Positions 1 to 64,000 of a stretch of DNA of 64,000 nucleotides are shown here, piece by piece (position 1 is the first letter of the stretch; each line of letters starts with the position of its first letter). The translations under genes and the position numbers were made by a program. Source of the stretch: Ignavibacteriota bacterium. GTDB taxonomy: Bacteria; Bacteroidota; Ignavibacteria; Ignavibacteriales; Melioribacteraceae. The notes under the pieces are model-generated. The model was not told the DNA's origin and ran no database searches. It was given only the letters and a program-made list of their open reading frames with translations. The stretch lies in contig JADJGF010000001.1 of assembly GCA_016708125.1 (NCBI GenBank), positions 3,465,902-3,529,901 on the forward strand, in the 5' to 3' direction.

Positions 1-567
1 CTTCTAAAAGTAAAATTGGGAACATCAAACGATAAAAGAATAATTAATGCAATTCGTTCTGAAACAAATAAAATTTTAGCTGTAGATATAAACCAAGGTT
101 GGACCGATAAAGAATTTGCATTGGATATGATTTATTGGATGAATGAAAATAACGTTAAAATGATTGAACAGCCGATGCCAAAAGAAAAAATTGATGATAT
201 TGCTTGGTTAACAGAAAAAAGTCCGCTGCCAATTTTTGCAGATGAAGGAGTTCAAAGATTAAAAGATGTTGCCTCGGCAAAAGGTGTTTATTCCGGAATA
301 AACATAAAATTAATGAAATGTACCGGAATGAGAGAAGCACATAAAATGTTGAATTTGGCAAAATCATTAAATTTACAAGTTATGATCGGATGTATGACAG
401 AAACTTCTTGCGCAATTTCTGCTGCCGCACAATTATCCCCGCACGTTGATTGGGCAGATTTGGATGGAAATCTTCTTATTAAAAATGATCCTTATGAAGG
501 AATTAAAATTATTGATGGCAAAATTTCTTTGAATGAAAATCCCGGAATTGGTTTAAAATTATCTTAG
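1..567 (+). CDS. Enolase-superfamily enzyme (dipeptide epimerase / muconate cycloisomerase-like), C-terminal part; 5' end outside window
   Basis: Frame is open from base 1 (LLKVKLGTSNDK...). KVKLG, DINQGW, MIEQP and FADE patterns are typical of MR/MLE-type enolase-superfamily barrels. The track ORF start at 16 is an internal TTG. Confidence 0.7.
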   Translation, partial: LLKVKLGTSNDKRIINAIRSETNKILAVDINQGWTDKEFALDMIYWMNENNVKMIEQPMPKEKIDDIAWLTEKSPLPIFADEGVQRLKDVASAKGVYSGINIKLMKCTGMREAHKMLNLAKSLNLQVMIGCMTETSCAISAAAQLSPHVDWADLDGNLLIKNDPYEGIKIIDGKISLNENPGIGLKLS

Positions 568-799
568 TTAAATTAATTTAGAAATAAATTATTTTAGAGT
601 TTTTTCAACAAAACCTTTCCAAATAAACAAAGAAACTAATTTTAATTAATATAAATTTGCCGTTATTATTGTAATTAGCTCAAAATGAAATTTTTAATTA
701 AAATTTTGTGATTAGTAACACAAAAAATCTGCATTTATTATCATTTCTTAGTGTTCATAAATTTATTATTATGTTAAAGTTATTTGTTGACAAATTCTT

Positions 800-1879
800 A
801 TGCAGAAATTTTCTAAAATATTAACCGGTTTTTCATTCTTAGACCAAAAATGGGGCGGAATTTATCCCGGCGGAAATTATTTAATTATTGGATCTAAAAA
901 TGCCGGCAAAACTTTGCTTGCTTTAAAAATGATTGAGAATTTCGTTTCAACAAATTTAACCACTGTATTAATAAGTAATCAAAGAATAAAAAATTTAGAA
1001 ATTCAAGCTTCATCGCTTTATTTTAATATTGAAGAACCAATTAAAACCGGAAAATTATTATTCCACAAAAATGAAGAAATTTTTAAATCGTTGGAATCAT
1101 TTAAAAGTTTTTTAAATGAAAAAAATCCGTCAGTAATTTTTGTTGATCAATTATTGCAAAATTCATTTTTCAGTTCTGCTGAAAAATATCTTCAAGTTAT
1201 AGAATTGTTGGAAGAAAAAAACATCACAATTTTTTCAATAAATTCTTTACCTCAAGATGAAAATTCAAAAAATCTTATAAAAGAAATTATTCAATATTCT
1301 ACCGGAATAATCCAACTTCAAAGAAGTTCGGAAAAAAGAATTTATTCGGGACAAATTACAATTAAACCCAATATTGGTCATATTGAAGGCGAGTTTGAAA
1401 CAAATTATAAAGTTGTACCGATTAAAGGATTTGTAACTCTTGCTGATAACGAAAATGATTTGTTGAAATTACTTTCCAAAGTAAATTCTGAGTATGACAT
1501 TTTATCTCAAAATCAAAAATTTGATTACACAATTATTTATGATTTTGAAGAATTCAAACTTTTAACGGAAAGTAGAAAATCTTACGCACAAAAAACAAAT
1601 TCGCAAGTAAATATTATTATTTATAAAATTAAGAACGAGATTGTTGGCGCAATTGAGTTATGCAGAATTATTCAAAAAGCATTAAATACCGGCGATAAAA
1701 TAAGTTATAAAAATAGTACGGTTTTTATTTTACCGCAGAATAATGAAGCTGAAGTTGTTGAAAAGTTATTAAAAAATCTTGATAAAAATATTGCGGATTC
1801 GTTTAAACATATTCCTGGCATAGAATTTTTAATTACAAAGCGAAAGGAATTTTTAACTCAAACGTTTAATTTAGATTAA
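800..1879 (+). CDS. KaiC/RecA-superfamily P-loop ATPase with C-terminal GGDEF-like (signature-less) domain
   Basis: Walker A GSKNAGKT, Walker B-like SVIFVDQL, and N-terminal FLDQKWGGIYPGGNYLIIG typical of KaiC/RadA-like ATPases. The C-terminal ~120 aa resemble a GGDEF fold but lack the GGDEF motif. Confidence 0.6.
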   Translation: MQKFSKILTGFSFLDQKWGGIYPGGNYLIIGSKNAGKTLLALKMIENFVSTNLTTVLISNQRIKNLEIQASSLYFNIEEPIKTGKLLFHKNEEIFKSLESFKSFLNEKNPSVIFVDQLLQNSFFSSAEKYLQVIELLEEKNITIFSINSLPQDENSKNLIKEIIQYSTGIIQLQRSSEKRIYSGQITIKPNIGHIEGEFETNYKVVPIKGFVTLADNENDLLKLLSKVNSEYDILSQNQKFDYTIIYDFEEFKLLTESRKSYAQKTNSQVNIIIYKIKNEIVGAIELCRIIQKALNTGDKISYKNSTVFILPQNNEAEVVEKLLKNLDKNIADSFKHIPGIEFLITKRKEFLTQTFNLD

Positions 1880-1883
1880 AAAT

Positions 1884-4808
1884 ATGACCATAACTGAACA
1901 AATATTGAATCTTCTTGAAATAAATGAAAATGCTCCGGCTTTGGTTCTTAACCAATTTGCAGATGTTGTTGCAAAAAATGATGTTTGGTCAAAATATTTT
2001 GGCAAAGCAGAAACTGGAAAAAGCTTTTATAATATTTTTGATAAAAATACTTCGCTTTTGATTAAAAGTAGTTTGATTGATTCTAAAACTTTTCTAAAAG
2101 TTAAAACAAGAGAAATTCAATATTTAGCTTCCGGAGAAATTAAATATTTTCAATTGGTAATTTCACCGTTCAAAATTCAGAATAATTTATATTTCTACTT
2201 TTTAATTTATGATGAAAATCATAAAAATGATTTTATTGTTTATCCCACAATTGATGATTTCAGCTATCATAAAAAATATGAATACATTTTCAATTTGTTA
2301 AAAACAGCGGATCCGGAAAATCAAATTATAAATAATCTAAAATATTATACTGAAATTGAGAAAGAACCGATTGCATTAAAGGATTTTTCAAATTTTATTT
2401 TGATGAACCAAAGTTTTAAATCATTTATGCTTCCGGAAGAAAGTAACCAAGAAATTCCACTTAATGTTAGAATTAAAACAAGCGAACTTTTGCTTATAAT
2501 TTATTCTCTCGAAAAAGAAATTTTTGATCCGCAAAATCATTTTATCATTGAAAATACTTTTCCAAATTCGGTAAACATTGCAGAAAGTAACAAAATTTTG
2601 GTATTTCCATTTATACGAAAAAATGAAACTCTTATAATTGGCAAGCTGGATTTGCAAGCAAAATTCGGAATAGTACCAAAAACGGAAAATCTTAAAAAAG
2701 AAGATCAGCAAATTATTAGCGAGCTGCCGACAATTATTTATGATCCGAATAATTTTGAAATTTTAGATACAAATAAACAGTGCGCAGATATTTACGGATA
2801 TGATTTAGATGAATTGAAATCGATGAATTTAATTGAATTATTTCTTCCGGAAGACATGCAGAAATTATTAAATCCGGAAGTAGATTTAAATAAAATTGAA
2901 TATAAACAGCTCAAAAAAGACGGAAATGAAATTCGCATAAATGTAAAAAGAGAAAATGTAGTTTGGGCAAATAGAAATGTAATTTTGGAAACAATTCAAA
3001 TTATAGAAAAAAATACAAATGTAATTTTGGATGAAAAAATTACCGAATTACAAAAGGATGAAGTAGTTAAAGATATTATTGGAAATGGAATTAATGAAGT
3101 AATTTCAGAAGAAACAATTTCGAATATTGAAAATTTTGAAACAGTAAAAATTGAAGAAGAAAAAATTCCCGAAGAAATTTTAGAAAATAAAATTATCGAT
3201 GAAAAAATTGAAGAAATATCAAATGGAATTTCATCTGAAGTAAATAAAATTTCTGAAGAAATAAAAGTTGATGAGAAATTTTCAGAATCAAAACTTAGTA
3301 TTGAGCAGAAAGAAATTTTAAAAGATAAAAAAGAAATATCGCCGTTTTTATCATTTCTGTTTCACGAATTGCTGACTCCCGTAAATGTAATTTTAGGATT
3401 TGTGCAAGAAATTATTGACAGCGTGGATAATCTTTCGGAAGAGCAGGAAGAATCGGCAAAAATAATAAAAGAAAATCAGCAGCTTCTTCTTCAAACAATG
3501 AATTCCGCAGTTCAATATGCAAAATTAGAAGAAAACCTTTTGCCAATTAAAGTTGAAGAATTTGATCTCAAAAATTATATTGTTGATATTGAAGAAAGTG
3601 TTTCGAGAATTGCAGATAAACAAAATGTGAAATTAAATTTTACGCATTCCTTTGAAAAATTATTAATTAAAAACGATAAACAAAAACTTTTAGCATCAAT
3701 AAGTTATTTTCTAAAACTCATTTTAACTCTAACCGAAACTAAAGAAATATTTATTTCATTTTATTCAACTGAAGATAGTTTGATAATTTCTGCAAAAGAT
3801 AAACTTTCCGGAATTTCTAATAATTTGCTGAATAATATTTTAGAACTTTATAATTCGCCGAAAAGTTTTGAGAATAATAATTTTGGATTATCATCAATTG
3901 CATTGCGGCTTTCACAAAAATTGAATGATGTAATTTTTGCAAAAGTTACAAATTTAACAACAGATAAAGAGAATACTGCTGCGTTAATAATTCCAAGCAA
4001 TATTGAAAATAGTAAAAATATTCTTCATGAAATAAATTTTGTAAACCCAATTTTAAATGAAGAAGTTGAATCTTTGAAAGAAATTACGATTGATAAATTA
4101 GATAACGATATTGATGAAATTGTAGAAGCAGAAAATGAATTGCATGAGTTTTCAAATGATATGTTTGATGAAGAAAATGAATTATCTGAATTTACTGATG
4201 AAATTATTCATGAAGAAAATGACGAAATAAAACTTGAAGACTCGGAAATTATTTTGGAAAATGAAAAAAATAATTCTGCAAATTCTGAAATGAAATATGA
4301 AGAAACCAAAATTATTTTTGAAGAACCCGAAATTGCAAATGAAATTGATGAAAGAATAATTGAAGATTTTAGCGAAGAAGAAATTTTAGAAAATGAAATT
4401 GAAACTGTAAATGAAGAGAAACCAATTAACAAATTTAAAATTTCTGATATTTCTTGTCTGTTTATTGATGATTCAATCGATTCGCAATTATTATTTAAAT
4501 CACAATTACATGATTTAAAACATTTGAGTATGGCATCAAATTTAATTGATGCATTACCGCTTTTAGAAAAATTCACATTTGATATAATTTTGGTTGATAT
4601 AAATCTTAATCATAAGTTTAATGGTTTTGATGCGCTGAAAATTATTCGTCAATTTAATGATTTTAAAACCACACCAATTGCCGCACTTACCGCATATCCA
4701 TTTGAAGGCGATAGAGAAAAATTCTTAATGTTCGGATTTACAGATTATTTTGTAAAACCATTGTTAAGAGATAATCTGCTAAATTCTTTCGAAAAAATTC
4801 TTTCGTAA
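1884..4808 (+). CDS. Hybrid sensor histidine kinase / response regulator (PAS-like, HisKA, degenerate HATPase-like, REC)
   Basis: H-box FLFHELLTPVNVILGF. C-terminal receiver with FIDDS, ILVDINL, ALTAY and FVKP. PAS-like segment IIYDPNNFEILDTNKQCADIYGYDLDEL. Two long acidic E/I/K/N-rich linkers. N/G1/G2 boxes are not recognisable. Confidence 0.75.
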   Translation: MTITEQILNLLEINENAPALVLNQFADVVAKNDVWSKYFGKAETGKSFYNIFDKNTSLLIKSSLIDSKTFLKVKTREIQYLASGEIKYFQLVISPFKIQNNLYFYFLIYDENHKNDFIVYPTIDDFSYHKKYEYIFNLLKTADPENQIINNLKYYTEIEKEPIALKDFSNFILMNQSFKSFMLPEESNQEIPLNVRIKTSELLLIIYSLEKEIFDPQNHFIIENTFPNSVNIAESNKILVFPFIRKNETLIIGKLDLQAKFGIVPKTENLKKEDQQIISELPTIIYDPNNFEILDTNKQCADIYGYDLDELKSMNLIELFLPEDMQKLLNPEVDLNKIEYKQLKKDGNEIRINVKRENVVWANRNVILETIQIIEKNTNVILDEKITELQKDEVVKDIIGNGINEVISEETISNIENFETVKIEEEKIPEEILENKIIDEKIEEISNGISSEVNKISEEIKVDEKFSESKLSIEQKEILKDKKEISPFLSFLFHELLTPVNVILGFVQEIIDSVDNLSEEQEESAKIIKENQQLLLQTMNSAVQYAKLEENLLPIKVEEFDLKNYIVDIEESVSRIADKQNVKLNFTHSFEKLLIKNDKQKLLASISYFLKLILTLTETKEIFISFYSTEDSLIISAKDKLSGISNNLLNNILELYNSPKSFENNNFGLSSIALRLSQKLNDVIFAKVTNLTTDKENTAALIIPSNIENSKNILHEINFVNPILNEEVESLKEITIDKLDNDIDEIVEAENELHEFSNDMFDEENELSEFTDEIIHEENDEIKLEDSEIILENEKNNSANSEMKYEETKIIFEEPEIANEIDERIIEDFSEEEILENEIETVNEEKPINKFKISDISCLFIDDSIDSQLLFKSQLHDLKHLSMASNLIDALPLLEKFTFDIILVDINLNHKFNGFDALKIIRQFNDFKTTPIAALTAYPFEGDREKFLMFGFTDYFVKPLLRDNLLNSFEKILS

Positions 4809-4871
4809 AGATTTAGAAAACTTTCTTTCAAATTCCGCAAAAAAATAAAAATGTTGCTCAAATTTTTATTC

Positions 4872-4900
4872 TTGACAATCTATTATTGTGTTAGTAAATT
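4872..4900 (+). promoter_or_regulatory. Sigma-70-like promoter candidate upstream of lexA
   Basis: TTGACA (4872-4877), 17-nt spacer, TAAATT (4895-4900). Confidence 0.3.
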
Positions 4901-4903
4901 ATG

Positions 4904-4919
4904 CCATACAACTGTATGG
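4904..4919. promoter_or_regulatory. Perfect palindrome CCATACA-AC-TGTATGG; candidate operator (possibly LexA box)
   Basis: 7-bp inverted arms with a 2-nt spacer, starting 4 nt after the candidate -10 element. Confidence 0.3.
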
Positions 4920-4939
4920 TATTTATTTCGCATACAAAA

Positions 4940-4976
4940 AAGATTAAGAATAAGATTAAGAGCAAGAGTAAGATTG
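4940..4976. repeat. Array of ~6 degenerate tandem hexamers (AGATTA/AGAATA/AGAGCA/AGAGTA); left arm
   Basis: aagattaagaataagattaagagcaagagtaagattg, with AAG recurring every 6 bp. Confidence 0.8.
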
Positions 4977-5039
4977 ATTCTAATATTTATATAAAATTTT
5001 AGTTTTTCGGAAGTTTCTCAAAATATTTTTTTTCACTTT

Positions 5040-5079
5040 CTTAATTTCTTAATCATAATCTTACTCCTAATCTTACTCA
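5040..5079. repeat. Inverted counterpart hexamer array (TAATCT/TACTCC-type units); right arm
   Basis: cttaatttcttaatcataatcttactcctaatcttactc. Its reverse complement has the same AAG-every-6-bp pattern as 4940-4976. Confidence 0.8.
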
Positions 5080-5110
5080 TTTTTGTGACTAACCAGCCGA
5101 AGGTGTGCTT

Positions 5111-5731
5111 ATGCCAAAAGAATTAACAAAAACTCAGCAAAAAATTTTAGAATTTTTAACGGAATCCAAACTAAAAGGATTTATGCCTACTCTTGCAGAA
5201 ATTGCAAAAAAGTTTGGATATAACAATCGCTCAACTGTTCAGCAGCATTTGCAAGCAATTGAGAAAAAAGGTTATATAAAAAGGAATTCAAAATTATCAA
5301 GAAGTATTGAACTTTTGCTGGAAGATAAATTTTTTATTCCCAAGCCAATTCTTGGTGAAGTTGCCGCGGGAAATCCGTTAACAATTTATCCCGATGCAAT
5401 TGATACAATTGAACTTCCTACAATTGTGCATATGCCGAATGATTCATTTTTGCTTCGTGTAAAGGGAGACAGTTTAAAAGATGCGTACATTTTCAGCGGA
5501 GATGTGATAATTGTAAATCCGAATTTAGAACCAGTAAACGGAAAAATTGTTGTTGCAATTTTAGATGATGCTGCAGTAGTAAAAAGGTTTTTTAAGAAAT
5601 CAAATTCAATTGAGCTGCATTCGGAAAATCCGAAATATCAGCCAATAATAATTAAAAAGAATTATGTTAATTTTAAATTAGTTGGAATTGTTGTGGGAAT
5701 TTACAGAAACATGGAAACAATGGTGGGATGA
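5111..5731 (+). CDS. lexA: LexA repressor (S24 self-cleaving transcriptional repressor)
   Basis: N-terminal winged HTH (LTKTQQKILEFL..., PTLAEIAKKFGY). Ala-Gly cleavage site in GEVAAGNPL, catalytic Ser in VKGDSL, Lys in AVVKRF. GAAGG RBS 7 nt before ATG 5111. Confidence 0.9.
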   Translation: MPKELTKTQQKILEFLTESKLKGFMPTLAEIAKKFGYNNRSTVQQHLQAIEKKGYIKRNSKLSRSIELLLEDKFFIPKPILGEVAAGNPLTIYPDAIDTIELPTIVHMPNDSFLLRVKGDSLKDAYIFSGDVIIVNPNLEPVNGKIVVAILDDAAVVKRFFKKSNSIELHSENPKYQPIIIKKNYVNFKLVGIVVGIYRNMETMVG

Positions 5732-5742
5732 AAAGAGAAAAG

Positions 5743-5789
5743 CCTTAACCACAAAGAACACAAAGAAAGGCGCACAAAAGTCACAAAGG
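5743..5789. repeat. CACAAAG-type short tandem repeat array (forward arm)
   Basis: ccttaaccacaaagaacacaaagaaaggcgcacaaaagtcacaaagg. Confidence 0.85.
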
Positions 5790-5797
5790 AAAGAAAA

Positions 5798-6169
5798 ATG
5801 AATGAAGATCAATTATCGAATGTTGTAATAGGTTTAGCAATAAATGTTCATAAAAATTTAGGACCCGGATTATTAGAATCGGCATATGAAGAATGTTTGT
5901 TTTATGAATTAAATAAAAATGGATTGTTTGTTGAAAAACAAAAACCAATGCCATTGATTTATGAAGAAGTTAAATTGGATTGTGGTTATAGAATTGATTT
6001 AATGATTGAAAGAAAATTAATTTTAGAAATTAAATCAGTTGAAGCATTGAATGATGTGCATTTAGCTCAGATATTAACTTATTTAAAATTAGCTGAATGC
6101 AAGCTTGGTTTATTGATTAATTTCAATGTAAAATATTTGAAAGATGGAATCAAAAGAGTTATTCTTTGA
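5798..6169 (+). CDS. GxxExxY family protein (PD-(D/E)XK nuclease-like fold)
   Basis: GPGLLESAYEECL carries the G-x-x-E-x-x-Y signature. Length is ~123 aa. D/ExK-like RIDLMIERKLILEIK. Confidence 0.85.
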   Translation: MNEDQLSNVVIGLAINVHKNLGPGLLESAYEECLFYELNKNGLFVEKQKPMPLIYEEVKLDCGYRIDLMIERKLILEIKSVEALNDVHLAQILTYLKLAECKLGLLINFNVKYLKDGIKRVIL

Positions 6170-6212
6170 GTTCTTTGTGAAAAAAAACTTTGTGTTCTTT
6201 GTGGTTAAAAGG
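6165..6212. repeat. CACAAAG-type array, inverted arm (CTTTGTG units)
   Basis: tttgagttctttgtgaaaaaaaactttgtgttctttgtggttaaaagg. 6188-6212 is the reverse complement of the 5743-5766 core, apart from a short insertion in the terminal ttaaaagg segment. Confidence 0.85.
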
Positions 6213-6218
6213 AGTAAA

Positions 6219-6716
6219 ATGAAAACTAAATTTGTTACATATATTAAATCCCCAATTGGACAAATAAAACTTTCCGCTGAAGAAAATTTTATTACTTCCA
6301 TTCTTTTCGTTTTTGACGATACAGAAATGGAAGCGGAAAATGTAAATCCGGTTTTAACCCAATGCAAAAAAGAACTTGCCGAATATTTTATTGGAAAAAG
6401 AAATGAATTTACCATTCCAATAAAACAAGAAGGAACAGAATTCCAACAAAAAGTTTGGAACGAATTACTCAAAATCCCTTATGCAAAAACTGTATCATAT
6501 AATTTTATTGCAGAATCTCTGGGTGATAAAAAATCAATTAGAGCAGTTGGCGTAACAAACGGAAAAAATCAAATATCAATTATAGTTCCGTGTCATAGAG
6601 TAATTGGTAGCGATGGAAGTCTTACCGGTTATGCCGGCGGATTGTGGAGAAAAAAATGGCTGCTTAATCACGAAAAAGAATTTTCCGGCGAAGAAAAACA
6701 AATGGAGATGTTTTAA
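6219..6716 (+). CDS. ogt: Methylated-DNA--protein-cysteine methyltransferase (Ogt/MGMT)
   Basis: Active-site PCHRVIG and the upstream FQQKVW...IPYAKTVSY pattern. AAGGAG RBS before ATG 6219. The track start at 6144 lies in the repeat array. Confidence 0.9.
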   Translation: MKTKFVTYIKSPIGQIKLSAEENFITSILFVFDDTEMEAENVNPVLTQCKKELAEYFIGKRNEFTIPIKQEGTEFQQKVWNELLKIPYAKTVSYNFIAESLGDKKSIRAVGVTNGKNQISIIVPCHRVIGSDGSLTGYAGGLWRKKWLLNHEKEFSGEEKQMEMF

Positions 6717-6720
6717 AAAA

Positions 6721-6807
6721 CTTAACCACAAAGAACACTAAGAAAAAGATTCACAAAGAATATTAACTTTGTGTTCTTTGTGAATAATCTTTGTGTACTT
6801 TGTGGTT
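6721..6807. repeat. Self-complementary pair of CACAAAG / CTTTGTG arrays with no gene between them
   Basis: cttaaccacaaagaacactaag...tcacaaagaa / ctttgtgttctttgtga...ctttgtgtactttgtggtt. Confidence 0.85.
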
Positions 6808-6836
6808 TATCTTTTCATTCATTTATTTGAGATCAA

Positions 6837-7256
6837 ATGTATATCCAAACAGAAATAAATCTTAAACCTAAAAATCGCGGATTTCATATCATCACTCGCG
6901 AAGTAGAAAATGCAATTCCAGAAATGAAAAATATCAAAACTGGGCTTGCAAATATTTTTATTCAGCACACATCCGCATCATTAACAATAAACGAAAATGT
7001 ATCGCCGGATGTTCGCAGAGATATGGAAAAATATTTTAATAATATTGTTTCGGAAAATATTTCTTATTTTGAACATACTTATGAAGGCACAGATGATATG
7101 CCGGCTCATATAAAATCTTCATTGCTTGGACCATCGCTTACAATTCCAATAAAAGATGGGAAATTTAATCTGGGCACTTGGCAAGGAATTTATCTTTGTG
7201 AGCACAGAGATTACGGCGGCTCAAGAAAAATTGTAATTACTTTAATGGGAGAATAA
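6837..7256 (+). CDS. YjbQ/UPF0047 family protein (secondary thiamine-phosphate synthase-like)
   Basis: 139 aa. RGFHIIT, HTSASLTINEN, MPAHIKSSLLG and GTWQGIYLCEHRD are characteristic of YjbQ. Confidence 0.85.
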   Translation: MYIQTEINLKPKNRGFHIITREVENAIPEMKNIKTGLANIFIQHTSASLTINENVSPDVRRDMEKYFNNIVSENISYFEHTYEGTDDMPAHIKSSLLGPSLTIPIKDGKFNLGTWQGIYLCEHRDYGGSRKIVITLMGE

Positions 7257-7328
7257 TTCCCATCGATTTTGTTATAAAATTGTGATACTTTTATTTTAAT
7301 TGTCTTCAAAAAAGAAAGTATTTATAAA

Positions 7329-8183
7329 ATGAAAAAAATATTATCAATTTTTATCACAGTATTTTTATTTGCTAATGTTAACAAATCTTTTGCTCAATGT
7401 TCAGATGCCGGAGTTTGTCAACTTGGTTTTGAGCATGAAGAATCTAATAAAAATTATAATGTTGGAGTATCTTACTCTTTTGGATCAAGCGGTAAAGATG
7501 ATGATGTAAAATTTCATTCCGCCAAGTTAAACTTTTTCTATCAACCATTTCGCAATACAAAATTAACAGTAATACTACCTTATAATATGCAATCCGGACC
7601 ATTAGGTGATGTAAGTGGAATAGGCGATTTAATTTTAAGTTTTACCCAAAATATTTTTAGTGATAGAATCCAATCAGCTTCTTTTACCTTTGGCGGAAAA
7701 ATTGCAACCGGTGACGATAATCAAAAAAAAATACCTCAGATTTATCAAAGTGGATTAGGTACTAATGATTTGTTACTTGGATTAAACTACTCAAATAGAA
7801 ATGTTATGTTGGGAGTAGGCTATCAAGTTGCCGGAAATAGAAATGATAATTCCGTTACACGCTTAGAACGCGGTGATGATTTTATTGCAAGAGGAAGTTA
7901 CATTTTTGAGGTTGATAAATTTAATATTTCTCCGCAATTATTATTGATTAAGAGAATTGGTAAATCAAGTGTTTTAGATTTAACAGTTGCTGAAGAAAAA
8001 TTTATTGAAGTAGAAGATAGCGATCAACTTCAAATAAACTTTCTTGTAAATGCCGATTATGAAATTAATAAAGATATGATTATAACAGCAGAAATTGCAT
8101 TCCCATTCCTAAAAAGAGAAATAAATGTTGATGGATTGACTCGGGCATTTTCTGCTGGTGTTGGTATAAATTATTCGTTTTGA
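7329..8183 (+). CDS. Outer-membrane beta-barrel protein (MetA-pathway/transporter-like)
   Basis: Signal peptide ending FA-Q, alternating beta-strand pattern, SGIGDLILSF motif, C-terminal aromatic residue (YSF). Confidence 0.5.
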   Translation: MKKILSIFITVFLFANVNKSFAQCSDAGVCQLGFEHEESNKNYNVGVSYSFGSSGKDDDVKFHSAKLNFFYQPFRNTKLTVILPYNMQSGPLGDVSGIGDLILSFTQNIFSDRIQSASFTFGGKIATGDDNQKKIPQIYQSGLGTNDLLLGLNYSNRNVMLGVGYQVAGNRNDNSVTRLERGDDFIARGSYIFEVDKFNISPQLLLIKRIGKSSVLDLTVAEEKFIEVEDSDQLQINFLVNADYEINKDMIITAEIAFPFLKREINVDGLTRAFSAGVGINYSF

Positions 8184-8343
8184 ATGAACCCCAATTTACA
8201 AAACTTCATGTAAATTAATTTTCTCTCATAGGGGGAACATTTTGTTAAAATTTTATAGCAATAGTTTAACACAATAAATCACATTATAATTACACCGTAA
8301 AATAACTAAACTCAACTTAAAATCTTTTAAAGGAGGATTTACC

Positions 8344-8814
8344 ATGAAAGAAGGATTAATTGAACAACTTAAAACTCAAGAAACATTTTTTATGAACACA
8401 ATAAGCTGTTTAACTGAAGCAGACTCCAGTTTTAAACCAAAAGAAGAAATGTACACCGTTGCTCAGCATATTGGTCATGCCGCAGAAACAATTGATTGGT
8501 TTTTGGAAGGTGCATTTGGTGAAAAAGGATTTAATATGAGCTTTGATGGTTATGAAGAAAGAATGAAAAAATATATTTCGTTTGAAAAATGTATTCAGCA
8601 GTTAAAAGATGCTACAGCTAATGGAATCGAAAAAATAAAATTAGCTCCGGAGACAGAATTAATGGCTCCGATTACAGCAGCGATAATGACCGGTGCACCT
8701 AAAATGGCTGTTGTTGGCGCAATTGGGGATCACACTGCACACCACAGAGGAGCATTGGCAGTTTATGCAAGATTATTAGGCAAAAAACCTCAAATGCCTT
8801 ATGGAGAGATGTAA
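8344..8814 (+). CDS. DinB-family (DinB_2-like) four-helix-bundle protein
   Basis: His triad pattern HIGHAAETIDW ... DHTAHHRGAL; ~156 aa. Confidence 0.75.
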   Translation: MKEGLIEQLKTQETFFMNTISCLTEADSSFKPKEEMYTVAQHIGHAAETIDWFLEGAFGEKGFNMSFDGYEERMKKYISFEKCIQQLKDATANGIEKIKLAPETELMAPITAAIMTGAPKMAVVGAIGDHTAHHRGALAVYARLLGKKPQMPYGEM

Positions 8815-8878
8815 TATTTTTATCTGGGTTAATCATAACATTCTGTGTCATCTGTGTTTTATACAGTAAATTTACTTT

Positions 8879-9053
8879 ATGCAAACTCCAAAACTCTATG
8901 TTGGTACAGCCGGCTGGTCTTATAAAGATTGGGTTCCAAATTTTTATCCTTTCGATCAATCAAAAGATATTAGCTGGCTTACTTATTATTCGCGTTACTT
9001 TAATATGGTGGAAGTTAACTCAACATACTACACATATTTGGCACTGGAAATTT
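8879..9053 (+). pseudogene. DUF72 (YecE-like) gene, 5' fragment truncated by IS insertion
   Basis: MQTPKLYVGTAGWSYKDWVPNFYP...YFNMVEVNSTYY matches the DUF72 N-terminus. Similarity stops after ~55 aa, where IS3-like end sequence begins. The remainder is not found downstream. Confidence 0.7.
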
Positions 9054-9080
9054 TGACATGCTTCCCCAAAAGAGATCCAG

Positions 9081-9452
9081 TTGGTCAAAAGGAGAAAAAA
9101 TATGGGAAAGGTTAAATTTACAACAGAACAAATCATAAACAAACTGCGAGAAGCAGAAGTAATGCATACGGAAGGAAAGAGTATAGATCTGATATGCAAA
9201 CAATTAGGAATATATGAACAGACATATTACAGATGGCGGAAAGAATATGGAAGCATACGAATAGATTAAGCAAAAAAATGAAAGTATTGGAACAAGAGAA
9301 TTTAAGATTAAAGAAGATTCGGGGAACTCATAGGGAGATTAAAACCGGAAGATGAAGAATTAAGACGATTAAGAAGAGAGTTGACAGACGTAAAAGAGGA
9401 GCGGGACATATTAAAAAAAGTTGTAGGCATCTTCTCAAAACGCGAGTCATGA
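9081..9452 (+). pseudogene. IS3-family orfA (HTH transposase subunit), interrupted
   Basis: ...YRWRKEYGSIRID ends at in-frame TAA 9267-9269. The expected continuation (KMKVLEQENLRLKK, then LKPEDEELRRLRRELTDVKEERDILKKVVGIFSKRES) is split over two frames. Confidence 0.65.
9413..9420 (+). promoter_or_regulatory. A7G slippery motif (IS3-type -1 programmed frameshift site)
   Basis: ttAAAAAAAGtt near the end of orfA, ~30 nt before the orfB ATG, as in IS3-family OrfAB fusions. Confidence 0.5.
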
Positions 9453-10324
9453 AATATAAATTTATTATGGAAAACAGAAAAGAATACAGACTTGGGAAGA
9501 TGTGTAAAGTATTAAATGTATCAAGGAGTGGGTATCATAATTATGTAAAACGAAGGTTGGGTCGACGGGAAAAAGAAGATAGTGTCTTGCTCATGGAGAT
9601 AAAAGAGATCCACAGAAATTCTCGAGGATTGTATGGAAGTCCGAGAATATATCAAGATCTGCGAAGACGAGGGCTAAAAATCAATAAAAAAAGAGTAGTA
9701 AGAATAATGCAAACAAACGGAATAAGAGCCAAAACAAAGAAAAAGTATAAAGTAACAACAAATTCGAATCACAGTTACCCGGTAGCGAAAAATTTAATTG
9801 GACAAGATTTCCGAACCACTGGATCAAACAAGATTTGGGTTTCAGATATAACATACATATGGACTAAAGAAGGATGGTTATATTTGGCATGTATACTTGA
9901 TTTATTTTCACGAATGATAGTCGGCTGGCATATAGATCAAAGACAGAACAGTTTATTAGTAACAACGGCAATTAGAAATGCATTAGTGCAAAGAGGAAAA
10001 AATCCCGGAATAATATTTCATTGGGAACAAGGAAGTCAATATGCATCAAAAGAGGTAAGGGATTTACTGGCTGCCAATGGAATAATTCAGTCAATGAGTA
10101 GAAAAGGAAATTGTTATGATAATGCTGTAATGGAAAGTTTTTTTCATACATTAAAAACAGAGTTGATTGGTTTTGAGAACTTTCAAACCAGAGAAGAAGC
10201 AAAAATGAAAATATTTGATTATATAGAAATATATTACAACAGGCAGAGAATTCATTCTTCAATTGATTATTTTACTCCTGTTGAATATGATAATAACTTA
10301 AATTCTAAATTAGTGGTAGTGTAA
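9449..10324 (+). CDS. IS3-family orfB (rve/DDE integrase core), probably inactive
   Basis: WVSDITYI (first D), GNCYDNAVMESFFHTLKTE (E). The expected HSDRGSQY box reads HWEQGSQY. The last codons and the stop are supplied by the IS256 end. Confidence 0.8.
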   Translation: MKYKFIMENRKEYRLGKMCKVLNVSRSGYHNYVKRRLGRREKEDSVLLMEIKEIHRNSRGLYGSPRIYQDLRRRGLKINKKRVVRIMQTNGIRAKTKKKYKVTTNSNHSYPVAKNLIGQDFRTTGSNKIWVSDITYIWTKEGWLYLACILDLFSRMIVGWHIDQRQNSLLVTTAIRNALVQRGKNPGIIFHWEQGSQYASKEVRDLLAANGIIQSMSRKGNCYDNAVMESFFHTLKTELIGFENFQTREEAKMKIFDYIEIYYNRQRIHSSIDYFTPVEYDNNLNSKLVVV

Positions 10325-10678
10325 AAAGTTTTGTGTAAATGGTTAATAAAGAGGTTTAATTAAATGCTGTGAAGCGTAGCGGAACAGCATTTAATTATGC
10401 AAAAAAATCACTAACTTATTAACCAAATCCGAAAGGAGATTACACAATGGAGCTCACCGAAAAAATGATCGAGCAACTAAAAGCCGATCTTACCAAAGCA
10501 AAAACATACGATGATTTAATGGGTAAAGACGGAGCTATTAAAAAACTATTAGCTGGAACTTTAGAACAAATGTTAGAAAGTGAACTAACCGAACACTTAG
10601 GATATGAAAATATTCACCAGTTGGCAAAAACAATGGTAATTATAGAAATGGGAAAACACATAAATCACTCAAGAATGA

Positions 10679-10694
10679 TCCGTTAGCTAACGGA
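10679..10694. repeat. Perfect 16-bp palindrome TCCGTTAGCTAACGGA (copy 1) inside the IS256 transposase
   Basis: Read directly. Contains TAG and TAA. Removing it gives aag aat gac ggt gaa att = KNDGEI in frame. Confidence 0.95.
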
Positions 10695-11614
10695 CGGTGA
10701 AATTGAGATTTCTGTCCCCAGAGACCGCAATGGTGAATTTGATCCAATAATTGTAAAAAGTATGAAAAAACAATTGGGCCAATAGAGAATAAAATCATAT
10801 CCATGTATGCAAAAGGAATGACAACTCGAGACATACAAACACATATTACAGAACTTTACGGAATAGATATTAGCCCTACTTTAGTTTCGAATATTACAGA
10901 TAAAATAGTTGTACTTGCCGAACAATGGCAAAATAGAATTCTTGAGAAAATATATCCTATAGTTTTCTTCGACGCTATCCATTACAAAGTAAGAGATGAA
11001 TCAAAGAAAGTAGTATCAAAGGCTGCATATACCTGTTTAGCGGTTGATATAGAAGGACACAAAGATCTACTTGGATTATGGGTCGGTGAAGCAGAAGGAT
11101 CAAACTTCTGGCTTAATGTTTTAACAGAACTAAAGAATCGAGGTGTTGAAGATATTTTCATTGCATCAATTGATGGATTGAAAGGATTCCCCGAAGCAAT
11201 AAATTCTGTTTTCCCAAAAGCTGAAATCCAGCTTTGTGTTATTCACCAAATTAGAAATACCCTAAAATATGTTGCTTCAAAAGACCAAAAGAAATTTATG
11301 AATCAACTAAAAGAAGTTTATAAAGCTCCAACTGAAGAAGCTGCTTTATTAAATCTTGACTCTTTGGAAGAAAACTGGACAAATAAATATTCTCTTGCTA
11401 TCAGATCTTGGAGAAATAATTGGAATAATCTTGCTACATTTTTCAAATATCCCCAAGAAATTAGAACGGTCATTTATACCACGAATGCAGTGGAATCTGT
11501 GCATCGTCAATTTAGAAAAGTAACTAAAAACAGAGCTCTTTTCCCAAACGATGATGCTCTTAAAAAAATGTTATATTTGGCTTACAGAGATTTATCTAAA
11601 AAATGGACGATGCC

Positions 11615-11630
11615 TCCGTTAGCTAACGGA
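11615..11630. repeat. Perfect 16-bp palindrome TCCGTTAGCTAACGGA (copy 2) inside the IS256 transposase
   Basis: Read directly. Removing it gives tgg acg atg cct cat aat tgg = WTMPHNW in frame with the conserved C-terminus. Confidence 0.95.
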
Positions 11631-11775
11631 TCATAATTGGGCGCTTATTCTTTCTAATTTTTCTGTTTATTTTAAGGATAGATTTCAGGAATTTTAATCA
11701 TGATAAATCCCATTTACACAAATTATTTTACAGACTCAATTAATTCGGAGTTTTTTATTTCTACAATATTAAAAA

Positions 11776-12405
11776 TTATTTCTTCTCAGTTTCTCCTGGC
11801 ATTTTTCTGCGTTCATGAACTTTATCGATAATTTTATAATCAACCGCTTCAGAAGCTGACATATAATAATCTCTATCGCAATCTTTCATTATTTGGTCCG
11901 TTGTTTTGCCGGTATGATTTGCAAGAATTTTATAAAGTTTATCTCTTGTTTTAATCATTTCTTTAGCGTGAATTTCAATATCTGTAGTTTGACCTTGTAA
12001 ACCTCCAATCCACGGTTGATGAATCATAATTTTTGAATGAGGAAGTGCAAATCTTTTATTTGCTGCTCCTCCGGAAAGTAAAACAGCTCCCATACTTGCT
12101 GCCATTCCAACACAATTCGTTGAAACATCCGGTTTAATAAATTGCATTGTATCATAAATTGCTAAGCCGGCAGAAACACTTCCGCCCGGAGAATTTATAT
12201 ATAAATTTATATCTTTTTCGTGATCTTCAGCCTCAAGAAAAAGTAACTGAGCGATAACAACACTTGCAATATGATCGTCAATTGCTTCGCCTAAGAAAAT
12301 TATTCTTTCGCGCAATAAACGAGAAAAAATATCCATTCCGCGTTCACCACGACCTGATTGCTCAATAACATAAGGAATTAAAGTATTATAAATTTTATCT
12401 GACAT
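11776..12405 (-). CDS. clpP: ATP-dependent Clp protease proteolytic subunit
   Basis: [38 protein letters not shown] (Ser), HQP (His); ~209 aa. Confidence 0.95.
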
Positions 12406-12456
12406 TTGATTTCCTAAATTTTAGTTTAGCAATATTTCAGAAATTAGTTATGAAAA

Positions 12457-13800
12457 TTATTTCTTATCTTCGTCTGGATTTTCTTTTTCTTTAGTTTTTG
12501 TTTCTTTCTTGCTCTTTGCTTCTTTTGCTTTAGTTTCCGGATCAACTTCTTTTGCTTTGTTATTTTCTCTTATAAACTTAAGAATTTTTTCTTCAACTAA
12601 AGATTCACTTCTGTTAGAGTCTTTATAATATTTCAATAATTTTTCTACCGGTATATTTATTTTCTCTGATTCTTCTTTTGCCAATTCTTCTAATTCGGCA
12701 TCTGTAACTTCAATTTTTTCTTTTTCGGCAATATTTTCTAAAATAATTTGCCACTTGGCATTCCATTCTGCTCTTGGTTGCAAATTCGTTTTTAATGTTT
12801 GATCATTTGGAATTGGTGATTTATATTGTTTTGCATTTTGTTTCTCAGTTTCCACCAATCTATTTAGAATTGTTTCAACATAATTTTTTGAAGGTTCAAA
12901 ATCATTATTTTTCACAATTTGATCAAGTAAAGTATTTTCATAAATTCTTTCAGATTGATCTTTGTAATAATTTTCATAATTCGATTTTGTAAAAGCTTTC
13001 AATTCATCTAAAGTTTTTGCATTCTTACCGGATAATTCTTCAATTAGTGTTTCAGTAATTTCCGGAGCAACTAATTTTTCAATCTTTTTTATTACGGCTG
13101 TATAGTTAAATTCTTCAATATGCTTATGGTCGCCGTGCATATGTTCATCAACAAAAGAAAAACTAAATTCTTCACCGGCTTTTTTATTTTGTGCGTTTTT
13201 TGAAATATTCTCATTAACTTTTTTATCACTTAAATCAATTACAATATTTGCACTTTTGTTTCCTTCTATATCTTTTCCTTCAGAATCAACTCTTTGTAAA
13301 TCAACTGTAATTTTATAATTGTTATCTGTAATTTCTTCGGCTAATTCATAAGTTGCTTTAGATTTTAATAAATTAGTTACTTCTGCTTCAATATCTTCAT
13401 CACGAACTTTAAATATTGGTTTTTCAATTTCTAATCCGGTATAATTTTTAAGATCCAAAGTTGGTTTAACTTCGTATTTAACTTTGAAATTAAGATACTC
13501 ATTCATCTCAAAATTTAACGATGTCATTTGAGGCATACTTAGCGGTTTTAGATTTTGATCTTTTACAATATCCCAGAATTTTTTGTTGGCAATTTCTTCA
13601 CTGGCTTTGTATTCTATTGCATCGCCGTAAACTTTTTTTAGCATTGAAAGTGGAACTTTACCTTTTCTAAAACCGGGCATTACAATACTTTTTCGTTCTT
13701 TGTTATAAGCTTCTTCCAACTCAACTTTAATTTCTGAATAATTTAAATTTACTTCAAGCTCATGCTCAGTATTGTTTAAAACATTAACTTTTGCTTCCAA
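12457..13800 (-). CDS. tig: Trigger factor
   Basis: N-terminal ribosome-binding signature PGFRKGKVP, central FKBP-like region, K/E-rich tail, position upstream of clpP. The TTG start at 13800 is chosen because the longer track ORF runs into the tRNA gene. Confidence 0.85.
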   Translation of the reverse strand: MEAKVNVLNNTEHELEVNLNYSEIKVELEEAYNKERKSIVMPGFRKGKVPLSMLKKVYGDAIEYKASEEIANKKFWDIVKDQNLKPLSMPQMTSLNFEMNEYLNFKVKYEVKPTLDLKNYTGLEIEKPIFKVRDEDIEAEVTNLLKSKATYELAEEITDNNYKITVDLQRVDSEGKDIEGNKSANIVIDLSDKKVNENISKNAQNKKAGEEFSFSFVDEHMHGDHKHIEEFNYTAVIKKIEKLVAPEITETLIEELSGKNAKTLDELKAFTKSNYENYYKDQSERIYENTLLDQIVKNNDFEPSKNYVETILNRLVETEKQNAKQYKSPIPNDQTLKTNLQPRAEWNAKWQIILENIAEKEKIEVTDAELEELAKEESEKINIPVEKLLKYYKDSNRSESLVEEKILKFIRENNKAKEVDPETKAKEAKSKKETKTKEKENPDEDKK

Positions 13801-13837
13801 AAAATACCTCAAATAATTGTTTAAAAAGGAGGAAAAT

Positions 13838-13922
13838 TGGTACGAGAGGGGGGACTCGAACCCCCACACCGTGAGATACTAGATCCTAAGTCTAGCGCGT
13901 CTGCCAATTCCGCCACTCTCGC
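13838..13922 (-). tRNA. tRNA-Leu (anticodon TAG)
   Basis: 85-nt cloverleaf read by hand: acceptor GCGAGAG/CTCTCGT, anticodon stem CTAGA/TCTAG with loop CTTAGGA, long variable arm, T arm GGGGG-TTCGAGT-CCCCC, encoded CCA. Confidence 0.9.
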
Positions 13923-14147
13923 AAAAAATAAAGCGTAAATTTACAGTAATTTTAAGTGATTTACAAATCTAATACATATTAAATAGATTTAGTATTTAAC
14001 TAAATTCTTTAGTTTTTATTGCGAATATTAAAGTATAAATAAAATTTTATTGCAATAAAAAATTTCTTCTATTATTTAATAGAGACAATAAAAACAAGTG
14101 TTATACGTCCCTTGTTAAAATTTATTTGGAAAATTTAAAATAAAAAT

Positions 14148-14738
14148 ATGTTTGAATTAGCCCCCAATCCATATTCAGACCCAATCAAGAAATTCCATTC
14201 TGAATTGAAAGGAATTCAATGGAAACCACCTTTTATACTTCAAACAATTCAAGCAATTATAAGTTCAATAATTTTAGTTGTATTATCATTATTTTATATT
14301 ACAGTTGGAGTTGTTGCGCAAATAAGTACTACTTTTTGGGATTTAATCTTAGGATTAGGCGAAAAAATGAGTTTTTCGCAGCCAATTGAAAGTACTGCTT
14401 ATGCAATTGCTTTGGCCTTATATTTCATTTTATTTTTGCCTTTTTTCATACTTCAATCTCCAATTTGGATGTGCGGTTGGTTAGCAACTAAAATTGGATT
14501 AAAACCATTTATTGCAATTGTTTTTATTTTTACAGTTGCAACAACAATATATTTTTACACACCGGAAACAGCCACTCAATCTTATGCAAAAATTATTGAG
14601 TTTCAAGATTCAATTAGAAAAGAATATTTTGCTCAAGATTCGGTTAATGTTATAGCAACCGAGGAAATTGCAGAAGAACCGGAAGAACTTCCTAAAAAAA
14701 TAAGTAAGAAAAAACTTAATTCAAGAAAAAGAAAATAG
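14148..14738 (+). CDS. Hypothetical integral membrane protein with basic C-terminal tail
   Basis: Several hydrophobic helices. No recognisable motif. Confidence 0.5.
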   Translation: MFELAPNPYSDPIKKFHSELKGIQWKPPFILQTIQAIISSIILVVLSLFYITVGVVAQISTTFWDLILGLGEKMSFSQPIESTAYAIALALYFILFLPFFILQSPIWMCGWLATKIGLKPFIAIVFIFTVATTIYFYTPETATQSYAKIIEFQDSIRKEYFAQDSVNVIATEEIAEEPEELPKKISKKKLNSRKRK

Positions 14739-14876
14739 TTTACAATTATAAACTATTTGCCATTGTTAGTAATTCAAAATCGAATTATATTACGATATAA
14801 GTTTTGTTATTTTAAAATGTGCGGTTAGCAAAAATTATTCTTTAGAATAAATTCATTTCCTAATTTGGAGGTGGTT

Positions 14877-15332
14877 ATGCGCATTGAAACTACTCGAGAT
14901 ATTTTAGATCATTCCAAAAAATTTCATCAAATAATTGCCGATTATTACAGAAAACTAAACCAAAGTGAAGATAAGGAAAGAGTAAAACTTTTATTAAATT
15001 ATCTTGAAGAAAGAGAAACTCAAATTGAAAAAACGATTTCAGAATTGGAAAACTCGGCATCGTCAAACATACTTAATTCATGGTTTCCGCATAGTCAGTG
15101 TAAAACAAAGCTAGAGGTTTTATCAACTTTGGTGAGCGAAGAAAAAATTTCTGTTGATGAATTAATTGACCTTTTTGTTTATTTAGATAACTGCTTGATC
15201 GAATTATATACCAAACTTGTTGATAATGCAGAAAATGTGGATGTTCAAGAATTCTTTAAAAGTTTAAGTAAATTAGAAGAAAATCACAAAATAAAATCTT
15301 TAAAAAGTGCTTCTCAATTTGAAGATATATAG
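14877..15332 (+). CDS. Hypothetical helical protein
   Basis: GGAGGTG RBS 5 nt before ATG 14877 (the track start at 14865 is a TTG within the RBS). No recognised motif. Confidence 0.5.
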   Translation: MRIETTRDILDHSKKFHQIIADYYRKLNQSEDKERVKLLLNYLEERETQIEKTISELENSASSNILNSWFPHSQCKTKLEVLSTLVSEEKISVDELIDLFVYLDNCLIELYTKLVDNAENVDVQEFFKSLSKLEENHKIKSLKSASQFEDI

Positions 15333-15424
15333 ATTTCAAAATTTACAATACTAAAAGTAATTTATTTTCTATTTTGTATAGAACTTCTATATTTAGCACA
15401 TCAAAATAAATATTAAGGTTATTC

Positions 15425-16690
15425 ATGGATAAGTTTGTAATTCAAGGCGGAAATCCATTAAAAGGATCGGTTGAAGTTAGCGGAGCAAAAAATTCAGCTT
15501 TAGCTTTAATGCCTGCTGTTTTATTAAACAATGGCGTAAATAAGATTACAAATGTTCCGGAAGTGAATGATATTTTCACAATGTCAAAACTCCTAAACCA
15601 ACTAGGAGTAAAATCAGAATTTAATAATCAAGAATTAATATTAGATTCTAAGAATATAATTTCTCAAACTGCACCATACGAACATGTCAAAAAAATGCGT
15701 GCATCAGTATATGTTTTAGGTCCGCTTTTAGCAAAATACGGATACGCTAAAGTTTCTTTACCTGGAGGCTGTGCTTGGGGTCCAAGACCAATTAATTTAC
15801 ATTTAGAAGCCATGAAAAAGTTAGGAGCCGAAATTGAATTAGATGAAGGTTATATTATTGCAAAAACAAAAAAACTTATTGGAGCAAGATTGAATTTTGA
15901 TATTTCCTCAGTGGGAGCAACCGGAAATGCTCTTATGGCAGCGGTTTTAGCGCAAGGGGAGACGATAATTACAAATGCTGCTGCAGAACCGGAAATAACT
16001 CAATTAGCACAATTTCTTGTTTCAATGGGCGCAAGAATAGAAGGAATTGGTTCTAATATTTTGGAGATTGAAGGAGTTAATAGTCTTTCTCCGGCAAATG
16101 TTTATAATATTCCAGATAGAATTGAAGCCGGAACTTTGTTAATTGCCGCTGCGATGACGAAAGGAAAAATTGAACTTACAAATTCCAACTCAAAACATCT
16201 TAATTTAGTTATACAAAAACTTGAAGATTCCGGTGTTAAATTATCTTATAATAATAATTTAATGACTTTAGATGCAAGTAATATTGAAACAAAAAGTATT
16301 GATGTTACGACCGGAGTTTATCCCGGATTTCCAACAGATATGCAAGCTCAGTGGACTTCTTATATGGCCATTGTAAATGGTTCTTGCAAAATTACAGATA
16401 CAATTTATTTGGATAGATTCAAACATATTCCTGAACTTAACAGATTAGGTGCAGATATTGAAATTTTAGGAAACAGCGCAATTGTTAATGGTGTGAAAAA
16501 ATTAAAAGGTGCAACTGTAATGTCGACTGATTTAAGAGCGAGTGCTTCGTTAGTTTTAGCCGGATTAGTAGCTGAAGGAACAACTGAAGTTTTAAGAATT
16601 TACCATTTGGATCGCGGTTATCAAAGAATTGAAGAAAAGTTAAAAAAACTGGGAGCACAAATAGAAAGAGTTAAAACTAAAGAATTTTAA
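15425..16690 (+). CDS. murA: UDP-N-acetylglucosamine 1-carboxyvinyltransferase
   Basis: MDKFVIQGGNPLKGSVEVSGAKNSAL, active-site Cys in LPGGCAWGPRPINLH, FPTDMQAQ, RIYHLDRGY. Confidence 0.95.
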   Translation: MDKFVIQGGNPLKGSVEVSGAKNSALALMPAVLLNNGVNKITNVPEVNDIFTMSKLLNQLGVKSEFNNQELILDSKNIISQTAPYEHVKKMRASVYVLGPLLAKYGYAKVSLPGGCAWGPRPINLHLEAMKKLGAEIELDEGYIIAKTKKLIGARLNFDISSVGATGNALMAAVLAQGETIITNAAAEPEITQLAQFLVSMGARIEGIGSNILEIEGVNSLSPANVYNIPDRIEAGTLLIAAAMTKGKIELTNSNSKHLNLVIQKLEDSGVKLSYNNNLMTLDASNIETKSIDVTTGVYPGFPTDMQAQWTSYMAIVNGSCKITDTIYLDRFKHIPELNRLGADIEILGNSAIVNGVKKLKGATVMSTDLRASASLVLAGLVAEGTTEVLRIYHLDRGYQRIEEKLKKLGAQIERVKTKEF

Positions 16691-16713
16691 CAATGAATAT
16701 TTCTGATAAATAG

Positions 16714-18921
16714 TTGAGCAAAATTACCAAATCCATAATACCAATAAGTTCTATATTCTTAATTGTTGTAATCAATTTAATTTTTACAAAGTTTCCGTTA
16801 TTAAATTTGCTTGGTTACGAATCAAGCGCAGTTAACGGAATTATTTTCTATTTCATTTCTGGAATTTATCAATTCTATTTAAGTATAAATTTTGCAAATT
16901 TTTCAATTCCAAAAATTTCTAAACCAAAATATTTTTATCCAATCATAATCATTTTGCCATTAATAATTTTAATTATTTCAACAATTTTATGTCAAAAGTG
17001 TCCAATTTCTAATGGAATTTATTTCTATCTAATTTTGGCAATTCCCTCAATTCTTGTTGGAGCAGCAATTGCAGAGTTAGCAATTTATATCTCAAACAAA
17101 TTTAAGTTTATCATTTTCGCAATAATTTCTATCATTTTGCTATTAGGATTTATTCCGGAATTATATTTCAATCCCCAAATTTATTTTTTTAATCCTATTT
17201 TTGGTTATTATCCCGGTGTAATTTACGATCAAAATATTCAGATTTCCGATAAACTTATTTTGTATCGATCAATCACAATTATTGTTTCTTTAACAATTTT
17301 AATAGTTTTGAAATTTAAAGATAACTTTAATTATAAATCGCAACTATATGTAATAATTATAATTATGCTGTTATATTTAACTTCAGATTTTACAAAACCT
17401 TTTTTCAAATTTTCAACAAACTTAAGCAGAATTGAAAATGAATTACAAGGTAAATTCGAAAATGATAATCTTCTAATTTTTTTTCCAAAAAGTATAAATG
17501 ATAAAGAGAAAAAAATTCTAATTGCAGAACACTTTTATTTTTTAGAAAAAAATAATCGTTTATTAGGAATTAACTTTGACGAAAAAGTAACTTCAATAAT
17601 ATTTAAATCGGGAGCACAGAAAAAGAAACTTTTCGGATCACAATTCGCAGATGTAACAAAACCTTGGCTAAATCAATTTTATATTAATTTTGATAATTAC
17701 AAAAATAGTTTAAACCATGAATTGCTTCACGTATTTTCTAAAAAATTTGGTAAAGGATTTTTTAATCTTCCAACTAATTATAATCCCGGTTTAATTGAAG
17801 GTTTTGCAACTGCATTTGATAATAATTTTGATGAATTTGATATCGATTATTTTGCGTTTTTAGGTTATAATAATAATTATAAAATTTCTTTAGAAAATTT
17901 GTTTACAAATTTCAGCTTTTTCAGCAATGTTTCTTCGCTTTCATATATTTATGCCGGATCATTTATAAAATTTTTATCGAAAAAATATTCGACTGAAAAA
18001 GTTTTAGAATTTTATGCAAACCCGGATTTTGAATTTGTATTCAAAAAAAATATTCAAACTTTGGAAAACGAATATTTTAATTATTTGGAAAATCTAAATT
18101 TTGATGTGAATATTCACAAAGCAAATTTATATTTCGGAAGAATTCCGTTGGTTAAACAATTTTGTGCGCGAGCAATGGAAAAAGATCTGCAAAATGCTTG
18201 GGAATATTTTCATTCAAATAATTTCGAAGAATCGGAAAAATTATTTCGTGAAATTTTTAATTACTCCGATTCTTATGCTGCGCTTAATGGAATTGTACAA
18301 AACAAAATTAAATCTCAAAACTTCGCTTCGGCAATTCAACTTTTAGAAAATGAAAAACCAAATTTTCAAAAATCATCTTACTATTATAATATTGAGTATT
18401 TATTGGCATTTTTATATGGAAAAACAAAAAATATAAATTCTGCAATTGCAAATTATGATAGTTTAATTTTACAAAATGTTAGTGAATTTTATACAAATAG
18501 TTCAGTAGTTTATAAAACAATTGCGAAAAATGATTCTTCAGTTTTTAATAAATTTCTTGATGAAGAATTTTCGCGAAAGAAAATTATTAAAAGTTTTTTA
18601 AGTAAAAATGATGATAAAATTTATCAATATTATATTGATAGATATTTGTTAGAAAATATTGATACTTTGGATAATTCCGAATTAGAAAATGAAATGAGCG
18701 AAATTGAAAAATCTTTGAAAAGATTTAAACCAAGTTCCGATTTGTATTTTCTAATATCAAAGTATTTTTATAAAAATTTAAACTTTCATAAAGCAATTGA
18801 ATATTCTAACTTGGCTTTAATAAATGCAAAAAAAGAAAAAAAGGAAATATTAGAAATATTTATACATAAGATGAATTGGATGAAAAATAATATTTATATT
18901 TTAGAAAGTTATGAATTTTAG
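16714..18921 (+). CDS. Polytopic membrane protein with HExxH motif and TPR-like C-terminal region
   Basis: ~7 N-terminal TM helices, NHELLHVF (HExxH), helical repeat-like C-terminus. TTG start. Confidence 0.55.
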   Translation: MSKITKSIIPISSIFLIVVINLIFTKFPLLNLLGYESSAVNGIIFYFISGIYQFYLSINFANFSIPKISKPKYFYPIIIILPLIILIISTILCQKCPISNGIYFYLILAIPSILVGAAIAELAIYISNKFKFIIFAIISIILLLGFIPELYFNPQIYFFNPIFGYYPGVIYDQNIQISDKLILYRSITIIVSLTILIVLKFKDNFNYKSQLYVIIIIMLLYLTSDFTKPFFKFSTNLSRIENELQGKFENDNLLIFFPKSINDKEKKILIAEHFYFLEKNNRLLGINFDEKVTSIIFKSGAQKKKLFGSQFADVTKPWLNQFYINFDNYKNSLNHELLHVFSKKFGKGFFNLPTNYNPGLIEGFATAFDNNFDEFDIDYFAFLGYNNNYKISLENLFTNFSFFSNVSSLSYIYAGSFIKFLSKKYSTEKVLEFYANPDFEFVFKKNIQTLENEYFNYLENLNFDVNIHKANLYFGRIPLVKQFCARAMEKDLQNAWEYFHSNNFEESEKLFREIFNYSDSYAALNGIVQNKIKSQNFASAIQLLENEKPNFQKSSYYYNIEYLLAFLYGKTKNINSAIANYDSLILQNVSEFYTNSSVVYKTIAKNDSSVFNKFLDEEFSRKKIIKSFLSKNDDKIYQYYIDRYLLENIDTLDNSELENEMSEIEKSLKRFKPSSDLYFLISKYFYKNLNFHKAIEYSNLALINAKKEKKEILEIFIHKMNWMKNNIYILESYEF

Positions 18922-20311
18922 AGAATTTTTAAATACTAAGGATTTTTTCAAAATTATTTCCGAACTGGCTTCAGATCAAAATGTAAAAGTTTTTATTGTT
19001 GGCGGTTTTGTAAGAGATTTAATTTTAAATAGAGAAAAACATGAAATTGATTTTCTCGTTATTGGCGATGGAGTTTTATTTGCTGAAAAATTAGCGGAAA
19101 AACTTGGTGAGAAAAATGTAAATATTTTCAAAAATTTTGGAACCGCACATTTCAAATATCAAAATATTGATTTTGAATTTGTAGGAGCACGTAAAGAATC
19201 TTATAAAAAAGAAAGCAGAAATCCGCTTGTGGAAATTGGAACTTTTGAAGATGATATTAATAGAAGAGATTTTACAATAAACACTTTGGCAATTTCGCTA
19301 AATGAAGAAAATTTTGGTGAAATGATTGATAAATTTAACGGAATTGAAGATATTAAAAATAAAATTATCAAAACTCCGATTGATCCAAAAATTACGTTTG
19401 ATGATGATCCTTTAAGAATTATGCGCGCATTTCGTTTTGCGGCTCAACTAAATTTTGAAGTCGATGAAAAAATTTTAATTGCCGCAGAAGAATTATCTGA
19501 AAGATTAAAAATTGTTTCGCAAGAAAGAATTACTGATGAATTTTTTAAAATTTTGGAATCCGAAAAACCTTCAATAGGATTAAAACTTATGCAAAACACA
19601 AAAGTTATGCACGTAGTTTTTCCTCAAATTGCAAATTTAGCCGGAGTTGATCAGAGAAAAGATTTTCATCACAAAGATGTATTTCTTCATACTTGTCAAG
19701 TTGTAGATAATATTTCTAAAAATACAAATGATGTTTGGTTAAGATTTGCGGCTTTGGTTCACGATATTGCAAAACCTCAAACCAAAAAATTTATTGAAGA
19801 AATCGGTTGGACTTTCCACGGGCATGAGGAACTTGGTGCGCGAATGATGAAATCAATTTTCAAACAATTAAAACTTCCTTTACACAAACTAAATTATGTT
19901 GAAAAACTTGTGCGTTTACATTTACGACCAATTGCATTAGCATCTGAAGAAGTCACGGATTCAGCAGTAAGAAGATTAAGCGCAAATGCCGGAGAAGATT
20001 TAGATGATTTAATAACGCTTTGTCGTGCAGATATTACAAGTAAAGATCAAAACAAAGTTTCTAAATATTTGCAGAATTATGAAAACGTAATGAAGAAAGT
20101 TAGAGATGTTCAAGAGAAAGATAATCTTAGAGCTTTTCAGTCTCCGGTAACTGGAAATGAAATAATGGAAATTTGTAATCTTAAACCTTCAAAGAAAGTT
20201 GGTGAAATTAAAACTGCGATTGAAGAAGCCATTTTGGATGGAATAATTCCCAATGAATATAACGCCGCATTTCAATATTTGATGAATATAAAAGAAAATT
20301 TTCTCAAATAA
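18911..20311 (+). CDS. CCA tRNA nucleotidyltransferase / poly(A) polymerase family protein with HD domain
   Basis: GGFVRDLIL, RRDFTINTLA, DDPLRIMRAFRFA, and HD region HHKDVFLHT...VHDIAKP. Confidence 0.85.
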   Translation: MNFREFLNTKDFFKIISELASDQNVKVFIVGGFVRDLILNREKHEIDFLVIGDGVLFAEKLAEKLGEKNVNIFKNFGTAHFKYQNIDFEFVGARKESYKKESRNPLVEIGTFEDDINRRDFTINTLAISLNEENFGEMIDKFNGIEDIKNKIIKTPIDPKITFDDDPLRIMRAFRFAAQLNFEVDEKILIAAEELSERLKIVSQERITDEFFKILESEKPSIGLKLMQNTKVMHVVFPQIANLAGVDQRKDFHHKDVFLHTCQVVDNISKNTNDVWLRFAALVHDIAKPQTKKFIEEIGWTFHGHEELGARMMKSIFKQLKLPLHKLNYVEKLVRLHLRPIALASEEVTDSAVRRLSANAGEDLDDLITLCRADITSKDQNKVSKYLQNYENVMKKVRDVQEKDNLRAFQSPVTGNEIMEICNLKPSKKVGEIKTAIEEAILDGIIPNEYNAAFQYLMNIKENFLK

Positions 20312-20437
20312 TGCAACTGGTAAGAATATTAGTTGTAAAATAAAAAATAATATTTTGTAACTTTTCTGTAATGCTTTCGTCATAATAACGTATGACTAAA
20401 ATTTATAAGCTCAATTAACTAAAACTGGAGATTAAAT

Positions 20438-21781
20438 ATGAGTAGGATTTGGTTAGTGTTCATCTTTCTGATTAGCACAAATCTATTTGGTCAAAAAATT
20501 TTAACATTAGAAGAAGCTGTTAAAATTGCACTTCAAAGAAATTCAAACTTAATAAAAAGTAAAAATGCATTAGAAATTGATAAGTCAACAATTAAAAATG
20601 CTTATGGTGATTTATTGCCGGACTTGGGAGTAAGAGGAAGCTGGGGTTGGCAAAGAGTAAGTGATGCGGGCGGTATGCAAATTGATTATTTAGGTAATTC
20701 CATTAACACTCCGGAATCGAAAACTGATACAAGAAATTATAGTTTATCTGCTGGCGGAAATATTGTACTTTTTGATGGTTTGGCAAATTATGCAAGAATT
20801 TCTCAAGCTCAAGATAATTTAGAATCAGCAGAATTCAGTTTGGAAAAATTGAAACAAGACATAATTTACACAACCACAACTCTTTACTATTTAATTGTAA
20901 GTAATGAAGAATTAGTAAAAGTTAGAGAAGATAATGTAAAGTTCAATCAAAAATTACTTGAGCAAATTCAAGAGAGAAATAAACTTGGATCAATTCCAAT
21001 TGCAGATGTTTACACTCAACAAGTAAGTGTAGGAAATGCTCAACTGCTTTTAATTCAAGCTCAAAATGATTATGAAACCGCAAAAAATAATTTTCTTAAT
21101 TATTTAGCTTTGGATATTTTTGAAAATTATTCAATGGTCGATCCTTATTCAACATCAAATTTAACGGAAGAAGAATCTCTGCTTAAAGATTTTAACAATA
21201 TGGAAACGATGGTTAATGAAGCAATTGAATCCAGAGCAGATTACAAAAGTGCAAAACTTTCTTTATCTGCTGCAGAAAAAGGTGAAACAATTGCACAATC
21301 CGGATTGTTACCTTCACTTTCCGGAAATTATTCATATGGAACAAGCGCAACAAAACCGGATGCACTTTTTGATCGACAAAATTACAATGTGGGATTGACT
21401 TTAAGTCTTCCTATATTTTCAAATTGGAGTACAGAAGCAAGTATGCAAATTGCAGAAGTTAATAAATTAAATCTTCAAGAAGATTTGTTAGCATTAGAAA
21501 GAACAATAAAAATCGAAGTAAAAGAGAGTTACCTAAATTTAGTTGCTTCCAAAAAACAATTAGAAGTTACTAACACAAATATTATTGCAGCAAAAGAAAA
21601 TAGACGCGTAAATAATGAAAGATATAATTTGGGTTCCGGAACTATTTTAGACGTACTTCAATCAGATAAAGATTTAACACAAGCATTAAAAGATAATATA
21701 AGTGCTAAATTTCAATATTATCAATATAGAGATAAATTGATGAATGCACTAGGTAAATTAGAAATTGGAAAATATCTATAA
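20438..21781 (+). CDS. TolC-family outer-membrane efflux protein
   Basis: Signal peptide, LTLEEAVKIALQRN start, two-repeat coiled-coil/beta-barrel pattern. Confidence 0.85.
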   Translation: MSRIWLVFIFLISTNLFGQKILTLEEAVKIALQRNSNLIKSKNALEIDKSTIKNAYGDLLPDLGVRGSWGWQRVSDAGGMQIDYLGNSINTPESKTDTRNYSLSAGGNIVLFDGLANYARISQAQDNLESAEFSLEKLKQDIIYTTTTLYYLIVSNEELVKVREDNVKFNQKLLEQIQERNKLGSIPIADVYTQQVSVGNAQLLLIQAQNDYETAKNNFLNYLALDIFENYSMVDPYSTSNLTEEESLLKDFNNMETMVNEAIESRADYKSAKLSLSAAEKGETIAQSGLLPSLSGNYSYGTSATKPDALFDRQNYNVGLTLSLPIFSNWSTEASMQIAEVNKLNLQEDLLALERTIKIEVKESYLNLVASKKQLEVTNTNIIAAKENRRVNNERYNLGSGTILDVLQSDKDLTQALKDNISAKFQYYQYRDKLMNALGKLEIGKYL

Positions 21782-21805
21782 AATTGGTTAAAAGGAGATT
21801 TATCA

Positions 21806-23110
21806 ATGGGTAAAGTTAACAGAAAAAAGTCAAAGAAAAAGTTGTTTATTTTTGGCGGACTTGGACTTTTATTACTGGTTGTAGTATTATTAGTTTTGTT
21901 TAGCGGTGATAAAGAAACTATAGTTTCGGTACAAACTGAAAAAGTTACAAAACGAAATATTACGCAAATAGTTTCTGCAAATGGAACAATCGATCCGGTA
22001 GAGAAAGTTGAGTTAAGACCTGAAGTAACTGGAGAAATAGTAGAATTACCGGTAAAAGAAGGTGATAGAGTCAAAAAAGGTCAATTATTAATTAGACTTA
22101 AACCTGATCAGTATATTGCGCGAAGAAATGTTGCAAAAGCAAGTTTAAATTTAGCTGAAGCTTCATTAAGGGAACGCGAAGCAACATTAACAGAAGTTGA
22201 AGCAAATTATAACAGAACTAAAGAATTATACGAGAAGAAATTATCTAGTGATTCTGATTTGGAAGCTGTAAAATCTGCTTATATTGGAGCAAGATCCAGA
22301 GTTGAAGCTCAAAAAGCTTCTGTTCAGCAAGCTCAAGAAAATTATAATGATGCTGTTGTTGAACTTGACAAAACTGCAATTTATGCACCTTTGGATGGAA
22401 CAGTAAGTGCTCTTAATGTTGAAAAAAGCGAACGTGTTTTAGGAAGCTCATTTAGTCAAGGTACACATTTGATGACAGTTGCGGATTTAAATCAAATGGA
22501 AGCAATTGTTGAAGTAGATGAAAATGATGTTGTACTTATATCAATTGGCGATACAGCAACAATAGAAATTGATGCATTTGGCGAAGAGAAATTTACCGGA
22601 GTTGTAACTCAAATTGGAAATAGCGCAAAAACTTCAGCAACCGGAACACAAAATGAAGTTGTAAATTTTGATGTGGAAATTAGGTTGGTAAGTCCGAGTG
22701 AAAAAATTCGTCCTGGAATGTCTTGCGATGCGGATATTAGAACTGAAACTAGGAAAAATGTTCATTCAGTCCCAATACAAAGTGTAACTGCAAGAATGCC
22801 AAAGAATAATGCAAAAAAAGTGGAAACAACAAAACCTGAAGAAAATGGAAAGTCCGAAGAAAACAAAGAGAAAGCAAAACCAGTAGAAGTTGTATTTGTT
22901 GAAGAAGGCAATTTAGCCAAAATGGTTGAAGTAAAAACCGGAATTAGTGATGATACTTATATGGAAATTAAAAGCGGCTTGAAAGAAGGGCAAATGATTA
23001 TAAGCGGTCCATATAAAGCAATTTCTAAAGAATTAAACGATAGCACAAAAGTTAAAATTACAAATAAACGCGGTGAACAAAAACCCGAAGACGAAGAAGA
23101 AAGTAATTAA
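21806..23110 (+). CDS. Efflux periplasmic adaptor subunit (HlyD/MacA family)
   Basis: N-terminal TM anchor, lipoyl-like GEIVELPVKEGDRVKKGQLL, coiled-coil hairpin, beta-barrel and MP domains. Confidence 0.85.
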   Translation: MGKVNRKKSKKKLFIFGGLGLLLLVVVLLVLFSGDKETIVSVQTEKVTKRNITQIVSANGTIDPVEKVELRPEVTGEIVELPVKEGDRVKKGQLLIRLKPDQYIARRNVAKASLNLAEASLREREATLTEVEANYNRTKELYEKKLSSDSDLEAVKSAYIGARSRVEAQKASVQQAQENYNDAVVELDKTAIYAPLDGTVSALNVEKSERVLGSSFSQGTHLMTVADLNQMEAIVEVDENDVVLISIGDTATIEIDAFGEEKFTGVVTQIGNSAKTSATGTQNEVVNFDVEIRLVSPSEKIRPGMSCDADIRTETRKNVHSVPIQSVTARMPKNNAKKVETTKPEENGKSEENKEKAKPVEVVFVEEGNLAKMVEVKTGISDDTYMEIKSGLKEGQMIISGPYKAISKELNDSTKVKITNKRGEQKPEDEEESN

Positions 23111-23125
23111 CCAATCGGATTAATA

Positions 23126-23845
23126 ATGAACATAATTAATATTGAACATATAGCAAAAATCTATCAAGTTGGAACGGAAGAAGTTCATGCTTTAAGAGAT
23201 GTATCTTTAAGAATAGATAAAAATGAATACGTTGCAATAATGGGTCCTTCTGGTTCGGGAAAATCAACATTAATGAATATTCTTGGCTGCTTGGATACTC
23301 CAACAAAAGGACTTTATACTTTTACTGGTAAAAATGTAAGTGAAATGAATGATAATGAATTGGCTTCAATAAGAAATAAAGAAATAGGATTTGTATTTCA
23401 AACCTTTAACTTATTGGCAAGATCAAATGCATTACATAATGTTGAACTTCCATTAATTTATGCCGGAATCGGAAAAGAAGAAAGAAGAGAAAGAGCTAAA
23501 GATGCATTGCTAAAAGTTAGTTTGGAAGACCGTATGGATCATAGACCAAATGAACTTTCCGGCGGACAAAGACAGAGAGTTGCAGTTGCAAGAGCGCTTG
23601 TAACAAATCCATCAATTATTTTAGCAGATGAACCAACCGGAAATTTGGATACAAAAACCGGTGAAGATATAATGGCTCTTTTTGAAAATCTTTACAAACT
23701 TGGAAATACAATTATTCTAGTTACTCACGAAGAATATATTGCGGAACATGCGAATAGAATAATTCGACTTAGAGACGGTTTAGTTGAAAAAGATGAAATT
23801 TTAAAAAATAGAAGAGTTGCACAACCTCAACATTTAGAAGTTTAA
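23126..23845 (+). CDS. MacB/LolD-type ABC transporter ATP-binding protein
   Basis: Walker [10 protein letters not shown], signature [15 protein letters not shown], Walker [12 protein letters not shown]. Confidence 0.95.
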
Positions 23846-23849
23846 TAAA

Positions 23850-25097
23850 ATGACCAATTTTTTCTTCGAATTGAAAGAAGGTTTACTTATTTCTCTAAAT
23901 GCAATTAGAGCGAATAAAATTAGGTCTATTCTAACAACTTTAGGAATTGTAATTGGAGTTACTTCTGTTGTTTTAATGTCAAATGCAATAAAGGGAATTG
24001 ACAAATCCTTTCAAGACGGAATTTCCAGTTTTATGGGAACCGACAATCTTTTCATCGATAGATGGGCTTGGTTCAGTAACCTTCCTTGGTGGGAATTAAA
24101 TAAAAGAAAGCCTCTTGAAATGAAAGATTTTGAAAGGTATAAGGAACTTGCTGAATTACCGATTGCTGTTGCACCAATGCATGATGCTTCTGAAGTAACA
24201 ATGATTAAGGAAAATAATTCGATTTCAGATGCTAGAGTTTCCGGAACAAACCAAGATTACATTTATACAACAAATTTAGAATTCGAAGAAGGAAGATTTT
24301 TTTCTGAATTAGAAAGTAATGGAGCCAGACGTGTAATTGTTCTTGGTTATGAATATGCAGATAGATTATTCCCATTTGGAAATGCTATTGATCAAAATAT
24401 TCAACTCAATGGAAAGAAATATAAAGTTGTTGGAATATTAAAGAAACAAGGAAGTTTCTTGATGGGAGCGTTTGATCCAGATAATCAATCTTTTATTCCG
24501 ATCAGCGTATTATTTAAAGATTTTCATAGCAGATTTGGCGGAAGCGGTATTACAATAATATCGCGTGCTCCCAGTAATCAAATGGTTCCAGTTGTTAGAG
24601 AAGAAGCTATAGAAGTTATGAGAAGAATTAGAGGTTTGAAATATGACGAACCTGATGATTTTTCAATAAATCAACAAGATGCATTTTTAGAAATGATAAA
24701 TCAAAGTGTTGGTGTTATTCAAATTGCCGGTTTGTTTATAACCGGTCTAGCACTTTTTGTTGGTGCAATCGGAATTATGAATATTATGTTTGTTTCCGTA
24801 AAAGAACGAACTCATGAAATAGGAATTAGAAAAGCAATTGGTGCTAAACGAAGTGTAATTTTAAGACAATTTTTAGCTGAGTCTGCAATACTGTGTTTAC
24901 TTGGCGGACTAATTGGACTTTTATTAGCTGTAATTGGAGGAAAAATTATTGAACAATTTAATTTCCCAGTTGAAATGCAAATTGATTCAATAATTCTTGC
25001 AATAGGAATTTCTTTACTTACTGGAATACTTTCGGGATTGGCTCCAGCGTGGACTGCAGCAAAAATGGATCCGGTTGATGCTTTGAGGTATGAGTAA
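23850..25097 (+). CDS. ABC transporter permease, MacB/FtsX-like (paralog A1)
   Basis: N-terminal TM, periplasmic MacB_PCD-like domain, C-terminal FtsX region ERTHEIGIRKAIGAK...MDPVDALRYE. Confidence 0.9.
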   Translation: MTNFFFELKEGLLISLNAIRANKIRSILTTLGIVIGVTSVVLMSNAIKGIDKSFQDGISSFMGTDNLFIDRWAWFSNLPWWELNKRKPLEMKDFERYKELAELPIAVAPMHDASEVTMIKENNSISDARVSGTNQDYIYTTNLEFEEGRFFSELESNGARRVIVLGYEYADRLFPFGNAIDQNIQLNGKKYKVVGILKKQGSFLMGAFDPDNQSFIPISVLFKDFHSRFGGSGITIISRAPSNQMVPVVREEAIEVMRRIRGLKYDEPDDFSINQQDAFLEMINQSVGVIQIAGLFITGLALFVGAIGIMNIMFVSVKERTHEIGIRKAIGAKRSVILRQFLAESAILCLLGGLIGLLLAVIGGKIIEQFNFPVEMQIDSIILAIGISLLTGILSGLAPAWTAAKMDPVDALRYE

Positions 25098-26323
25098 TGG
25101 AAGTATTAAAAATTGCATTACAATCTTTAAAAACAAATAAACTCAGATCATTTTTAACTGTTCTCGGAATTATTGTAGGAATATTTTCAATTATTTCGAT
25201 AAGTACAATTTTATCTATGCTCCAAAATACAATTGAGTCAAATGTTAATTCTGGTTTAAGTTCAAACATATTTAAAATTTCAAGATTGCCGGCAACAATT
25301 ATGGGTGAAGAAGAATGGAATAAGGTTAGAAAAAGAAAAGATATCACAATTGATGAATATGAAAAATTAAAAGATAAATTTGAAAACGAAGTACAAAATA
25401 TTGGAGCAGAACAATCTACCGGTGGAAAAATATTTAAATACGGAAATAAAAAAACTAATCCGGATATTGGATTTGTTGGAGCCACAATAGAATTTTTTCC
25501 CAACAATCAATTAGTCGCTGCAGAAGGAAGAAATTTTAATAATCAAGATTATCAAAGATATGGTAAGGTTATTGTGCTTGGAGATGCACTTGCAAAATTT
25601 TTATTTGAAGAAAAAAATCCTATTGGTGAAGAAATAACAGTTGATGGAAATAAACTTACGGTTATCGGAGTTTTGGAAAAAAGAGGTGATATGTTTGGAC
25701 AAAGTCGCGATAATTTTGCAGTTACTCCATTAACAACTTTTCAGAATATGTTTGGCAAAAGAGCAAGAAGTATTACAATAGCAGTAAATCTTTTTAGTAA
25801 TTCCGACTATGAAAATGTTGTGGAAAAAGCTAAAGGTTATTTTAGAACAATACGAAAAATTGATGCTGGAGACGAAGAAGATTTTTCCATAATATCCGGA
25901 GAATCTCTTTTATCTGATATTGACAATATGACAAGAGGAATCAGAATTGGAGCTTACGTAATTGCACTTATTGCGCTTTTGGCAGCCGGAGTTGGAATTA
26001 TGAATATTATGCTGGTTTCGGTTACTGAACGAACAAAAGAAATTGGAATTAGAAAAGCAATCGGTGCAAAGAAAAAAAATATTCTCGTACAATTTTTAAT
26101 AGAATCGGTTGTACTATCATTATTTGGTGGTATTATTGGAATAATAATTGGGTTGATCGTTGGAAACATTGCCGGTTCTGCGTTAAATGCTAAAGCAACA
26201 ATTCCGCTGGATTGGGTTGCAATTGGTGTATTTTTATGTATAATTGTTGGTGTTGGATTTGGTACATATCCGGCTTATAAGGCTTCAAATTTAGATCCAA
26301 TTGAAGCACTTCGTTACGAATAA
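25097..26323 (+). CDS. ABC transporter permease, MacB/FtsX-like (paralog B1)
   Basis: Same architecture. Start overlaps the A1 stop (TAATG). ERTKEIGIRKAIGAK...LDPIEALRYE. Confidence 0.9.
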   Translation: MEVLKIALQSLKTNKLRSFLTVLGIIVGIFSIISISTILSMLQNTIESNVNSGLSSNIFKISRLPATIMGEEEWNKVRKRKDITIDEYEKLKDKFENEVQNIGAEQSTGGKIFKYGNKKTNPDIGFVGATIEFFPNNQLVAAEGRNFNNQDYQRYGKVIVLGDALAKFLFEEKNPIGEEITVDGNKLTVIGVLEKRGDMFGQSRDNFAVTPLTTFQNMFGKRARSITIAVNLFSNSDYENVVEKAKGYFRTIRKIDAGDEEDFSIISGESLLSDIDNMTRGIRIGAYVIALIALLAAGVGIMNIMLVSVTERTKEIGIRKAIGAKKKNILVQFLIESVVLSLFGGIIGIIIGLIVGNIAGSALNAKATIPLDWVAIGVFLCIIVGVGFGTYPAYKASNLDPIEALRYE

Positions 26324-26346
26324 TAAATTTTACAGAAAGGTTTTTT

Positions 26347-27591
26347 ATGTCACACTTCTTATTTGAACTTAAAGAAGGATTAATAATTGCACTTAATGCA
26401 ATTAGAGCAAATAAAATTCGTAGTATTTTAACTACTCTTGGAATTGTAATTGGAGTTGCTTCCGTAGTATTAATGTCAACCGCAATTAAAGGGATAGATG
26501 AATCGTTTCAATCTAGCGCAACAAGTATTATGGGTACGGATAATATCTTTGTTGATAAATGGGCTTGGTTTGGCACAGTTCCTTGGTGGGAATTGAGGAA
26601 TAGAAGAGATATTGGCATGGATGATTTTGAAAAATTTAAAGAACAAGCCACTCTTCCATTAGCAGTTTCTCCTAGATCAATAAGAAGAGAAACAACTACA
26701 CTTAAGGATATTGTTGTTGATGGATGTTTTATTGTTGGTACAAATCAAGATTATGTAAAAACTACAGATTTAAAATTTACCGAAGGAAGATTTTTTTCTG
26801 AAATTGAAAGCAATGCCGGCAGAAGAGTTTGCATTGTAGGCGGTGAAATTGCCGATAAATTATTTCCACAAGGAAATGGAGTTAACCAAGTAATTAAAAT
26901 TGGCGGAAATAAATATCAAGTTGTTGGAATAAATGATAAACAAGGAAGCTTTTTATTTGGTGATTTTAATCCGGATAATATGATTTATATTCCCATTGGC
27001 GCAATGTTTAAAGATTTTCAAAATAGACGTTGGGGCGGCGGAATTTCAATATGCGTACGAGCTCCAAATAATCTTTCGGTTCCGGCAGTTAAAGAAGAAG
27101 CAATTAGTATAATGAGAAGAATTCGAGGATTAAAATATGATGAGCAAGATGATTTTTCTATCAACCAGCAAGACGTTCTTCTTGATATGATTAATCAGCA
27201 AGTTGGTGTAATTCAAATTGCCGGATTATTTATAACCGGACTGGCACTTTTTGTTGGAGCAATTGGAATTATGAATATTATGTTTGTTTCGGTAAAAGAA
27301 AGAACAAGAGAAATAGGAATTAGAAAAGCAATCGGCGCAAAAAAACGTACAATTCTCGGACAATTTTTAACTGAATCAGCTGCTATATGTTTAATTGGGG
27401 GATTGATTGGTTTATTTATTGCTGTACTTGGTGCAAAGATTATTGAACAATATAATTTTCCGGTTTCAGTTCAAGTTGATGCTGTTGTTATTGCAATTGG
27501 AATATCTTTGTTAACTGGTGTATTATCCGGCTTAGCACCAGCATGGACGGCTGCTAAAATGGATCCCGTAGATGCATTGAGGTATGAATAA
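26347..27591 (+). CDS. ABC transporter permease, MacB/FtsX-like (paralog A2)
   Basis: Closely matches A1 in the TM segments (FELKEGL.I.LNAIRANKIRSILTTLGIVIGV). The periplasmic domain is more diverged. Confidence 0.9.
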   Translation: MSHFLFELKEGLIIALNAIRANKIRSILTTLGIVIGVASVVLMSTAIKGIDESFQSSATSIMGTDNIFVDKWAWFGTVPWWELRNRRDIGMDDFEKFKEQATLPLAVSPRSIRRETTTLKDIVVDGCFIVGTNQDYVKTTDLKFTEGRFFSEIESNAGRRVCIVGGEIADKLFPQGNGVNQVIKIGGNKYQVVGINDKQGSFLFGDFNPDNMIYIPIGAMFKDFQNRRWGGGISICVRAPNNLSVPAVKEEAISIMRRIRGLKYDEQDDFSINQQDVLLDMINQQVGVIQIAGLFITGLALFVGAIGIMNIMFVSVKERTREIGIRKAIGAKKRTILGQFLTESAAICLIGGLIGLFIAVLGAKIIEQYNFPVSVQVDAVVIAIGISLLTGVLSGLAPAWTAAKMDPVDALRYE

Positions 27592-28811
27592 TGGAAATAT
27601 TATTAGTAGCATTAAATTCGCTTAAGGCGAACAAGTTAAGATCACTTCTAACAATTCTTGGAATTATTGTAGGAATATTTTCTATTATTACAATTAGTAC
27701 AATAGTTTCAATGCTTCAGAACAGTATTGAAGAAGGAGTTTCTCAATTGGGACAAACTACTTTCCAAATACAAAAATATCCTGCGATGATGGATCGTGGA
27801 GATCGGGCAAAATATAGAAACCGTAAAGATTTAACAATTGACGAATATTATGAACTTCGTGATAAACTTCAAGGAGAAGCCGAAGCTGTTGGAGCAGAAC
27901 AATGGGATTTTGGTAAATTATTTACTTATGAAAACAAGGAAACAAATCCTAATGTACAATTAGTTGGCTGCACTCCGGAAGCATTTCCAAATAATAAATG
28001 GATTGCTGAATTCGGTCGTAATTTTAATTACACAGATGTTAATCGATATGAAAAATGCATTGTTCTTGGAAAGACTCTTGCCGAAACACTTTTTGAAGGA
28101 GCCGATCCTATTGGAATGGAAGTTAAAGTCGATAATAAAAAATTAAAAGTAATAGGCGTTTTAGAAAAACAAGCAACTTCTTTTGGAAATGATAAAGATA
28201 ATTTTGCAGCAATTCCATTAACAACTTTCCAAAGTTTTTATGGAAAATATAGCGAAAGCGTAAATATAACTGTTAGTTCATTCAGCAAAGAAGATTATGA
28301 TGATGTTATTGAAAAATCCGTTGGATATTTTAGAACTATTAGAAAAGTTCCGCCTGGTGAAGAGGATGACTTTGCAATTTTTTCGAATGAGTCTGTTTTA
28401 AATGATATAAATAGTATGACTGCCGGAGTTAAAATTGGAGCTTATGTAATTGCACTAATTGCTTTACTTGCTGCAGGAATTGGTATCATGAATATTATGC
28501 TTGTATCAGTTACTGAAAGAACAAAAGAAATTGGAATTCGCAAAGCAATCGGCGCAAAAAAGAGTAATATATTAGTACAATTTTTAATTGAATCGGTTGT
28601 GCTTTCTTTATTTGGCGGAGTTATAGGAATTATAATTGGATTAATAGTTGGAAATCTTGCCGGTTCTGCAATTGGCGGAGAATTCTCAATTCCTATGGAT
28701 TGGGTAGCAATTGGAGTTTTACTTTGCGTAATTGTTGGAGTTGGATTTGGAACCTACCCGGCTTACAAAGCTTCCAATCTTGATCCGATTGATGCACTAA
28801 GATATGAATAG
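27591..28811 (+). CDS. ABC transporter permease, MacB/FtsX-like (paralog B2)
   Basis: Closely matches B1. Start overlaps the A2 stop (TAATG). Confidence 0.9.
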   Translation: MEILLVALNSLKANKLRSLLTILGIIVGIFSIITISTIVSMLQNSIEEGVSQLGQTTFQIQKYPAMMDRGDRAKYRNRKDLTIDEYYELRDKLQGEAEAVGAEQWDFGKLFTYENKETNPNVQLVGCTPEAFPNNKWIAEFGRNFNYTDVNRYEKCIVLGKTLAETLFEGADPIGMEVKVDNKKLKVIGVLEKQATSFGNDKDNFAAIPLTTFQSFYGKYSESVNITVSSFSKEDYDDVIEKSVGYFRTIRKVPPGEEDDFAIFSNESVLNDINSMTAGVKIGAYVIALIALLAAGIGIMNIMLVSVTERTKEIGIRKAIGAKKSNILVQFLIESVVLSLFGGVIGIIIGLIVGNLAGSAIGGEFSIPMDWVAIGVLLCVIVGVGFGTYPAYKASNLDPIDALRYE

Positions 28812-28890
28812 ATGAAATATTAAAAATTAAAAATCTAATTGCAAAATGTGAAACTTAGATTCGTGCATTCGTGGCAAAATAATTAAATTC

Positions 28891-28919
28891 AAATCCCATC
28901 AATTCGGTGGGATTTTTTA
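28891..28919 (+). terminator. Rho-independent terminator after the efflux operon
   Basis: Stem AAATCCCA / TGGGATTT with a 9-nt loop, followed by a T-run. Confidence 0.7.
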
Positions 28920-28999
28920 TTTAATTGACTTGCATAAACTAATCACACCTTTTAGTTTTAATTAATAAAATTATTGCGATACCAAAATAAAGTCCATTT

Positions 29000-31900
29000 T
29001 TGAAATCACTTAAAAAAATAAATATTCTTTTCATACTTACATTTTTACTTTCAACTGTGCACGCACAAATGGATAGCACACAAATTTCAAGAGTTGATAC
29101 TTTCAAAATTAATTTTGAAAATATTTATGAGCTTAGTTCAGTTCATGTAATTCCATTTTCAGAAAAAGTTAAGATAAATAATAGACTGTTAAATCCAACT
29201 CAATACACATTTAACGTTCTTAACAATTCAATTTCACTCTCGGATACTTTAACATATTCAATTTTTGATACATTGTTTATTGAGTATAATTCAATTGATC
29301 TAAAATTAAAGAAACATTATAAAAATAGAACTTTAGTAAAATACTTTGATAGCAATTACAATCAATATATTGGAACAGTAAAGAATGAATCAATCGATCT
29401 TTCTTCTAAAGGAATTTTCGGGAAAGAATTAAAAAGCAGCGGAACTTTATTGCGCGGATTTACGTTTGGTTCAAATAAAGATTTAGAAGTAAACAGTGGT
29501 TTAAGGCTTCAACTTGCCGGGAAAATTTCTGATGAAATTGAAATTGTTGCCGCACTTACCGATGAAAATACTCCAATCCAGCCAGAAGGAAACACCGAAA
29601 GATTGGAAGAACTTGATAAAGTCTTTATTGAAATAAAGCATAAAAATGCAAATGCAGTTTTCGGTGATTATAATCTTAAACAAAATATTGGTGAATTTGG
29701 AAAAGTTGAACGAAAACTTCAAGGAGTCGTAGGAAATTTCAATATTGAAAATTATAACGGATCAGTTTCGTTTGCTTCATCGAGAGGGAAATTTAATTCA
29801 ATGCAGTTTAACGGAATTGACGGAGTTCAAGGTCCGTATAGACTTTCCGGAACTAACGGCGAAAATGATATTATTGTAATTGCCGGAAGTGAAAAAGTTT
29901 TTATGGATGGAAAGCAATTAAAGAGAGGCGAAAACAGCGAATATACTATAGAATATTCAATTGGAGAAATTACTTTTACACCAAAAATTTTAATAACTTC
30001 ATTAAGCAGAATTACAATTGATTTTGAATATACAAACCGTCAATATGATAGAAATACAATTTCAGCAAATGCAAATACGAATTATTTTAATAATAAATTA
30101 AAATTTTCAATAAATGCATATCAAGAAGGAGACAATAAAAATAATCCGATTGATTTTACAATTTCTAATGAAAGCGAACAAATATTAAATGCTGCTGGAG
30201 ATAATCAATTGCTTGCTTCGCAGCCCGGCATTATTGAGCTTGAAGGAGATTCGTTAGGATTATATTCAGTAGTTGATACAGTGATTTCTGGTGAAACTTA
30301 CAAAATTTATTTGTATTCACCCGGATTCGTAAATTCTAAGTTTAATATTATCTTCAGTTTTGTTGGTGAAAATAACGGAGATTATATTCGTGAAAGTATA
30401 GGAAAGTTTAAATTTGTAGGAGTTAAAAATGGCTCATATTTACCAATTAAATTATTGCCATTGCCGGAAAAAAATCAGCTGGGAAATTTTGTAATAGATT
30501 ATTCACCGATTGATAAAATAAATCTTAATTTAGAAATTGCCGGCAGCAGTTATGATAAAAATACTTTTTCAAATATTGATGATAAAGATAATAATGGATT
30601 TGCGAGAAATTTAAAAATTAAAATTGCTCCAATTGATTTAAATATTTTTGAAAATAATATTGGAAGTTTTAATGGATCATATCGAGATAGATTTATAAAC
30701 GAAAGATTTAAAAATATTGATAGAATTAATGAAATTGAATTTGAGCGAAATTATAATACATCAAATTCTTCCGTAAATGAAGAAAAATTACGAGAATTGC
30801 AATTTAATTATAATCCTCTTGAGAATATTGATTTTATTGGACAATACGGCAATCTTAAAAAAGGAAATAATTTTTCATCCGAAAGAATTTTAGCAAAAAC
30901 AAGTTGGCAGAATTATAATAATATCAATTTAAATTATGATTACGATTTTGTGAATTCGGAAAATTCAATTCTTAAATCAAATTGGTTTAAGCAAAATGGA
31001 GAGATTTCTTATCAATTGTTAAATCTTCAGCCGGGATTTTCATTTCGATCCGAAAATAAAAAAGAAAATAAAATTAATATTGATTCGTTGCTGAATAGCA
31101 GTTTGAATTATACCGAATATTCACCGTTTGTAAATTTAAGTTTAATAAATAATTTAATACTTTCCGCAAAATATACTTTCACAAAAGAATCTTTGCCGAA
31201 TAAAGGTAAACTAATTGAAGAATCAAAATCATATACACATACTTACTCATTAAGTTGGAATGAATTTAAAGAGTTTTCTACAATTTTAGATTTTTCGTTC
31301 AGAAATAAAAAATACTCAGAAACTTTTTCTCAATTGGGATTGAGCAATAATGAAACAATTCTTTTGCGTTCGCAATCAAATATAAATTTGTTCGATCGAT
31401 TTATTTACGGAAATATTTATTACAACGCCGCATCAGAAAGAACTGCAAAATTAGAAAAAGTTTTTATTCGAGTTATAGAAGGAACCGGAACTTATTCTTA
31501 CCAAGGTGATTTAAATAATAATGGAATTGCTGAAGAAAATGAATATATAATTGATCCATATGAAGGAGATTATATTCAGTCAACGCTTCCCACTGATGAA
31601 TTATTTCCGGTTATTGATTTAAAAATAAATTCACGTTTTCAAATTGATTTTGCTAAACAATTTGATCAATCAACTTTTATAAATACAATTTTAAATTCAT
31701 TGTACAGCGAAACAACTTTCAGAATTGAGGAAAACAGCAAAATCATTGATACGAAGAAAATATATTTGCTCAATTTTAATTCTTTCTTAAATGATTCAAC
31801 AACAATTCGAGGAACAAATTATTTTCAACAAGATTTGCATATTTTAAAAAATCAAAGAGATTTATCTTTTAGATTAAGATTTACGGAAAATAGAAATTTA

Positions 31901-32455
31901 AATCAGTTTAGTTCGGGAATAGAAAAATCATATTTAAAGGAAAAAGAGATCAGAATAAAATTTAGAATGGTTGATGAAATTAATAATGAAACTGAATTCA
32001 AAAATAAAATTGAAAACGTTCAAGCGCCGATAAATACTAATCGATCTCGACTTGTGAATTCAAATGAATTGCAAACTGATTTTTCATATCGTCCTTATAC
32101 TAATTTGGAATTTGGGTTCTTAATAAAAGTCAGCAGACTTGAAGATAAATTTCCATCAACTCCTACAATACTTGATGAAAATAAATTAAATTTACGTTTA
32201 ACTTTATCCTTATTGGAAAAAGGACGTTTAAGATTTGAATTTGAGCGAACAGAACTTCTTGTAAACACAAATCAAAATATTATTCCATTTGAAATTACTA
32301 ACGGAAATTTAATTGGTAAAAACTATATTTGGAGAACAAATTTTGATTATCGATTTACCGGAAATTTGCAAACAAATATTAATTACTCCGGAAGATTGCA
32401 AGGAAAAGGAAAAGTAATAAACACATTAAGAGCAGAAGCGAGAGCATACTTTTGA
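29000..32455 (+). CDS. Large (1151 aa) outer-membrane beta-barrel-like protein of unknown family
   Basis: Signal peptide (..LLSTVHAQ), N/S/Y/F-rich alternating pattern throughout, C-terminal ...RAEARAYF ending in Phe (OMP beta-signal). TTG start. Confidence 0.6.
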   Translation: MKSLKKINILFILTFLLSTVHAQMDSTQISRVDTFKINFENIYELSSVHVIPFSEKVKINNRLLNPTQYTFNVLNNSISLSDTLTYSIFDTLFIEYNSIDLKLKKHYKNRTLVKYFDSNYNQYIGTVKNESIDLSSKGIFGKELKSSGTLLRGFTFGSNKDLEVNSGLRLQLAGKISDEIEIVAALTDENTPIQPEGNTERLEELDKVFIEIKHKNANAVFGDYNLKQNIGEFGKVERKLQGVVGNFNIENYNGSVSFASSRGKFNSMQFNGIDGVQGPYRLSGTNGENDIIVIAGSEKVFMDGKQLKRGENSEYTIEYSIGEITFTPKILITSLSRITIDFEYTNRQYDRNTISANANTNYFNNKLKFSINAYQEGDNKNNPIDFTISNESEQILNAAGDNQLLASQPGIIELEGDSLGLYSVVDTVISGETYKIYLYSPGFVNSKFNIIFSFVGENNGDYIRESIGKFKFVGVKNGSYLPIKLLPLPEKNQLGNFVIDYSPIDKINLNLEIAGSSYDKNTFSNIDDKDNNGFARNLKIKIAPIDLNIFENNIGSFNGSYRDRFINERFKNIDRINEIEFERNYNTSNSSVNEEKLRELQFNYNPLENIDFIGQYGNLKKGNNFSSERILAKTSWQNYNNINLNYDYDFVNSENSILKSNWFKQNGEISYQLLNLQPGFSFRSENKKENKINIDSLLNSSLNYTEYSPFVNLSLINNLILSAKYTFTKESLPNKGKLIEESKSYTHTYSLSWNEFKEFSTILDFSFRNKKYSETFSQLGLSNNETILLRSQSNINLFDRFIYGNIYYNAASERTAKLEKVFIRVIEGTGTYSYQGDLNNNGIAEENEYIIDPYEGDYIQSTLPTDELFPVIDLKINSRFQIDFAKQFDQSTFINTILNSLYSETTFRIEENSKIIDTKKIYLLNFNSFLNDSTTIRGTNYFQQDLHILKNQRDLSFRLRFTENRNLNQFSSGIEKSYLKEKEIRIKFRMVDEINNETEFKNKIENVQAPINTNRSRLVNSNELQTDFSYRPYTNLEFGFLIKVSRLEDKFPSTPTILDENKLNLRLTLSLLEKGRLRFEFERTELLVNTNQNIIPFEITNGNLIGKNYIWRTNFDYRFTGNLQTNINYSGRLQGKGKVINTLRAEARAYF

Positions 32456-32472
32456 AAATCATAAGGAATTCA

Positions 32473-32940
32473 ATGAGAATTGTAACGGGTTTAATTGAAG
32501 CTCATATTGTTAGAATGAAAAATGAGCAGTTGGAATTTTTATTATTAAAACGAGCGCCGAATGAAAAATATCCACACATTTGGCAAATGGTAACTGGAAA
32601 AATAAAACCAAATGAAAAAGCTTACGAAACAGTAATTCGAGAAATAAAAGAAGAAACAAATTTGGAAATCCATGAATTATTTGTGGTGCCCAAAACTAAT
32701 TCATTTTACAATGAAGTAGATGATACAATTATGCAAATTCCGGTTTTTGCTGCAACTGTAATAAATGAAGAAGTGATAGTGTTAAGCAAAGAGCATACAG
32801 AATATAAATGGGTTGAATATAAAAAAGTAAAAAAACTATTAGCATGGCCCGGACAAAAAGGTTCCACGAAAATAATCTCAGATTTTTTTGAACGAAAATA
32901 TAAATCATTGAATTTTATAAAAATTGAAATTGTCAAATAA
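32473..32940 (+). CDS. NUDIX hydrolase
   Basis: Nudix box GKIKPNEKAYETVIREIKEETNL (GX5EX7REUXEEXGU). ATG 32473 is preceded by AAGGAA. Confidence 0.85.
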   Translation: MRIVTGLIEAHIVRMKNEQLEFLLLKRAPNEKYPHIWQMVTGKIKPNEKAYETVIREIKEETNLEIHELFVVPKTNSFYNEVDDTIMQIPVFAATVINEEVIVLSKEHTEYKWVEYKKVKKLLAWPGQKGSTKIISDFFERKYKSLNFIKIEIVK

Positions 32941-33792
32941 TTGAAAACAAAATTTCTATTCCCAAAAATAATTTTTTTATTAGTGTTTCAATTCACAATC
33001 ATATATGCACAAGAAAATATTGAAAAGTCTGATTCATTAAATATTGGCGATAAAATTATTAATGATATTGAATTATCCTTTAATGATAATCTGAATTATT
33101 TTATTCGTCCAACTAATTTTAAAGCTTCTGATTGGATGATATTTTCTGGTGTTGTTGCTTCAACCGGTTTGTTAATGACAATTGATGAAGAAGTTAAAAC
33201 TGTAGTTAGAAAAAACCAAACAAGTTTTCAAAATGACTTTACTAAAATTGGAAAATATTATGGAGAGTCATTCACATTATTGGGTTTACCCTTTATTATT
33301 TATGGAAGCGGTTTAATTTTTGATAATAATGAATTTAGAACAACCGGAAGAATTTTAATTGAATCTTTAGCTGCCGCCGGAATTACAACAACTGCGTTAA
33401 AATTTATTATTGGTAGAAGTCGACCCCGAAAAAATATGGGCGAATTCGATTTCAATTATTTTGAATTAAAAAATATAAATGTTTCGCTGCCAAGCGGACA
33501 TACAACAGTGGCTTTCACAATTAGTACGGTTTTATCGGAAAGAATTGATAATATATATGCCAGCATTGCTTTATATGGATTAGCTTCTCTTACAGCTTAC
33601 CAAAGAATTTATTCAAACAATCATTGGCTTTCCGATACTTTTCTTGGAGCTGCGATTGGAATTACAGCCGGAAAGTTTTTTTCAAATTTAGAAGAAGAAA
33701 AAAATGTTAAAGGAAATAATGGAATTAGTTACAAAATTATGCCGAATATTAATTCTTCAAATATAGGATTTGCAATTCAAATTCAATTTTAA
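32941..33792 (+). CDS. PAP2-family (type 2 phosphatidic acid phosphatase-like) membrane phosphatase
   Basis: KFIIGRSRP, PSGHT and SNNHWLSD are the three PAP2 motifs. Signal peptide present. Confidence 0.85.
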   Translation: MKTKFLFPKIIFLLVFQFTIIYAQENIEKSDSLNIGDKIINDIELSFNDNLNYFIRPTNFKASDWMIFSGVVASTGLLMTIDEEVKTVVRKNQTSFQNDFTKIGKYYGESFTLLGLPFIIYGSGLIFDNNEFRTTGRILIESLAAAGITTTALKFIIGRSRPRKNMGEFDFNYFELKNINVSLPSGHTTVAFTISTVLSERIDNIYASIALYGLASLTAYQRIYSNNHWLSDTFLGAAIGITAGKFFSNLEEEKNVKGNNGISYKIMPNINSSNIGFAIQIQF

Positions 33793-33868
33793 AAAAAGTT
33801 CAAATAGTAAAATGAGTCAACAATTTTTTATATTTCATTTATAATTTTTGTTTTTATCTGGAGGTAAA

Positions 33869-34783
33869 TTGGATTTATTAGTCGTTGGTTCTGTAGGTTT
33901 GGATTATGTTGAAACTCCTTTTGGAAAAATAGAAAATGCCTTAGGCGGTGCAGCAACTTATATTTCTTTAACGGCAAGTTATTTTACTCAGCCAATAAAA
34001 TTAGTTGGTGTGGTTGGTGAAGATTTTCCAAAGGAACATATTGAAATGTTGGAAAATCATATGGTTGATTTGGAAAATTTGGAAATAATTAAAAATGGCA
34101 AAACATTTCGTTGGGGTGGAAAATATCATTATGATTTAAATGTTAGAGATACTTTATATACACATCTAAATGTGTTTGAGAATTTCAATCCAATTGTTCC
34201 GGAAAAATCAAAAGAAAATAGTTTTGTAATTTTAGGAAATATTCAGCCATCATTACAGCTTTCCGTAATTGAACAATTAAAGGGAAATAATTTTATTATT
34301 TGCGATACAATGAATTTGTGGATTAACACAACTTTAAATGATCTGAAAAAAGTATTGGCAAAAACTAACGTATTGATTATAAATGATTCAGAAGCAAGAT
34401 TGCTTTCCAACGAAGCAAATTTAATTAAAGCTTCAAGAATAATTAGAGAAATGGGACCGGAATATTTGATAATTAAAAAAGGTGAACATGGTGCATTGCT
34501 TTTCCACAATAATACAGTTTTCTCAGCACCGGCTTATCCTTTAGAATCAATATTTGATCCAACCGGAGCGGGCGATACTTTTCTCGGTGGTTTCGCGGGT
34601 TATTTGCATAGTACAATAGATAGAAATTTTGATAATGTAAAACGTGCCGTAATTTACGGAAGTGCAATGGCTTCTTTCTGCGTGGAACAATTCAGCACAA
34701 AAGGTTTGGAAGATTTAGATAAACTTCAGATACATGATAGATTTATTGAATTTAGGGAGCTTTCAAAATTTGATGACCTTTAA
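33869..34783 (+). CDS. PfkB-family carbohydrate/nucleoside kinase
   Basis: N-terminal LLVVGSVGLDYV, anion-hole/catalytic DPTGAGDTF. GGAGG RBS before TTG 33869. The last two codons and the stop are supplied by the integrated element. Confidence 0.8.
   Translation: MDLLVVGSVGLDYVETPFGKIENALGGAATYISLTASYFTQPIKLVGVVGEDFPKEHIEMLENHMVDLENLEIIKNGKTFRWGGKYHYDLNVRDTLYTHLNVFENFNPIVPEKSKENSFVILGNIQPSLQLSVIEQLKGNNFIICDTMNLWINTTLNDLKKVLAKTNVLIINDSEARLLSNEANLIKASRIIREMGPEYLIIKKGEHGALLFHNNTVFSAPAYPLESIFDPTGAGDTFLGGFAGYLHSTIDRNFDNVKRAVIYGSAMASFCVEQFSTKGLEDLDKLQIHDRFIEFRELSKFDDL
34757..34777. repeat. attL core: 21-bp direct repeat GAGCTTTCAAAATTTGATGAC
   Basis: Identical 21-mer at 44595-44615. Lies in the last codons of the PfkB gene. 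Confidence 0.85.
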
Positions 34784-34948
34784 TGTTTTACTATATTTTT
34801 TAACGTTTCTTTATGTTAGTTAAATTACTACTCTACAATCTCTTAAGTTATTTTATATACAAACAACGTTCTTTAACGTTTTCCAAGAAACAAGATTCTT
34901 TGTTGCGATTTTGTTTCACAAAACATTTTTAACTTAAGAGGAAATAAA

Positions 34949-36082
34949 ATGAAAGTAAAAATTTTCGAAAAAAAATTAAATCCAACTAAACTTTTTCCAA
35001 AAGGTAGAATTGCTTTATATCTTGATTTTTATCACCAAGGAAAAAGAAAATTTGAAACACTTAATTTATTCATTGAACCGGAAATGAGTAAAATTGAAAA
35101 ATCCAATATTAGAGAAATTGCTGAGAAAATTCGGAATGAAAGAGCAACTATATTTTATCAGAATGAATTTAGCGTACAACTTGAAACCACATTAAATAAG
35201 GACTTTAAAGACTATTTAGAAAAATTTGTTCTTTATAAAAAAAATAAGGGAATTACATTTACAGCCTATCATGGTGTATCGGTTAAGATAAATAAATTCC
35301 ATAAAGGTAAACTAACTTTTAGAATGATAGATTCTTATTGGATTGAAAGTTTTTTTAATTTCTTACGAGCTGAGGTAAAGTCAAAAAATACTCAAAACGC
35401 ATATGCAAATAAACTAAGTGCGGTTTTAAATTCAGCTGTAAAAGATAAATTCATTTCTTCAAATCCTATGCTGCATATAAAGAAACCGGAAAAAGTATCT
35501 GTACAGAAAGTTTATTTGATTGAAAGTGAAATTAAACAGTTAATCGATACCCCAATAAAACACAAAGAATTAAAATTAGGTTTTTTATTTAGTTGCTTTA
35601 CCGGATTAAGATATTCAGATATAAAAAAATTAACCTGGAGCGAAATCAAAAATAATCGTATTGAAATAATTCAGAAAAAAACAAAAGAGCCTATTTATCT
35701 TGATCTAAGCGATACAGCAATTGCGATATTAAATCAAAAGTATCAATTAGAAACAATAAACAATATTAAACCAATGCCAAATAGAAGAGTTTTTAGGCTA
35801 CCTGGTAACAAAAGGAATGATTTACTAAGGGAGTGGGCTAAAAAGGCTTGCTTGGATGAAATCCGATGGAAAAAAACTGAAGATTCAAAATCACATCTAA
35901 CTTTTCACAGTGCACGACATACTTATGCAACTTTAGCAATTACTCAAGGTATTGATCTTTATACAGTGAGCCAATTATTAGGACATACTGACATTAAAAC
36001 CACTCAAGTATATGCAAAAATTATTAATGAAAGAAGAAAAGAAGAACTTAAAAAACTTCCATTATTTGAATCATTTGCTTAA
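34949..36082 (+). CDS. Tyrosine-type site-specific integrase
   Basis: Catalytic pattern FTGLRYSD (R), HSARHTYAT (HxxR), LLGHTDIKTTQVYAKI (H, Y). N-terminal SAM-like/arm-binding region. Confidence 0.9.
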   Translation: MKVKIFEKKLNPTKLFPKGRIALYLDFYHQGKRKFETLNLFIEPEMSKIEKSNIREIAEKIRNERATIFYQNEFSVQLETTLNKDFKDYLEKFVLYKKNKGITFTAYHGVSVKINKFHKGKLTFRMIDSYWIESFFNFLRAEVKSKNTQNAYANKLSAVLNSAVKDKFISSNPMLHIKKPEKVSVQKVYLIESEIKQLIDTPIKHKELKLGFLFSCFTGLRYSDIKKLTWSEIKNNRIEIIQKKTKEPIYLDLSDTAIAILNQKYQLETINNIKPMPNRRVFRLPGNKRNDLLREWAKKACLDEIRWKKTEDSKSHLTFHSARHTYATLAITQGIDLYTVSQLLGHTDIKTTQVYAKIINERRKEELKKLPLFESFA

Positions 36083-36092
36083 AGGTAATTAA

Positions 36093-36887
36093 ATGGATAA
36101 AACTTTAATAAATATTATTGTTGATGAAATTGAAAAAGAAATTGTTAGTACAGATCAAAGGCATTATTCAGAAATTCAAGAATCTGAACTTTTAAATTTA
36201 CGATATAGTGAAGAACTTGATAATGATTCAAACTTTTTAGCTTACAAAAATAGAATTTTTTCTCATGGATTTGTTTTAAGAAAAACTAATCAAGATAAAT
36301 ATATTTTCTATAATGAAGTTCTAAAATTTATTAATAATATTTATAAACCGGATATACTAAGAAAAACAATTGGAAATAATAAAATTGTTTCGAAATATGA
36401 AACAACTAAGGTTTTATCAATTCTGAATGCTGAACATTATTTAAAAAATGAAATTGAGGAATTGTCTAAATTAATTCAGTTAAATCTTCAGAAAGAAACG
36501 AAAGAAGAAATTAAAGAGGAATTACCGGACCTGATAAATGGTCCTGAAGAAAATCCAAGAGAAAGGAAAATTTCAAAATTTATTGAAGACTGTTTTTTAC
36601 ATTTGGATGGTGAAATTGTCAATTTTTTTAATGTGGAATTTGGAAATAAAAAAATTAATAAGCAACAAAAAGCTTTTCTTTGTAATGAAGCTGCAGTTCA
36701 AAAATTTAGTTTTGAATCAGATAAAAATTTGATCAAAATGGCAATAGGGAAAAACTTAAAATTAAATTTGGAAAAGGACATCATAAAACAGGTTTCGAAC
36801 CTTATTCATAATGCTGAAAACAATCATGAAAAAGGGAAAATATTGTTATTTTTAAGTAGTGAACTTGCGAAAAAGATAAATAAATAA
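36093..36887 (+). CDS. Hypothetical protein (element-encoded)
   Basis: ORF with an RBS-like AAAGG upstream. No recognised motif. Confidence 0.5.
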   Translation: MDKTLINIIVDEIEKEIVSTDQRHYSEIQESELLNLRYSEELDNDSNFLAYKNRIFSHGFVLRKTNQDKYIFYNEVLKFINNIYKPDILRKTIGNNKIVSKYETTKVLSILNAEHYLKNEIEELSKLIQLNLQKETKEEIKEELPDLINGPEENPRERKISKFIEDCFLHLDGEIVNFFNVEFGNKKINKQQKAFLCNEAAVQKFSFESDKNLIKMAIGKNLKLNLEKDIIKQVSNLIHNAENNHEKGKILLFLSSELAKKINK

Positions 36888-36898
36888 AAGGGTGAGCG

Positions 36899-36967
36899 TC
36901 AAACCTCACTTTTTACCTCAAACCTCACTTTTTACCTCAAACCTCACTTTTTACCTCAAATTTTACC
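36899..36967. repeat. Tandem 19-bp repeat TCAAACCTCACTTTTTACC x3 plus a 12-bp partial copy (iteron-like)
   Basis: Three perfect head-to-tail copies at 36899-36917, 36918-36936 and 36937-36955, then tcaaattttacc. Confidence 0.95.
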
Positions 36968-37030
36968 TTAAAACGATTTGAACAACTTTATTTAAATAAC
37001 GTTATTTGAAGTAACATTTTTGGATATTAA

Positions 37031-37348
37031 ATGACTTCAGATCAAGAAAAACAGTTAGACGATTTAAATAAACAAATTCAAGAAATGAAATCAGATAGAA
37101 TAAAATTTGATAAAGAATTAGAAAAATATAATTACAATCCAAATTATAAGGCAAAAAAAATGGAAGAAAAAAAAAGTGAAATCGAGAAATTAAAACTGGA
37201 AGAAAAGCGTATGTTTGATTTGCATCGTGAATATTGGAACAAACCCAATCTTTCACAATGCGAGCTTGGACTTTTTCAAAGAAATGCTACAGAATTAAAG
37301 AATATTAGAGTTAAAATTTCTGAAGAGGAGAAAAAATTAAATGGATAA
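37031..37348 (+). CDS. Hypothetical coiled-coil protein
   Basis: K/E-rich heptad-like sequence. No motif. Confidence 0.45.
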   Translation: MTSDQEKQLDDLNKQIQEMKSDRIKFDKELEKYNYNPNYKAKKMEEKKSEIEKLKLEEKRMFDLHREYWNKPNLSQCELGLFQRNATELKNIRVKISEEEKKLNG

Positions 37349-37796
37349 TTTAATTGCACGTGTTTATAAAGTTGTTGAAAATATTGATAAAAAAGAAGGT
37401 GAAGTATTATTAACTGAAGTCAATGAATTGATTGAAAAGAAAAGATCAACATATTTAAAAGCATTTTATCCTTTACTTGCTAAAGGCGATTTCTCCGGAC
37501 ATGAATTAGCAAATACTTCAGCTGAATCAATTCTTTCAACTCACAGGGCACAATTTACAAGAAATTTGAGTAACACACTTTCAATTATTGAAAATTCAGT
37601 TGCTCTAAATAGAATTGATTTTGTGAGCTGCATTATTTACCCTTTAGCTGATTTGTTTGCAGATCAAGTACATCAAAGATCAAGGTTTAATGCAATTAAA
37701 AATGAGTTTGAAGCTGAAGAAAATAGAAAACAATTAAATGAAGAGTGGAAAACTTTATTTTCATTGAAAAGAAAATTATTGGCAACATTAGTTTAA
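37341..37796 (+). CDS. Hypothetical protein
   Basis: Start overlaps the upstream gene. No motif. Confidence 0.45.
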   Translation: MDNLIARVYKVVENIDKKEGEVLLTEVNELIEKKRSTYLKAFYPLLAKGDFSGHELANTSAESILSTHRAQFTRNLSNTLSIIENSVALNRIDFVSCIIYPLADLFADQVHQRSRFNAIKNEFEAEENRKQLNEEWKTLFSLKRKLLATLV

Positions 37797-37797
37797 C

Positions 37798-38067
37798 ATG
37801 AATAAAACAGCAACTCAAATTCTATTGGATGAGATCCAAATTCTAAAAAATCAAATTCATTTGATTTCCGGTACAATTGAAACTTTAGTAAAAACTAATG
37901 AAGATCTAATGACTTCAGAAAATGCAGCAAAATATCTTGGAATTAGTACCGGAGCACTTCGGCAATTAGTTTTTAAAAATAAGTTGCTCCCAAGAAAATT
38001 TGAAGATGGAAGAAAAAATTATTTTCTCAAAAGTGAGATAATTAACATGCTGAAAACAGTAAAATAA
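37798..38067 (+). CDS. Excisionase/MerR-type helix-turn-helix DNA-binding protein
   Basis: MTSENAAKYLGISTGALRQLVFKNKL resembles the HTH_17/excisionase family. 89 aa. Confidence 0.6.
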   Translation: MNKTATQILLDEIQILKNQIHLISGTIETLVKTNEDLMTSENAAKYLGISTGALRQLVFKNKLLPRKFEDGRKNYFLKSEIINMLKTVK

Positions 38068-38222
38068 TCATGATTAGAAAGCTCACACATATTTTATTTA
38101 ATTATCTAACTGATAAAATTAAAATGGTTTATAATGCTGAAAACATTTATTAAAAAAGATCATGAAACAAAATCAACACAAAAACAATTCTTTTTCTTGT
38201 TTCTCTTAAGTACATGCCAAAT

Positions 38223-38260
38223 AAATGCTCCCGTGATCCAAAAGATTACGGAGCATTTTT
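38223..38260 (+). terminator. Terminator-like hairpin just upstream of the DUF4373 gene RBS
   Basis: AAATGCTCCCGT ... ACGGAGCATTT stem (one bulge) followed by TTT. Could be a terminator or attenuator. Confidence 0.45.
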
Positions 38261-38271
38261 AGGGGGGAATT

Positions 38272-39276
38272 GTGGCACGTAACACAAAACAAGGTGTTGA
38301 TTATTTCCCTTTAGATTGTCGTTTTGATGACAATATTGATCTATATTTGACTGAAAAAGAAAGTAACGGATTAGCCGTCTTAATAACAACTTGGCAGCTT
38401 ATTTATTCAAATGATGGATATTTCAAAAAGTTTGATGACGATTTGTTGTTAATGATAAAAAAGAGAATAGGTTTAAGTTTGGATGAAATCAGAAGTTGTT
38501 TAATGGCATGTATTAAGAGAGAAATATTTGATAAAAACCTATTCGAAAAATTCAACATTCTTAGTTCCAGGACAATTCAAAAAATATATTTTTCATCGGC
38601 AAAAAAGAAAAAAGAAATTATTATTGTAAACCTTGACTATTTATTATTTATGCCTGAGAATGATAATTTAATAGATTCCGGCGGAAATAAAATAAATGTT
38701 TGCGGAAATCAAATAGATTCCGGCGGAAATACCACAAAGGAAGAGGAAGAAGAAAAGAAAAAGAAAAAGGAAAACCAACCTAATTTATTTCCGGAAAATG
38801 AAGTTGAAAAGATAAAAGCATTATTTGAAACTTATACGATACATTCTAATCCATATTACAAAACTTTCATTGAGCCTATTTTAGAGTTAAGAAAAAAAAT
38901 TCCTGAAGATATGACAATTGAGCAAATTGATGAAGTTATTACATCATATTTTGTAAAATATGGTAAAGATAAACCTATCAATATGGAGTTTTTTTTAGAC
39001 AATATTTCTAAAGAAATAATAAAAAAGCATGAAGAAATATTAAATATCAAAAAACAAAAACTCTTAAAAGAAGCTGAAAAGGCGAGATTAACATATACAG
39101 AAATTAACCATGAAGCCGATGAAATTTTTAAGAAACAGCAATTGTTAAAACAAAAAGAAAATTTTGATAAGAATTATGATAAATTCTCTGAAGCAGAAAA
39201 AGAGAAATTTATTCGTTTATTTGAAAATGGACTTTCGATGAGTATAAGTTTGGAATTTCCACAATTACAATGTTAG
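38272..39276 (+). CDS. DUF4373 (Lin1244/Lin1753-like N-terminal) replication-initiation-like protein
   Basis: N-terminus ARNTKQGVDYFPLDCRFDDNIDLYLTEKESNGLAVLITTWQLIYSNDGYF is typical of DUF4373 phage replication proteins. GTG start after GGGGGG. Confidence 0.7.
   Translation: MARNTKQGVDYFPLDCRFDDNIDLYLTEKESNGLAVLITTWQLIYSNDGYFKKFDDDLLLMIKKRIGLSLDEIRSCLMACIKREIFDKNLFEKFNILSSRTIQKIYFSSAKKKKEIIIVNLDYLLFMPENDNLIDSGGNKINVCGNQIDSGGNTTKEEEEEKKKKKENQPNLFPENEVEKIKALFETYTIHSNPYYKTFIEPILELRKKIPEDMTIEQIDEVITSYFVKYGKDKPINMEFFLDNISKEIIKKHEEILNIKKQKLLKEAEKARLTYTEINHEADEIFKKQQLLKQKENFDKNYDKFSEAEKEKFIRLFENGLSMSISLEFPQLQC
38671..38731. repeat. 19-bp perfect direct repeat ATAGATTCCGGCGGAAATA x2; GCGGAAAT core x3 at 21-bp spacing
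   Basis: Copies at 38671-38689 and 38713-38731. GCGGAAAT at 38681, 38702 and 38723. Followed by a 39-nt all-purine tract at 38736-38774. Confidence 0.95.
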
Positions 39277-39289
39277 AACGGTTAATAAA

Positions 39290-39580
39290 ATGAGAAAAAA
39301 TAAAACTTCACAAAAAACATTTAGCGAACTAAATGAGAAAATTTTAAATCAACTGATACAATTAACAAATCAGTCTTTTGAGCAACATATAACAAATGTC
39401 TATGAAGCATCAAAAAAAGAAGAGCTACTTTTTTATCTTCAGGGCTTCGGAAATTATATGGATCAAATATTTAAGAATCTTAAAGAAGATTTTGAAAATA
39501 GGTTAATAATCGAACAATGGAGAGATGACTTATTAAAATTGGATCCACTAATTACGGATATTGAACAAAGAAAAAATTGA
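39290..39580 (+). CDS. Hypothetical protein
   Basis: ORF only. Confidence 0.4.
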   Translation: MRKNKTSQKTFSELNEKILNQLIQLTNQSFEQHITNVYEASKKEELLFYLQGFGNYMDQIFKNLKEDFENRLIIEQWRDDLLKLDPLITDIEQRKN

Positions 39581-39720
39581 AAACAATTGAGAACAATCTA
39601 AACTTGATTATTTAATCATATTATTTTGAAATGAGTTAAGGACTTTGTGAAACAAAAAGTATATAAAAATGAAATATTATTTTCCATAAGTTATTAAAAT
39701 GATAAGGTTTATAAAAATCC

Positions 39721-39966
39721 ATGTCAAATGATATTACTAAAACAAAACCTAAAAAAATCAGAAATGTTAAATCGGCTCGAAGATTATTGGCGGATTTGAT
39801 TTATTATCTTCAGCTTGAAATTATTCCAAGTGAAAAAGCGAAGTCAATCGCATATATGCTTATTAAATATGGTGAACTTTTTAAAACTGAAAATCTATTA
39901 TCAATTGAAGAGCTTGAAAAAAGATTTAAAATTTTAGAGGAAAAAATAAATGATAAAAAATCTTGA
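39721..39966 (+). CDS. Hypothetical small basic/helical protein
   Basis: ORF only. Basic N-terminus and a helical C-terminus with an ELEKRFKILEEK coiled coil. Confidence 0.4.
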   Translation: MSNDITKTKPKKIRNVKSARRLLADLIYYLQLEIIPSEKAKSIAYMLIKYGELFKTENLLSIEELEKRFKILEEKINDKKS

Positions 39967-40300
39967 TAAGAGACTTTCAAGACTTGAAGCAAAGATGTTT
40001 TTATTAAGTGAAAATTTTGATCGTGAATCTAAAATTATGGCAATGTTTAAATTTATGGATGAGTACGAATTGGAATTAATTGTTTCAACAAAAGATAACG
40101 TTGAATTAGAATCAATTTTAGATACCATGCTTAAAAAATATGAATATGCATTAAAAGATTTTTCTTTAACAAAAAAAGAAAAATTAGAAATGGAGCTTTT
40201 AAAAACACTTCCAATATATCGGTTAAAAAAAATTGCAAATGGTGAAAAAGAAGAAATAGAAATTTTTAATTCAAGATTAAAAGAATTGTTAGAATCATAA
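39950..40300 (+). CDS. Hypothetical protein
   Basis: ORF overlapping the previous stop. Confidence 0.4.
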   Translation: MIKNLDKRLSRLEAKMFLLSENFDRESKIMAMFKFMDEYELELIVSTKDNVELESILDTMLKKYEYALKDFSLTKKEKLEMELLKTLPIYRLKKIANGEKEEIEIFNSRLKELLES

Positions 40301-40315
40301 AGGAAAAATAAAAAA

Positions 40316-40459
40316 ATGGCAAAGAAAAAAAGTAAAAACTCATCACTAATTACCGGAATTAAAAAAGGCAAGTATTCAATCGGCGCAACTCGTGATCAAA
40401 TTGCAGCTCGTAAAATTGATAAAAATTCTATTGGTGCAAAAAGTTCACGAGAAAAATAA
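40316..40459 (+). CDS. Possible small basic protein (47 aa), not in the ORF track
   Basis: ATG 40316 after AAAGGA. MAKKKSKNSSLITGIKKGKYSIGATRDQIAARKIDKNSIGAKSSREK. Confidence 0.3.
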   Translation: MAKKKSKNSSLITGIKKGKYSIGATRDQIAARKIDKNSIGAKSSREK

Positions 40460-40479
40460 ATTACAAATAGGTTTTAAAA

Positions 40480-40722
40480 ATGGCAAAACTTTTTGAAATA
40501 ACCGACAATTTAACGAAAGAGGAATTATTTCAATTTCTAAATCAAAATAATTTCTTGGTGAAAGATTTGTTGGATTACTTAACAACTTTGGATCTTGGTG
40601 GACTTAATGAAACATTTACAGTTTTAAGAGATGCACATAATGATAGACTATTGATTGAGGAATTAATCACAAAAAAAACTTTAGAAGAAAATCTTATAAA
40701 TGATTCATTGAAAAAAAATTAG
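40480..40722 (+). CDS. Hypothetical protein
   Basis: ORF only. Confidence 0.4.
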   Translation: MAKLFEITDNLTKEELFQFLNQNNFLVKDLLDYLTTLDLGGLNETFTVLRDAHNDRLLIEELITKKTLEENLINDSLKKN

Positions 40723-40734
40723 GGATAAAATAAA

Positions 40735-42951
40735 ATGGCAAACGATAATATTAAAGTTGGTTCTGCAGCGATTGAGCTTGGTGTAATTGACAAAACCAAA
40801 GAGGGATTTGAAAAAATAAAATCAAATTCTAAAAAAGAAGTAAAAAGTTTAGAAGATAGTTTAAAAAATGTTAAAGTACAGTTAGATACAAGAATTGCTT
40901 CAATGCAATTTAAAGAACTTGAAAAATTTCATACTTACCTGAAGAAAAGATTAGAAGAAAAAATAAAATTAAATGTTGATTCAAGAAGCATTGAAACGAC
41001 AAAAACACAAATTGGAGCTGTAGCAGATAAATTAAATAAGTTAAGAACTGAAGCTTCGTTAATGCAAAAATCTTCAGCTAATATTGGGGATTTATTTTCC
41101 GGTGCAATGGGTGTCAAATTATCTACAGCCGGAATAGTTGCCGGTGTTACAGCACTTGGAACGATTGCCGTTGATGCCGCTAAGGCATACATTGAAATTG
41201 AGGGTGTTCAAAATGCTTTCAACAAATTAAACAATCCAAATATTTTAGATAAACTTAGAGAAGTTACTAGAAACACAATTGCTGATTCTGAATTGATGCA
41301 AATTTCATTGAGAGCTGTAGATAAAAATATTTCGTTTGATAATTTGGAAACAATTTTAGAGTTAGCAAAAAACAAAGCAAGTGAAACCGGAATGTCATTT
41401 GATTATTTAGCAATTAAATTAATTGACGATATTGGAAATAAATCAACTTCGGCACTTGAAAATTTTGGTGTATCTGTTAGTGAAATGGAAGCTGAAATTA
41501 AGAATGTTGGTAATTATGGTGAAGCCGCTTTTAACATGGTAAGTAAAAGTATTACTAATATGGGATTTGTAGCGGAAACCAATAAAGACAAATTAGAACA
41601 AATCTATTCACTAATCAAAAATATAAAAGAAGCATTTGGCGGTTTTGTTTTTGATGCAATTAATTTTACTGTAAAATATTCCTCACCTCAAAATATCATG
41701 AATTCTGAAATGCAGGAAGCTTATGAAAAAGTCATGAAAGAATTTACAGCAAAACAGAAACAATTAAATGAATCAATAAAATCAGCACAAAATACAGCAA
41801 GTGAAAACAGCATTGGAAAAAGTGAAAATCAAATATTAGACTATATAAAAATTGTTCAGGAAAAAATTAATAATTTTGGTGAAGCAACAACTGAAGAGGA
41901 AAAAACAAAGTTAGAACAATTAAACGCAAAATTAAATGTTTATAAAAAAGCACATGAAGATTTAGCTCCATTACTAGAGCCATATAAAAAATCCTTAGGC
42001 GATATAGAAGAAAAAATTAAAACACTTCAATCACTTCAAAAAAATTATGCTATTAGCGATTCACAATATTCAAATATCGGAAAAGAAATTGATAGATTAG
42101 AGAATATTATAAACCCAAAAAAAACAAAGGTAAAAGTACCAAAAGAGAAAAAAACTAAATTGGATTTTAGTGAATTTGATTTAATTGGCGAAGATCAAGC
42201 CTGGATGGATGAACTTATTAAAAATGAAAATGAAGCTGCAAAAATTAGACTTGAAAATCTTCAGCTATATATTGATGCAAGGAATGAATTATCTGAAGAT
42301 GAGAAAAAAGATTTGAAAGAAAGATTAGAAAGAGAAAAAGAAATTCATGAGTTAAGAATGAATGCACTAGGCGAATTTGGGAATGCACTTGAGGGATTAG
42401 GTTCACATGGAAAAACATTTGTATCATACTTCAATACAATACTTCAAACAGCATTAAGAATTTCCGATGCATTAAATACAATGAAAGAAGATCCCTTTTC
42501 AGGTGGACTTGGAATTGCTTCAGGAATATTTGGACTTGTAACAAAACTTATTCCCGGCATGGCAAAAGGCGGTTCAGTTTCAAACTTCGGCGGCGGGAAT
42601 ATACAGTTCCAACCTCATCAAAAATTTGCAAGTGGTGTAAATAATTTTGTTGTTCCTCCCGGGTTTAACCGAGATAATTATTTAGTTGGTGTTCAAAGTG
42701 GTGAAAGGTTAAATGTTACTCCGGCAAATCAAACCAACAATCTTTCAACTAAATCAATTGAAAATATTTTATCAGGTATTTATGGCAGAATAGGTGCAAT
42801 GAATTTGAACGTAACTAATGCTATTAGAGGAGGTCTAAGCGATTCTCAAATAATAAACTTGAAGATAGGAGATGAAACTATTAGTAAAGTAATTCAAAGA
42901 AGAACTAATAGAAATAATCGTTCAAATACAAAACCAACAACGGATTTATAA
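40735..42951 (+). CDS. Tail tape-measure-like protein
   Basis: 738 aa, long coiled coils, hydrophobic Gly/Ala-rich segments (GAMGVKLSTAGIVAGVTALGTIAVDAAKAY; GGLGIASGIFGLVTKLIPGMAKGG), and a TP901-type core-like stretch around ...ASETGMSFDYLAIKLIDDIGN. Confidence 0.5.
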   Translation: MANDNIKVGSAAIELGVIDKTKEGFEKIKSNSKKEVKSLEDSLKNVKVQLDTRIASMQFKELEKFHTYLKKRLEEKIKLNVDSRSIETTKTQIGAVADKLNKLRTEASLMQKSSANIGDLFSGAMGVKLSTAGIVAGVTALGTIAVDAAKAYIEIEGVQNAFNKLNNPNILDKLREVTRNTIADSELMQISLRAVDKNISFDNLETILELAKNKASETGMSFDYLAIKLIDDIGNKSTSALENFGVSVSEMEAEIKNVGNYGEAAFNMVSKSITNMGFVAETNKDKLEQIYSLIKNIKEAFGGFVFDAINFTVKYSSPQNIMNSEMQEAYEKVMKEFTAKQKQLNESIKSAQNTASENSIGKSENQILDYIKIVQEKINNFGEATTEEEKTKLEQLNAKLNVYKKAHEDLAPLLEPYKKSLGDIEEKIKTLQSLQKNYAISDSQYSNIGKEIDRLENIINPKKTKVKVPKEKKTKLDFSEFDLIGEDQAWMDELIKNENEAAKIRLENLQLYIDARNELSEDEKKDLKERLEREKEIHELRMNALGEFGNALEGLGSHGKTFVSYFNTILQTALRISDALNTMKEDPFSGGLGIASGIFGLVTKLIPGMAKGGSVSNFGGGNIQFQPHQKFASGVNNFVVPPGFNRDNYLVGVQSGERLNVTPANQTNNLSTKSIENILSGIYGRIGAMNLNVTNAIRGGLSDSQIINLKIGDETISKVIQRRTNRNNRSNTKPTTDL

Positions 42952-43044
42952 TAAGTTCTATGAATGAACTTTCTTAGAATGATTGTTCTTTTGCTTTATT
43001 CTAAATGAGTTACAGAATTTGTGAAACAAAAATAAATCAAATAT

Positions 43045-43860
43045 TTAATTCTTACTTAATATTTCTGATATATTACTTGAAGCTTTAAATACATCTATTA
43101 GATTTGTTCTAAGCATTATTGCAAAAATTTCCTTTTGAGAAAATTGTAAATTATTTTCCTCATTTAAATATTTTCTATTATAAACATCTGCAAAATAATT
43201 TAAACCAGATAAATTTATATATAAATCATCAATCATATTCAAGATATTTGCATTATTGCTAATTCTTAAATTAAATCTTTTTAATATTTTATCAAGATGA
43301 TTTTGAGCCTCACTACAATACTTAATTATTCCATTTATTTCATGTTCTTTGAATTCTAAAGAAATGTCATTTTCTGAAATATCATATTTTAGGTAATTAG
43401 TAAAAGTATTTATGAATATATCAGGTTCTTTGAATAGATCCATTTCGTTTATTTGTAGTTTTTTATTTAAGTCTAATGTTACAAATATTTCATAAATATG
43501 TAAGTTAAATATGAAATTTAATTCTTTATGAATTTTATTTTCAATTGGTTTCCATTTACTTGCTTCATAATAATTAAACATTATGCCAATGATAATTGTT
43601 GAGATCCATATTCCAAGTAATTCAGTTGCAATGTTTAGGTAAATATCTTCAACTTTGATTTCTTCAGAAAAACAAAAATATAATGTAAAAGGAATTAACG
43701 GCAATAGGGAAAAATATAAAATCCACATTGGTTTAAAAGGTAAATATTTCATTTTAAAGAAACCAAAAATTTTAGAAACTTTTGATCTAAAGAAATTTGG
43801 TATAATTGATAATTCTTTGAACTTTGTTTTTAGTAATTGAAAAAATTTTTGAAGTTTCAT
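43045..43860 (-). CDS. Membrane-anchored protein of unknown function (reverse-strand cargo)
   Basis: Hydrophobic segments (WILYFSLLPLIPFTLYFCF; LLGIWISTIIIGIMF) followed by a ~170-aa soluble domain. Opposite orientation to the rest of the element. Confidence 0.55.
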   Translation of the reverse strand: MKLQKFFQLLKTKFKELSIIPNFFRSKVSKIFGFFKMKYLPFKPMWILYFSLLPLIPFTLYFCFSEEIKVEDIYLNIATELLGIWISTIIIGIMFNYYEASKWKPIENKIHKELNFIFNLHIYEIFVTLDLNKKLQINEMDLFKEPDIFINTFTNYLKYDISENDISLEFKEHEINGIIKYCSEAQNHLDKILKRFNLRISNNANILNMIDDLYINLSGLNYFADVYNRKYLNEENNLQFSQKEIFAIMLRTNLIDVFKASSNISEILSKN

Positions 43861-44059
43861 TTTTTGCTTCCGTTGGATTTATTCCTATAAGAATTTTTTC
43901 AAAATAAAATATTCTTACTTTCAGATTAAACATTTTATTTTCTTCTATAAGATTTGAAGTTATACAGTACTCATGAAATATTTTTAAAAGTTTAAGTGAG
44001 GATAAGTCTAATTCCAATTCAATTTCCATGTGAGAGTTTGTTAAAGAAATTACTTTCAA
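43787..44059 (-). CDS. Possible small ORF upstream of and overlapping the cargo gene (or its frameshifted N-terminus)
   Basis: TTG start. Overlaps 43045-43860 by 74 nt in another frame, and an A-run sits at the overlap. Confidence 0.25.
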   Translation of the reverse strand: MKVISLTNSHMEIELELDLSSLKLLKIFHEYCITSNLIEENKMFNLKVRIFYFEKILIGINPTEAKNETSKIFSITKNKVQRIINYTKFL

Positions 44060-44145
44060 AATTAAAAAAAATATTTTGAATAAGTATTGACTATTTAATA
44101 TTTGTTTTTTAAGTTTATATCATTCTAAAAACAAGGCTCTATTCA

Positions 44146-44229
44146 ATGCATCAAAATCAAATGAAATTTTATTCAGGAAAAGAGATTGCCTTGATCGTGA
44201 GATTTTGGCATAGTCACCTTGACTATTAG
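44146..44229 (+). CDS. Possible 27-aa ORF
   Basis: Preceded at a 9-nt distance by the same 14-nt box TTCTAAAAACAAGG that precedes the ATG of 44272-44499. Confidence 0.25.
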   Translation: MHQNQMKFYSGKEIALIVRFWHSHLDY

Positions 44230-44271
44230 AAGATCTCTTTTCCTATAATTCTAAAAACAAGGAGCTCCAAA

Positions 44272-44499
44272 ATGGAAAACACAATCCAACAATCATTTAG
44301 CATCAATGAAAAACTTATTGTTTTAAACACAATACTTGAAAAAGTTTGGACTTTAACATCAAGTTTAAAAGAAGATGAAACCGATGCCAATATTGCAGAA
44401 TCGCATTTAAAAGGTGCACAACTAATTCTAAATTCAGTTACTGAAGATATTCATTCAATACAAGAAAATTTTACAAACAATATTCCGGTAATTGTATAA
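44272..44499 (+). CDS. Hypothetical small protein
   Basis: AAGGAG RBS. 75 aa. No motif. Confidence 0.45.
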   Translation: MENTIQQSFSINEKLIVLNTILEKVWTLTSSLKEDETDANIAESHLKGAQLILNSVTEDIHSIQENFTNNIPVIV

Positions 44500-44594
44500 A
44501 AAGAATTATTTATAAGGACTTTGTATAGATTTTGTTTCACATGAACTGAGATTGTAGGTTAAGATATTTTAATTAACTATGTTACAAAATATGA

Positions 44595-44615
44595 GAGCTT
44601 TCAAAATTTGATGAC
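44595..44615. repeat. attR core: 21-bp direct repeat GAGCTTTCAAAATTTGATGAC
   Basis: Identical to 34757-34777. Contains the mtnA start codon (ATG 44611). Confidence 0.85.
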
Positions 44616-45624
44616 ATCTAATTTTAACTCAATTGATTTGATTGATAACCAATTAATTTTGATTGATCAAACAAAATTGCCATTTGAAGAAACCTATATT
44701 AAAACTGATGATTATGAGAGAATTGCAATTGCTATCGAACGTCTTGAAGTAAGAGGCGCTCCGGCAATTGGAATTTCTGCGGCATATGCAATAGCTCTAA
44801 GTTTTAAAAATGTTTTAGAAAGTAAAAATGTACATTTCGAAAAAGTTTTTTCAAGATTATTAAAAACAAGACCAACCGCCGTAAATCTTTTTTGGGCATT
44901 ACAACGAATGAAAAATATTTTTGAATCAAATAAAAATTCTAAAGATATTTTTGAGGTTTTGCTGAATGAAGCAAAATTAATTCACGAAGAAGATATTTTA
45001 ATGTGTGATAAAATTGCTCAAAACGGATTGCAAATATTTGATAAAATTTCTACAGTTTTAACTCACTGCAATACAGGGAAACTCGCTACCGGCGGCGGCG
45101 GAACGGCATTTAACGTTATTAAATATGGATTTGAAAAAGGTAAAGTTAAATTTGTTTATGCCGATGAAACTCGTCCGTTATTTCAAGGAAGCAGATTAAC
45201 GGCATTTGAATTACATAAATCCGGAATACCATTTTCAATTAACACTGATTCAACTGCTGCTTACTTATTGCAAAATTCTAAAATTGATTTGGTAATAACC
45301 GGCGCTGATAGAATTGCAATTAACGGTGATTCTGCCAATAAAATTGGGACTTATAACTTAGCAGTGTTATGTAAATATCATAAAATTCCTTTCTACATTG
45401 CCGCTCCAACTTCTACAATAGATAAAAATTGCGATACCGGAAAAAAAATCATAATTGAGTTTAGAGATAAAAAAGAAATCAACACTTTAAGAAATGAGAA
45501 AATAACCAAAGATGAATACGAAGTTTTTTCTCCGGCGTTTGATGTAACTCCGAATGAATTAATTTCCGGAATTATTACCGAAAAAAAACTTCATTTACCT
45601 CCTTACGATTTTACGAAAATCTGA
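44611..45624 (+). CDS. mtnA: S-methyl-5-thioribose-1-phosphate isomerase (eIF-2B-related MtnA type)
   Basis: RGAPAIGISAAYA, THCNTGKLATGGGGTA, ADETRPLFQGSRLTAFEL, GADRIAINGDSANKIGTY. Confidence 0.85.
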   Translation: MTSNFNSIDLIDNQLILIDQTKLPFEETYIKTDDYERIAIAIERLEVRGAPAIGISAAYAIALSFKNVLESKNVHFEKVFSRLLKTRPTAVNLFWALQRMKNIFESNKNSKDIFEVLLNEAKLIHEEDILMCDKIAQNGLQIFDKISTVLTHCNTGKLATGGGGTAFNVIKYGFEKGKVKFVYADETRPLFQGSRLTAFELHKSGIPFSINTDSTAAYLLQNSKIDLVITGADRIAINGDSANKIGTYNLAVLCKYHKIPFYIAAPTSTIDKNCDTGKKIIIEFRDKKEINTLRNEKITKDEYEVFSPAFDVTPNELISGIITEKKLHLPPYDFTKI

Positions 45625-45632
45625 AATTTAAA

Positions 45633-46370
45633 ATGGTTGAAATAGTTAAAAATGAAGCTATCGTTTTAAAGAAAATTAACTTCAGCGATACAAGTTTGAT
45701 TGTTCATTTCTATACTAAAGAACATGGAAAAATTTCAGCCTTAATTAAAGGTGCAAGAAGCTCAAAATCCAAAATCGGAAGTAAAATTGATTTGTTGAAT
45801 TGGGTGGAAATTGTTTACTACAACAAGGAAGAGAAAGAACTTCAATTAGTAACTCAAACAAATTTGATTGAACATTTCGCTGTAATAAAATCCGATTTAA
45901 ATAGAATTAAATATGCAACATCAATTTGTGAGCTGATAGTTAAATTGGTTTTAGAAAAAGATATTAACATTAAACTTTTTAGAGGTGTTACAAAAATTTT
46001 AACTATGATGAATAAATCACAAACTGATCCAATTTTATTATTTACTCAATTCTTAGTTTTTTTTATAAAAGAAATTGGTTTTGAACTTTCATTTAATAAC
46101 TGTTCAATTTGCGGAAATAAATTATTGGAAAATAATCAAAATGCATTCAGCTATTCCGATGGAATTATATGCGGAAATTGCAATTCGGATAAAATAACTA
46201 CATTCACTTTTTCTAAGGAACTTTTTAATTTATTTATGTGTCTAACCAACAAAAATAAGTCAATTTCTTATAAGAATAACGATTTAGAAAATATAATTTT
46301 TATTTTAGAAAAGTATCTCATTTTTCATAATTCAGAATTCAGTGGAATCAAATCATTACAAATATTATAA
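45633..46370 (+). CDS. recO: DNA repair protein RecO
   Basis: N-terminal OB pattern EAIVLKKINFSDTSLIVHFYTKEHGKISALIKGAR. C-terminal Cys4 zinc motif CSICGNK...CGNC. Confidence 0.85.
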   Translation: MVEIVKNEAIVLKKINFSDTSLIVHFYTKEHGKISALIKGARSSKSKIGSKIDLLNWVEIVYYNKEEKELQLVTQTNLIEHFAVIKSDLNRIKYATSICELIVKLVLEKDINIKLFRGVTKILTMMNKSQTDPILLFTQFLVFFIKEIGFELSFNNCSICGNKLLENNQNAFSYSDGIICGNCNSDKITTFTFSKELFNLFMCLTNKNKSISYKNNDLENIIFILEKYLIFHNSEFSGIKSLQIL

Positions 46371-46386
46371 AGGGAAGGTTTAAAAA

Positions 46387-47913
46387 ATGAAAACCAGAAA
46401 TTTATTTGGCAAAATTTCTTTAATAATTATAGGAGTTGTATTTGGAGCAATACTTGTTTCAAGTGCAGATTTAATAAAAATAAGCAAAGCAGAACATATA
46501 AATATTGGGAGCGAAAATTCTCCGGTTGAAAATTTAACTTTAACAAATTTTAATACGGCATTTATCGAAGTTGCAGAAAAAGTTACGCCATCAATTGTAA
46601 GTATAAATGTTGTAAGCACAGTAAAAGAAGATCCACATAAAGATTTATTTAATTTTCCATTTAACTTTCCGGAATTCAAAGATAAAAATCAAGACTTTAA
46701 GCGAGAAGGCGGCGGAAGCGGTGTTATCATTTCAAAAGACGGATATATTTTAACAAATAATCACGTAGTGGAAAATGCATCTCAAATAAAAATTCATTTA
46801 TTTGATAAACGAGAACTTGATGCAAAAATAATTGGAAAAGATCCGTTAACAGATTTAGCAGTTGTAAAAGTTGATGCAGAAAATTTGCCCGCAGCTTATA
46901 TGGGTGATTCAGACCAATTAAAAGTAGGTTCTTGGGTAATGGCAATTGGAAATCCGTTAAGTTATTTAACTTCAACAGTAACAGCTGGAATTGTTAGTGC
47001 AACCGGCAGAAATATCGGAATAATCAAAGATAAAGAAAATTATGGTATAGAAGATTTTATTCAAACGGATGCTGCAATAAATCCGGGTAATAGCGGCGGA
47101 GCTTTGGTTGATTTAACCGGAGCTGTTGTTGGAATAAATTCTGCAATTGCTACAAATGGATTTTCTTCAACATATATTGGATATGGATTTGCAATTCCAA
47201 TTAATATTGCAAAATCTGTTGCGCAAGATTTAATAGAAAATGGTGAAGTTAGTCGTGGCTACATTGGCGTTAGTATTACAGAAGTTGATGCTGCAACAGC
47301 AAAGGCAGTTGGTTTGGATAAGCCTATGGGCATAATGATTCAAAATGTTGTTGAAGACGGTTCAGCCGCAACAGAAGATATTTTAGCCGGTGATGTAATT
47401 TTGGAAATTGATGGAAAAGAAATTAATAAACCAAATCAACTACAAAGTTATGTTGCAACAAAAAGAGCCGGAACAGAAGTTCATTTAACCTTGTTTAGAG
47501 AAGGGAAAAAAATAACGAGAGATGTAGTTTTAAAAGCCAGAGAAAAAGATAAAGAGGAAACAACAGAATTAGTTTCTTCAAAAAAAGAAAAGAAAAAAGA
47601 TTCTAATAATATTCAAGAAATTAACTTAAAGGAATTGGGATTAACAGTGCAAGATTTAAATGATTCCGGATTAAAAAAATATAAAGTAAAAAATGGCATA
47701 TTGATTAAAGATGTTGAACAATTCAGTAAAGCCGCTGATCAAAGTTTATTTCCCGGATTGGTAATAACGCAAGTAGATAAAAAGAATATTAGTTCAGCTG
47801 AAGATTTTGAAGAAGCTATCAATTCAAAAAAAGGCGAAGCTGTATTGTTAAAATTATATGATGAACAAGGAAACACAAGATTTGTCGGATTGGAAATCCC
47901 CGATAATAAATAA
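46387..47913 (+). CDS. htrA: Do/HtrA-family periplasmic serine endoprotease with two PDZ domains
   Basis: GSGVIISKDGYILTNNHVV (His), DLAVVKV (Asp), NPGNSGGALVD (Ser), two PDZ-like regions. Confidence 0.9.
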   Translation: MKTRNLFGKISLIIIGVVFGAILVSSADLIKISKAEHINIGSENSPVENLTLTNFNTAFIEVAEKVTPSIVSINVVSTVKEDPHKDLFNFPFNFPEFKDKNQDFKREGGGSGVIISKDGYILTNNHVVENASQIKIHLFDKRELDAKIIGKDPLTDLAVVKVDAENLPAAYMGDSDQLKVGSWVMAIGNPLSYLTSTVTAGIVSATGRNIGIIKDKENYGIEDFIQTDAAINPGNSGGALVDLTGAVVGINSAIATNGFSSTYIGYGFAIPINIAKSVAQDLIENGEVSRGYIGVSITEVDAATAKAVGLDKPMGIMIQNVVEDGSAATEDILAGDVILEIDGKEINKPNQLQSYVATKRAGTEVHLTLFREGKKITRDVVLKAREKDKEETTELVSSKKEKKKDSNNIQEINLKELGLTVQDLNDSGLKKYKVKNGILIKDVEQFSKAADQSLFPGLVITQVDKKNISSAEDFEEAINSKKGEAVLLKLYDEQGNTRFVGLEIPDNK

Positions 47914-47935
47914 ATTTCACAAAATATTATTTTTG

Positions 47936-47967
47936 AAAACGCCTATATCTCATAGGCGTTTTTTTTA
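47936..47967 (+). terminator. Rho-independent terminator after htrA
   Basis: Stem AACGCCTAT / ATAGGCGTT, loop ATCTC, then a T-run. Confidence 0.85.
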
Positions 47968-47998
47968 TATTTAAATGCAAAATAATTAAGGAAAATAA

Positions 47999-49207
47999 AT
48001 GATTAGAATTCTTACTTCCGGCGAATCTCATGGGAAATCATTATCAGTAATTGTTGAAGGATTTCCATCAAATATTCCGATTACAAAAGAATTTGTTGAT
48101 AATCAACTTCGCAGAAGACAAATGGGATATGGTCGCGGTGGGAGAATGAAAATTGAAACCGATCAAGTTGAAATTTTATCCGGAATACGATTTGGTAAAA
48201 CTTTAGGCTCACCAATTTCTTTTAATATTGAAAATTCTGATTGGAAAAATTGGACTGAAATAATGAGTCATACTCCAATTAAAAGTAAAGTTGAGAAAAT
48301 TACAATTCCTCGTCCGGGTCATGCAGATTTAACCGGAATAAGCAAATTTAATTTTAACGATATTAGAAATTCAATAGAAAGATCAAGTGCTAGAGAAACA
48401 GCGGTAAGAGTTGCCGGCTCAACAATTGCCAAAAGATTTTTAGAAGAATTCGGAATAAATGTTGGAAGTTTTGTAGAAAGCATAGGTAATATTTATTCTA
48501 AAAATAATTTTGCTCAAAATTTATTTGATAATAATTTACCGAAGAATTTTTCAGCTCAAAATTTAGCAGATGAAGCTGATAAAAGTGAAGTCAGAGTTTT
48601 GGAAAGTGAACAAGAAAAAAAAATTATCAACAAAATTAAATCAGCTAAGAAAAATGGAGACACACTTGGCGGAAATATTATTGTTGTAGCAACTGGCGTT
48701 CCGGTTGGGCTTGGTTCATATATGCATTTTGATAGAAAACTTGATGCGGCAATTGCATTCGAATTTATGTCAATTAATGCAATAAAAGGAGTTGAAATTG
48801 GTTCTGGATTTTATTCAGCCGGTTTGTTCGGTTCAAAATCTCACGATGAGATAATTTTAGAAAATAATAATTTCTCACGAAAGACAAATCGTGCCGGCGG
48901 GATTGAAGGAGGAATATCAACTGGGTTGCCGATTATTGTTAGAGCCGCAATGAAACCAATTGCTACACTTATGCAGCCGATAGAAACTGTTGATTTAAAT
49001 GAGATGAAATCTGTAAAAGCCAGAAGAGAACGAAGTGATTTTGTTGCTGTTCCGGCTTGCGGTGTTATTGGAGAAGCTGCATTGGCTTGGGTTTTAGCTA
49101 AATTTATGTTGGAAAAATTCGGCGGAGATTCTCTTGAAGAAACTAAAATAAATTATAAAAATTATACTAAAAATTTATTTCAAAATATTAAGAAAAATTT
49201 TAAATAA
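47999..49207 (+). CDS. aroC: Chorismate synthase
   Basis: LTSGESHG, RRQMGYGRGGRMKIE, PRPGHAD, SARETA, RSDFVAVPA. Confidence 0.95.
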   Translation: MIRILTSGESHGKSLSVIVEGFPSNIPITKEFVDNQLRRRQMGYGRGGRMKIETDQVEILSGIRFGKTLGSPISFNIENSDWKNWTEIMSHTPIKSKVEKITIPRPGHADLTGISKFNFNDIRNSIERSSARETAVRVAGSTIAKRFLEEFGINVGSFVESIGNIYSKNNFAQNLFDNNLPKNFSAQNLADEADKSEVRVLESEQEKKIINKIKSAKKNGDTLGGNIIVVATGVPVGLGSYMHFDRKLDAAIAFEFMSINAIKGVEIGSGFYSAGLFGSKSHDEIILENNNFSRKTNRAGGIEGGISTGLPIIVRAAMKPIATLMQPIETVDLNEMKSVKARRERSDFVAVPACGVIGEAALAWVLAKFMLEKFGGDSLEETKINYKNYTKNLFQNIKKNFK

Positions 49208-49213
49208 GAATTT

Positions 49214-49852
49214 ATGATTGAATTAAAAAAATTTGTTTTTAATCCATTTCAAGAAAATACTTATTTAGTTTGGGATAAAATTTCTAATGAAACAATAATT
49301 GTTGATCCGGGTTGTTATACAAATAAAGAAGAAGAATCTTTATCCAAATTTATTGATGAAAATAATCTCCAAATAAAATATCTTATCAATACTCATTGCC
49401 ATATAGATCATATTTTAGGAAATGCATTTGTTAAGGAAAAATATAAATGCGAATTTTTTGCCCCAGAACTTGATTTACCTTTACTAAATAAATTAAGTGA
49501 TCAAGCAAAAATGTTTGGAATTTCCGCAAAAAAATCTCCACATCCAGATAACTTTATAACAGAAAATTTAGTACTAAAAATTGGCGAAAGTACTTTCTCG
49601 TTTTTGTTTACTCCAGGACATACTCCCGGTGAATATTGTATTTTGTTTGAAACTAATATTTGTATAAGCGGTGACGTTTTATTTCTTGAAGGAATTGGGC
49701 GAACAGACTTATGGGGTGGAGATTATAAAACTTTAATTAATTCTATTGAAACAAAATTATTTACATTAGATAATGCTACAAAAGTTTTTCCCGGTCATGG
49801 AGATTCAACAACAATTGGTTTTGAAAAATTGAACAATCCATTTTTAAAATAA
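49214..49852 (+). CDS. MBL-fold metallo-hydrolase (glyoxalase II-like)
   Basis: THCHIDH motif, TPGHTPG, GDVLF...GRTDL. Confidence 0.8.
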   Translation: MIELKKFVFNPFQENTYLVWDKISNETIIVDPGCYTNKEEESLSKFIDENNLQIKYLINTHCHIDHILGNAFVKEKYKCEFFAPELDLPLLNKLSDQAKMFGISAKKSPHPDNFITENLVLKIGESTFSFLFTPGHTPGEYCILFETNICISGDVLFLEGIGRTDLWGGDYKTLINSIETKLFTLDNATKVFPGHGDSTTIGFEKLNNPFLK

Positions 49853-49912
49853 CTTATGTTGATTATCCCAAATTGATTAAATAAATTACATCATCATTCA
49901 AATAAATTTATA

Positions 49913-50689
49913 ATGTTAGAAAATAATTTTACAATTCAAAAAAAATATAGTTTAATATTATCATTATTATCCGCAATTATTTTTATTTACATAATATTAT
50001 TTGAATTTATACTTCCGGTAAATCAATTATTACCGCGACCATCAATTTTAGTAGAGTCAATTCCATCAATACTTAAAGATTATAGTTTTATAAATAATTT
50101 TTTATTTACGGTTTCCATCATTTATTCAATATTTCTTGTTTCTTATTTTTTAATAAAATTAGTATTTCCGTATATTTTTATTACCTCAAATCAGTTTCCT
50201 AAATTGCTTCAACTTTTTCAAGTTTCAAATTATTTTCTTCCGGTATTTTTAGTTTTTCTATTTAATATATGGTTTAACAATTCCATTTGGGGAGAAATTA
50301 TTTTCATATTCATTTTGACAATGGGATTACTTAAAAGCGAAGTATTTTTAAGCTCGCATAAAGTTAAAGACGAATATATAATTTCCGCAAAAAGTTTAGG
50401 TTTACCTCAAAATAAAATAATTCAAAATGTAATTTGGAAATCATTTCAGCCGCAAATATTTGATGTGTTCAAGAAAAATCATTTTTTAATTTGGACTTAC
50501 TCAATAGTTTACGAATTTGTAAATAAAACAAACGGATTAGGAAAACAGTTTTATTTATCAATAAAATACGCTGATTTAGTTGTTATTGTTGCAACAATAA
50601 TTTTGTTGATGATTACATTATTTACTTTTGAATTTTTGATGAATAAGATAAAATTAAAATATTTCTTTTGGGAAAAACTTGATGAATGA
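49913..50689 (+). CDS. ABC transporter permease (SsuC/TauC-like)
   Basis: Six hydrophobic helices. EAA-like loop ISAKSLGLPQNKIIQNVIWKSFQPQI. Confidence 0.6.
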   Translation: MLENNFTIQKKYSLILSLLSAIIFIYIILFEFILPVNQLLPRPSILVESIPSILKDYSFINNFLFTVSIIYSIFLVSYFLIKLVFPYIFITSNQFPKLLQLFQVSNYFLPVFLVFLFNIWFNNSIWGEIIFIFILTMGLLKSEVFLSSHKVKDEYIISAKSLGLPQNKIIQNVIWKSFQPQIFDVFKKNHFLIWTYSIVYEFVNKTNGLGKQFYLSIKYADLVVIVATIILLMITLFTFEFLMNKIKLKYFFWEKLDE

Positions 50690-51434
50690 AAATATTTTAA
50701 AAGTTGAAAATATTTCGAAAGAATATAAAGATAAAGTTGGTTATGTAATTCAACTTTTGGAAAACATTTCATTTTCAGTATTTAAAGGTGAATTTGTTTC
50801 GGTGCTTGCGCCAAAGGGCTCTGGCAAAACTTCATTGTTAAAAATTATTGCGAGATTGGAAAATCCATCTTCTGGAAAAATTATTGAAGAGAAGAAAAAT
50901 ATTGTATTTATTCCTTCAAAACCTTCTTCATTTCCTTGGCTAAATGTTTATGATAATATTTCATTCAACAGTAAAATGAATGAAAAAGAAATTGCAGAAA
51001 TCATTAATTTAGTTGGATTGCATGGTTATGAAAATCATTTCCCAAATGCAAAAAGTGAAGGTTTTAGATTTCGAATTTCTCTTGGAAGAACTTTAGCAAA
51101 TAATCCGGATTTGATAATTATCGATGAACCATTTAATAATCTAAATGATAAAACTCGTGAAGAAATTTATTTATTGTTGAGAAAAGTTTTTATCGAAAAA
51201 AAAATATCAATACTTTTTGGAACAACAAATATAACTGAGGCATTATTCTTATCGGATAAAATTTATTTGATGAAAAAAAATCCCGGTGAAATTATAGAAA
51301 AGTTAAAAGTTGAATTATCAGCGAAACGTAATTTAGAAATCTTGGAGTCTGAGCAATTTCAATCTTCAAGAAATCAAATTGAAGATATTTTCAAAAAGAA
51401 ATTAGAAAGTAAACTTTATCATTTTTCCGTTTAA
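50682..51434 (+). CDS. ABC transporter ATP-binding protein with atypical signature motif
   Basis: Walker [10 protein letters not shown], Walker B LIIIDEPF. The LSGGQ position reads SEGFRF. Confidence 0.7.
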
Positions 51435-51442
51435 TAATTTTT

Positions 51443-52987
51443 ATGTCTGAAAAAAATATTTATTTAGAAAACTTAAGAAATGAAGCTAAACTTGGCGGCG
51501 GTGAAGAACGTATTAAAAATCAGCATGAAAAAGGAAAATTAACTGCGCGAGAAAGAATCGAACTTTTAGTTGATGAAGGAAGTTTTGATGAAATTGATAT
51601 GTTTGTTAAACACAGATCAAATGATTTTGGATTAGACAAACAAAAATTTTTAGGTGACGGAGTTGTAACCGGATTTGCAAAAATAAATAACAGACCGATT
51701 GCATTATTTAGTCAAGATTTTACAGTTTTCGGTGGTTCTCTTTCCGAAGCACATGCTGAAAAAATTTGCAAGCTGATGGATATGGCAATGAAAATCGGCA
51801 TTCCCGTAATTGGATTAAATGATTCCGGCGGCGCAAGAATTCAAGAAGGAGTTGTAAGTCTTGGCGGTTACGCAGAAATATTTTTACGAAACACATTAGC
51901 CTCCGGAGTTATTCCTCAAATTTCTGCAATTTTAGGACCATGTGCGGGCGGCGCTGTTTATTCACCTGCAATTACTGATTTTATTTTCATGGCAAAAAAA
52001 ACAAGCCATATGTTTGTAACGGGACCAAATGTTGTAAAAACCGTAACTCATGAAGAAGTTTCGTTTGAGCAATTAGGCGGAGCCGAAACACATACATCAA
52101 AAAGTGGCGTTGCGCATTTTGCATTTGATAGCGAAATTGAAGTGTTGCACAATATCAGAAAATTAGTGGATTATCTTCCATTAAATTGGAAAGATAAATC
52201 TGTTGAAAAAGAATTTGATTTTAATGCAGATTTATTAATTCCGGAGCTTGATGATATTATTCCGGAAAATTCCACCAAACCTTACGATATGCATAAAATA
52301 ATTTCCAAAATTGTTGATGACGAAGAATTTCTGGAAGTTCATAAAAATTTTGCAGAAAATATTATTGTGGGATTTGGAAGAATTGGCGGAATTTCGGTTG
52401 GTGTAGTTGCAAATCAGCCGGCAATTTTAGCCGGAGTTTTGGATATTAATTCATCTGTAAAAGGAGCAAGATTTGTAAGATTTTGTGATGCATTCAATAT
52501 TCCGCTTTTAGTTTTGGAAGATGTCCCGGGCTTTCTTCCGGGAACCGAACAAGAATGGGGTGGAATTATAAAACATGGTTCAAAATTACTTTTTGCATTT
52601 AGTGAAGCAACAGTTCCGAAAGTTACCGTAATTACCAGAAAAGCATACGGCGGCGCTTACGATGTAATGAATTCCAAACATATTCGCGGCGATTTTAATT
52701 TTGCTTGGCCAACTGCGGAAATTGCAGTAATGGGACCCAAAGGTGCAGTAGAAATAATATTTAAAAAAGAAATTCAGTCTTCTGAAAAACCGGAAGAAAA
52801 ATTAAATCAAATGTTAGAAGAATATATTGAAAAATTTGCAAATCCGTATATTGCAGCGGAGCGTGGATATATTGATGATGTTATTAAACCAAGTGAAACC
52901 AAACTAAAATTAGTAAATGCATTTCAATTGCTAAAAACAAAAGTTGATACAAATCCAAAGAAAAAACATTCAAATATTCCGTTGTAA
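51443..52987 (+). CDS. Acyl-CoA carboxylase carboxyltransferase subunit (propionyl-CoA carboxylase beta / methylmalonyl-CoA decarboxylase alpha family)
   Basis: [59 protein letters not shown]. Confidence 0.9.
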
Positions 52988-53089
52988 ATATTTGATTAAA
53001 AAATCAGACAAAAACTTCAAATCTATTTTAATAATTGTTGTAAATTTCTTTTTATCAAAATAATTTGTAAATAAATAAAAGGTGAAAAA

Positions 53090-53767
53090 ATGAGATTAAG
53101 ATATTTTTCACATTCGGCATTTCAGATTAAAACAAATTCCGGAATCACAATTTTAATTGATCCGTTTTTAGATGAAAATCCAACTTCACCGGTAAAATCA
53201 AAAGATGTTGATGCAAATTATATTATTTTAACTCACGGACACGGCGATCATATCGGTGATGCATTCAAAATTGCAAAAAGAACAAACCCAATTTTTATTT
53301 GCGTAAATGAATTAGCAAATTATTGTATTTCTAAAGGATTTAATGCTCACAATATGCATATTGGCGGAGCACATAATTTTGAATTCGGGCGAATTAAATT
53401 TACAATTGCACATCACGGATCACAAACTCCGGATGGAACTTATGCTGGAGAACCAGCCGGAGTTCTTATAACTATTGAAAATAAAACAATTTACCATACC
53501 GGTGATACTGCACTTTTTTATGATATGAAACTTATTGGTGAAATGAACAAAGTAAATTATATGCTGCTCCCGATTGGAGATAATTTCACTATGGGAATAA
53601 AAGATGCCACAAAAGCTGTAGAATTTGTAAATCCAGATTTTGCAATTCCAATTCATTATAATACTTTTCCGGTAATTGAAGCTGATCCGAATGAATTTAA
53701 GAAAAGTGTAGAATCAATTAATAAAAAATGTATTTTAATGAAATTTGGTGAAGAGATTGAATTGTAA
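53090..53767 (+). CDS. UPF0173-type metal-dependent hydrolase (MBL fold)
   Basis: THGHGDH motif, ILIDPFL, HTGDT, PIGDNFTMG. Confidence 0.8.
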   Translation: MRLRYFSHSAFQIKTNSGITILIDPFLDENPTSPVKSKDVDANYIILTHGHGDHIGDAFKIAKRTNPIFICVNELANYCISKGFNAHNMHIGGAHNFEFGRIKFTIAHHGSQTPDGTYAGEPAGVLITIENKTIYHTGDTALFYDMKLIGEMNKVNYMLLPIGDNFTMGIKDATKAVEFVNPDFAIPIHYNTFPVIEADPNEFKKSVESINKKCILMKFGEEIEL

Positions 53768-53834
53768 TTTTAGGAATTTAACGTTAGTTTTTAATTTTAA
53801 AAAAGTATTTTAAGTATTTGATTTTTAGGAATTC

Positions 53835-54611
53835 ATGGCAAATATTATAGCAATTGCCAACCAAAAGGGGGGCGTTGGAAAAACATCAACAGCAATAAAT
53901 TTATCCGCATCAATTGCGGCGGCAGAATTTAAAACATTGCTTATTGATATTGATCCGCAAGCAAATTCATCTCACGGTTTAGGAATTTATAATAATGAAT
54001 CTTCCGTTTATAATGTAATTATTGGAAATGTTCCGATAGAAAATTGTGTTGTAAATTCTTATATGCCAAATCTTGATATTTTACCTTCGCATATTGATTT
54101 GGTTGGTGCGGAAATTGAAATTGTGAATATGGAAAATAGAGAAAAACTATTAAAAAAATCGCTCGCAGAAATAAATTCTGAGTATGATTATATAATTATT
54201 GATTGTCCACCTTCCTTAAGTTTGCTAACATTAAATGCATTAACCGGAGCGGATTCTGTTATAATTCCGGTTCAATGTGAGTATTTTGCTTTAGAAGGTT
54301 TGGGACAATTGTTAAACACAATCAATATTGTTAAAAAACAATTAAATCCAAGTTTGGCAATTAACGGCGTTTTGTTAACAATGTATGATCAAAGATTGAA
54401 TTTATCAAATCAAGTTGTTGAAGAAGTAAAAAAATATTTTGGTGAAAAAGTTTTTACAACAATAATTCATAGAAATGTAAAAATATCCGAAGCGCCAAGT
54501 CATGCAAAACCAGTAATTTTATATGATGCAATTTCATCCGGAGCTAAAAATTATATTTCGCTTGCTTCGGAAGTTATCAGTAGATGTAATCATAAACAAT
54601 TGAGCAATTAA
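53835..54611 (+). CDS. parA: Chromosome partitioning ATPase ParA/Soj
   Basis: Deviant Walker A NQKGGVGKTST, DIDPQAN, IIIDCPPSL. Confidence 0.9.
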   Translation: MANIIAIANQKGGVGKTSTAINLSASIAAAEFKTLLIDIDPQANSSHGLGIYNNESSVYNVIIGNVPIENCVVNSYMPNLDILPSHIDLVGAEIEIVNMENREKLLKKSLAEINSEYDYIIIDCPPSLSLLTLNALTGADSVIIPVQCEYFALEGLGQLLNTINIVKKQLNPSLAINGVLLTMYDQRLNLSNQVVEEVKKYFGEKVFTTIIHRNVKISEAPSHAKPVILYDAISSGAKNYISLASEVISRCNHKQLSN

Positions 54612-54614
54612 AAA

Positions 54615-55562
54615 ATGAATGATAAAAATAAACCGGCACTCGGAAGAGGATTAGAAGCTTTATTAAATCCTTCTATCAAAATTGAAAATCATGAAAATAT
54701 TGATTTATCAAATCAGAATATTAAAAATGATGACGGAACTTCTCAAGATATTTTGGCAAAAATTGATGTTGAAAATATTTCTCCAAATCCATTTCAGCCA
54801 AGAATTGAATTTGACGCCGAAGCTTTAAATGAATTAAAAAAATCTATTTTGCAAAATGGATTAATTCAGCCGATTACGGTTAGAAGAATTTCGGAAAATA
54901 AATATGAATTAATTTCCGGCGAAAGAAGACTTCGCGCAGTTAAAGAAATTGGATACAAAACAATTCCGGCTTATATAATTGTTGTTGAATCAAAAGAAGC
55001 AATGCTGGCATTGGCTTTGATCGAAAATATTCAAAGAGAAAAATTAAATCCCATAGAAATTGCTCATGCGTATAAAAGATTAATTGATGAATGTAATTTA
55101 TCCCAAGAAGAAGTTTCCGAAAAAGTTGGAAAAGATAGAACAACAATTACAAATACGATTAGATTGTTAAAACTTCCGGTGGAAATTCAAAATTGTTTGA
55201 TAAAAGATGAAATTTCTGCGGGACATGCAAGAGCTTTAATTAATATTTACGACGAACGTTTGCAGCTTCAGATTCTTGAAAAAATAAAAAAAGATAATCT
55301 TCCGGTTAGAAAAGTTGAGCAGATTGTTAAAACTTTGCTTGAAGGAAAGAAAACCGAAAATAAAGAAAATATTACTTTTAATGATCAAGAATTAATTTCC
55401 CAAAGAGATATTGAAAATAAACTTAGAATAATTTTTGGAACTAAAGTTATTTGCAAACAAAAGAAAGACGGAGCCGGGCAAATTACAATTGATTTTTACT
55501 CAAACGAAGAACTTGATAGATTATTTGATCTTTTTGATATCATTGAAAAAGCTAATTCTTAA
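54615..55562 (+). CDS. parB: Chromosome partitioning protein ParB/Spo0J
   Basis: LGRGLEALL, GLIQPITVR, ELISGERRLRA, and HTH LSQEEVSEKVGKDRTTITNTIRLLKLP. Confidence 0.9.
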   Translation: MNDKNKPALGRGLEALLNPSIKIENHENIDLSNQNIKNDDGTSQDILAKIDVENISPNPFQPRIEFDAEALNELKKSILQNGLIQPITVRRISENKYELISGERRLRAVKEIGYKTIPAYIIVVESKEAMLALALIENIQREKLNPIEIAHAYKRLIDECNLSQEEVSEKVGKDRTTITNTIRLLKLPVEIQNCLIKDEISAGHARALINIYDERLQLQILEKIKKDNLPVRKVEQIVKTLLEGKKTENKENITFNDQELISQRDIENKLRIIFGTKVICKQKKDGAGQITIDFYSNEELDRLFDLFDIIEKANS

Positions 55563-56052
55563 AATACTAATCTTATTTTTGTTCACATCAATTAATGTTC
55601 AAAGTCAGAACATTAATCAAGATTCAACTTTAACAAATAGTGAAGCCGATACAACTTTTATTATGACGAAATCCCCAACGGGAGCAATGTTAAGAAGTGC
55701 AATAATTCCAGGTTGGGGACAGTTTTATAATGAATCATATTGGAAAATTCCGATTATTTGGGGAGCTGCAGCTTGGTTTGTTTATGGGTGGCAAGGTGAA
55801 AATGATAATTATAATTACTTTAGTGATTTATATAACAAAAGTTTACTTGATCCGTCTAATAATTTAACATTAGTATATAAAAATATAAGAGATGGTTATA
55901 GAGATAATAGGGATTTATTTGCAATTTATTTGGGTTTAACATATTTTCTTAACGTTATTGATGCTTATGTTGATGCGCATTTATTTGATTTTGATATTGG
56001 AATGAATAGTTTTACAAAAGAACCGGAATTCAAAATTAAATTCAATTTTTAA
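55543..56052 (+). CDS. DUF5683 domain-containing protein
   Basis: SAIIPGWGQFYNESYWKIPIIWGAAAWFVYGW is the DUF5683 hallmark. In-frame TTG 55543 precedes the signal-like LKKLILKILILFLFTS. The track start at 55435 lies deep inside parB. Confidence 0.65.
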   Translation: MKKLILKILILFLFTSINVQSQNINQDSTLTNSEADTTFIMTKSPTGAMLRSAIIPGWGQFYNESYWKIPIIWGAAAWFVYGWQGENDNYNYFSDLYNKSLLDPSNNLTLVYKNIRDGYRDNRDLFAIYLGLTYFLNVIDAYVDAHLFDFDIGMNSFTKEPEFKIKFNF

Positions 56053-56756
56053 TGAATAATAATTTCAACATTTGCCAAAATTGCGGAGAAAAAAATCCGT
56101 TATATTTAAATAAATGTACAAAATGTCATCATTATTTTAGAGCTGCTGTAGTAAATATTGATTTATGGAGCACAATTTGGAGACTTTTTGAAACTCCAAA
56201 AGATGCGCTAAAAAATATAATTTATGCCGAACATAAAAACTTTATAACATTTCTCACTTTTTTTCTATCAATAAAGCTATTACTCATTTCTGCTTTTGTT
56301 CAATCTTTTGTTGATGATAGTGTAATGAATTCAAAAAGCTTTATTTACAACATTCTCATTCAAGCTGTTATTTACACTGCATTTTTTATATTTTTTTCAA
56401 TTTTATTAAATGTAGGATTAAAGAAATTCACAAAAACAAAATTTAAGAATACATTTGCCGTTACAATTTTTTCATTTATTCCAACTATCTTAACTCTATT
56501 TTTCCTAACCCCAATTGAATACGGAATTTTTGGTAAACATTGGTTTATATTTAATCCATCACCATTTTTGATAAAAGAAATTCCGGCTTACATTTTAACT
56601 TTAGTAGAATTAATTTTTATTATATGGAGTGTCATAATCTTTTGGAAGGGAATAAAACTTCAATCGAATTCAAACTTTTTTAGTATCGCAATGATAATAT
56701 TTTTTTTAATTTTTCTAATATCAATTATTTTGAAAATACCTTATATTATTTTTTAA
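56052..56756 (+). CDS. Zinc-ribbon plus Yip1-like multi-pass membrane protein
   Basis: CQNCGEKNPLYLNKCTKCHHYF followed by ~5 TM helices. Confidence 0.55.
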   Translation: MNNNFNICQNCGEKNPLYLNKCTKCHHYFRAAVVNIDLWSTIWRLFETPKDALKNIIYAEHKNFITFLTFFLSIKLLLISAFVQSFVDDSVMNSKSFIYNILIQAVIYTAFFIFFSILLNVGLKKFTKTKFKNTFAVTIFSFIPTILTLFFLTPIEYGIFGKHWFIFNPSPFLIKEIPAYILTLVELIFIIWSVIIFWKGIKLQSNSNFFSIAMIIFFLIFLISIILKIPYIIF

Positions 56757-57666
56757 GTTTATTTATATAATCAATTATAATTCCATATCTTAAACCTCTT
56801 CCGCTAACATAAATTATATCAAGGTTTTTCATTTTCATTATTGATTCAAGAATTAAAATTCCGGCAAATAAAACATCTTCTCTTCCTTTAACAACATTGC
56901 CAAAATTTGTTAACATTTCATTCGGCTGAATGTTTATAATTTTATTTTTCAATTTTAATATTTCAGAAAAATTTAAATGCGAATTTTCTACTTTTTTTTC
57001 ATCATAATCTCTAAGATTTTGTTTGATACATGATAAAGTTGTTGGAGTTCCGGCAACAGCAATCGTAGTTAATTTTTGCGGAATATTAAAATATATTTTT
57101 TCAAATAACTGATGTAAAAATAATTCCGCTTCTTTTATATTAGTTTCTTCAATAGGTCTATTCTTGAAGTATTTTTCTGTTAAACTTACAACTCCGGTTT
57201 GAAAACTATGCTTAAAAATTATATTGTTTGATTTCCCATAAATTATTTCCGTACTTCCGCCGCCAATATCAATTACCATTTTTTCTTCAGCTTTTGGCAT
57301 TGATGATGATGCTCCCAAATATGAAAATTCAGCTTCAGTATTTCCATCAATAATTTCAATTTCCAAATCAAGTTTTGATTTTACCAAAGTACAAATTTCA
57401 TCAGAATTAGAAGCAATTCTCATAGCATTTGTTGCTTTTAACAAAACTTTTTCGCACCTGTATTCAATAATTTTATTTTTATATAAAGTTAATATTTCAA
57501 GTAAATGATTTATTCTATCATGTTGAATTTCTTTTCCCGGAAGCAAACCTTTTCCCAATCGAGGTGAATTGTATAAATTTATCAGCGGAAAAAGATTATT
57601 ATTTTCAACTTTTGCTATTAGTAATAAAACTGTATTTGATCCTATATCAATACTTGCAATGTTCAT
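56746..57666 (-). CDS. Ppx/GppA-family phosphatase (exopolyphosphatase-like)
   Basis: MNIASIDIGSNTVLLLIA, IDIGGGSTEI, AGTPTTL. The alternative TTG start at 57675 adds 3 aa. Confidence 0.8.
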   Translation of the reverse strand: MNIASIDIGSNTVLLLIAKVENNNLFPLINLYNSPRLGKGLLPGKEIQHDRINHLLEILTLYKNKIIEYRCEKVLLKATNAMRIASNSDEICTLVKSKLDLEIEIIDGNTEAEFSYLGASSSMPKAEEKMVIDIGGGSTEIIYGKSNNIIFKHSFQTGVVSLTEKYFKNRPIEETNIKEAELFLHQLFEKIYFNIPQKLTTIAVAGTPTTLSCIKQNLRDYDEKKVENSHLNFSEILKLKNKIINIQPNEMLTNFGNVVKGREDVLFAGILILESIMKMKNLDIIYVSGRGLRYGIIIDYINKLKK

Positions 57667-57748
57667 AATTTCCAAGTTTTAATTGAGTTAAAGAATTGTT
57701 ATTTTCAAATTATAAATTTAATTTCACTCTAAATATAAAACTTCAAAA

Positions 57749-58021
57749 ATGAAAATTAAAGAAAAAGAATTTGAAGAAGTGCTTGAAGACTTAAAATCAG
57801 TTGCTGCACAAATGGGAGCAAAAGTTAGATTTGAAAGAGGAGACTTTAAAGGCGGATATTGTATTGTGAAAGAAAGTAAAATTATTGTTTTAAATAGACT
57901 CTCGACAACTCAAAGAAAAGTTATTACACTTTCTGCAGCATTAAAAGAATTAGGTATTGATGATATTTATTTACCTCCAAAATTAAGAGAAATTATCGAA
58001 GAAATGGATGAAACGAAATGA
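57749..58021 (+). CDS. Hypothetical small protein, translationally coupled to aroQ
   Basis: ATGA overlap with the aroQ start. No motif. Confidence 0.5.
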   Translation: MKIKEKEFEEVLEDLKSVAAQMGAKVRFERGDFKGGYCIVKESKIIVLNRLSTTQRKVITLSAALKELGIDDIYLPPKLREIIEEMDETK

Positions 58022-58449
58022 AGATAATAATAATAAATGGTCCTAATTTAAATTTACTTGGAAAAAGGGATGAATCGCAATATGGAAATTTAACTCTTGA
58101 AAAAATTGAAGAAATAATAAAATTAGAATTTCCAGAGGATGAATTCGAATTTTTTCAAAGTAATTTAGAAGGTGAAATTGTTGATAAATTGCAAAATGCC
58201 TCAAAAAATTTTGAAGGAATTTTAATAAATCCCGGAGGATATACTCATACTTCAGTTGCAATTAGAGATGCTCTTGAAATTGTAAAAATTCCCAAAATTG
58301 AAGTACACCTTTCAAATGTTTCATCAAGAGAAGATTTTAGAAAAGTAATGATAACTACTCCATGCACAAATGGATACATTTCTGGATTTAAAGAAAAAAG
58401 TTATTTAGCCGGAATATATCTTTTAAAGAAAATTCATTCTGAAAAATAA
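58018..58449 (+). CDS. aroQ: Type II 3-dehydroquinate dehydratase
   Basis: IIIINGPNLNLLGKRDESQYG, INPGGYTHTSVAIRDA, EVHLSNV. Confidence 0.95.
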   Translation: MKIIIINGPNLNLLGKRDESQYGNLTLEKIEEIIKLEFPEDEFEFFQSNLEGEIVDKLQNASKNFEGILINPGGYTHTSVAIRDALEIVKIPKIEVHLSNVSSREDFRKVMITTPCTNGYISGFKEKSYLAGIYLLKKIHSEK

Positions 58450-58655
58450 TTTCATCTCCATGCTCCCACATATTTAGCAAGCAAAATCTTTCAGATACGA
58501 ATTATTGTATCGTTATACATATTCTTGGTGCTAAATAAATTTATGAATTTATTCGAATATAATTGCATAAATATTTTAATTCAATTTCATGCTAATTAAG
58601 CATTAGCTTGATTTTCTTGCAATCTATTTAAATTATACATATAACGATTGTTTCA

Positions 58656-58694
58656 AGCAAAAGTTTAGAATAAATTCTAAACTTGCTATTTTTT
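58656..58694 (+). terminator. Terminator-like hairpin in the aroQ-merR intergenic region
   Basis: AGCAAAAGTTTAGAAT / ATTCTAAACTTGCT stem (2-nt bulge) followed by ATTTTTT. It lies >200 nt from the aroQ stop. Confidence 0.4.
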
Positions 58695-58737
58695 AACACT
58701 TTATATATTTTAGCTAAAGTATAAATCGAGGAATTGT

Positions 58738-59130
58738 ATGAAAGATTTTGGATTAAAAAAATTGTATTACTCAATCTCAGAAGTAAGTAAATTAACCGAT
58801 TTGGAGCAATATATTTTACGATATTGGGAAACAGAGTTTGAACAATTAAAACCATCCAAAAATAGAGCTGGAAATCGAATTTATACTAATAAAGATATAA
58901 AAATGATTTTACTCATAAAGCATCTATTACGTGAAGAGAAATATACAATTGAAGGTGCAAAGAAAATTTTAAGTGATCCAAACGAACTAAATAAAATAAG
59001 TTCGGAAAATAGAAATACTTCAATACAAAAAGTTGCAACTCCAGAACAAAATTTTCAAGAACAACGCGATATTAAAAGAGACCTTGAAGATTTAAAGAAC
59101 TTTTTAGTAGATTTACGTTCAAAGATATAA
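58738..59130 (+). CDS. MerR-family transcriptional regulator
   Basis: YYSISEVSKLTDLEQYILRYWETEFEQLKPSKNRAGNRIYTNKDI is a MerR HTH pattern. Confidence 0.8.
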   Translation: MKDFGLKKLYYSISEVSKLTDLEQYILRYWETEFEQLKPSKNRAGNRIYTNKDIKMILLIKHLLREEKYTIEGAKKILSDPNELNKISSENRNTSIQKVATPEQNFQEQRDIKRDLEDLKNFLVDLRSKI

Positions 59131-59134
59131 TTCT

Positions 59135-59178
59135 CGGAACGTAGCGCAGCCCGGTAGCGTACTTGAATGGGGTTCAAG
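59135..59178 (+). pseudogene. 5' half of a tRNA-Pro(GGG) gene (acceptor 5' strand, D arm, anticodon arm); no T arm or 3' acceptor strand
   Basis: CGGAACG-TA-GCGC-AGCCCGGTA-GCGT-A-CTTGA-ATGGGGT-TCAAG. The sequence after 59178 cannot form a T arm, and no CGTTCCG complement follows. Confidence 0.65.
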
Positions 59179-59306
59179 TAGTAAGACTGATTTTATTGCG
59201 TTTATTAACTAAAAACCAAATAAATAATAGAAATAAAACTCATTGTTGCAAAATTGTTGCAATAATAATTTTGAAAATGCATAGCAATGGTAGAATTTTT
59301 GGTTAG

Positions 59307-59876
59307 TTAATAAATTGTGCCAGAGCGAATGTCGGTACGAACAAGCAACATTTTAAGGTTATTTATAGCAGATTTATAATGTTGAGAAATTAAACTTTCA
59401 GTTACACCGCAGCTTTCAGCAATAAAATTATTATTCATTCCTTGAAGTTTACATCCTAAAATTATTTGCTCTGTCCGTGGAAGTTTTGGAAATTGATCAA
59501 GCATAAGATTTATAATTTCAGTGTTCTCAATATTCAATAAAAAATTATCCTTTTCATTATGCTCCAATTGCTCCGGTTCATATCCGAAATTGATTTTTAT
59601 TTTTCTGATTTCATCAAGTATTCTGAATCTTATTATCTTCATTAAATAAGTTGTAAATTTAATTTTATTATTAACATCAAAATCAACGTTAATGCAGTTT
59701 AACAAAACTGTATTAGCTATTGAAATCTGAGAATCATAATCAATTAAATTTTTTGGAATTCCTTGAATTGCTTTGTGTAGTAAAAGTTGATGATTTTTAA
59801 CTAAAACATCTAAGGCTTTCTTACTGTTAGTTTTCCGGTAAAACTTTATGAGTTTTTTAGTATTGAGATCTTCCAT
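59307..59876 (-). CDS. Sigma-70-family (ECF-like) RNA polymerase sigma factor
   Basis: Region-2-like YLMKIIRFRILDEIRK. Region-4 HTH LPRTEQIILGCKLQGMNNNFIAESCGVTESLISQHYKSAINNLK. Confidence 0.65.
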   Translation of the reverse strand: MEDLNTKKLIKFYRKTNSKKALDVLVKNHQLLLHKAIQGIPKNLIDYDSQISIANTVLLNCINVDFDVNNKIKFTTYLMKIIRFRILDEIRKIKINFGYEPEQLEHNEKDNFLLNIENTEIINLMLDQFPKLPRTEQIILGCKLQGMNNNFIAESCGVTESLISQHYKSAINNLKMLLVRTDIRSGTIY

Positions 59877-59886
59877 AGAAAAATAA

Positions 59887-59907
59887 AGTACGTACTAAGT
59901 ACGTACT
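59887..59907. promoter_or_regulatory. Two tandem copies of the 10-bp palindrome AGTACGTACT separated by one A
   Basis: aAGTACGTACTaAGTACGTACTttt, between the ATPase gene stop and the sigma gene start. Confidence 0.6.
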
Positions 59908-59922
59908 TTTTTGATATGCAAT

Positions 59923-61035
59923 TTAATTATTGAAAAACATCATTTCATTATGATTATTTATAAATTCAATAATATTTTCCGGCTGTACTTCTTTTAATTC
60001 TTTGAAAAGACTTTCTAAATCTTCACGTTTAAAAGATAAATCATTATATGGCATTTTTTCAATTTCAGTTTTAGAAGTTGTACCGAATATTTTTTTAATG
60101 ATGTTTGTTTTAATCATAATATCTTCTTTACTCCTTGGACTTCCTAATCCATTCAATTCAAAAACTGCTTCTATTTTTTCGATTTCAATTTTTCTTTTAA
60201 GATCTTTTTCATAATATTCACGATCAGAAGGAATAGAATTTTTATTTGTTTCTGCTGCAACTTCTCCGGTCGGCAATCCTTGAATAAAATTTATTATTGG
60301 TTTGAAATCTTTGAAAGTAGGGAAGGAAAATATTTTACCATTTATTGAATCTGATCTATCTTTCAAAACATATCCAAAAATTTCTTTTGTAGGTTTACCT
60401 TCCTTATTATAAATATCGTTTGAATTCATCCAGACATTAAGATCAGTTTCATAGGGAGTTTCTCCGGCAATTTTCATTTTAAATCCGGATTTAACAAAAG
60501 AACCTTTTTCTGTTACAACTCCGTTTTCATCTTTTGTATCTTCTTCTTTTTCATATTCAAATCCTCCTCTTCCGGTAAAAACGATATTACCTTCTGACTG
60601 AACAAATTTTTCTGAGAATTCCTCGTTCCAAAGTGGAAGGATTTTACCCCAGTCTAGAAGTGTCATAAAATTTTTTTTATTTCTAACGCGATAATCTTTA
60701 ATATATCTGTAATAAATTTTAGTTAGTGAATCGATAAAGAGAAAATCAATTTCTTTTTTCTGCAAAAAGTTGAAAGCTTCTTGAACATCTTTTAAAGATG
60801 TTGTTTCTTTTGCGATTGCTTCAATTTTATTTTTCTTAAATAAGTTGATTAAAAAACGTGATCCCTTTTCATTATCCAAAATAAGAATTGGTTTTGTTAA
60901 TTTCATTTGTTTGTAAGTTCCGGTTATAAATTCAAAAGCGGTTCTGGTTTTTCCAGAACCTTGAAAGCCGCCAAAACTTGCTTTAATGAAATGATCTTTA
61001 CTAATTAACGGTTTTGCAAAATCTGATAAGTTCAT
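59923..61035 (-). CDS. AAA_24-type (Sak4-like, RecA-fold) ATPase with C-terminal extension
   Basis: Walker A GGFQGSGKTRTA, PILILDNEKG, Walker B FLFIDSLTK. GGAG RBS upstream. Confidence 0.65.
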   Translation of the reverse strand: MNLSDFAKPLISKDHFIKASFGGFQGSGKTRTAFEFITGTYKQMKLTKPILILDNEKGSRFLINLFKKNKIEAIAKETTSLKDVQEAFNFLQKKEIDFLFIDSLTKIYYRYIKDYRVRNKKNFMTLLDWGKILPLWNEEFSEKFVQSEGNIVFTGRGGFEYEKEEDTKDENGVVTEKGSFVKSGFKMKIAGETPYETDLNVWMNSNDIYNKEGKPTKEIFGYVLKDRSDSINGKIFSFPTFKDFKPIINFIQGLPTGEVAAETNKNSIPSDREYYEKDLKRKIEIEKIEAVFELNGLGSPRSKEDIMIKTNIIKKIFGTTSKTEIEKMPYNDLSFKREDLESLFKELKEVQPENIIEFINNHNEMMFFNN

Positions 61036-61071
61036 TTTACAATACTCCTTTATTTTCTAAGTTGACTAAGT

Positions 61072-61272
61072 TTACATTAATTTCATCAATATTTTTTCTG
61101 CAATTTCGACAATTTTTGAAGCTGGTCTATATTTAGAATTTAAGTAGAAGTTATTAGAATAAAATTCTAATTCTTCCGCATAAAGTTTAATTACTCTAAA
61201 ATGTTTTTGAATTTCAGTTAAAGCAGCGCTAATATTTTGAGCATCCATTTTTTTAACTCCTATTTTTATCAA
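61072..61272 (-). CDS. Hypothetical protein
   Basis: ORF only. Confidence 0.35.
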   Translation of the reverse strand: MIKIGVKKMDAQNISAALTEIQKHFRVIKLYAEELEFYSNNFYLNSKYRPASKIVEIAEKILMKLM

Positions 61273-61558
61273 AGTAATTTATTATTCTATTTTGATTATT
61301 GATTCTTTCATTTGCTTCCATAACATCAAAAATCAATTCACTGATTTTAAATTCACATTCTGCAAAAAGAGAATTATATAGAAATGTAAAATCTAATTTC
61401 CCAAATTTTTTAATTGATGCGTTTTTAATTTCTGCTTGAATTGATCTTAAAATCAAGTTTGCTTTTTCATCCGCTTGAATCTCTTCCGGAATTTCTTCCG
61501 GCGTTAGTAAATCTTCTAATGGATTAAAATAATTTCTTGGGTAAATGTTAGTTTTCAT
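61253..61558 (-). CDS. Hypothetical protein
   Basis: ORF only. Overlaps its neighbours. Confidence 0.4.
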   Translation of the reverse strand: MKTNIYPRNYFNPLEDLLTPEEIPEEIQADEKANLILRSIQAEIKNASIKKFGKLDFTFLYNSLFAECEFKISELIFDVMEANERINNQNRIINYFDKNRS

Positions 61559-61937
61559 TTTCTTTTATCTCCTCAGTTTGAGAAATATCAAAAACAACTG
61601 CACTAAAAAAATTGCTTGGTTCTTCAGCTTCTTCACCTTCATTTTTCTTTTTATCAACTCCAACCGGATATAAAATAACTGCTCCGTGTTCACCTTTTTT
61701 TACTTGTCTGCCGTGCTCCTTCCATTGATGAAAGCCGCCGCAAATAGTTGGAATTATATTTTGGAATCTAAATTGCAAAGCGATTAACATTTGGTTTCTA
61801 CCGGAATAAACTCTTCCTTCAATTGATGAAATTATTCTGCAGGATAACTCCAATTTTTCATCATCCGAAAGAGAATTTAATTTTTGAACTAAAATTTTTG
61901 TTTTTTCTTTTCTTGTTAATTTTTCCGTTGTTTCCAT
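61548..61937 (-). CDS. ArdC-like N-terminal (DUF1738) ssDNA-binding domain protein
   Basis: YSGRNQMLIALQ ... GGFHQWKEHGRQVKKGEHGAVILYPV matches the ArdC N-domain pattern. No metalloprotease domain. Confidence 0.6.
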   Translation of the reverse strand: METTEKLTRKEKTKILVQKLNSLSDDEKLELSCRIISSIEGRVYSGRNQMLIALQFRFQNIIPTICGGFHQWKEHGRQVKKGEHGAVILYPVGVDKKKNEGEEAEEPSNFFSAVVFDISQTEEIKENEN

Positions 61938-62017
61938 TATTGAACCTCTTTTAATTTATTGTTGATGTCTTGAATAAGTTTTAGGATTTCGTCAAGTTGT
62001 TTTAAAATTTCTTCCAT
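61937..62017 (-). CDS. Possible 26-aa ORF coupled (TAATG) to the ArdC-like gene; not in the track
   Basis: MEEILKQLDEILKLIQDINNKLKEVQ. Confidence 0.25.
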   Translation of the reverse strand: MEEILKQLDEILKLIQDINNKLKEVQ

Positions 62018-62026
62018 TGGTTTGCC

Positions 62027-62347
62027 TTAGAAATAATTGATAAAATGCATTTGTTTTTTGCTGAATTGCTTAAAAGATTTAAGAAATTTCTTTTCTATTT
62101 TTTGCGGAATTGATAAAAAAATAACTGCGTAAGATTTGCCTTTATAATTAAGTGTTGTTTGAAAATATTCTGTTGAATTATGGTTTATGCGTAACCATTG
62201 AAAGAAAAAATTATTACAATGCTCCGGATTGAAAAAGAATACAAGCTGCCCTAAAAAACCATTTAATACATTATTGAGAGGTTTGCCGCCGATGTAAGAA
62301 CAATTGTATTTAAAAGCAAAAGATGAAATTTGATTTATGGTGTACAT
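62027..62347 (-). CDS. Hypothetical protein
   Basis: ORF only. Confidence 0.4.
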   Translation of the reverse strand: MYTINQISSFAFKYNCSYIGGKPLNNVLNGFLGQLVFFFNPEHCNNFFFQWLRINHNSTEYFQTTLNYKGKSYAVIFLSIPQKIEKKFLKSFKQFSKKQMHFINYF

Positions 62348-62358
62348 TAAAGAACCTC

Positions 62359-62568
62359 TTAAAATAATTTTAACTGATTTGGTTGTTTTGTTAGTTTTTT
62401 GCCTAAAAGAGAAAAATATTTTTCTTGTGCTGTTGATAAATTTTTGTAAGAAAAACTATGATGTTTACCGGATGACAAATAAATATTTATATGATAACTA
62501 CCTTTAAAAAAAGTAAGCCTATAAAGGATGTTGTTTTTTTTGACTTGCTGTATGACCACGACCACCAC
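62359..62568 (-). CDS. Hypothetical protein
   Basis: ORF only. GTG start is uncertain. Confidence 0.35.
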   Translation of the reverse strand: MVVVVIQQVKKNNILYRLTFFKGSYHINIYLSSGKHHSFSYKNLSTAQEKYFSLLGKKLTKQPNQLKLF

Positions 62569-62625
62569 CTAATAAAAAAGAAAAAATGAAAAAGAAAAAA
62601 ACTGTAAAATGACTTTTGTGAAGTG

Positions 62626-62661
62626 CGGAGAAAAAGCAAGGGCGGGCTGATATTTGCCCGC
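62626..62661 (-). terminator. GC-rich hairpin plus U-run on the minus strand (intrinsic terminator candidate)
   Basis: On the minus strand: GCGGGC-AAATATCA-GCCCGC, then CCTTGCTTTTTCTCC. It is the only strongly GC-rich stem in this AT-rich region. Confidence 0.55.
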
Positions 62662-62791
62662 TATGTACACCCTTGACTTTTTTGAGCAACGGAACATATT
62701 TTGCCACAGTTTTTTTCTTCATTTTTTATTTTTTGGTAAAATGATTATGATAAAAGAAAAGTTATTTAACGAAGTTATATAACTGATACTT

Positions 62792-63137
62792 GGGCGTGAG
62801 GAACGAGTGACCGGAATAATAAAAACAAAAAAAATACTTTATGAATGAATGATGGAGCGATTGACGAGGTTCGAGGATTGAGCGACTGAATGAAAGAATA
62901 ATGTATTATAAAAGCTAAACAAAGTTCCACGAACGAAGTGAGGTTGAAAGTTAAATAGTATTGAGGGACGAAATCCGAAGGTAAGGAGCGAAATATTATT
63001 TTTAAGTTTTGAGCTGAACAATTTTTATTAACACTATGGATTAATATTACTTAATAAAATTTGTGAAGTGTTTGTTTGATTTAACGAAAGGACGAAGTAT
63101 AAAAAAACTTGGTAGTGACGAGATGTCGGATACCAAG
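62792..63137. repeat. Noncoding block with clustered purine-CGA motifs (GAGCGA/GACGAA/GAACGA), all on the + strand
   Basis: At least 12 R-R-CGA-R occurrences in GC-richer patches at 62792-62814, 62851-62892, 62927-62950, 62963-62994 and 63085-63098. Hairpin CTTGGTA...TACCAAG at 63108-63137. Confidence 0.7.
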
Positions 63138-63183
63138 TTTCTGCAATTAACTAAGATGGCAAATTCTTGACTGCTTTTGCAGT

Positions 63184-63963
63184 TTAAGATAATAAAACTC
63201 TGATAAGCTGGCTTGCACCAGTTGCGGCGTCTAATGCAAAACCATTAGATTCACCGGATGCGAAAGTTATTGCTTGACCACTTGCATTTGATTGAACTTT
63301 TGAACCAAGTGTTACAGCGGCACCGGAAACAACTAATGCAATGCCGGATGTCATAACCGGACCGTATTCATTTATTGAAGTATCTGCGTTTAAAACTCCA
63401 AGAGCTTTGGCACCATTTCCGCATAAAGCACCATCTAAACCAATGAATAAATTTTTTGTTCTATCTGCGGTCATTAAAACCGAAGTGATTAAAGTTGATT
63501 GTTCTGTCTGCATTTCTTTTGTCCTTAATTTATATAATAAAAATGGATCTTGTGAAAAAACATGATAATTTAAGCGAGCTAATGATTCAGCGACAACTGG
63601 ATTAGGCATACCCCAACCGTTTATTTCGGAATAATGAATAAAGTAATCCGAAGGTGATTCTGTTGCAATTACATTATAATCACCGCAGCGCATTAATAAA
63701 TCTCTGCATTGCCAAAAAGTTAGATCGGTTTTAAACATCAGCCAAAGAATTTTACCGGCAAAGTAACCGGCGGGGGTTTCAGTAAAATTTGAAATTTGAT
63801 TAACAAAAAAATCAATATTATAGCCGTGAATATTTCCTTCGGCCAATGAATTACCAAAACCAATAAACATAACATGTTGAGGTAAAGTCAATAGAATATG
63901 ATGTTGTGAAGTATTATAAGTATTTTGAATTATATTAACTGAAGGATAATAGCGACGAGACAT
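63184..63963 (-). CDS. Phage structural-like protein with DUF2190-type (head-decoration-like) C-terminal domain; N-terminus possibly outside window
   Basis: The C-terminus ALGVLNADTSINEYGPVMTSGIALVVSGAAVTLGSKVQSNASGQAITFASGESNGFALDAATGASQLIRVLL fits the DUF2190 pattern. The frame stays open from 63963 to base 63999. Confidence 0.4.
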   Translation of the reverse strand: MSRRYYPSVNIIQNTYNTSQHHILLTLPQHVMFIGFGNSLAEGNIHGYNIDFFVNQISNFTETPAGYFAGKILWLMFKTDLTFWQCRDLLMRCGDYNVIATESPSDYFIHYSEINGWGMPNPVVAESLARLNYHVFSQDPFLLYKLRTKEMQTEQSTLITSVLMTADRTKNLFIGLDGALCGNGAKALGVLNADTSINEYGPVMTSGIALVVSGAAVTLGSKVQSNASGQAITFASGESNGFALDAATGASQLIRVLLS

Positions 63964-64000
63964 ATCGAAATAATTCTGATTGAAAGAACTATAACCAGTT

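What the first reader, a model, noticed from the sequence alone, without database searches (positions are those of the whole stretch)
10679..11630. Two identical perfect 16-bp palindromes (TCCGTTAGCTAACGGA) interrupt the IS256 transposase; exact removal of each restores the conserved frame
The copies lie at 10679-10694 and 11615-11630, 936 bp apart. Each carries TAG and TAA and shifts the frame by +1. Deleting exactly 16 bp gives ...SLKND-GEIEISVPRDRNGEF... at the first site and ...KKWTMP-HNWALILSNF... at the second. Both are canonical IS256-transposase blocks, so these are clean insertions, not divergent coding sequence. No target duplication longer than 1 nt is visible. I did not see the 16-mer anywhere else in the 64 kb. 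Four explanations seem possible. One is a micro-insertion or footprint left by an unknown hairpin-forming transposition or repair process. Another is a mechanism that silences transposase genes with stop-bearing palindromes. A third is a hairpin intended to be bypassed or removed at the RNA level. The last is an assembly or construction artefact. The same gene also has two single-A losses in A-runs.
Basis: seen in the sequence. Interest (0 to 1): 0.65.

Follow-up and report, generated by a model that had tools for sequence, protein, structure and literature searches.

The report
Mobile 16-bp palindrome in dead transposase
The two identical 16-base palindromes that break this transposase gene are copies of a tiny repeated DNA element that appears to be mobile, is scattered through the genomes of Ignavibacteria and several other bacterial phyla, has no known enzyme to move it, and did not turn up in a limited literature search.

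Summary
TCCGTTAGCTAACGGA occurs exactly twice in the window, at 10679-10694 and 11615-11630. Both copies lie inside an IS256-family transposase pseudogene. Intact homologues show that each event put in 16 nt and removed about 3 nt (net +13), so one codon is missing at each site.

The 16-mer is not peculiar to this gene. It has at least 124 exact copies in MAGs from many studies and at least 113 in metagenome contigs. Most are in Ignavibacteriota, with others in Bacteroidota, Neomarinimicrobiota, WOR-3, Caldithrix and Dehalococcoidia.

Nearly all copies are intergenic. About 15% sit in the loop of a flanking hairpin. Some are nested in one another, always as 16-for-3. Copies recur in the D- and T-loops of defective tRNA gene copies. 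One sits in frame in an intact gene, read as Pro-Leu-Ala-Asn-Gly (16-for-4).

Half-sites are not enriched, so the 16-mer is not the ends of a longer transposon. No transposase is linked to it.

Best reading: a trans-mobilised micro-palindrome that landed twice in a dead or dying IS. A transposase-silencing system, RNA-level removal and an assembly artefact are not supported. The enzyme and mechanism remain unknown.

The parts
10679..10694 (.). Copy 1 of the 16-bp perfect palindrome TCCGTTAGCTAACGGA. It replaces about 3 nt (TAA, spanning the Asp-Asn codons GAT AAC) of the transposase gene.
   Evidence: Exact match. Homologue DNA has GAT AAC/AAT GGT here, giving net +13 nt. Asn is present in 89 of 90 close homologues.
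11615..11630 (.). Copy 2 of the same palindrome. It replaces about 3 nt (inferred TAT of CCT ATT CAT) of the transposase gene.
   Evidence: Exact match. Homologues have CCT ATT NNN AAY TGG, giving net +13 nt. All close homologues that matched the motif search (112) have two residues between MP and NW, and IH occurs in 2 of them.
10448..11697 (+). IS256-family transposase pseudogene (406 codons after repair). It carries four frame-breaking lesions.
   Evidence: Three-frame translation. 93% identity to intact 408-aa homologues. Pfam PF00872, E=3.5e-115.
10322..11737 (+). Approximate extent of the whole IS256-family element, with terminal inverted repeats ending ...TGTGTAAATGG and CCATTTACACA....
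   Evidence: DNA alignment to the IS-only contig L001 and to L002 and L003, and the sequence itself. The ends are approximate.
10607..10610 (+). A-run shortened by 1 nt (GAAAAT versus GAAAAAT in homologues), giving frameshift 1.
   Evidence: Alignment columns 325-340; frames.
10755..10759 (+). A-run region one base shorter than in all three homologues (GTAAAAAG versus GT[T/A]AA[A/G]AAG), giving frameshift 2. The lost base need not have been an A.
   Evidence: Alignment columns 470-490; frames.

Best explanation
The two 16-mers are copies of a dispersed micro-element, called P here. P is a 16-bp perfect palindrome that folds as a 6-bp stem with a 4-nt loop. It appears to be mobile and non-autonomous. 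It lives mainly in intergenic DNA of Ignavibacteriota and several other, mostly FCB-group, phyla.

Shown:
- P arrives as a complete 16-bp unit.
- It replaces a few target bases: usually 3, and 4 in one in-frame coding case.
- It makes no target duplication and needs no homology.
- It is over-represented in loops of DNA hairpins. These include terminator-like hairpins, the D- and T-loops of non-functional tRNA gene copies, and P itself.
- It survives only where it does no harm.

In this window P landed twice in an IS256 transposase gene. That gene is also broken by two 1-nt deletions, so it is a pseudogene. Whether P killed it or arrived afterwards cannot be told.

Inferred, not shown: P is moved in trans by a structure-specific enzyme that handles P as a hairpin or short duplex. 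That enzyme cuts the target at two points about 3 nt apart and joins P in between. An HUH/RAYT-like single-strand transposase, or a nuclease plus ligase, are the candidates. No such gene was found next to any copy.
For: Insertion signature at the window sites:
- Net +13 nt at both sites, and one codon missing at each, against intact homologues.

Same signature in independent contexts:
- Nested copies: L039 TCCGTTA[P]AACGGA and the doubly nested L046. In each, the outer copy keeps exactly 13 nt. L007 is T[P]TTAGCCAACGGA.
- Truncated tRNA gene copies beside an intact gene of the same kind, in which the D-loop GYT is replaced by P. This was seen for Val-TAC, Val-GAC, Ala-GGC, Asp-GTC and Thr-TGT.
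- The T-loop GTC in a displaced tRNA-Asn 3' copy.
- An in-frame case in a DUF5131 gene: QCN-PLANG-QNV against QCK[KE]QNV in 12 homologues, which is 16 in and 4 out.

Dispersal:
One MAG alone (MNYQ01) has about 15, where under 0.001 is expected.
- 113 more copies were found with only about 3-6% of possible flank combinations searched in metagenomes.

Hairpin loops:
- 15% of copies are centred in a flanking stem of at least 6 bp, against 1% of control positions.

Selection against harmful insertions:
- Nearly all copies are intergenic.

Palindromy is maintained:
- The symmetric variant TCCGTCAGCTGACGGA occurs 8 times; the one-sided intermediate did not appear among variants within 2 mismatches in the genome-scan loci.

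Not the ends of a longer element:
- The 8-nt half-sites occur at chance frequency.
Against: - No enzyme was identified. 275 ORFs of 90-420 aa within 1.5 kb of copies are ordinary housekeeping genes. No IS200/RAYT-like homologue was found in 1.8 Mb around copies, but the queries were written from memory.
- Replacing target bases instead of duplicating them fits no characterised transposition chemistry.
- The two IS256 target sites have no hairpin potential, so hairpin targeting is a bias, not a rule.
- Movement was inferred from comparisons only. No polymorphic filled and empty alleles in one population were seen.
- Identity of the 16-mer across phyla is unexplained.
- In some tRNA-Met fragments P replaces about 10 nt, so the 3-nt rule has exceptions, or later deletions occurred.
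Confidence: 0.72

Rival explanations
1. Excision footprint. A larger transposon with termini TCCGTTAG...CTAACGGA, or one that makes hairpin intermediates, inserted here twice and left again. Each visit left a 16-bp palindromic scar.
For: The scar is two identical 8-nt halves joined head to head. Half-unit duplications exist (L033, L101, L113). A symmetric variant is what a change in the element's inverted ends would give.
Against: - In 0.85 Mb around 126 copies, the isolated half-sites TCCGTTAG and CTAACGGA occur 15 times each against 13 expected. Most of those are point variants of the full palindrome. No full-length parent is visible.
- Footprints normally keep a target duplication, whereas here 3 nt are lost.
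- Nested copies always keep exactly 13 outer nt, which fits insertion of a whole unit.
Confidence: 0.08
2. Templated break-repair filler. At a double-strand break each 3' end is extended by the same 8 nt, copied from an RNA or protein template, or a self-annealed 16-mer oligonucleotide is captured. The ends are then joined. P would then be a repair scar, not a transposon.
For: - Small and variable target loss (3 nt, 4 nt, sometimes about 10 nt) with no microhomology resembles end-joining capture.
- The symmetric variant would follow from one change in a template.
- Identity of the sequence across phyla would follow from a conserved template.
Against: - No candidate reverse transcriptase or end-joining gene was examined or linked.
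- The strong bias for hairpin loops, tRNA D- and T-loops and P itself would require breaks to occur there specifically.
- This overlaps with the best explanation and differs mainly in the source of the 16 nt.
Confidence: 0.1
3. A host system that deliberately silences transposase genes by inserting stop-bearing palindromes.
For: Two hits lie in one 1.25-kb transposase gene within a 64-kb window. P carries stops in two of three frames. One other copy lies in the leader of an IS256-family element (L076) and one beside a decayed IS256 fragment (L168).
Against: - About 250 other copies are almost all in ordinary intergenic DNA, tRNA gene fragments or hairpins.
- No metagenome contig repeats these IS256 junctions.
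- The thousands of intact relatives of this IS (8000 matches) show no general silencing.
- Two hits in one pseudogene are expected at a few per cent if only neutral DNA tolerates P.
Confidence: 0.03
4. The 16 nt are removed or bypassed at the RNA or translation level (mini-intron or ribosome hop), so the gene is still functional.
For: P forms a stable hairpin (-4.3 kcal/mol as DNA). At site 1 a GAT to GAC hop over 16 nt would be formally possible.
Against: - Site 2 offers no matching take-off and landing codons.
- One codon is missing at each site, and two further frameshifts break the gene.
- P is nearly absent from coding DNA. In the intact gene checked against homologues it sits in frame, and the public record annotates it as translated (P0121).
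Confidence: 0.02
5. Assembly, library or construction artefact, such as an adapter or linker.
For: A perfect palindrome with stops looks like a synthetic stop linker. The GATC at one junction of each copy recalls a BamHI or Sau3AI linker.
Against: - The same 16-mer is present in MAGs from many unrelated projects. Contig names suggest SPAdes, MEGAHIT and polished long-read assemblies.
- It is strongly confined to particular phyla.
- It occurs at chance level in 2.9 million viral contigs: 13 hits against my own rough expectation of about 13.
- Only one side of each copy has GATC, and the ancestral sites have none.
Confidence: 0.01

Closest known systems
REP / REPIN elements mobilised by RAYT (IS200/IS605-like Y1 HUH) transposases
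   Same: Both are short palindromic, hairpin-forming, mostly extragenic dispersed repeats with no coding capacity. Both are thought to move in trans and are occasionally found inside genes (PMC3733652). Compensatory variation keeps the stem in both.
   Different: - REPs are 20-40 nt imperfect palindromes with an unpaired GTAG or CGTC tag and a tail. They are often arranged in inverted pairs, are species-specific, and for GTAG types flank a RAYT gene (PMC3733652).
- P is a 16-nt perfect palindrome with no tag.
- P is mostly single.
- P is identical across phyla.
- P replaces about 3 target nt.
- No Y1 gene was found near any copy.
Small dispersed repeats (SDR) of Nostoc/Anabaena (Elhai et al. 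2008, 'Very small mobile repeated elements in cyanobacterial genomes'; the paper was not held and is recalled from memory, title seen)
   Same: Both are very small (under 30 nt) hairpin-forming repeats inferred to be mobile from filled versus empty comparisons. In both, copies nest within one another and no enzyme is known.
   Different: SDRs are 21-27 nt, confined to cyanobacteria, and not perfect palindromes (from memory). P is 16 nt, occurs in other phyla, has a defined 16-for-3 signature, and favours tRNA gene loops. I could not read the SDR paper, so the comparison of insertion signatures was not tested.
Rickettsia palindromic elements (RPE)
   Same: Both are palindromic selfish repeats that can sit in frame inside functional protein genes and add a peptide segment (mentioned in PMC3733652; otherwise from my own knowledge). 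P does this in a DUF5131 gene, where it reads PLANG.
   Different: RPEs are about 100-150 bp and restricted to Rickettsia. P is 16 bp, and in-frame copies are the exception.
MITEs (for example Correia/NEMIS, Nezha)
   Same: Both are non-autonomous, dispersed and hairpin-forming. Both can affect neighbouring genes.
   Different: MITEs are 50-500 bp, have terminal inverted repeats matching a parent IS, and make target-site duplications. P has none of these.
Over-represented short palindromes that are not inserted (HIP1 of cyanobacteria, DNA uptake sequences)
   Same: Both are short palindromic words far above chance frequency in particular lineages (HIP1: PMC5861425, abstract seen).
   Different: Those words are thought to arise by point substitution and selection or biased uptake (my own knowledge), not by insertion of extra bases. 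P is demonstrably extra DNA, +13 or +12 nt, relative to homologous sequence.

Membership tests
IS256 family (the host gene) | Transposase of the Mutator/IS256 type (Pfam PF00872), one ORF of about 400 aa | tested here: met
   The repaired ORF hits PF00872 with E=3.5e-115 over 5-377 of 379 profile positions. It is 93% identical to intact 408-aa proteins, one of which NCBI names IS256 family transposase.
IS256 family (the host gene) | Terminal inverted repeats bounding an element of about 1.3-1.5 kb | tested here: met
   Homology with the IS-only contig L001 runs from about 10322 to 11737. The ends carry inverted ...TGTGTAAATGG / CCATTTACACA.... The target duplication is unclear.
REP/REPIN (RAYT-mobilised) | Imperfect palindrome of 20-40 nt with an unpaired GTAG (or CGTC) tag at one end | tested here: not met
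   P is a 16-nt perfect palindrome. Its flanks show only a purine at -1 and a pyrimidine at +1 (79%), with no conserved tetranucleotide. The family definition is from PMC3733652.
REP/REPIN (RAYT-mobilised) | A RAYT (Y1 HUH) gene flanked by the repeats in the same genome | tested here: inconclusive
   No Y1-like gene was found among 275 neighbouring ORFs or in 1.8 Mb of flanks. Whole genomes could not be searched, and the Y1 queries were written from memory.
REP/REPIN (RAYT-mobilised) | Mostly extragenic, dispersed, many copies per genome | tested here: met
   Nearly all copies are intergenic. One MAG (MNYQ01) has about 15 copies and one 2.6-Mb contig (CAWEJJ010000003.1) has at least 5. Copy number is low compared with classical REPs.
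MITE | Terminal inverted repeats shared with a parent IS, and a target-site duplication | tested here: not met
   Target bases are lost, not duplicated. Half-sites are not enriched, so no parent element is visible.
Transposon excision footprint | A parent element whose ends or flanks generate the scar exists in the same genomes | tested here: not met
   The 8-nt half-sites occur at chance frequency in 0.85 Mb around copies. Whole genomes were not searched.
Programmed translational bypass (T4 gene 60 type) | Matching take-off and landing codons flanking the gap, in an otherwise intact ORF | tested here: not met
   Only site 1 has a possible GAT/GAC pair. Site 2 has none, and two other frameshifts break the ORF.
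Small dispersed repeats (SDR) of cyanobacteria | Hairpin repeats under 30 nt that nest in one another and appear as insertions between orthologous sequences | tested here: met
   Nesting and filled versus empty comparisons were shown. The defining list is from memory because the paper could not be read. No sequence relationship to SDRs was tested.

The most novel reading that the evidence does not exclude
P is the smallest mobile DNA element yet seen. It would be a 16-nt hairpin that an unrecognised structure-specific enzyme moves by cutting about 3 nt out of a DNA hairpin loop and pasting P in. tRNA gene D- and T-loops would be its preferred targets. The arrays of truncated, P-plugged tRNA gene copies next to intact tRNA genes would then be either the only survivable outcome of such hits or decoys that protect the real gene. 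The same machinery, spread horizontally, would explain why the sequence is identical across phyla.
Probability: 0.25. Interest if true: 0.9.

Novelty: new variant of a known kind. Interest (0 to 1): 0.74.

Why it matters
- If P is truly mobile, it lowers the known size limit for a transposable unit to 16 bp.
- Its insertion chemistry, which replaces target bases and makes no duplication, matches no characterised transposase.
- It gives an exactly searchable marker for finding the responsible enzyme by phylogenetic profiling across thousands of MAGs.
- It shows a source of frameshifts, 5-residue PLANG insertions and hairpins in Ignavibacteriota and related phyla, which matters for annotating their genomes.
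- Its link with arrays of truncated tRNA gene copies points to an undescribed interplay between a selfish element and essential tRNA genes.
- For this window itself the practical message is simple: the IS256 copy is a pseudogene and the palindromes are real.

Tried and rejected
- **Source genome.** I looked for it through the exact ClpP protein next to the IS. It is not on record.
- **Same junctions elsewhere.** I looked for the two IS256 junctions in metagenomes with degenerate flanks. None was found.
- **Viral contigs.** 13 hits, about the chance level by my own estimate.
- **Longer element.** I tested whether P is the ends of a longer element. Half-sites occur at chance frequency.
- **Linked enzyme.** BLAST clustering of 1560 ORFs gave only a family of about 30 long ORFs (27 loci) that I take, unverified, to be secreted proteins sharing a secretion-tail domain. 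A Pfam scan of 275 neighbouring ORFs gave housekeeping genes. tblastn with IS200 and IS608 TnpA sequences written from memory gave nothing. Small GIY-YIG ORFs lie next to P in only 3 loci, always through a displaced tRNA fragment.
- **Hairpin at the IS256 targets.** None.
- **TCCGGA-centred palindromes.** I suspected these in the window were related to P. The hexamer is simply very common here (43 copies against 3.4 expected from base composition), which I guess reflects codon usage, so I dropped the idea.
- **13-nt insertion into a TGA triplet.** This would need extra substitutions at site 2 and three at the nested copies, so I rejected it.
- **Synthetic GATC stop linker.** Only one junction per copy has GATC, and the ancestral sites have none.
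- **Literature.** The 14-nt core does not appear in 8.3 million full texts. Keyword searches found nothing equivalent. The SDR paper could not be retrieved.
- **Rfam.** A scan of six loci holding the tRNA-fragment arrays gave only the intact tRNAs.

Full report
**1. The observation**

TCCGTTAGCTAACGGA occurs at window 10679-10694 and 11615-11630. It occurs nowhere else in the 64 kb, even with up to three mismatches, a setting under which 0.10 matches are expected. The window has 28.8% G+C.

Both copies lie in one gene. Once the two 16-mers are removed and two single-base losses are repaired, the gene reads as a 406-codon IS256-family transposase. It hits Pfam Transposase_mut at E=3.5e-115 and is 93% identical to intact 408-aa proteins from Melioribacteraceae and related metagenomes.

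The two single-base losses are in A-runs at 10607-10610 and 10755-10759. Both are real relative to three homologous DNA copies.

The element spans about 10322-11737 and abuts an IS3-family transposase ORF on its left. ClpP and trigger factor genes lie on its right.

**2.

Removing 16 nt restores the frame but not the ancestral sequence. Nine close homologues have one more residue at each site: KND-N-GEIE and TMP-I-x-NW.
- Among the 120 closest homologues, site 1 is N in 89 of the 90 that matched the motif search.
- Site 2 always has two residues there: IR, IQ, IK and twice IH.

At the DNA level the window has a net +13 nt at both sites. The simplest reading is that 16 nt replaced 3 nt: GA|TAA|CGG at site 1 and CC|TAT|TCAT at site 2.

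An alternative is a 13-nt insertion into a TGA triplet. It needs additional substitutions at site 2 and cannot explain the nested copies described below.

**3. The 16-mer is a widespread repeat**

By then it had found 120 stretches holding 124 copies.
- The hosts are overwhelmingly Ignavibacteriota (Ignavibacteria, Ignavibacteriaceae, Melioribacter).
- Others are labelled Bacteroidota, Neomarinimicrobiota, WOR-3, Caldithrix, Chlorobiota, Dehalococcoidia and, occasionally, other groups.
- One MAG (MNYQ01) contributes about 15 stretches, where fewer than 0.001 copies are expected by chance.
- The assemblies come from many unrelated projects. Their contig names suggest several assemblers and polished long-read assemblies, which excludes a library or assembly artefact.

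IMG/VR viral contigs hold only 13 copies, about what I estimate chance would give.

A metagenome scan was restricted to about 3-6% of possible flank combinations. It still returned 102 contigs with 113 copies. None of them repeats the IS256 junctions of the window.

**4. Where copies sit**

With the 16-mer masked, almost no copy lies in a long open frame. The one apparent exception, L056, is the junction between radA and ispD.

The orientation of neighbouring genes matches that of intergenic DNA in general. About 23% of copies have an A5 or T5 run beside them.

15% of copies are centred in a flanking perfect stem of at least 6 bp, against 1% of control positions. Examples are AAAAAAAACA[P]TGTTTTTTTT and AGATTCCA[P]TGGAATCT.

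There is a mild flank preference: purine at -1 and pyrimidine at +1, each at 79%.

**5. Evidence that copies are insertions with a constant signature**

(a) Copies are nested in one another.
- L039 reads TCCGTTA[P]AACGGA.
- L046 is doubly nested.
- In every layer exactly 13 nt of the outer copy remain, which means 3 nt were replaced.
- L007 reads T[P]TTAGCCAACGGA, with CCG replaced.

(b) P sits in truncated tRNA gene copies.
- Truncated 5' copies lie immediately upstream of intact tRNA genes. Each holds the acceptor strand, the D-arm and the sequence up to the anticodon stem, preceded by an upstream spacer that is repeated with it.
- They occur singly or as one to six tandem units of 65-88 nt.
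- In every unit the D-loop triplet GYT (GCTCA|GYT|GG) is replaced by P or a one-base variant.
- This holds for tRNA-Val(TAC), Val(GAC), Ala(GGC), Asp(GTC) and Thr(TGT) in different metagenomes.
- A displaced 3' copy of tRNA-Asn has P in place of the T-loop GTC.

(c) One copy sits in frame in an intact DUF5131 gene (L081). P is read as Pro-Leu-Ala-Asn-Gly. Twelve homologues have QCK[KE]QNV where this protein has QCN-PLANG-QNV, which is 16 nt in, 4 out, net +12. Four other long ORFs also read PLANG through a copy, but I did not check them against homologues.

(d) In tRNA-Met fragments of L044, P replaces about 10 nt. So larger losses occur, or later deletions followed.

**6. What P is not**
- **The ends of a longer transposon.** The isolated 8-nt halves occur 15 times each against 13 expected in 0.85 Mb.
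- **Linked to a transposase.** The 275 ORFs of 90-420 aa lying within 1.5 kb of copies encode enzymes such as GAPDH, PGK, MreB and ABC transporters. The only recurrent BLAST cluster is a family of long ORFs (27 loci) that I take, unverified, to be secreted proteins sharing a secretion-tail domain. IS200 and IS608 TnpA queries, written from memory, found nothing in 1.8 Mb.
- **Specific for transposases.** Among about 250 other copies, one lies in the leader of another IS256-family element (L076) and one beside a decayed IS256 fragment (L168).
- **A REP in the strict sense.** It has no GTAG or CGTC tag and no tail, is not usually paired, and is only 16 nt (PMC3733652).

**7. Palindromy is maintained**

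The commonest variant is the doubly changed, still perfect palindrome TCCGTCAGCTGACGGA, seen 8 times. The one-sided intermediate did not appear among variants within two mismatches in the genome-scan loci. Single one-sided changes such as TCCGTTAGCCAACGGA occur, chiefly inside tandem arrays, where they look like later mutations. This means either that one half is copied from the other during propagation, or that a symmetric protein dimer selects both halves.

**8. Mechanism**

Shown:
- A complete 16-bp unit arrives.
- A few target bases disappear.
- No duplication is made and no homology is needed.
- There is a bias for hairpin loops, including P itself and tRNA D- and T-loops.
- Copies survive only in harmless places.

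Inferred: a trans-acting, structure-specific enzyme handles P as a hairpin or self-annealed duplex. It cuts the target twice, about 3 nt apart, and joins P in.
- A single-strand HUH/Y1 type enzyme is attractive because such enzymes recognise hairpins.
- A nuclease followed by end joining of a captured or templated 16-mer is the main alternative.

The two IS256 sites have no hairpin potential. I therefore regard them as off-target hits tolerated in a dead gene, or as the hits that killed it.

The two sites do share ...ATGA on one side, in inverted orientation (I6). The D-loop sites have ...CTCA and the T-loop site has ...TCGA. This fits the weak flank preference seen across copies (T or C at -3, purine at -1).

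**9. The tRNA arrays**

The simplest account is ascertainment. tRNA loops are hot targets, and a hit in an essential tRNA gene is lethal. Such hits would therefore be visible only where a partial duplicate exists or arose by illegitimate recombination. In L236 a CCTT microhomology marks the duplication junction. A protective decoy role is possible but untested.

**10. Comparison and novelty**

P works like the smallest palindromic repeats known, namely REPs and the cyanobacterial small dispersed repeats, and like RPEs when it sits in frame. It fails the defining features of REP and of MITE.

The 14-nt core is absent from 8.3 million full texts. Keyword searches found no description of it.

I rate it a new variant of a known kind. 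It could be categorically new if the replacement chemistry and tRNA-loop targeting are confirmed.

**11. Verdict for the window**

The IS256 copy is a pseudogene with four lesions. The two palindromes are genuine insertions of a dispersed micro-element. They are not evidence of a silencing system, of recoding, or of an artefact.

Noticed in passing
L236 (- strand) about 1712-2270; L179 (- strand) 10552-10790; L193 526-860; L173 3621-3825; L143, L144, L154, L169, L175, L209, L223: One to six tandem truncated 5' copies of a tRNA gene (with the upstream spacer that is repeated with them) sit just upstream of the intact gene. In each copy the D-loop GYT is replaced by the 16-mer or a 1-nt variant. 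This was seen for five tRNA species in different metagenomes.
   Followed up: partly
L067 152-175; L140 658-680; L236 (- strand) about 2324 and 2420; also L076 leader: A second micro-insertion of 18 nt, made of two 9-nt mini-hairpins (for example TCCGAAGGA+TGCTTTGCA, in either orientation). It sits between TTC and R57 of the T-loop in defective tRNA copies that also carry the 16-mer in the D-loop. L140 is a full-length disrupted tRNA-Val next to an intact one.
   Followed up: partly
L038 700-960; L219 602-847; L044 4275-4795: Small GIY-YIG ORFs (about 80 aa, Pfam PF01541) lie between an intact tRNA gene and a displaced partial tRNA copy that carries the 16-mer. This looks like a tiny tRNA-targeting homing element.
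   Followed up: partly
L081 3630-4394 (protein P0121); also L006 4276, L069 6826, L078 1173, L079 593: The 16-mer lies inside long ORFs in the one open frame, where it reads Pro-Leu-Ala-Asn-Gly. It was verified as a net 4-residue gain (six residues where 12 homologues have two) only for the DUF5131 protein.
   Followed up: partly
L003 about 1380-1400 and L076 (- strand) leader, against window 10360-10390: Other copies of this IS family carry a 21-25 nt hairpin insert (CCCCGCTATTGCGGGG... or CCCGATATTCATCGGG...ATAAACT) in the loop of the leader hairpin. The window's copy lacks it. The stems differ by compensatory changes.
   Followed up: no
L025 560, 3843, 4144, 4989; L007 5538, 5927; L017 3390: Other perfect 14-16 nt palindromes with TCC(C)G...C(G)GGA ends (TCCGTCAGCTGACGGA, TCCCGATGCATCGGGA, TCCCGACCGGTCGGGA, TCCCGCATGCGGGA) lie in the same intergenic regions. 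This suggests a wider class of such elements.
   Followed up: partly
window 9449-10324: An IS3-family transposase ORF (rve, HTH_21) ends within a few bases of the left end of the IS256 element, so the two IS elements abut.
   Followed up: partly
window, whole: Hexamer palindrome bias. TCCGGA occurs 43 times against 3.4 expected and GCCGGC 11 times against 0.6. ACTAGT (0 against 21), GTATAC and TCTAGA (1 against 21 each) are nearly absent, possibly reflecting codon usage and restriction avoidance.
   Followed up: no
window 23850-28811: Four tandem paralogous genes of about 410 codons, 70-80% identical at the DNA level over long stretches (repeat families D1-D5).
   Followed up: no
window 36899-36969: A 19-nt tandem repeat (TCAAACCTCACTTTTTACC, about 3.7 copies) in the short gap between the ORFs ending at 36887 and starting at 37031.
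   Followed up: no
L236 1992-2180 (- strand): Two Rfam SAM_alpha riboswitch matches above the gathering score (45.1 and 38.6 bits) lie downstream of the tRNA-Val array in a contig I take to be from the Ignavibacteria/Bacteroidota group. That is an unexpected family for that lineage.
   Followed up: no

Follow-up and report, generated by a model that had tools for sequence, protein, structure and literature searches.

The 64-kb stretch of DNA analysed here (the window), from the genome of an uncultured member of the Ignavibacteria, carries an insert of 9,838 bp between the two copies of an exact 21-bp direct repeat, GAGCTTTCAAAATTTGATGAC, at the position where the stop of a pfkB-family sugar kinase gene overlaps the start of mtnA. 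The chance expectation for this repeat is 0 (100 shuffles), and the likeness between its two copies reaches 31 nt at 90%. The features of the site and of both ends of the element are listed below; L100 denotes a related element at the same site in another genome.

33848-34783, plus strand: host pfkB-family sugar kinase (Pfam PfkB, E 7e-26), its last nine codons crossing attL
34757-34777, plus strand: attL core, left 21-bp copy (exact repeat; two matches, 0 expected)
34778-34948, plus strand: left att arm and integrase leader, non-coding, about 75-80% conserved with L100
34910-34922, plus strand: motif TTTGTTTCACAAA inside this arm, candidate arm-type or operator site
44531-44543, minus strand: variant motif CATGTGAAACAAA, candidate arm-type site 52 nt from attR, oriented as the attL-proximal copy
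44595-44615, plus strand: attR core, right 21-bp copy (exact repeat), holding the mtnA start
44608-45624, plus strand: host mtnA, S-methyl-5-thioribose-1-phosphate isomerase (TIGR00512, 400.7 bits, cut-off 279; PF01008)

At the left junction the kinase ends in ELSKFDDL*, and the right junction reads ELSKFDDI* in the same frame, which is the reconstructed form. The start of mtnA (TTG 44608 or ATG 44611) lies within the right repeat copy. As the left copy gives pfkB a new end and the right copy holds the mtnA start, both host genes are intact; repeat, exchanged C-terminus and retained start codon are all as the original prediction had read them. It had also proposed a search for related genomes with the empty site. 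Among relatives of other species, the best of which has 70% pfkB identity, mtnA follows pfkB within 1.5 kb in 44/44 loci where both genes were found, none of them with such an insert, and the two genes overlap or abut in 35 of the 44. The overlap itself, TTTGATGA, is conserved. The repeat, the intact genes and the empty loci support the view that an integrase inserted the element as a discrete unit where pfkB and mtnA overlap.

Gene content of the element

Between the repeats we found the following features, in which L001, L101, L156 and L157 denote further elements or islands described below.

34949-36082, plus strand: tyrosine integrase with N-terminal arm-DNA-binding domain, adjoining attL (PF17293, PF13102, PF00589; phrog_1, E 2e-52)
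36093-36887, plus strand: orf264, no family match; similar-sized ORF after int in L100, L001, L101 and L157
36899-36960, plus strand: intergenic tandem repeat TCAAACCTCACTTTTTACC (19 nt x 3.3), candidate operator array
37031-37348, plus strand: orf105, 34% identical to the syntenic L100 ORF
37341-37796, plus strand: orf151, conserved in L100 (42%) and L001 (30%), there too directly upstream of the HTH gene
37798-38067, plus strand: HTH_17 (excisionase/MerR-type) DNA-binding protein, candidate excisionase or regulator (PF12728, 27.7 bits, cut-off 27; phrog_4691 excisionase, E 2e-5)
38272-39276, plus strand: replication initiator (Rep) with Lin1244_N/DUF4373 N-terminal domain (PF14297, E 1e-16; phrog_2562, E 2e-33; phrog_20437, E ~1e-33)
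38670-38774, plus strand: candidate origin within rep, three 21-nt iterons (38670-38731), then an A-rich tract (38736-38774)
39290-39580, plus strand: orf96, no significant match in Pfam, PHROGs or PADLOC
39629-39675, plus strand: 47-nt motif copy with TTTGTGAAACAAA, upstream of the block from orf81 to the tape-measure gene
39721-39966, plus strand: orf81, small, basic N-terminus then three helices; conserved in L100 (65%) and L001 (32%)
39950-40300, plus strand: orf116, overlapping orf81; conserved in L100 (45%) and the N-terminus of an L001 ORF
40316-40459, plus strand: orf47, a very basic 47-aa peptide, the best conserved small ORF (65-68% in L100 and L001)
40480-40722, plus strand: orf80, candidate tail-assembly chaperone by position only, directly upstream of the tape-measure gene in all three close elements
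40735-42951, plus strand: full-length tape-measure protein (TMP) homologue, 738 aa (tblastn, HMMER, end-to-end alignment)
43003-43049, plus strand: second 47-nt motif copy, 77% identical to the first, directly after the TMP stop
43045-43860, minus strand: orf271, accessory gene, N-terminal half hydrophobic, with a GC of about 21%, the lowest in the element
43787-44059, minus strand: orf90, weak match (E 0.001) to an L156 ORF that lies downstream of its TMP gene
44272-44499, plus strand: orf75, no family assigned with Pfam or PHROGs

The integrase comprises Arm-DNA-bind_5, SAM_5 and Phage_integrase domains, and its translation shows the catalytic residues R (GLRYSD), HxxR (HSARH), H (LLGH) and Y (QVYAKI). 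The Pfam and PHROGs profiles thus confirm both the integrase and the excisionase-type HTH protein that had been proposed from the letters; the TIGR01764 score of the latter lies under its cut-off. A 12-nt motif noticed in the same reading corresponds to the 13-nt TTTGTGAAACAAA, which occurs, within the element only, as three exact copies plus one variant. The copies close to the two att ends share one orientation, and the motif is also kept upstream of int in L100.

The Rep-like gene and the ori-like repeats (the 21-nt and the 19-nt arrays) are likewise real. Rep also matches replication initiation proteins of temperate phages, in-gene iterons occur in rep of L100 (9321-9384) and L001 (7657-7781) as well, and L100 has a 9-nt x 2.9 array in the intergenic gap equivalent to 36899-36960. 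The three further ORFs, the small ORFs and the reverse-strand ORFs of the original prediction match those listed above. For orf264, AF2 predicts helices throughout, though the model is not reliable (pLDDT 35); the AF2 model of orf81 (pLDDT 67) gave no match in a Foldseek search. No profile similarity was found between orf80 and the phage ORF in the same position, and no credible match to orf271 in Pfam, PHROGs, PADLOC, NCBIfam, PDB sequences or plasmids.

The sole recognisable structural gene is a true tape-measure homologue. It matches annotated tape measures of Porphyromonas phages in tblastn (E 1e-10 to 1e-17), gave 2,336 HMMER matches and is alignable end to end with 727-747-aa proteins from phage tail modules; judged by this alignment, the TMP is genuine and full length. 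Over the C-terminal 158 residues, its identity to the phage TMPs and to that of L001 is 62-69%. In the loci with homologous TMPs L082-L087 and L099, the gene comes after head-tail adaptor and tail-completion genes and before large distal-tail genes, and all the other full-length TMP homologues that we looked up are embedded in complete tail modules of a siphovirus-like type.

Searches of the element with Pfam, PHROGs and NCBIfam brought up none of the families for capsid, portal, terminase, lysis or further tail proteins, as had been read from the letters; a terS, a cos/pac signal, a gene for capsid remodelling and a tail-assembly chaperone were not recognised in it either. The plus-strand ORFs without an assigned family total about 940 aa, the largest having 264 aa, so that a set of terminase, portal and capsid genes cannot hide there. 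At 9.8 kb and with no coding room for head, packaging or lysis genes, the element is far too small and gene-poor for a complete prophage.

A small family of related elements

Three further elements have the same minimal layout of integrase, HTH protein, replication module and TMP. L100 occupies the same pfkB site, and its host shares 79% pfkB identity and the NUDIX-PAP2-pfkB synteny with the window. The proteins of L100 are related to ours to varying degrees (integrase 67%, HTH protein 66%, orf81 and orf47 65%, orf116 45%, Rep 30%), and the N-terminus of its TMP is present. L001 has the same gene order, with 57-62% identity in the TMP and 68% in orf47. L156 lies where a host gene has its 3' end and is bounded by a 19-bp repeat whose copies are 9,624 bp apart; it contains an integrase 41% identical, an HTH_17 protein, loaders resembling DnaD and DnaC, and a TMP homologue of 793 aa (hhalign 99.8%, E 4e-30). 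The element hence belongs to a small undescribed family in Ignavibacteria-type genomes, of four elements with two of them incomplete or unbounded, and is not a one-off remnant. No relative of this family was found among the IMG/VR viral contigs.

The window and L100 copies, being related and sitting at the same site in syntenic hosts, might both go back to one ancient pfkB integration that has since been inherited vertically as a domesticated, immobile insert. However, the 44 other relatives lack the insert, and L156 occupies a different site. Synonymous sites between the window and L100 hosts are saturated (pS 0.68), yet the 21-bp attL and attR copies of the window do not differ, even where attR has ceased to code, which points to recent integration. 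Moreover, 30% identity in Rep against 67% in the integrase indicates module exchange typical of mobile elements. We regard domestication as very improbable.

A decayed prophage, that is, a siphovirus remnant after loss of head, packaging, distal-tail and lysis genes, would account for the phage-type character of integrase, HTH protein, Rep and TMP and for the complete structural modules around the other full-length TMP homologues. Frameshifts also break the TMP of L001, although at least two of the three frame corrections needed lie in A-runs, which suggests assembly error, though decay may also have played a part. Such decay requires at least two precise deletions, yet the layout recurs in four elements with proteins 30-67% identical, and the small ORFs beside the TMP gene were found in none of the full phages. 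In addition, pN is well under pS for the TMP (0.24-0.26 against 0.59-0.60 in comparison with L001) and also for the integrase, the HTH protein, orf81 and orf47. Neither att core departs from the exact repeat, not even where attR does not code, and the integrase has stayed intact. These findings make decay quite improbable and speak in the same way against the minimal prophage that the original prediction had considered.

Integrases 40-42% identical, from the same clade, are found in islands of about 5-10 kb with int, an ORF of about 230-280 aa, HTH_17 and then a replication gene (Rep/AAA). Instead of the TMP block, these islands carry restriction-modification (L101), HNH and helicase (L102) or GmrSD and HEPN genes (L157/L158) and no phage gene, structural or other. 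Phage dependence therefore does not follow from the int-HTH-Rep backbone by itself. Along these lines, the element could be a non-packaged integrative, self-replicating island spreading by other routes, with the TMP as host-protecting cargo, which may act, for example, as a decoy or poison subunit spoiling siphovirus tail assembly or DNA entry. HEPN and DUF3800 genes lie near L001, the window element has no recognised gene for packaging, and defences against tail assembly exist (PMC11364771; Rta in PMC12987554). On the other hand, the TMP has kept its full length and both conserved end domains, which a working tail part needs and a decoy does not obviously require, and the block of small ORFs linked to the TMP gene in three elements points to a morphogenetic operon and not to a lone defence gene. 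PADLOC gave no credible match, and the nearly equal size of the two bounded elements (9.6 and 9.8 kb) is better explained by a packaging constraint than by an island of cargo. A cargo role for the TMP thus appears unlikely.

Known satellites and a possible life cycle

So far, our findings suggest that the insert is a site-specific integrative, self-replicating island, most likely a phage satellite. The original prediction had favoured a PICI-type satellite over a complete prophage. Its satellite part is strengthened by the three additional elements of the same minimal layout and by purifying selection, whereas the PICI assignment does not hold. With PICIs/SaPIs the element shares the size class (about 10-15 kb), the terminal integrase, regulators with an excisionase-type HTH, an iteron replication initiator, a 'late' block and accessory genes at the far end. 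It differs in that its int-to-TMP genes are all on one strand, in that no terS, capsid-morphogenesis or ppi-type gene was found, and in its tail gene, a forbidden component in the SatelliteFinder PICI models (PMC10085698). An assignment as PICI, cfPICI or P4-like was rejected.

A TMP has also been reported for a class of satellites in Mycolicibacterium, the extracellular prophage-inducing particles (EPIPs; PMC12822802). Their host is actinobacterial, and they carry terS, head-to-tail adaptor, stopper, scaffold and serine integrase genes, none of which was found here. The marine VEIMEs (integrative mobile elements encapsidated in virions), integrated in diverse uncultured bacteria including Flavobacteria, are likewise small, with an integrase, replication modules of various kinds and hardly any structural genes or none (PMC9618062). 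What defines them is that they were recovered as concatemers from virus particles, whereas the window element is known from a genome sequence, and the passages considered describe no TMP for them (PMC9618062).

Neither a helper phage nor a circular form of the element was found, and the full phages with the nearest TMPs are ruled out as helpers by a gap in GC content (35-37% against 26-29% in the elements). A parallel in organisation, though with no sequence family detected in common (Pfam, PHROGs), is offered by the Vibrio PLEs. These are about 18 kb rather than 9.8 kb, and their integrase is a large serine recombinase, in contrast to the tyrosine integrase here. The tail of their helper ICP1 is contractile, whereas the TMP here has its relatives in tail modules of the siphovirus type. 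Neither a TAC nor a baseplate-hub gene was recognised in the element, and the host belongs to another phylum. Like the window element, PLEs are integrated islands with their own integrase, replication initiator and TMP but without capsid genes. Their TMP replaces that of the helper in virions, a chimeric-tail piracy shown experimentally, and tmp deletion lowers transduction by 96-99.9% (PMC12987554).

In the satellite reading, the cycle would begin with recombination by the integrase at a 21-bp core that mimics the conserved pfkB-stop/mtnA-start overlap and rebuilds both genes, a step shown at the sequence level. On infection by a helper siphovirus, or on its induction, the element may be excised by the HTH_17 protein together with the integrase; as its anatomy suggests, Rep would then fire the iteron origin within its own gene, and expression of the orf81-to-TMP block would follow. 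By analogy with the Vibrio PLEs, the element's TMP would go into tails otherwise made of helper parts, and the DNA of about 9.8 kb would be packaged in helper capsids. We put at about 50% the probability that these elements represent a new phage-satellite-like family which supplies its own TMP and borrows the rest of the particle from a helper phage.

Integration at the pfkB-mtnA overlap

The 9,838-bp element is bounded by two exact copies of the 21-mer GAGCTTTCAAAATTTGATGAC (34757-34777, attL, and 44595-44615, attR), the only ones in the 64-kb window; a search tolerating up to two mismatches found no third copy in the window, and 100 shuffles yielded 0. Similarity between the two copies runs on to 31 nt at 90%. 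The left copy is situated among the final codons of a gene for a pfkB-family kinase (33848-34783), the product of which now ends in ...ELSKFDDL*, and joining the left and right flanks in silico restored the C-terminus ...ELSKFDDI*. The start of mtnA (TTG at 44608 or ATG at 44611; identified by TIGR00512, far over the cut-off) is located inside the right copy. Since the kinase end is supplied at the left and the mtnA start lies within the right copy, both host genes survive the insertion, in agreement with the original prediction, whose direct repeat, junctions and gene list were all confirmed. A catalytic recombinase adjoins one end of the element and att-core direct repeats are present at both, the arrangement by which tyrosine-recombinase elements are recognized. 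A tRNA or tmRNA as integration target was ruled out, the sole tRNA of the window (13838-13922) being 21 kb away. At the sequence level, the junctions show conservative site-specific recombination into the conserved pfkB/mtnA overlap, to which the element brings a mimic of the pfkB 3' end.

A scan with one genome per species yielded 80 pfkB loci, with a best pfkB identity of 70%. In all 44 loci holding both genes, from relatives with 52-70% pfkB identity, mtnA lies downstream of pfkB at a distance of no more than 1.5 kb, with overlapping or abutting genes in 35 of the 44, and the overlap sequence ...TTTGATGA... is conserved. In these loci, which come from other species, the site is unoccupied; their gene order and conserved overlap indicate that the pfkB-mtnA adjacency is ancestral and that a conserved target received the 9.8-kb segment by insertion. 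The adjacency of both genes in 44 related loci, with no such insert, also argues against vertical domestication of the insert, which we consider very improbable. In one relative (L032, 10909-12363), about 1.45 kb separates pfkB from mtnA and there is no overlap. An exact-sequence look-up of the window's mtnA and tape-measure protein (TMP) genes matched no contig, and hence returned no second copy of the same strain, empty or occupied.

Outside the insert, the window is ordinary chromosome, with EPSP synthase, CCA/poly(A) polymerase, a TolC-HlyD-ABC efflux set, NUDIX and PAP2 genes before the insert and mtnA followed by recO beyond it. The GC content is 26.5% in the element and 29.2% in the flanks, and is lowest (about 21%) across the reverse-strand ORFs. 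Within 20438-28811, TolC-like, HlyD-like and ABC ATPase genes are followed by four consecutive ORFs of about 410 aa. Two of the four were compared with Pfam, and both are MacB_PCD/FtsX permeases; should all four be such permeases, they would form an unusually large tandem paralogue array. Two further host ORFs (16714-18921, 735 aa; 29000-32455, 1,151 aa) had no Pfam match at E <= 1e-5.

Gene content and comparison with known element classes

Every gene between 34949 and 42951 is encoded on the + strand, and the translated integrase displays the catalytic R, HxxR, H and Y residues.

Features of the window element
From 34949, + strand: tyrosine integrase (int); Arm-DNA-bind_5 (PF17293), SAM-like (PF13102) and catalytic (PF00589) domains; phrog_1, E 2e-52
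After int, before the HTH gene, + strand: orf264, orf105 and orf151, three unknown ORFs
After orf151, + strand: HTH_17 (excisionase/MerR-type) protein, 89 aa; just above the Pfam cut-off; excisionase PHROG, E 2e-5
After the HTH gene, + strand: replication initiator (Rep); N-terminal Lin1244_N/DUF4373 domain, with matches among the replication initiators of phages
Between rep and the TMP gene, + strand: orf96, orf81, orf116, orf47 and orf80, five small ORFs
40735-42951, + strand: tape measure (TMP homology), 738 aa
After the TMP gene, - strand: orf271 (N-terminal half hydrophobic) and orf90
After orf90, + strand: orf75, a small ORF
34910-34922, 39644-39656, 43018-43030 and 44531-44543: copies of TTTGTGAAACAAA

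For orf271, orf90 and orf75, we obtained no credible match in Pfam, PHROGs, NCBIfam, PADLOC, PDB sequences or plasmids, and phage-database searches with orf81 and orf264 were empty. Marginal PADLOC and NCBIfam matches on unknown ORFs were discarded (HamC, 0.016; Csf1, 8.5e-4 over 58 aa; JukA, 0.006). Structure prediction gave three helices for orf81 (pLDDT 67), a model with no Foldseek match at E < 0.9; the single-sequence prediction for orf264 (pLDDT 35) was unusable save for an all-helical tendency. The 47-aa product of orf47 (40316-40459), MAKKKSKNSS..., is very basic.

Three 21-nt iterons are located inside the rep gene (38670-38731), followed by an A-rich tract, and a second array (19 nt, 3.3 copies) lies between orf264 and orf105. 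In phage lambda, the replication origin lies inside the initiator gene O, an arrangement which the window rep gene resembles. The 13-nt near-palindrome TTTGTGAAACAAA (TTTGT-N3-ACAAA) occurs in the window as three exact copies and one variant, exclusively inside the element. One copy is positioned 133 nt inside attL, directly upstream of int, and another, in the same orientation, 52 nt inside attR; two copies bracket the block from orf81 to the TMP gene, each within a 47-nt repeat. The motif also occurs in L100, a related element on another contig, in four copies (5649-5661, 8079, 8705, 10901), of which three lie between genes, one of these upstream of int. It may serve as an integrase arm site or as an operator for an element regulator. 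A scan for sigma-70 promoters and terminators gave counts not enriched over shuffles.

The original prediction had likened the element to PICI-type satellites. Among the components of the SatelliteFinder PICI model (PMC10085698), the integrase is present. For the AlpA-type regulator/excisionase we found the HTH_17 protein, which barely exceeds its Pfam cut-off and has no match to the AlpA family itself, and for the primase-replicase module a DUF4373-type initiator with iterons and no primase or helicase domain. No ORF matched a family of the small terminase subunit (terS) in Pfam, PHROGs or NCBIfam. As the core genes terS and cpm are absent from the window element and the TMP gene breaks the rule of the published PICI and cfPICI models that forbids tail genes (as the PICI model also does holins; PMC10085698), the PICI label proved wrong. 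No family corresponding to the cfPICI capsid, portal, protease, head-tail adaptor/connector or terL genes was matched in Pfam or PHROGs. Together, the + strand ORFs without an assignment encode about 940 aa, the largest having 264 aa (reverse-strand orf271 has 271 aa), which leaves no room for a hidden full virion module. Of the complete-prophage genes (terminase, portal, major capsid, tail tube, distal tail, lysis), none was found in the element besides the TMP gene, and 9.8 kb is also too small for the remaining ones, which excludes a complete prophage.

PHROGs and Pfam detected no P4-like core (psu-delta-sid operon, alpA, epsilon, alpha primase). No ORF contains a relaxase, Mob or Rep_trans domain, and lacking a relaxase, the element is not of the NBU/IME type. 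PLEs combine a satellite-encoded TMP with a tail-assembly chaperone; the element has a TMP. The counterpart of the PLE chaperone would be orf80, a candidate by position only: the profile of orf80 and two homologues gave an hhalign probability of 0.1% against that of the phage ORF preceding the TMP gene. Membership in the PLE family is implausible, as PLEs are described from a Vibrio host with ICP1 as helper, in contrast to the Ignavibacteriae MAG studied here. The element is most PLE-like in its proposed TMP piracy and most PICI-like in its layout; it is no PICI, and probably no PLE either.

Related elements and a shared integrase backbone

Three more elements have the same minimal int-HTH-Rep-TMP layout. 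The first, L100, is a 15-kb Logan contig reached via its orf81 homologue, with the order NUDIX, PAP2, pfkB, int, a 215-aa ORF, orf105-like, orf151-like, HTH, Lin1244_N Rep, orf81, orf116, an 85-aa ORF, orf47, orf80-like and the TMP N-terminus. Identities to the window are 79% for pfkB, 67% for int, 34% for the orf105-like and 42% for the orf151-like ORF, 66% for HTH, 30% for Rep, 65% for orf81, 45% for orf116, 65% for orf47 and 40% for the TMP N-terminus, which is cut by the contig end. L100 is at the integration site of the window element, in a clearly different host, and the non-coding attL arm is conserved at about 75-80%, including the 13-nt motif. Our analysis documents the overlap of the pfkB stop and the mtnA start as a recurrent integration hot spot.

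L001, from a second Ignavibacteriae MAG, has the order orf151-like, HTH_17, a Phage_rep_O initiator, orf81 and orf116 homologues, orf47, orf80-like and TMP; its initiator gene carries iterons of its own. Its orf47 is 68% identical to that of the window, and its TMP is 57-62% identical along the whole length, in split frame pieces. Of the three frame breaks (11330-11350, 11565-11580, 12010-12025), at least two are located in A-homopolymers, so they may be long-read assembly errors rather than decay, and a single gene probably underlies the two published protein calls in this MAG (454 aa and 130 aa). The locus breaks off within the left integrase, which leaves the L001 element without set boundaries. 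Its surroundings hold DUF3800, HEPN_Cthe2314 and DUF3467 genes (759-1496, 13378-14360) and a second integrase (15671-16918), which points to islands in tandem or to a hot spot of defence genes. Across three close elements, orf47 is the best-conserved small ORF (65-68% identity; 74% at the DNA level over 93 nt between window and L100).

In L156, an integrase (41%) is followed by three ORFs, HTH_17, two loaders resembling DnaD and DnaC, and an ORF of 223 aa. Next come a protein of 793 aa, matched by the TMP profile at full length (hhalign 99.8%, E 4e-30), and a set of five small ORFs. It is bounded by an exact 19-bp repeat, the left copy of which includes the stop codon of a host gene; at 9,624 bp between the repeats it is close in size to the other bounded element, that of the window (9,838 bp), a similarity that favors a common family. 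The sequence GTGGTGCA and its complement occur near both of its ends (3920-3970 and 13335-13350), analogous to TTTGTGAAACAAA in the window element, and each element thus seems to have its own arm-site sequence.

Across pairs of elements, pN was far below pS for TMP (0.24-0.26 versus 0.59-0.60), int (0.21 versus 0.65), orf81 (0.28 versus 0.71) and orf47 (0.24-0.27 versus 0.47-0.58). A common minimal architecture in divergent elements, with coding constraint throughout, is not what would be expected of independent prophage deletions and argues against a decayed prophage, an origin we regard as improbable. Against both decay and domestication stands the identity of the two att cores, which extends to the part of attR that no longer codes, despite saturated synonymous sites between the window and L100 hosts. 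The window element is best described as the first recognized example of a small int-HTH-Rep-TMP family within the phage-satellite kind, a reading that rests on four elements (window, L100, L001, L156), known from sequence. The earlier preference for a satellite over a prophage was thereby strengthened, with helper-dependent transfer as a putative property. IMG/VR scans with TMP, Rep, integrase and a conserved 17-nt word of the attL arm found no family member: the best integrase was at most 33% and the best Rep at most 39% identical, and none of the retrieved contigs, 17-mer matches included, encodes another element protein.

Outside L100, the closest integrases share about 41% identity with that of the window element. 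Apart from L156, the islands looked up that carry them span about 5-10 kb and open with int, an ORF of about 230-280 aa, HTH_17 and a replication gene. Their cargo is Rep_1 with a methyltransferase/restriction fusion in L101, HNH and helicase in L102-L104, and an AAA_25 protein with GmrSD and HEPN in L157/L158. The same opening with varied cargo makes the int-HTH-Rep chassis a general one for small integrative replicons in this region of the bacterial tree, with the TMP block as one of several payloads. The main rival to a satellite builds on such a chassis: a phage-independent integrative replicon in which the TMP block would be defensive cargo. We rate it as unlikely, and decay and domestication as less likely still.

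The L101 island (10001-15025, about 5 kb; int, a 234-aa ORF, HTH_17, Rep_1, methyltransferase/restriction fusion) lies in a 2.6-Mb chromosome contig, and a 5,469-nt Logan contig (ERR12037368) carries exactly its six genes; the latter could be the excised circular form. The L157/L158 island (4645-14943 and 737-11035, respectively; GmrSD_N, HEPN_RiboL-PSP and N6/N4 methyltransferase genes) is integrated next to a SpoIIE-domain gene, and L102, with its different cargo, adjoins a similar one.

The tape-measure protein and a proposed satellite cycle

By tblastn, the N-terminal 300 residues of the 738-aa protein match Porphyromonas phage proteins with a tail tape-measure annotation (E 1e-10 to 1e-17). 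A word-indexed protein search returned a single relative because the query is of low complexity; it took an exhaustive HMMER scan, covering 1.84 billion representatives, to find 2,336 relatives. Four full-length relatives (P0003-P0006; 727-747 aa, 37-48% identical) can be aligned with it end to end: the N- and C-terminal domains are conserved, the latter best, and the middle is variable. Every full-length relative for which context was retrieved is encoded in a long co-directional structural module (L082-L087, L099), with ORFs matching head-tail adaptor and tail-completion PHROGs upstream, ORFs of about 248 and 198 aa directly before the TMP gene, and ORFs of about 405, 163, 410 and 1,200 aa after it. 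None of the other window-element proteins is present in these phages. Homology and context identify the 738-aa protein as a genuine, complete tape measure. As a query, the whole TMP alignment degenerated into a low-complexity pattern with no true matches in metagenome or viral contigs; its C-terminal part matched no locus in IMG/VR and a single one in metagenomes, which belongs to a full phage (L099). A PDB sequence search with TMP gave nothing credible. A programmed frameshift joining orf47 to orf80 was rejected since the required direction differs (-1 in the window, +1 in L100 and L001).

The sequence shows the element to carry repeated motifs in its two att arms, an integrase that is intact and includes an arm-binding domain, an iteron-bearing initiator and an intact, constrained TMP. 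In the cycle we propose, the HTH_17 protein would direct excision, Rep would drive autonomous replication once the element is excised, and the block from orf81 to the TMP gene would act as a late operon; the element's TMP would then enter tails built of helper proteins, and helper capsids would package the element DNA. This cycle draws on the precedent of Vibrio PLEs and EPIPs. In Vibrio PLEs, satellite TMP, chaperone and hub protein replace those of the helper in virions, and deletion of tmp lowers transduction by 96-99.9%; putative tmp genes also occur in PLE-like elements and some cf-PICIs (PMC12987554), and EPIP satellites of Mycolicibacterium carry a TMP as well (PMC12822802). Profile searches, hhalign with orf80 and Foldseek with orf81 recognized no terS, packaging signal, capsid-size factor or chaperone in the window element. 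The full phages with related TMPs have a GC content of 35-37%, compared to 26-29% in the elements, and so are not the helpers. These negative results, like the lack of family members in IMG/VR, count against the satellite reading. The near-equal length of the element and phage TMPs (738 versus 727-747 aa) and the best-conserved C-terminal domain make compatibility with the helper tail tip seem likelier than an altered tail length. We can speculate that an own TMP marks the element's particles, resists defence directed against the helper TMP or evades TMP-targeted exclusion in recipients.

Our most far-reaching reading, to which we assign a probability of roughly 40%, is that these islands of about 9.7 kb represent a new, phylum-spanning class of minimal satellites. 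They would contribute to the virion only a tape measure of their own, as the protein of the tail lumen and DNA channel, and possibly a handful of small partners, and would pirate all its other parts. Until 2025, satellites were held to carry no tail genes, and search tools still turn down candidates with them (PMC10085698); the PLEs then showed a satellite swapping in its own tape measure (PMC12987554). If our reading is correct, an independent and much smaller family in a distant, uncultured lineage does likewise, and tape-measure piracy would be a general strategy, old and widespread rather than peculiar to Vibrio PLEs. A search signature of about 10 kb, in which int, HTH_17 and a Rep gene containing iterons accompany an orphan TMP, could then reveal elements that present satellite finders exclude by design. 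As one of the four elements behind this reading, the window element is a coherent, testable lead from a lineage so far unexplored and parallels a discovery made by experiment very recently, and the family would provide the first satellite candidates for Ignavibacteria-type bacteria of wastewater and sediment communities.
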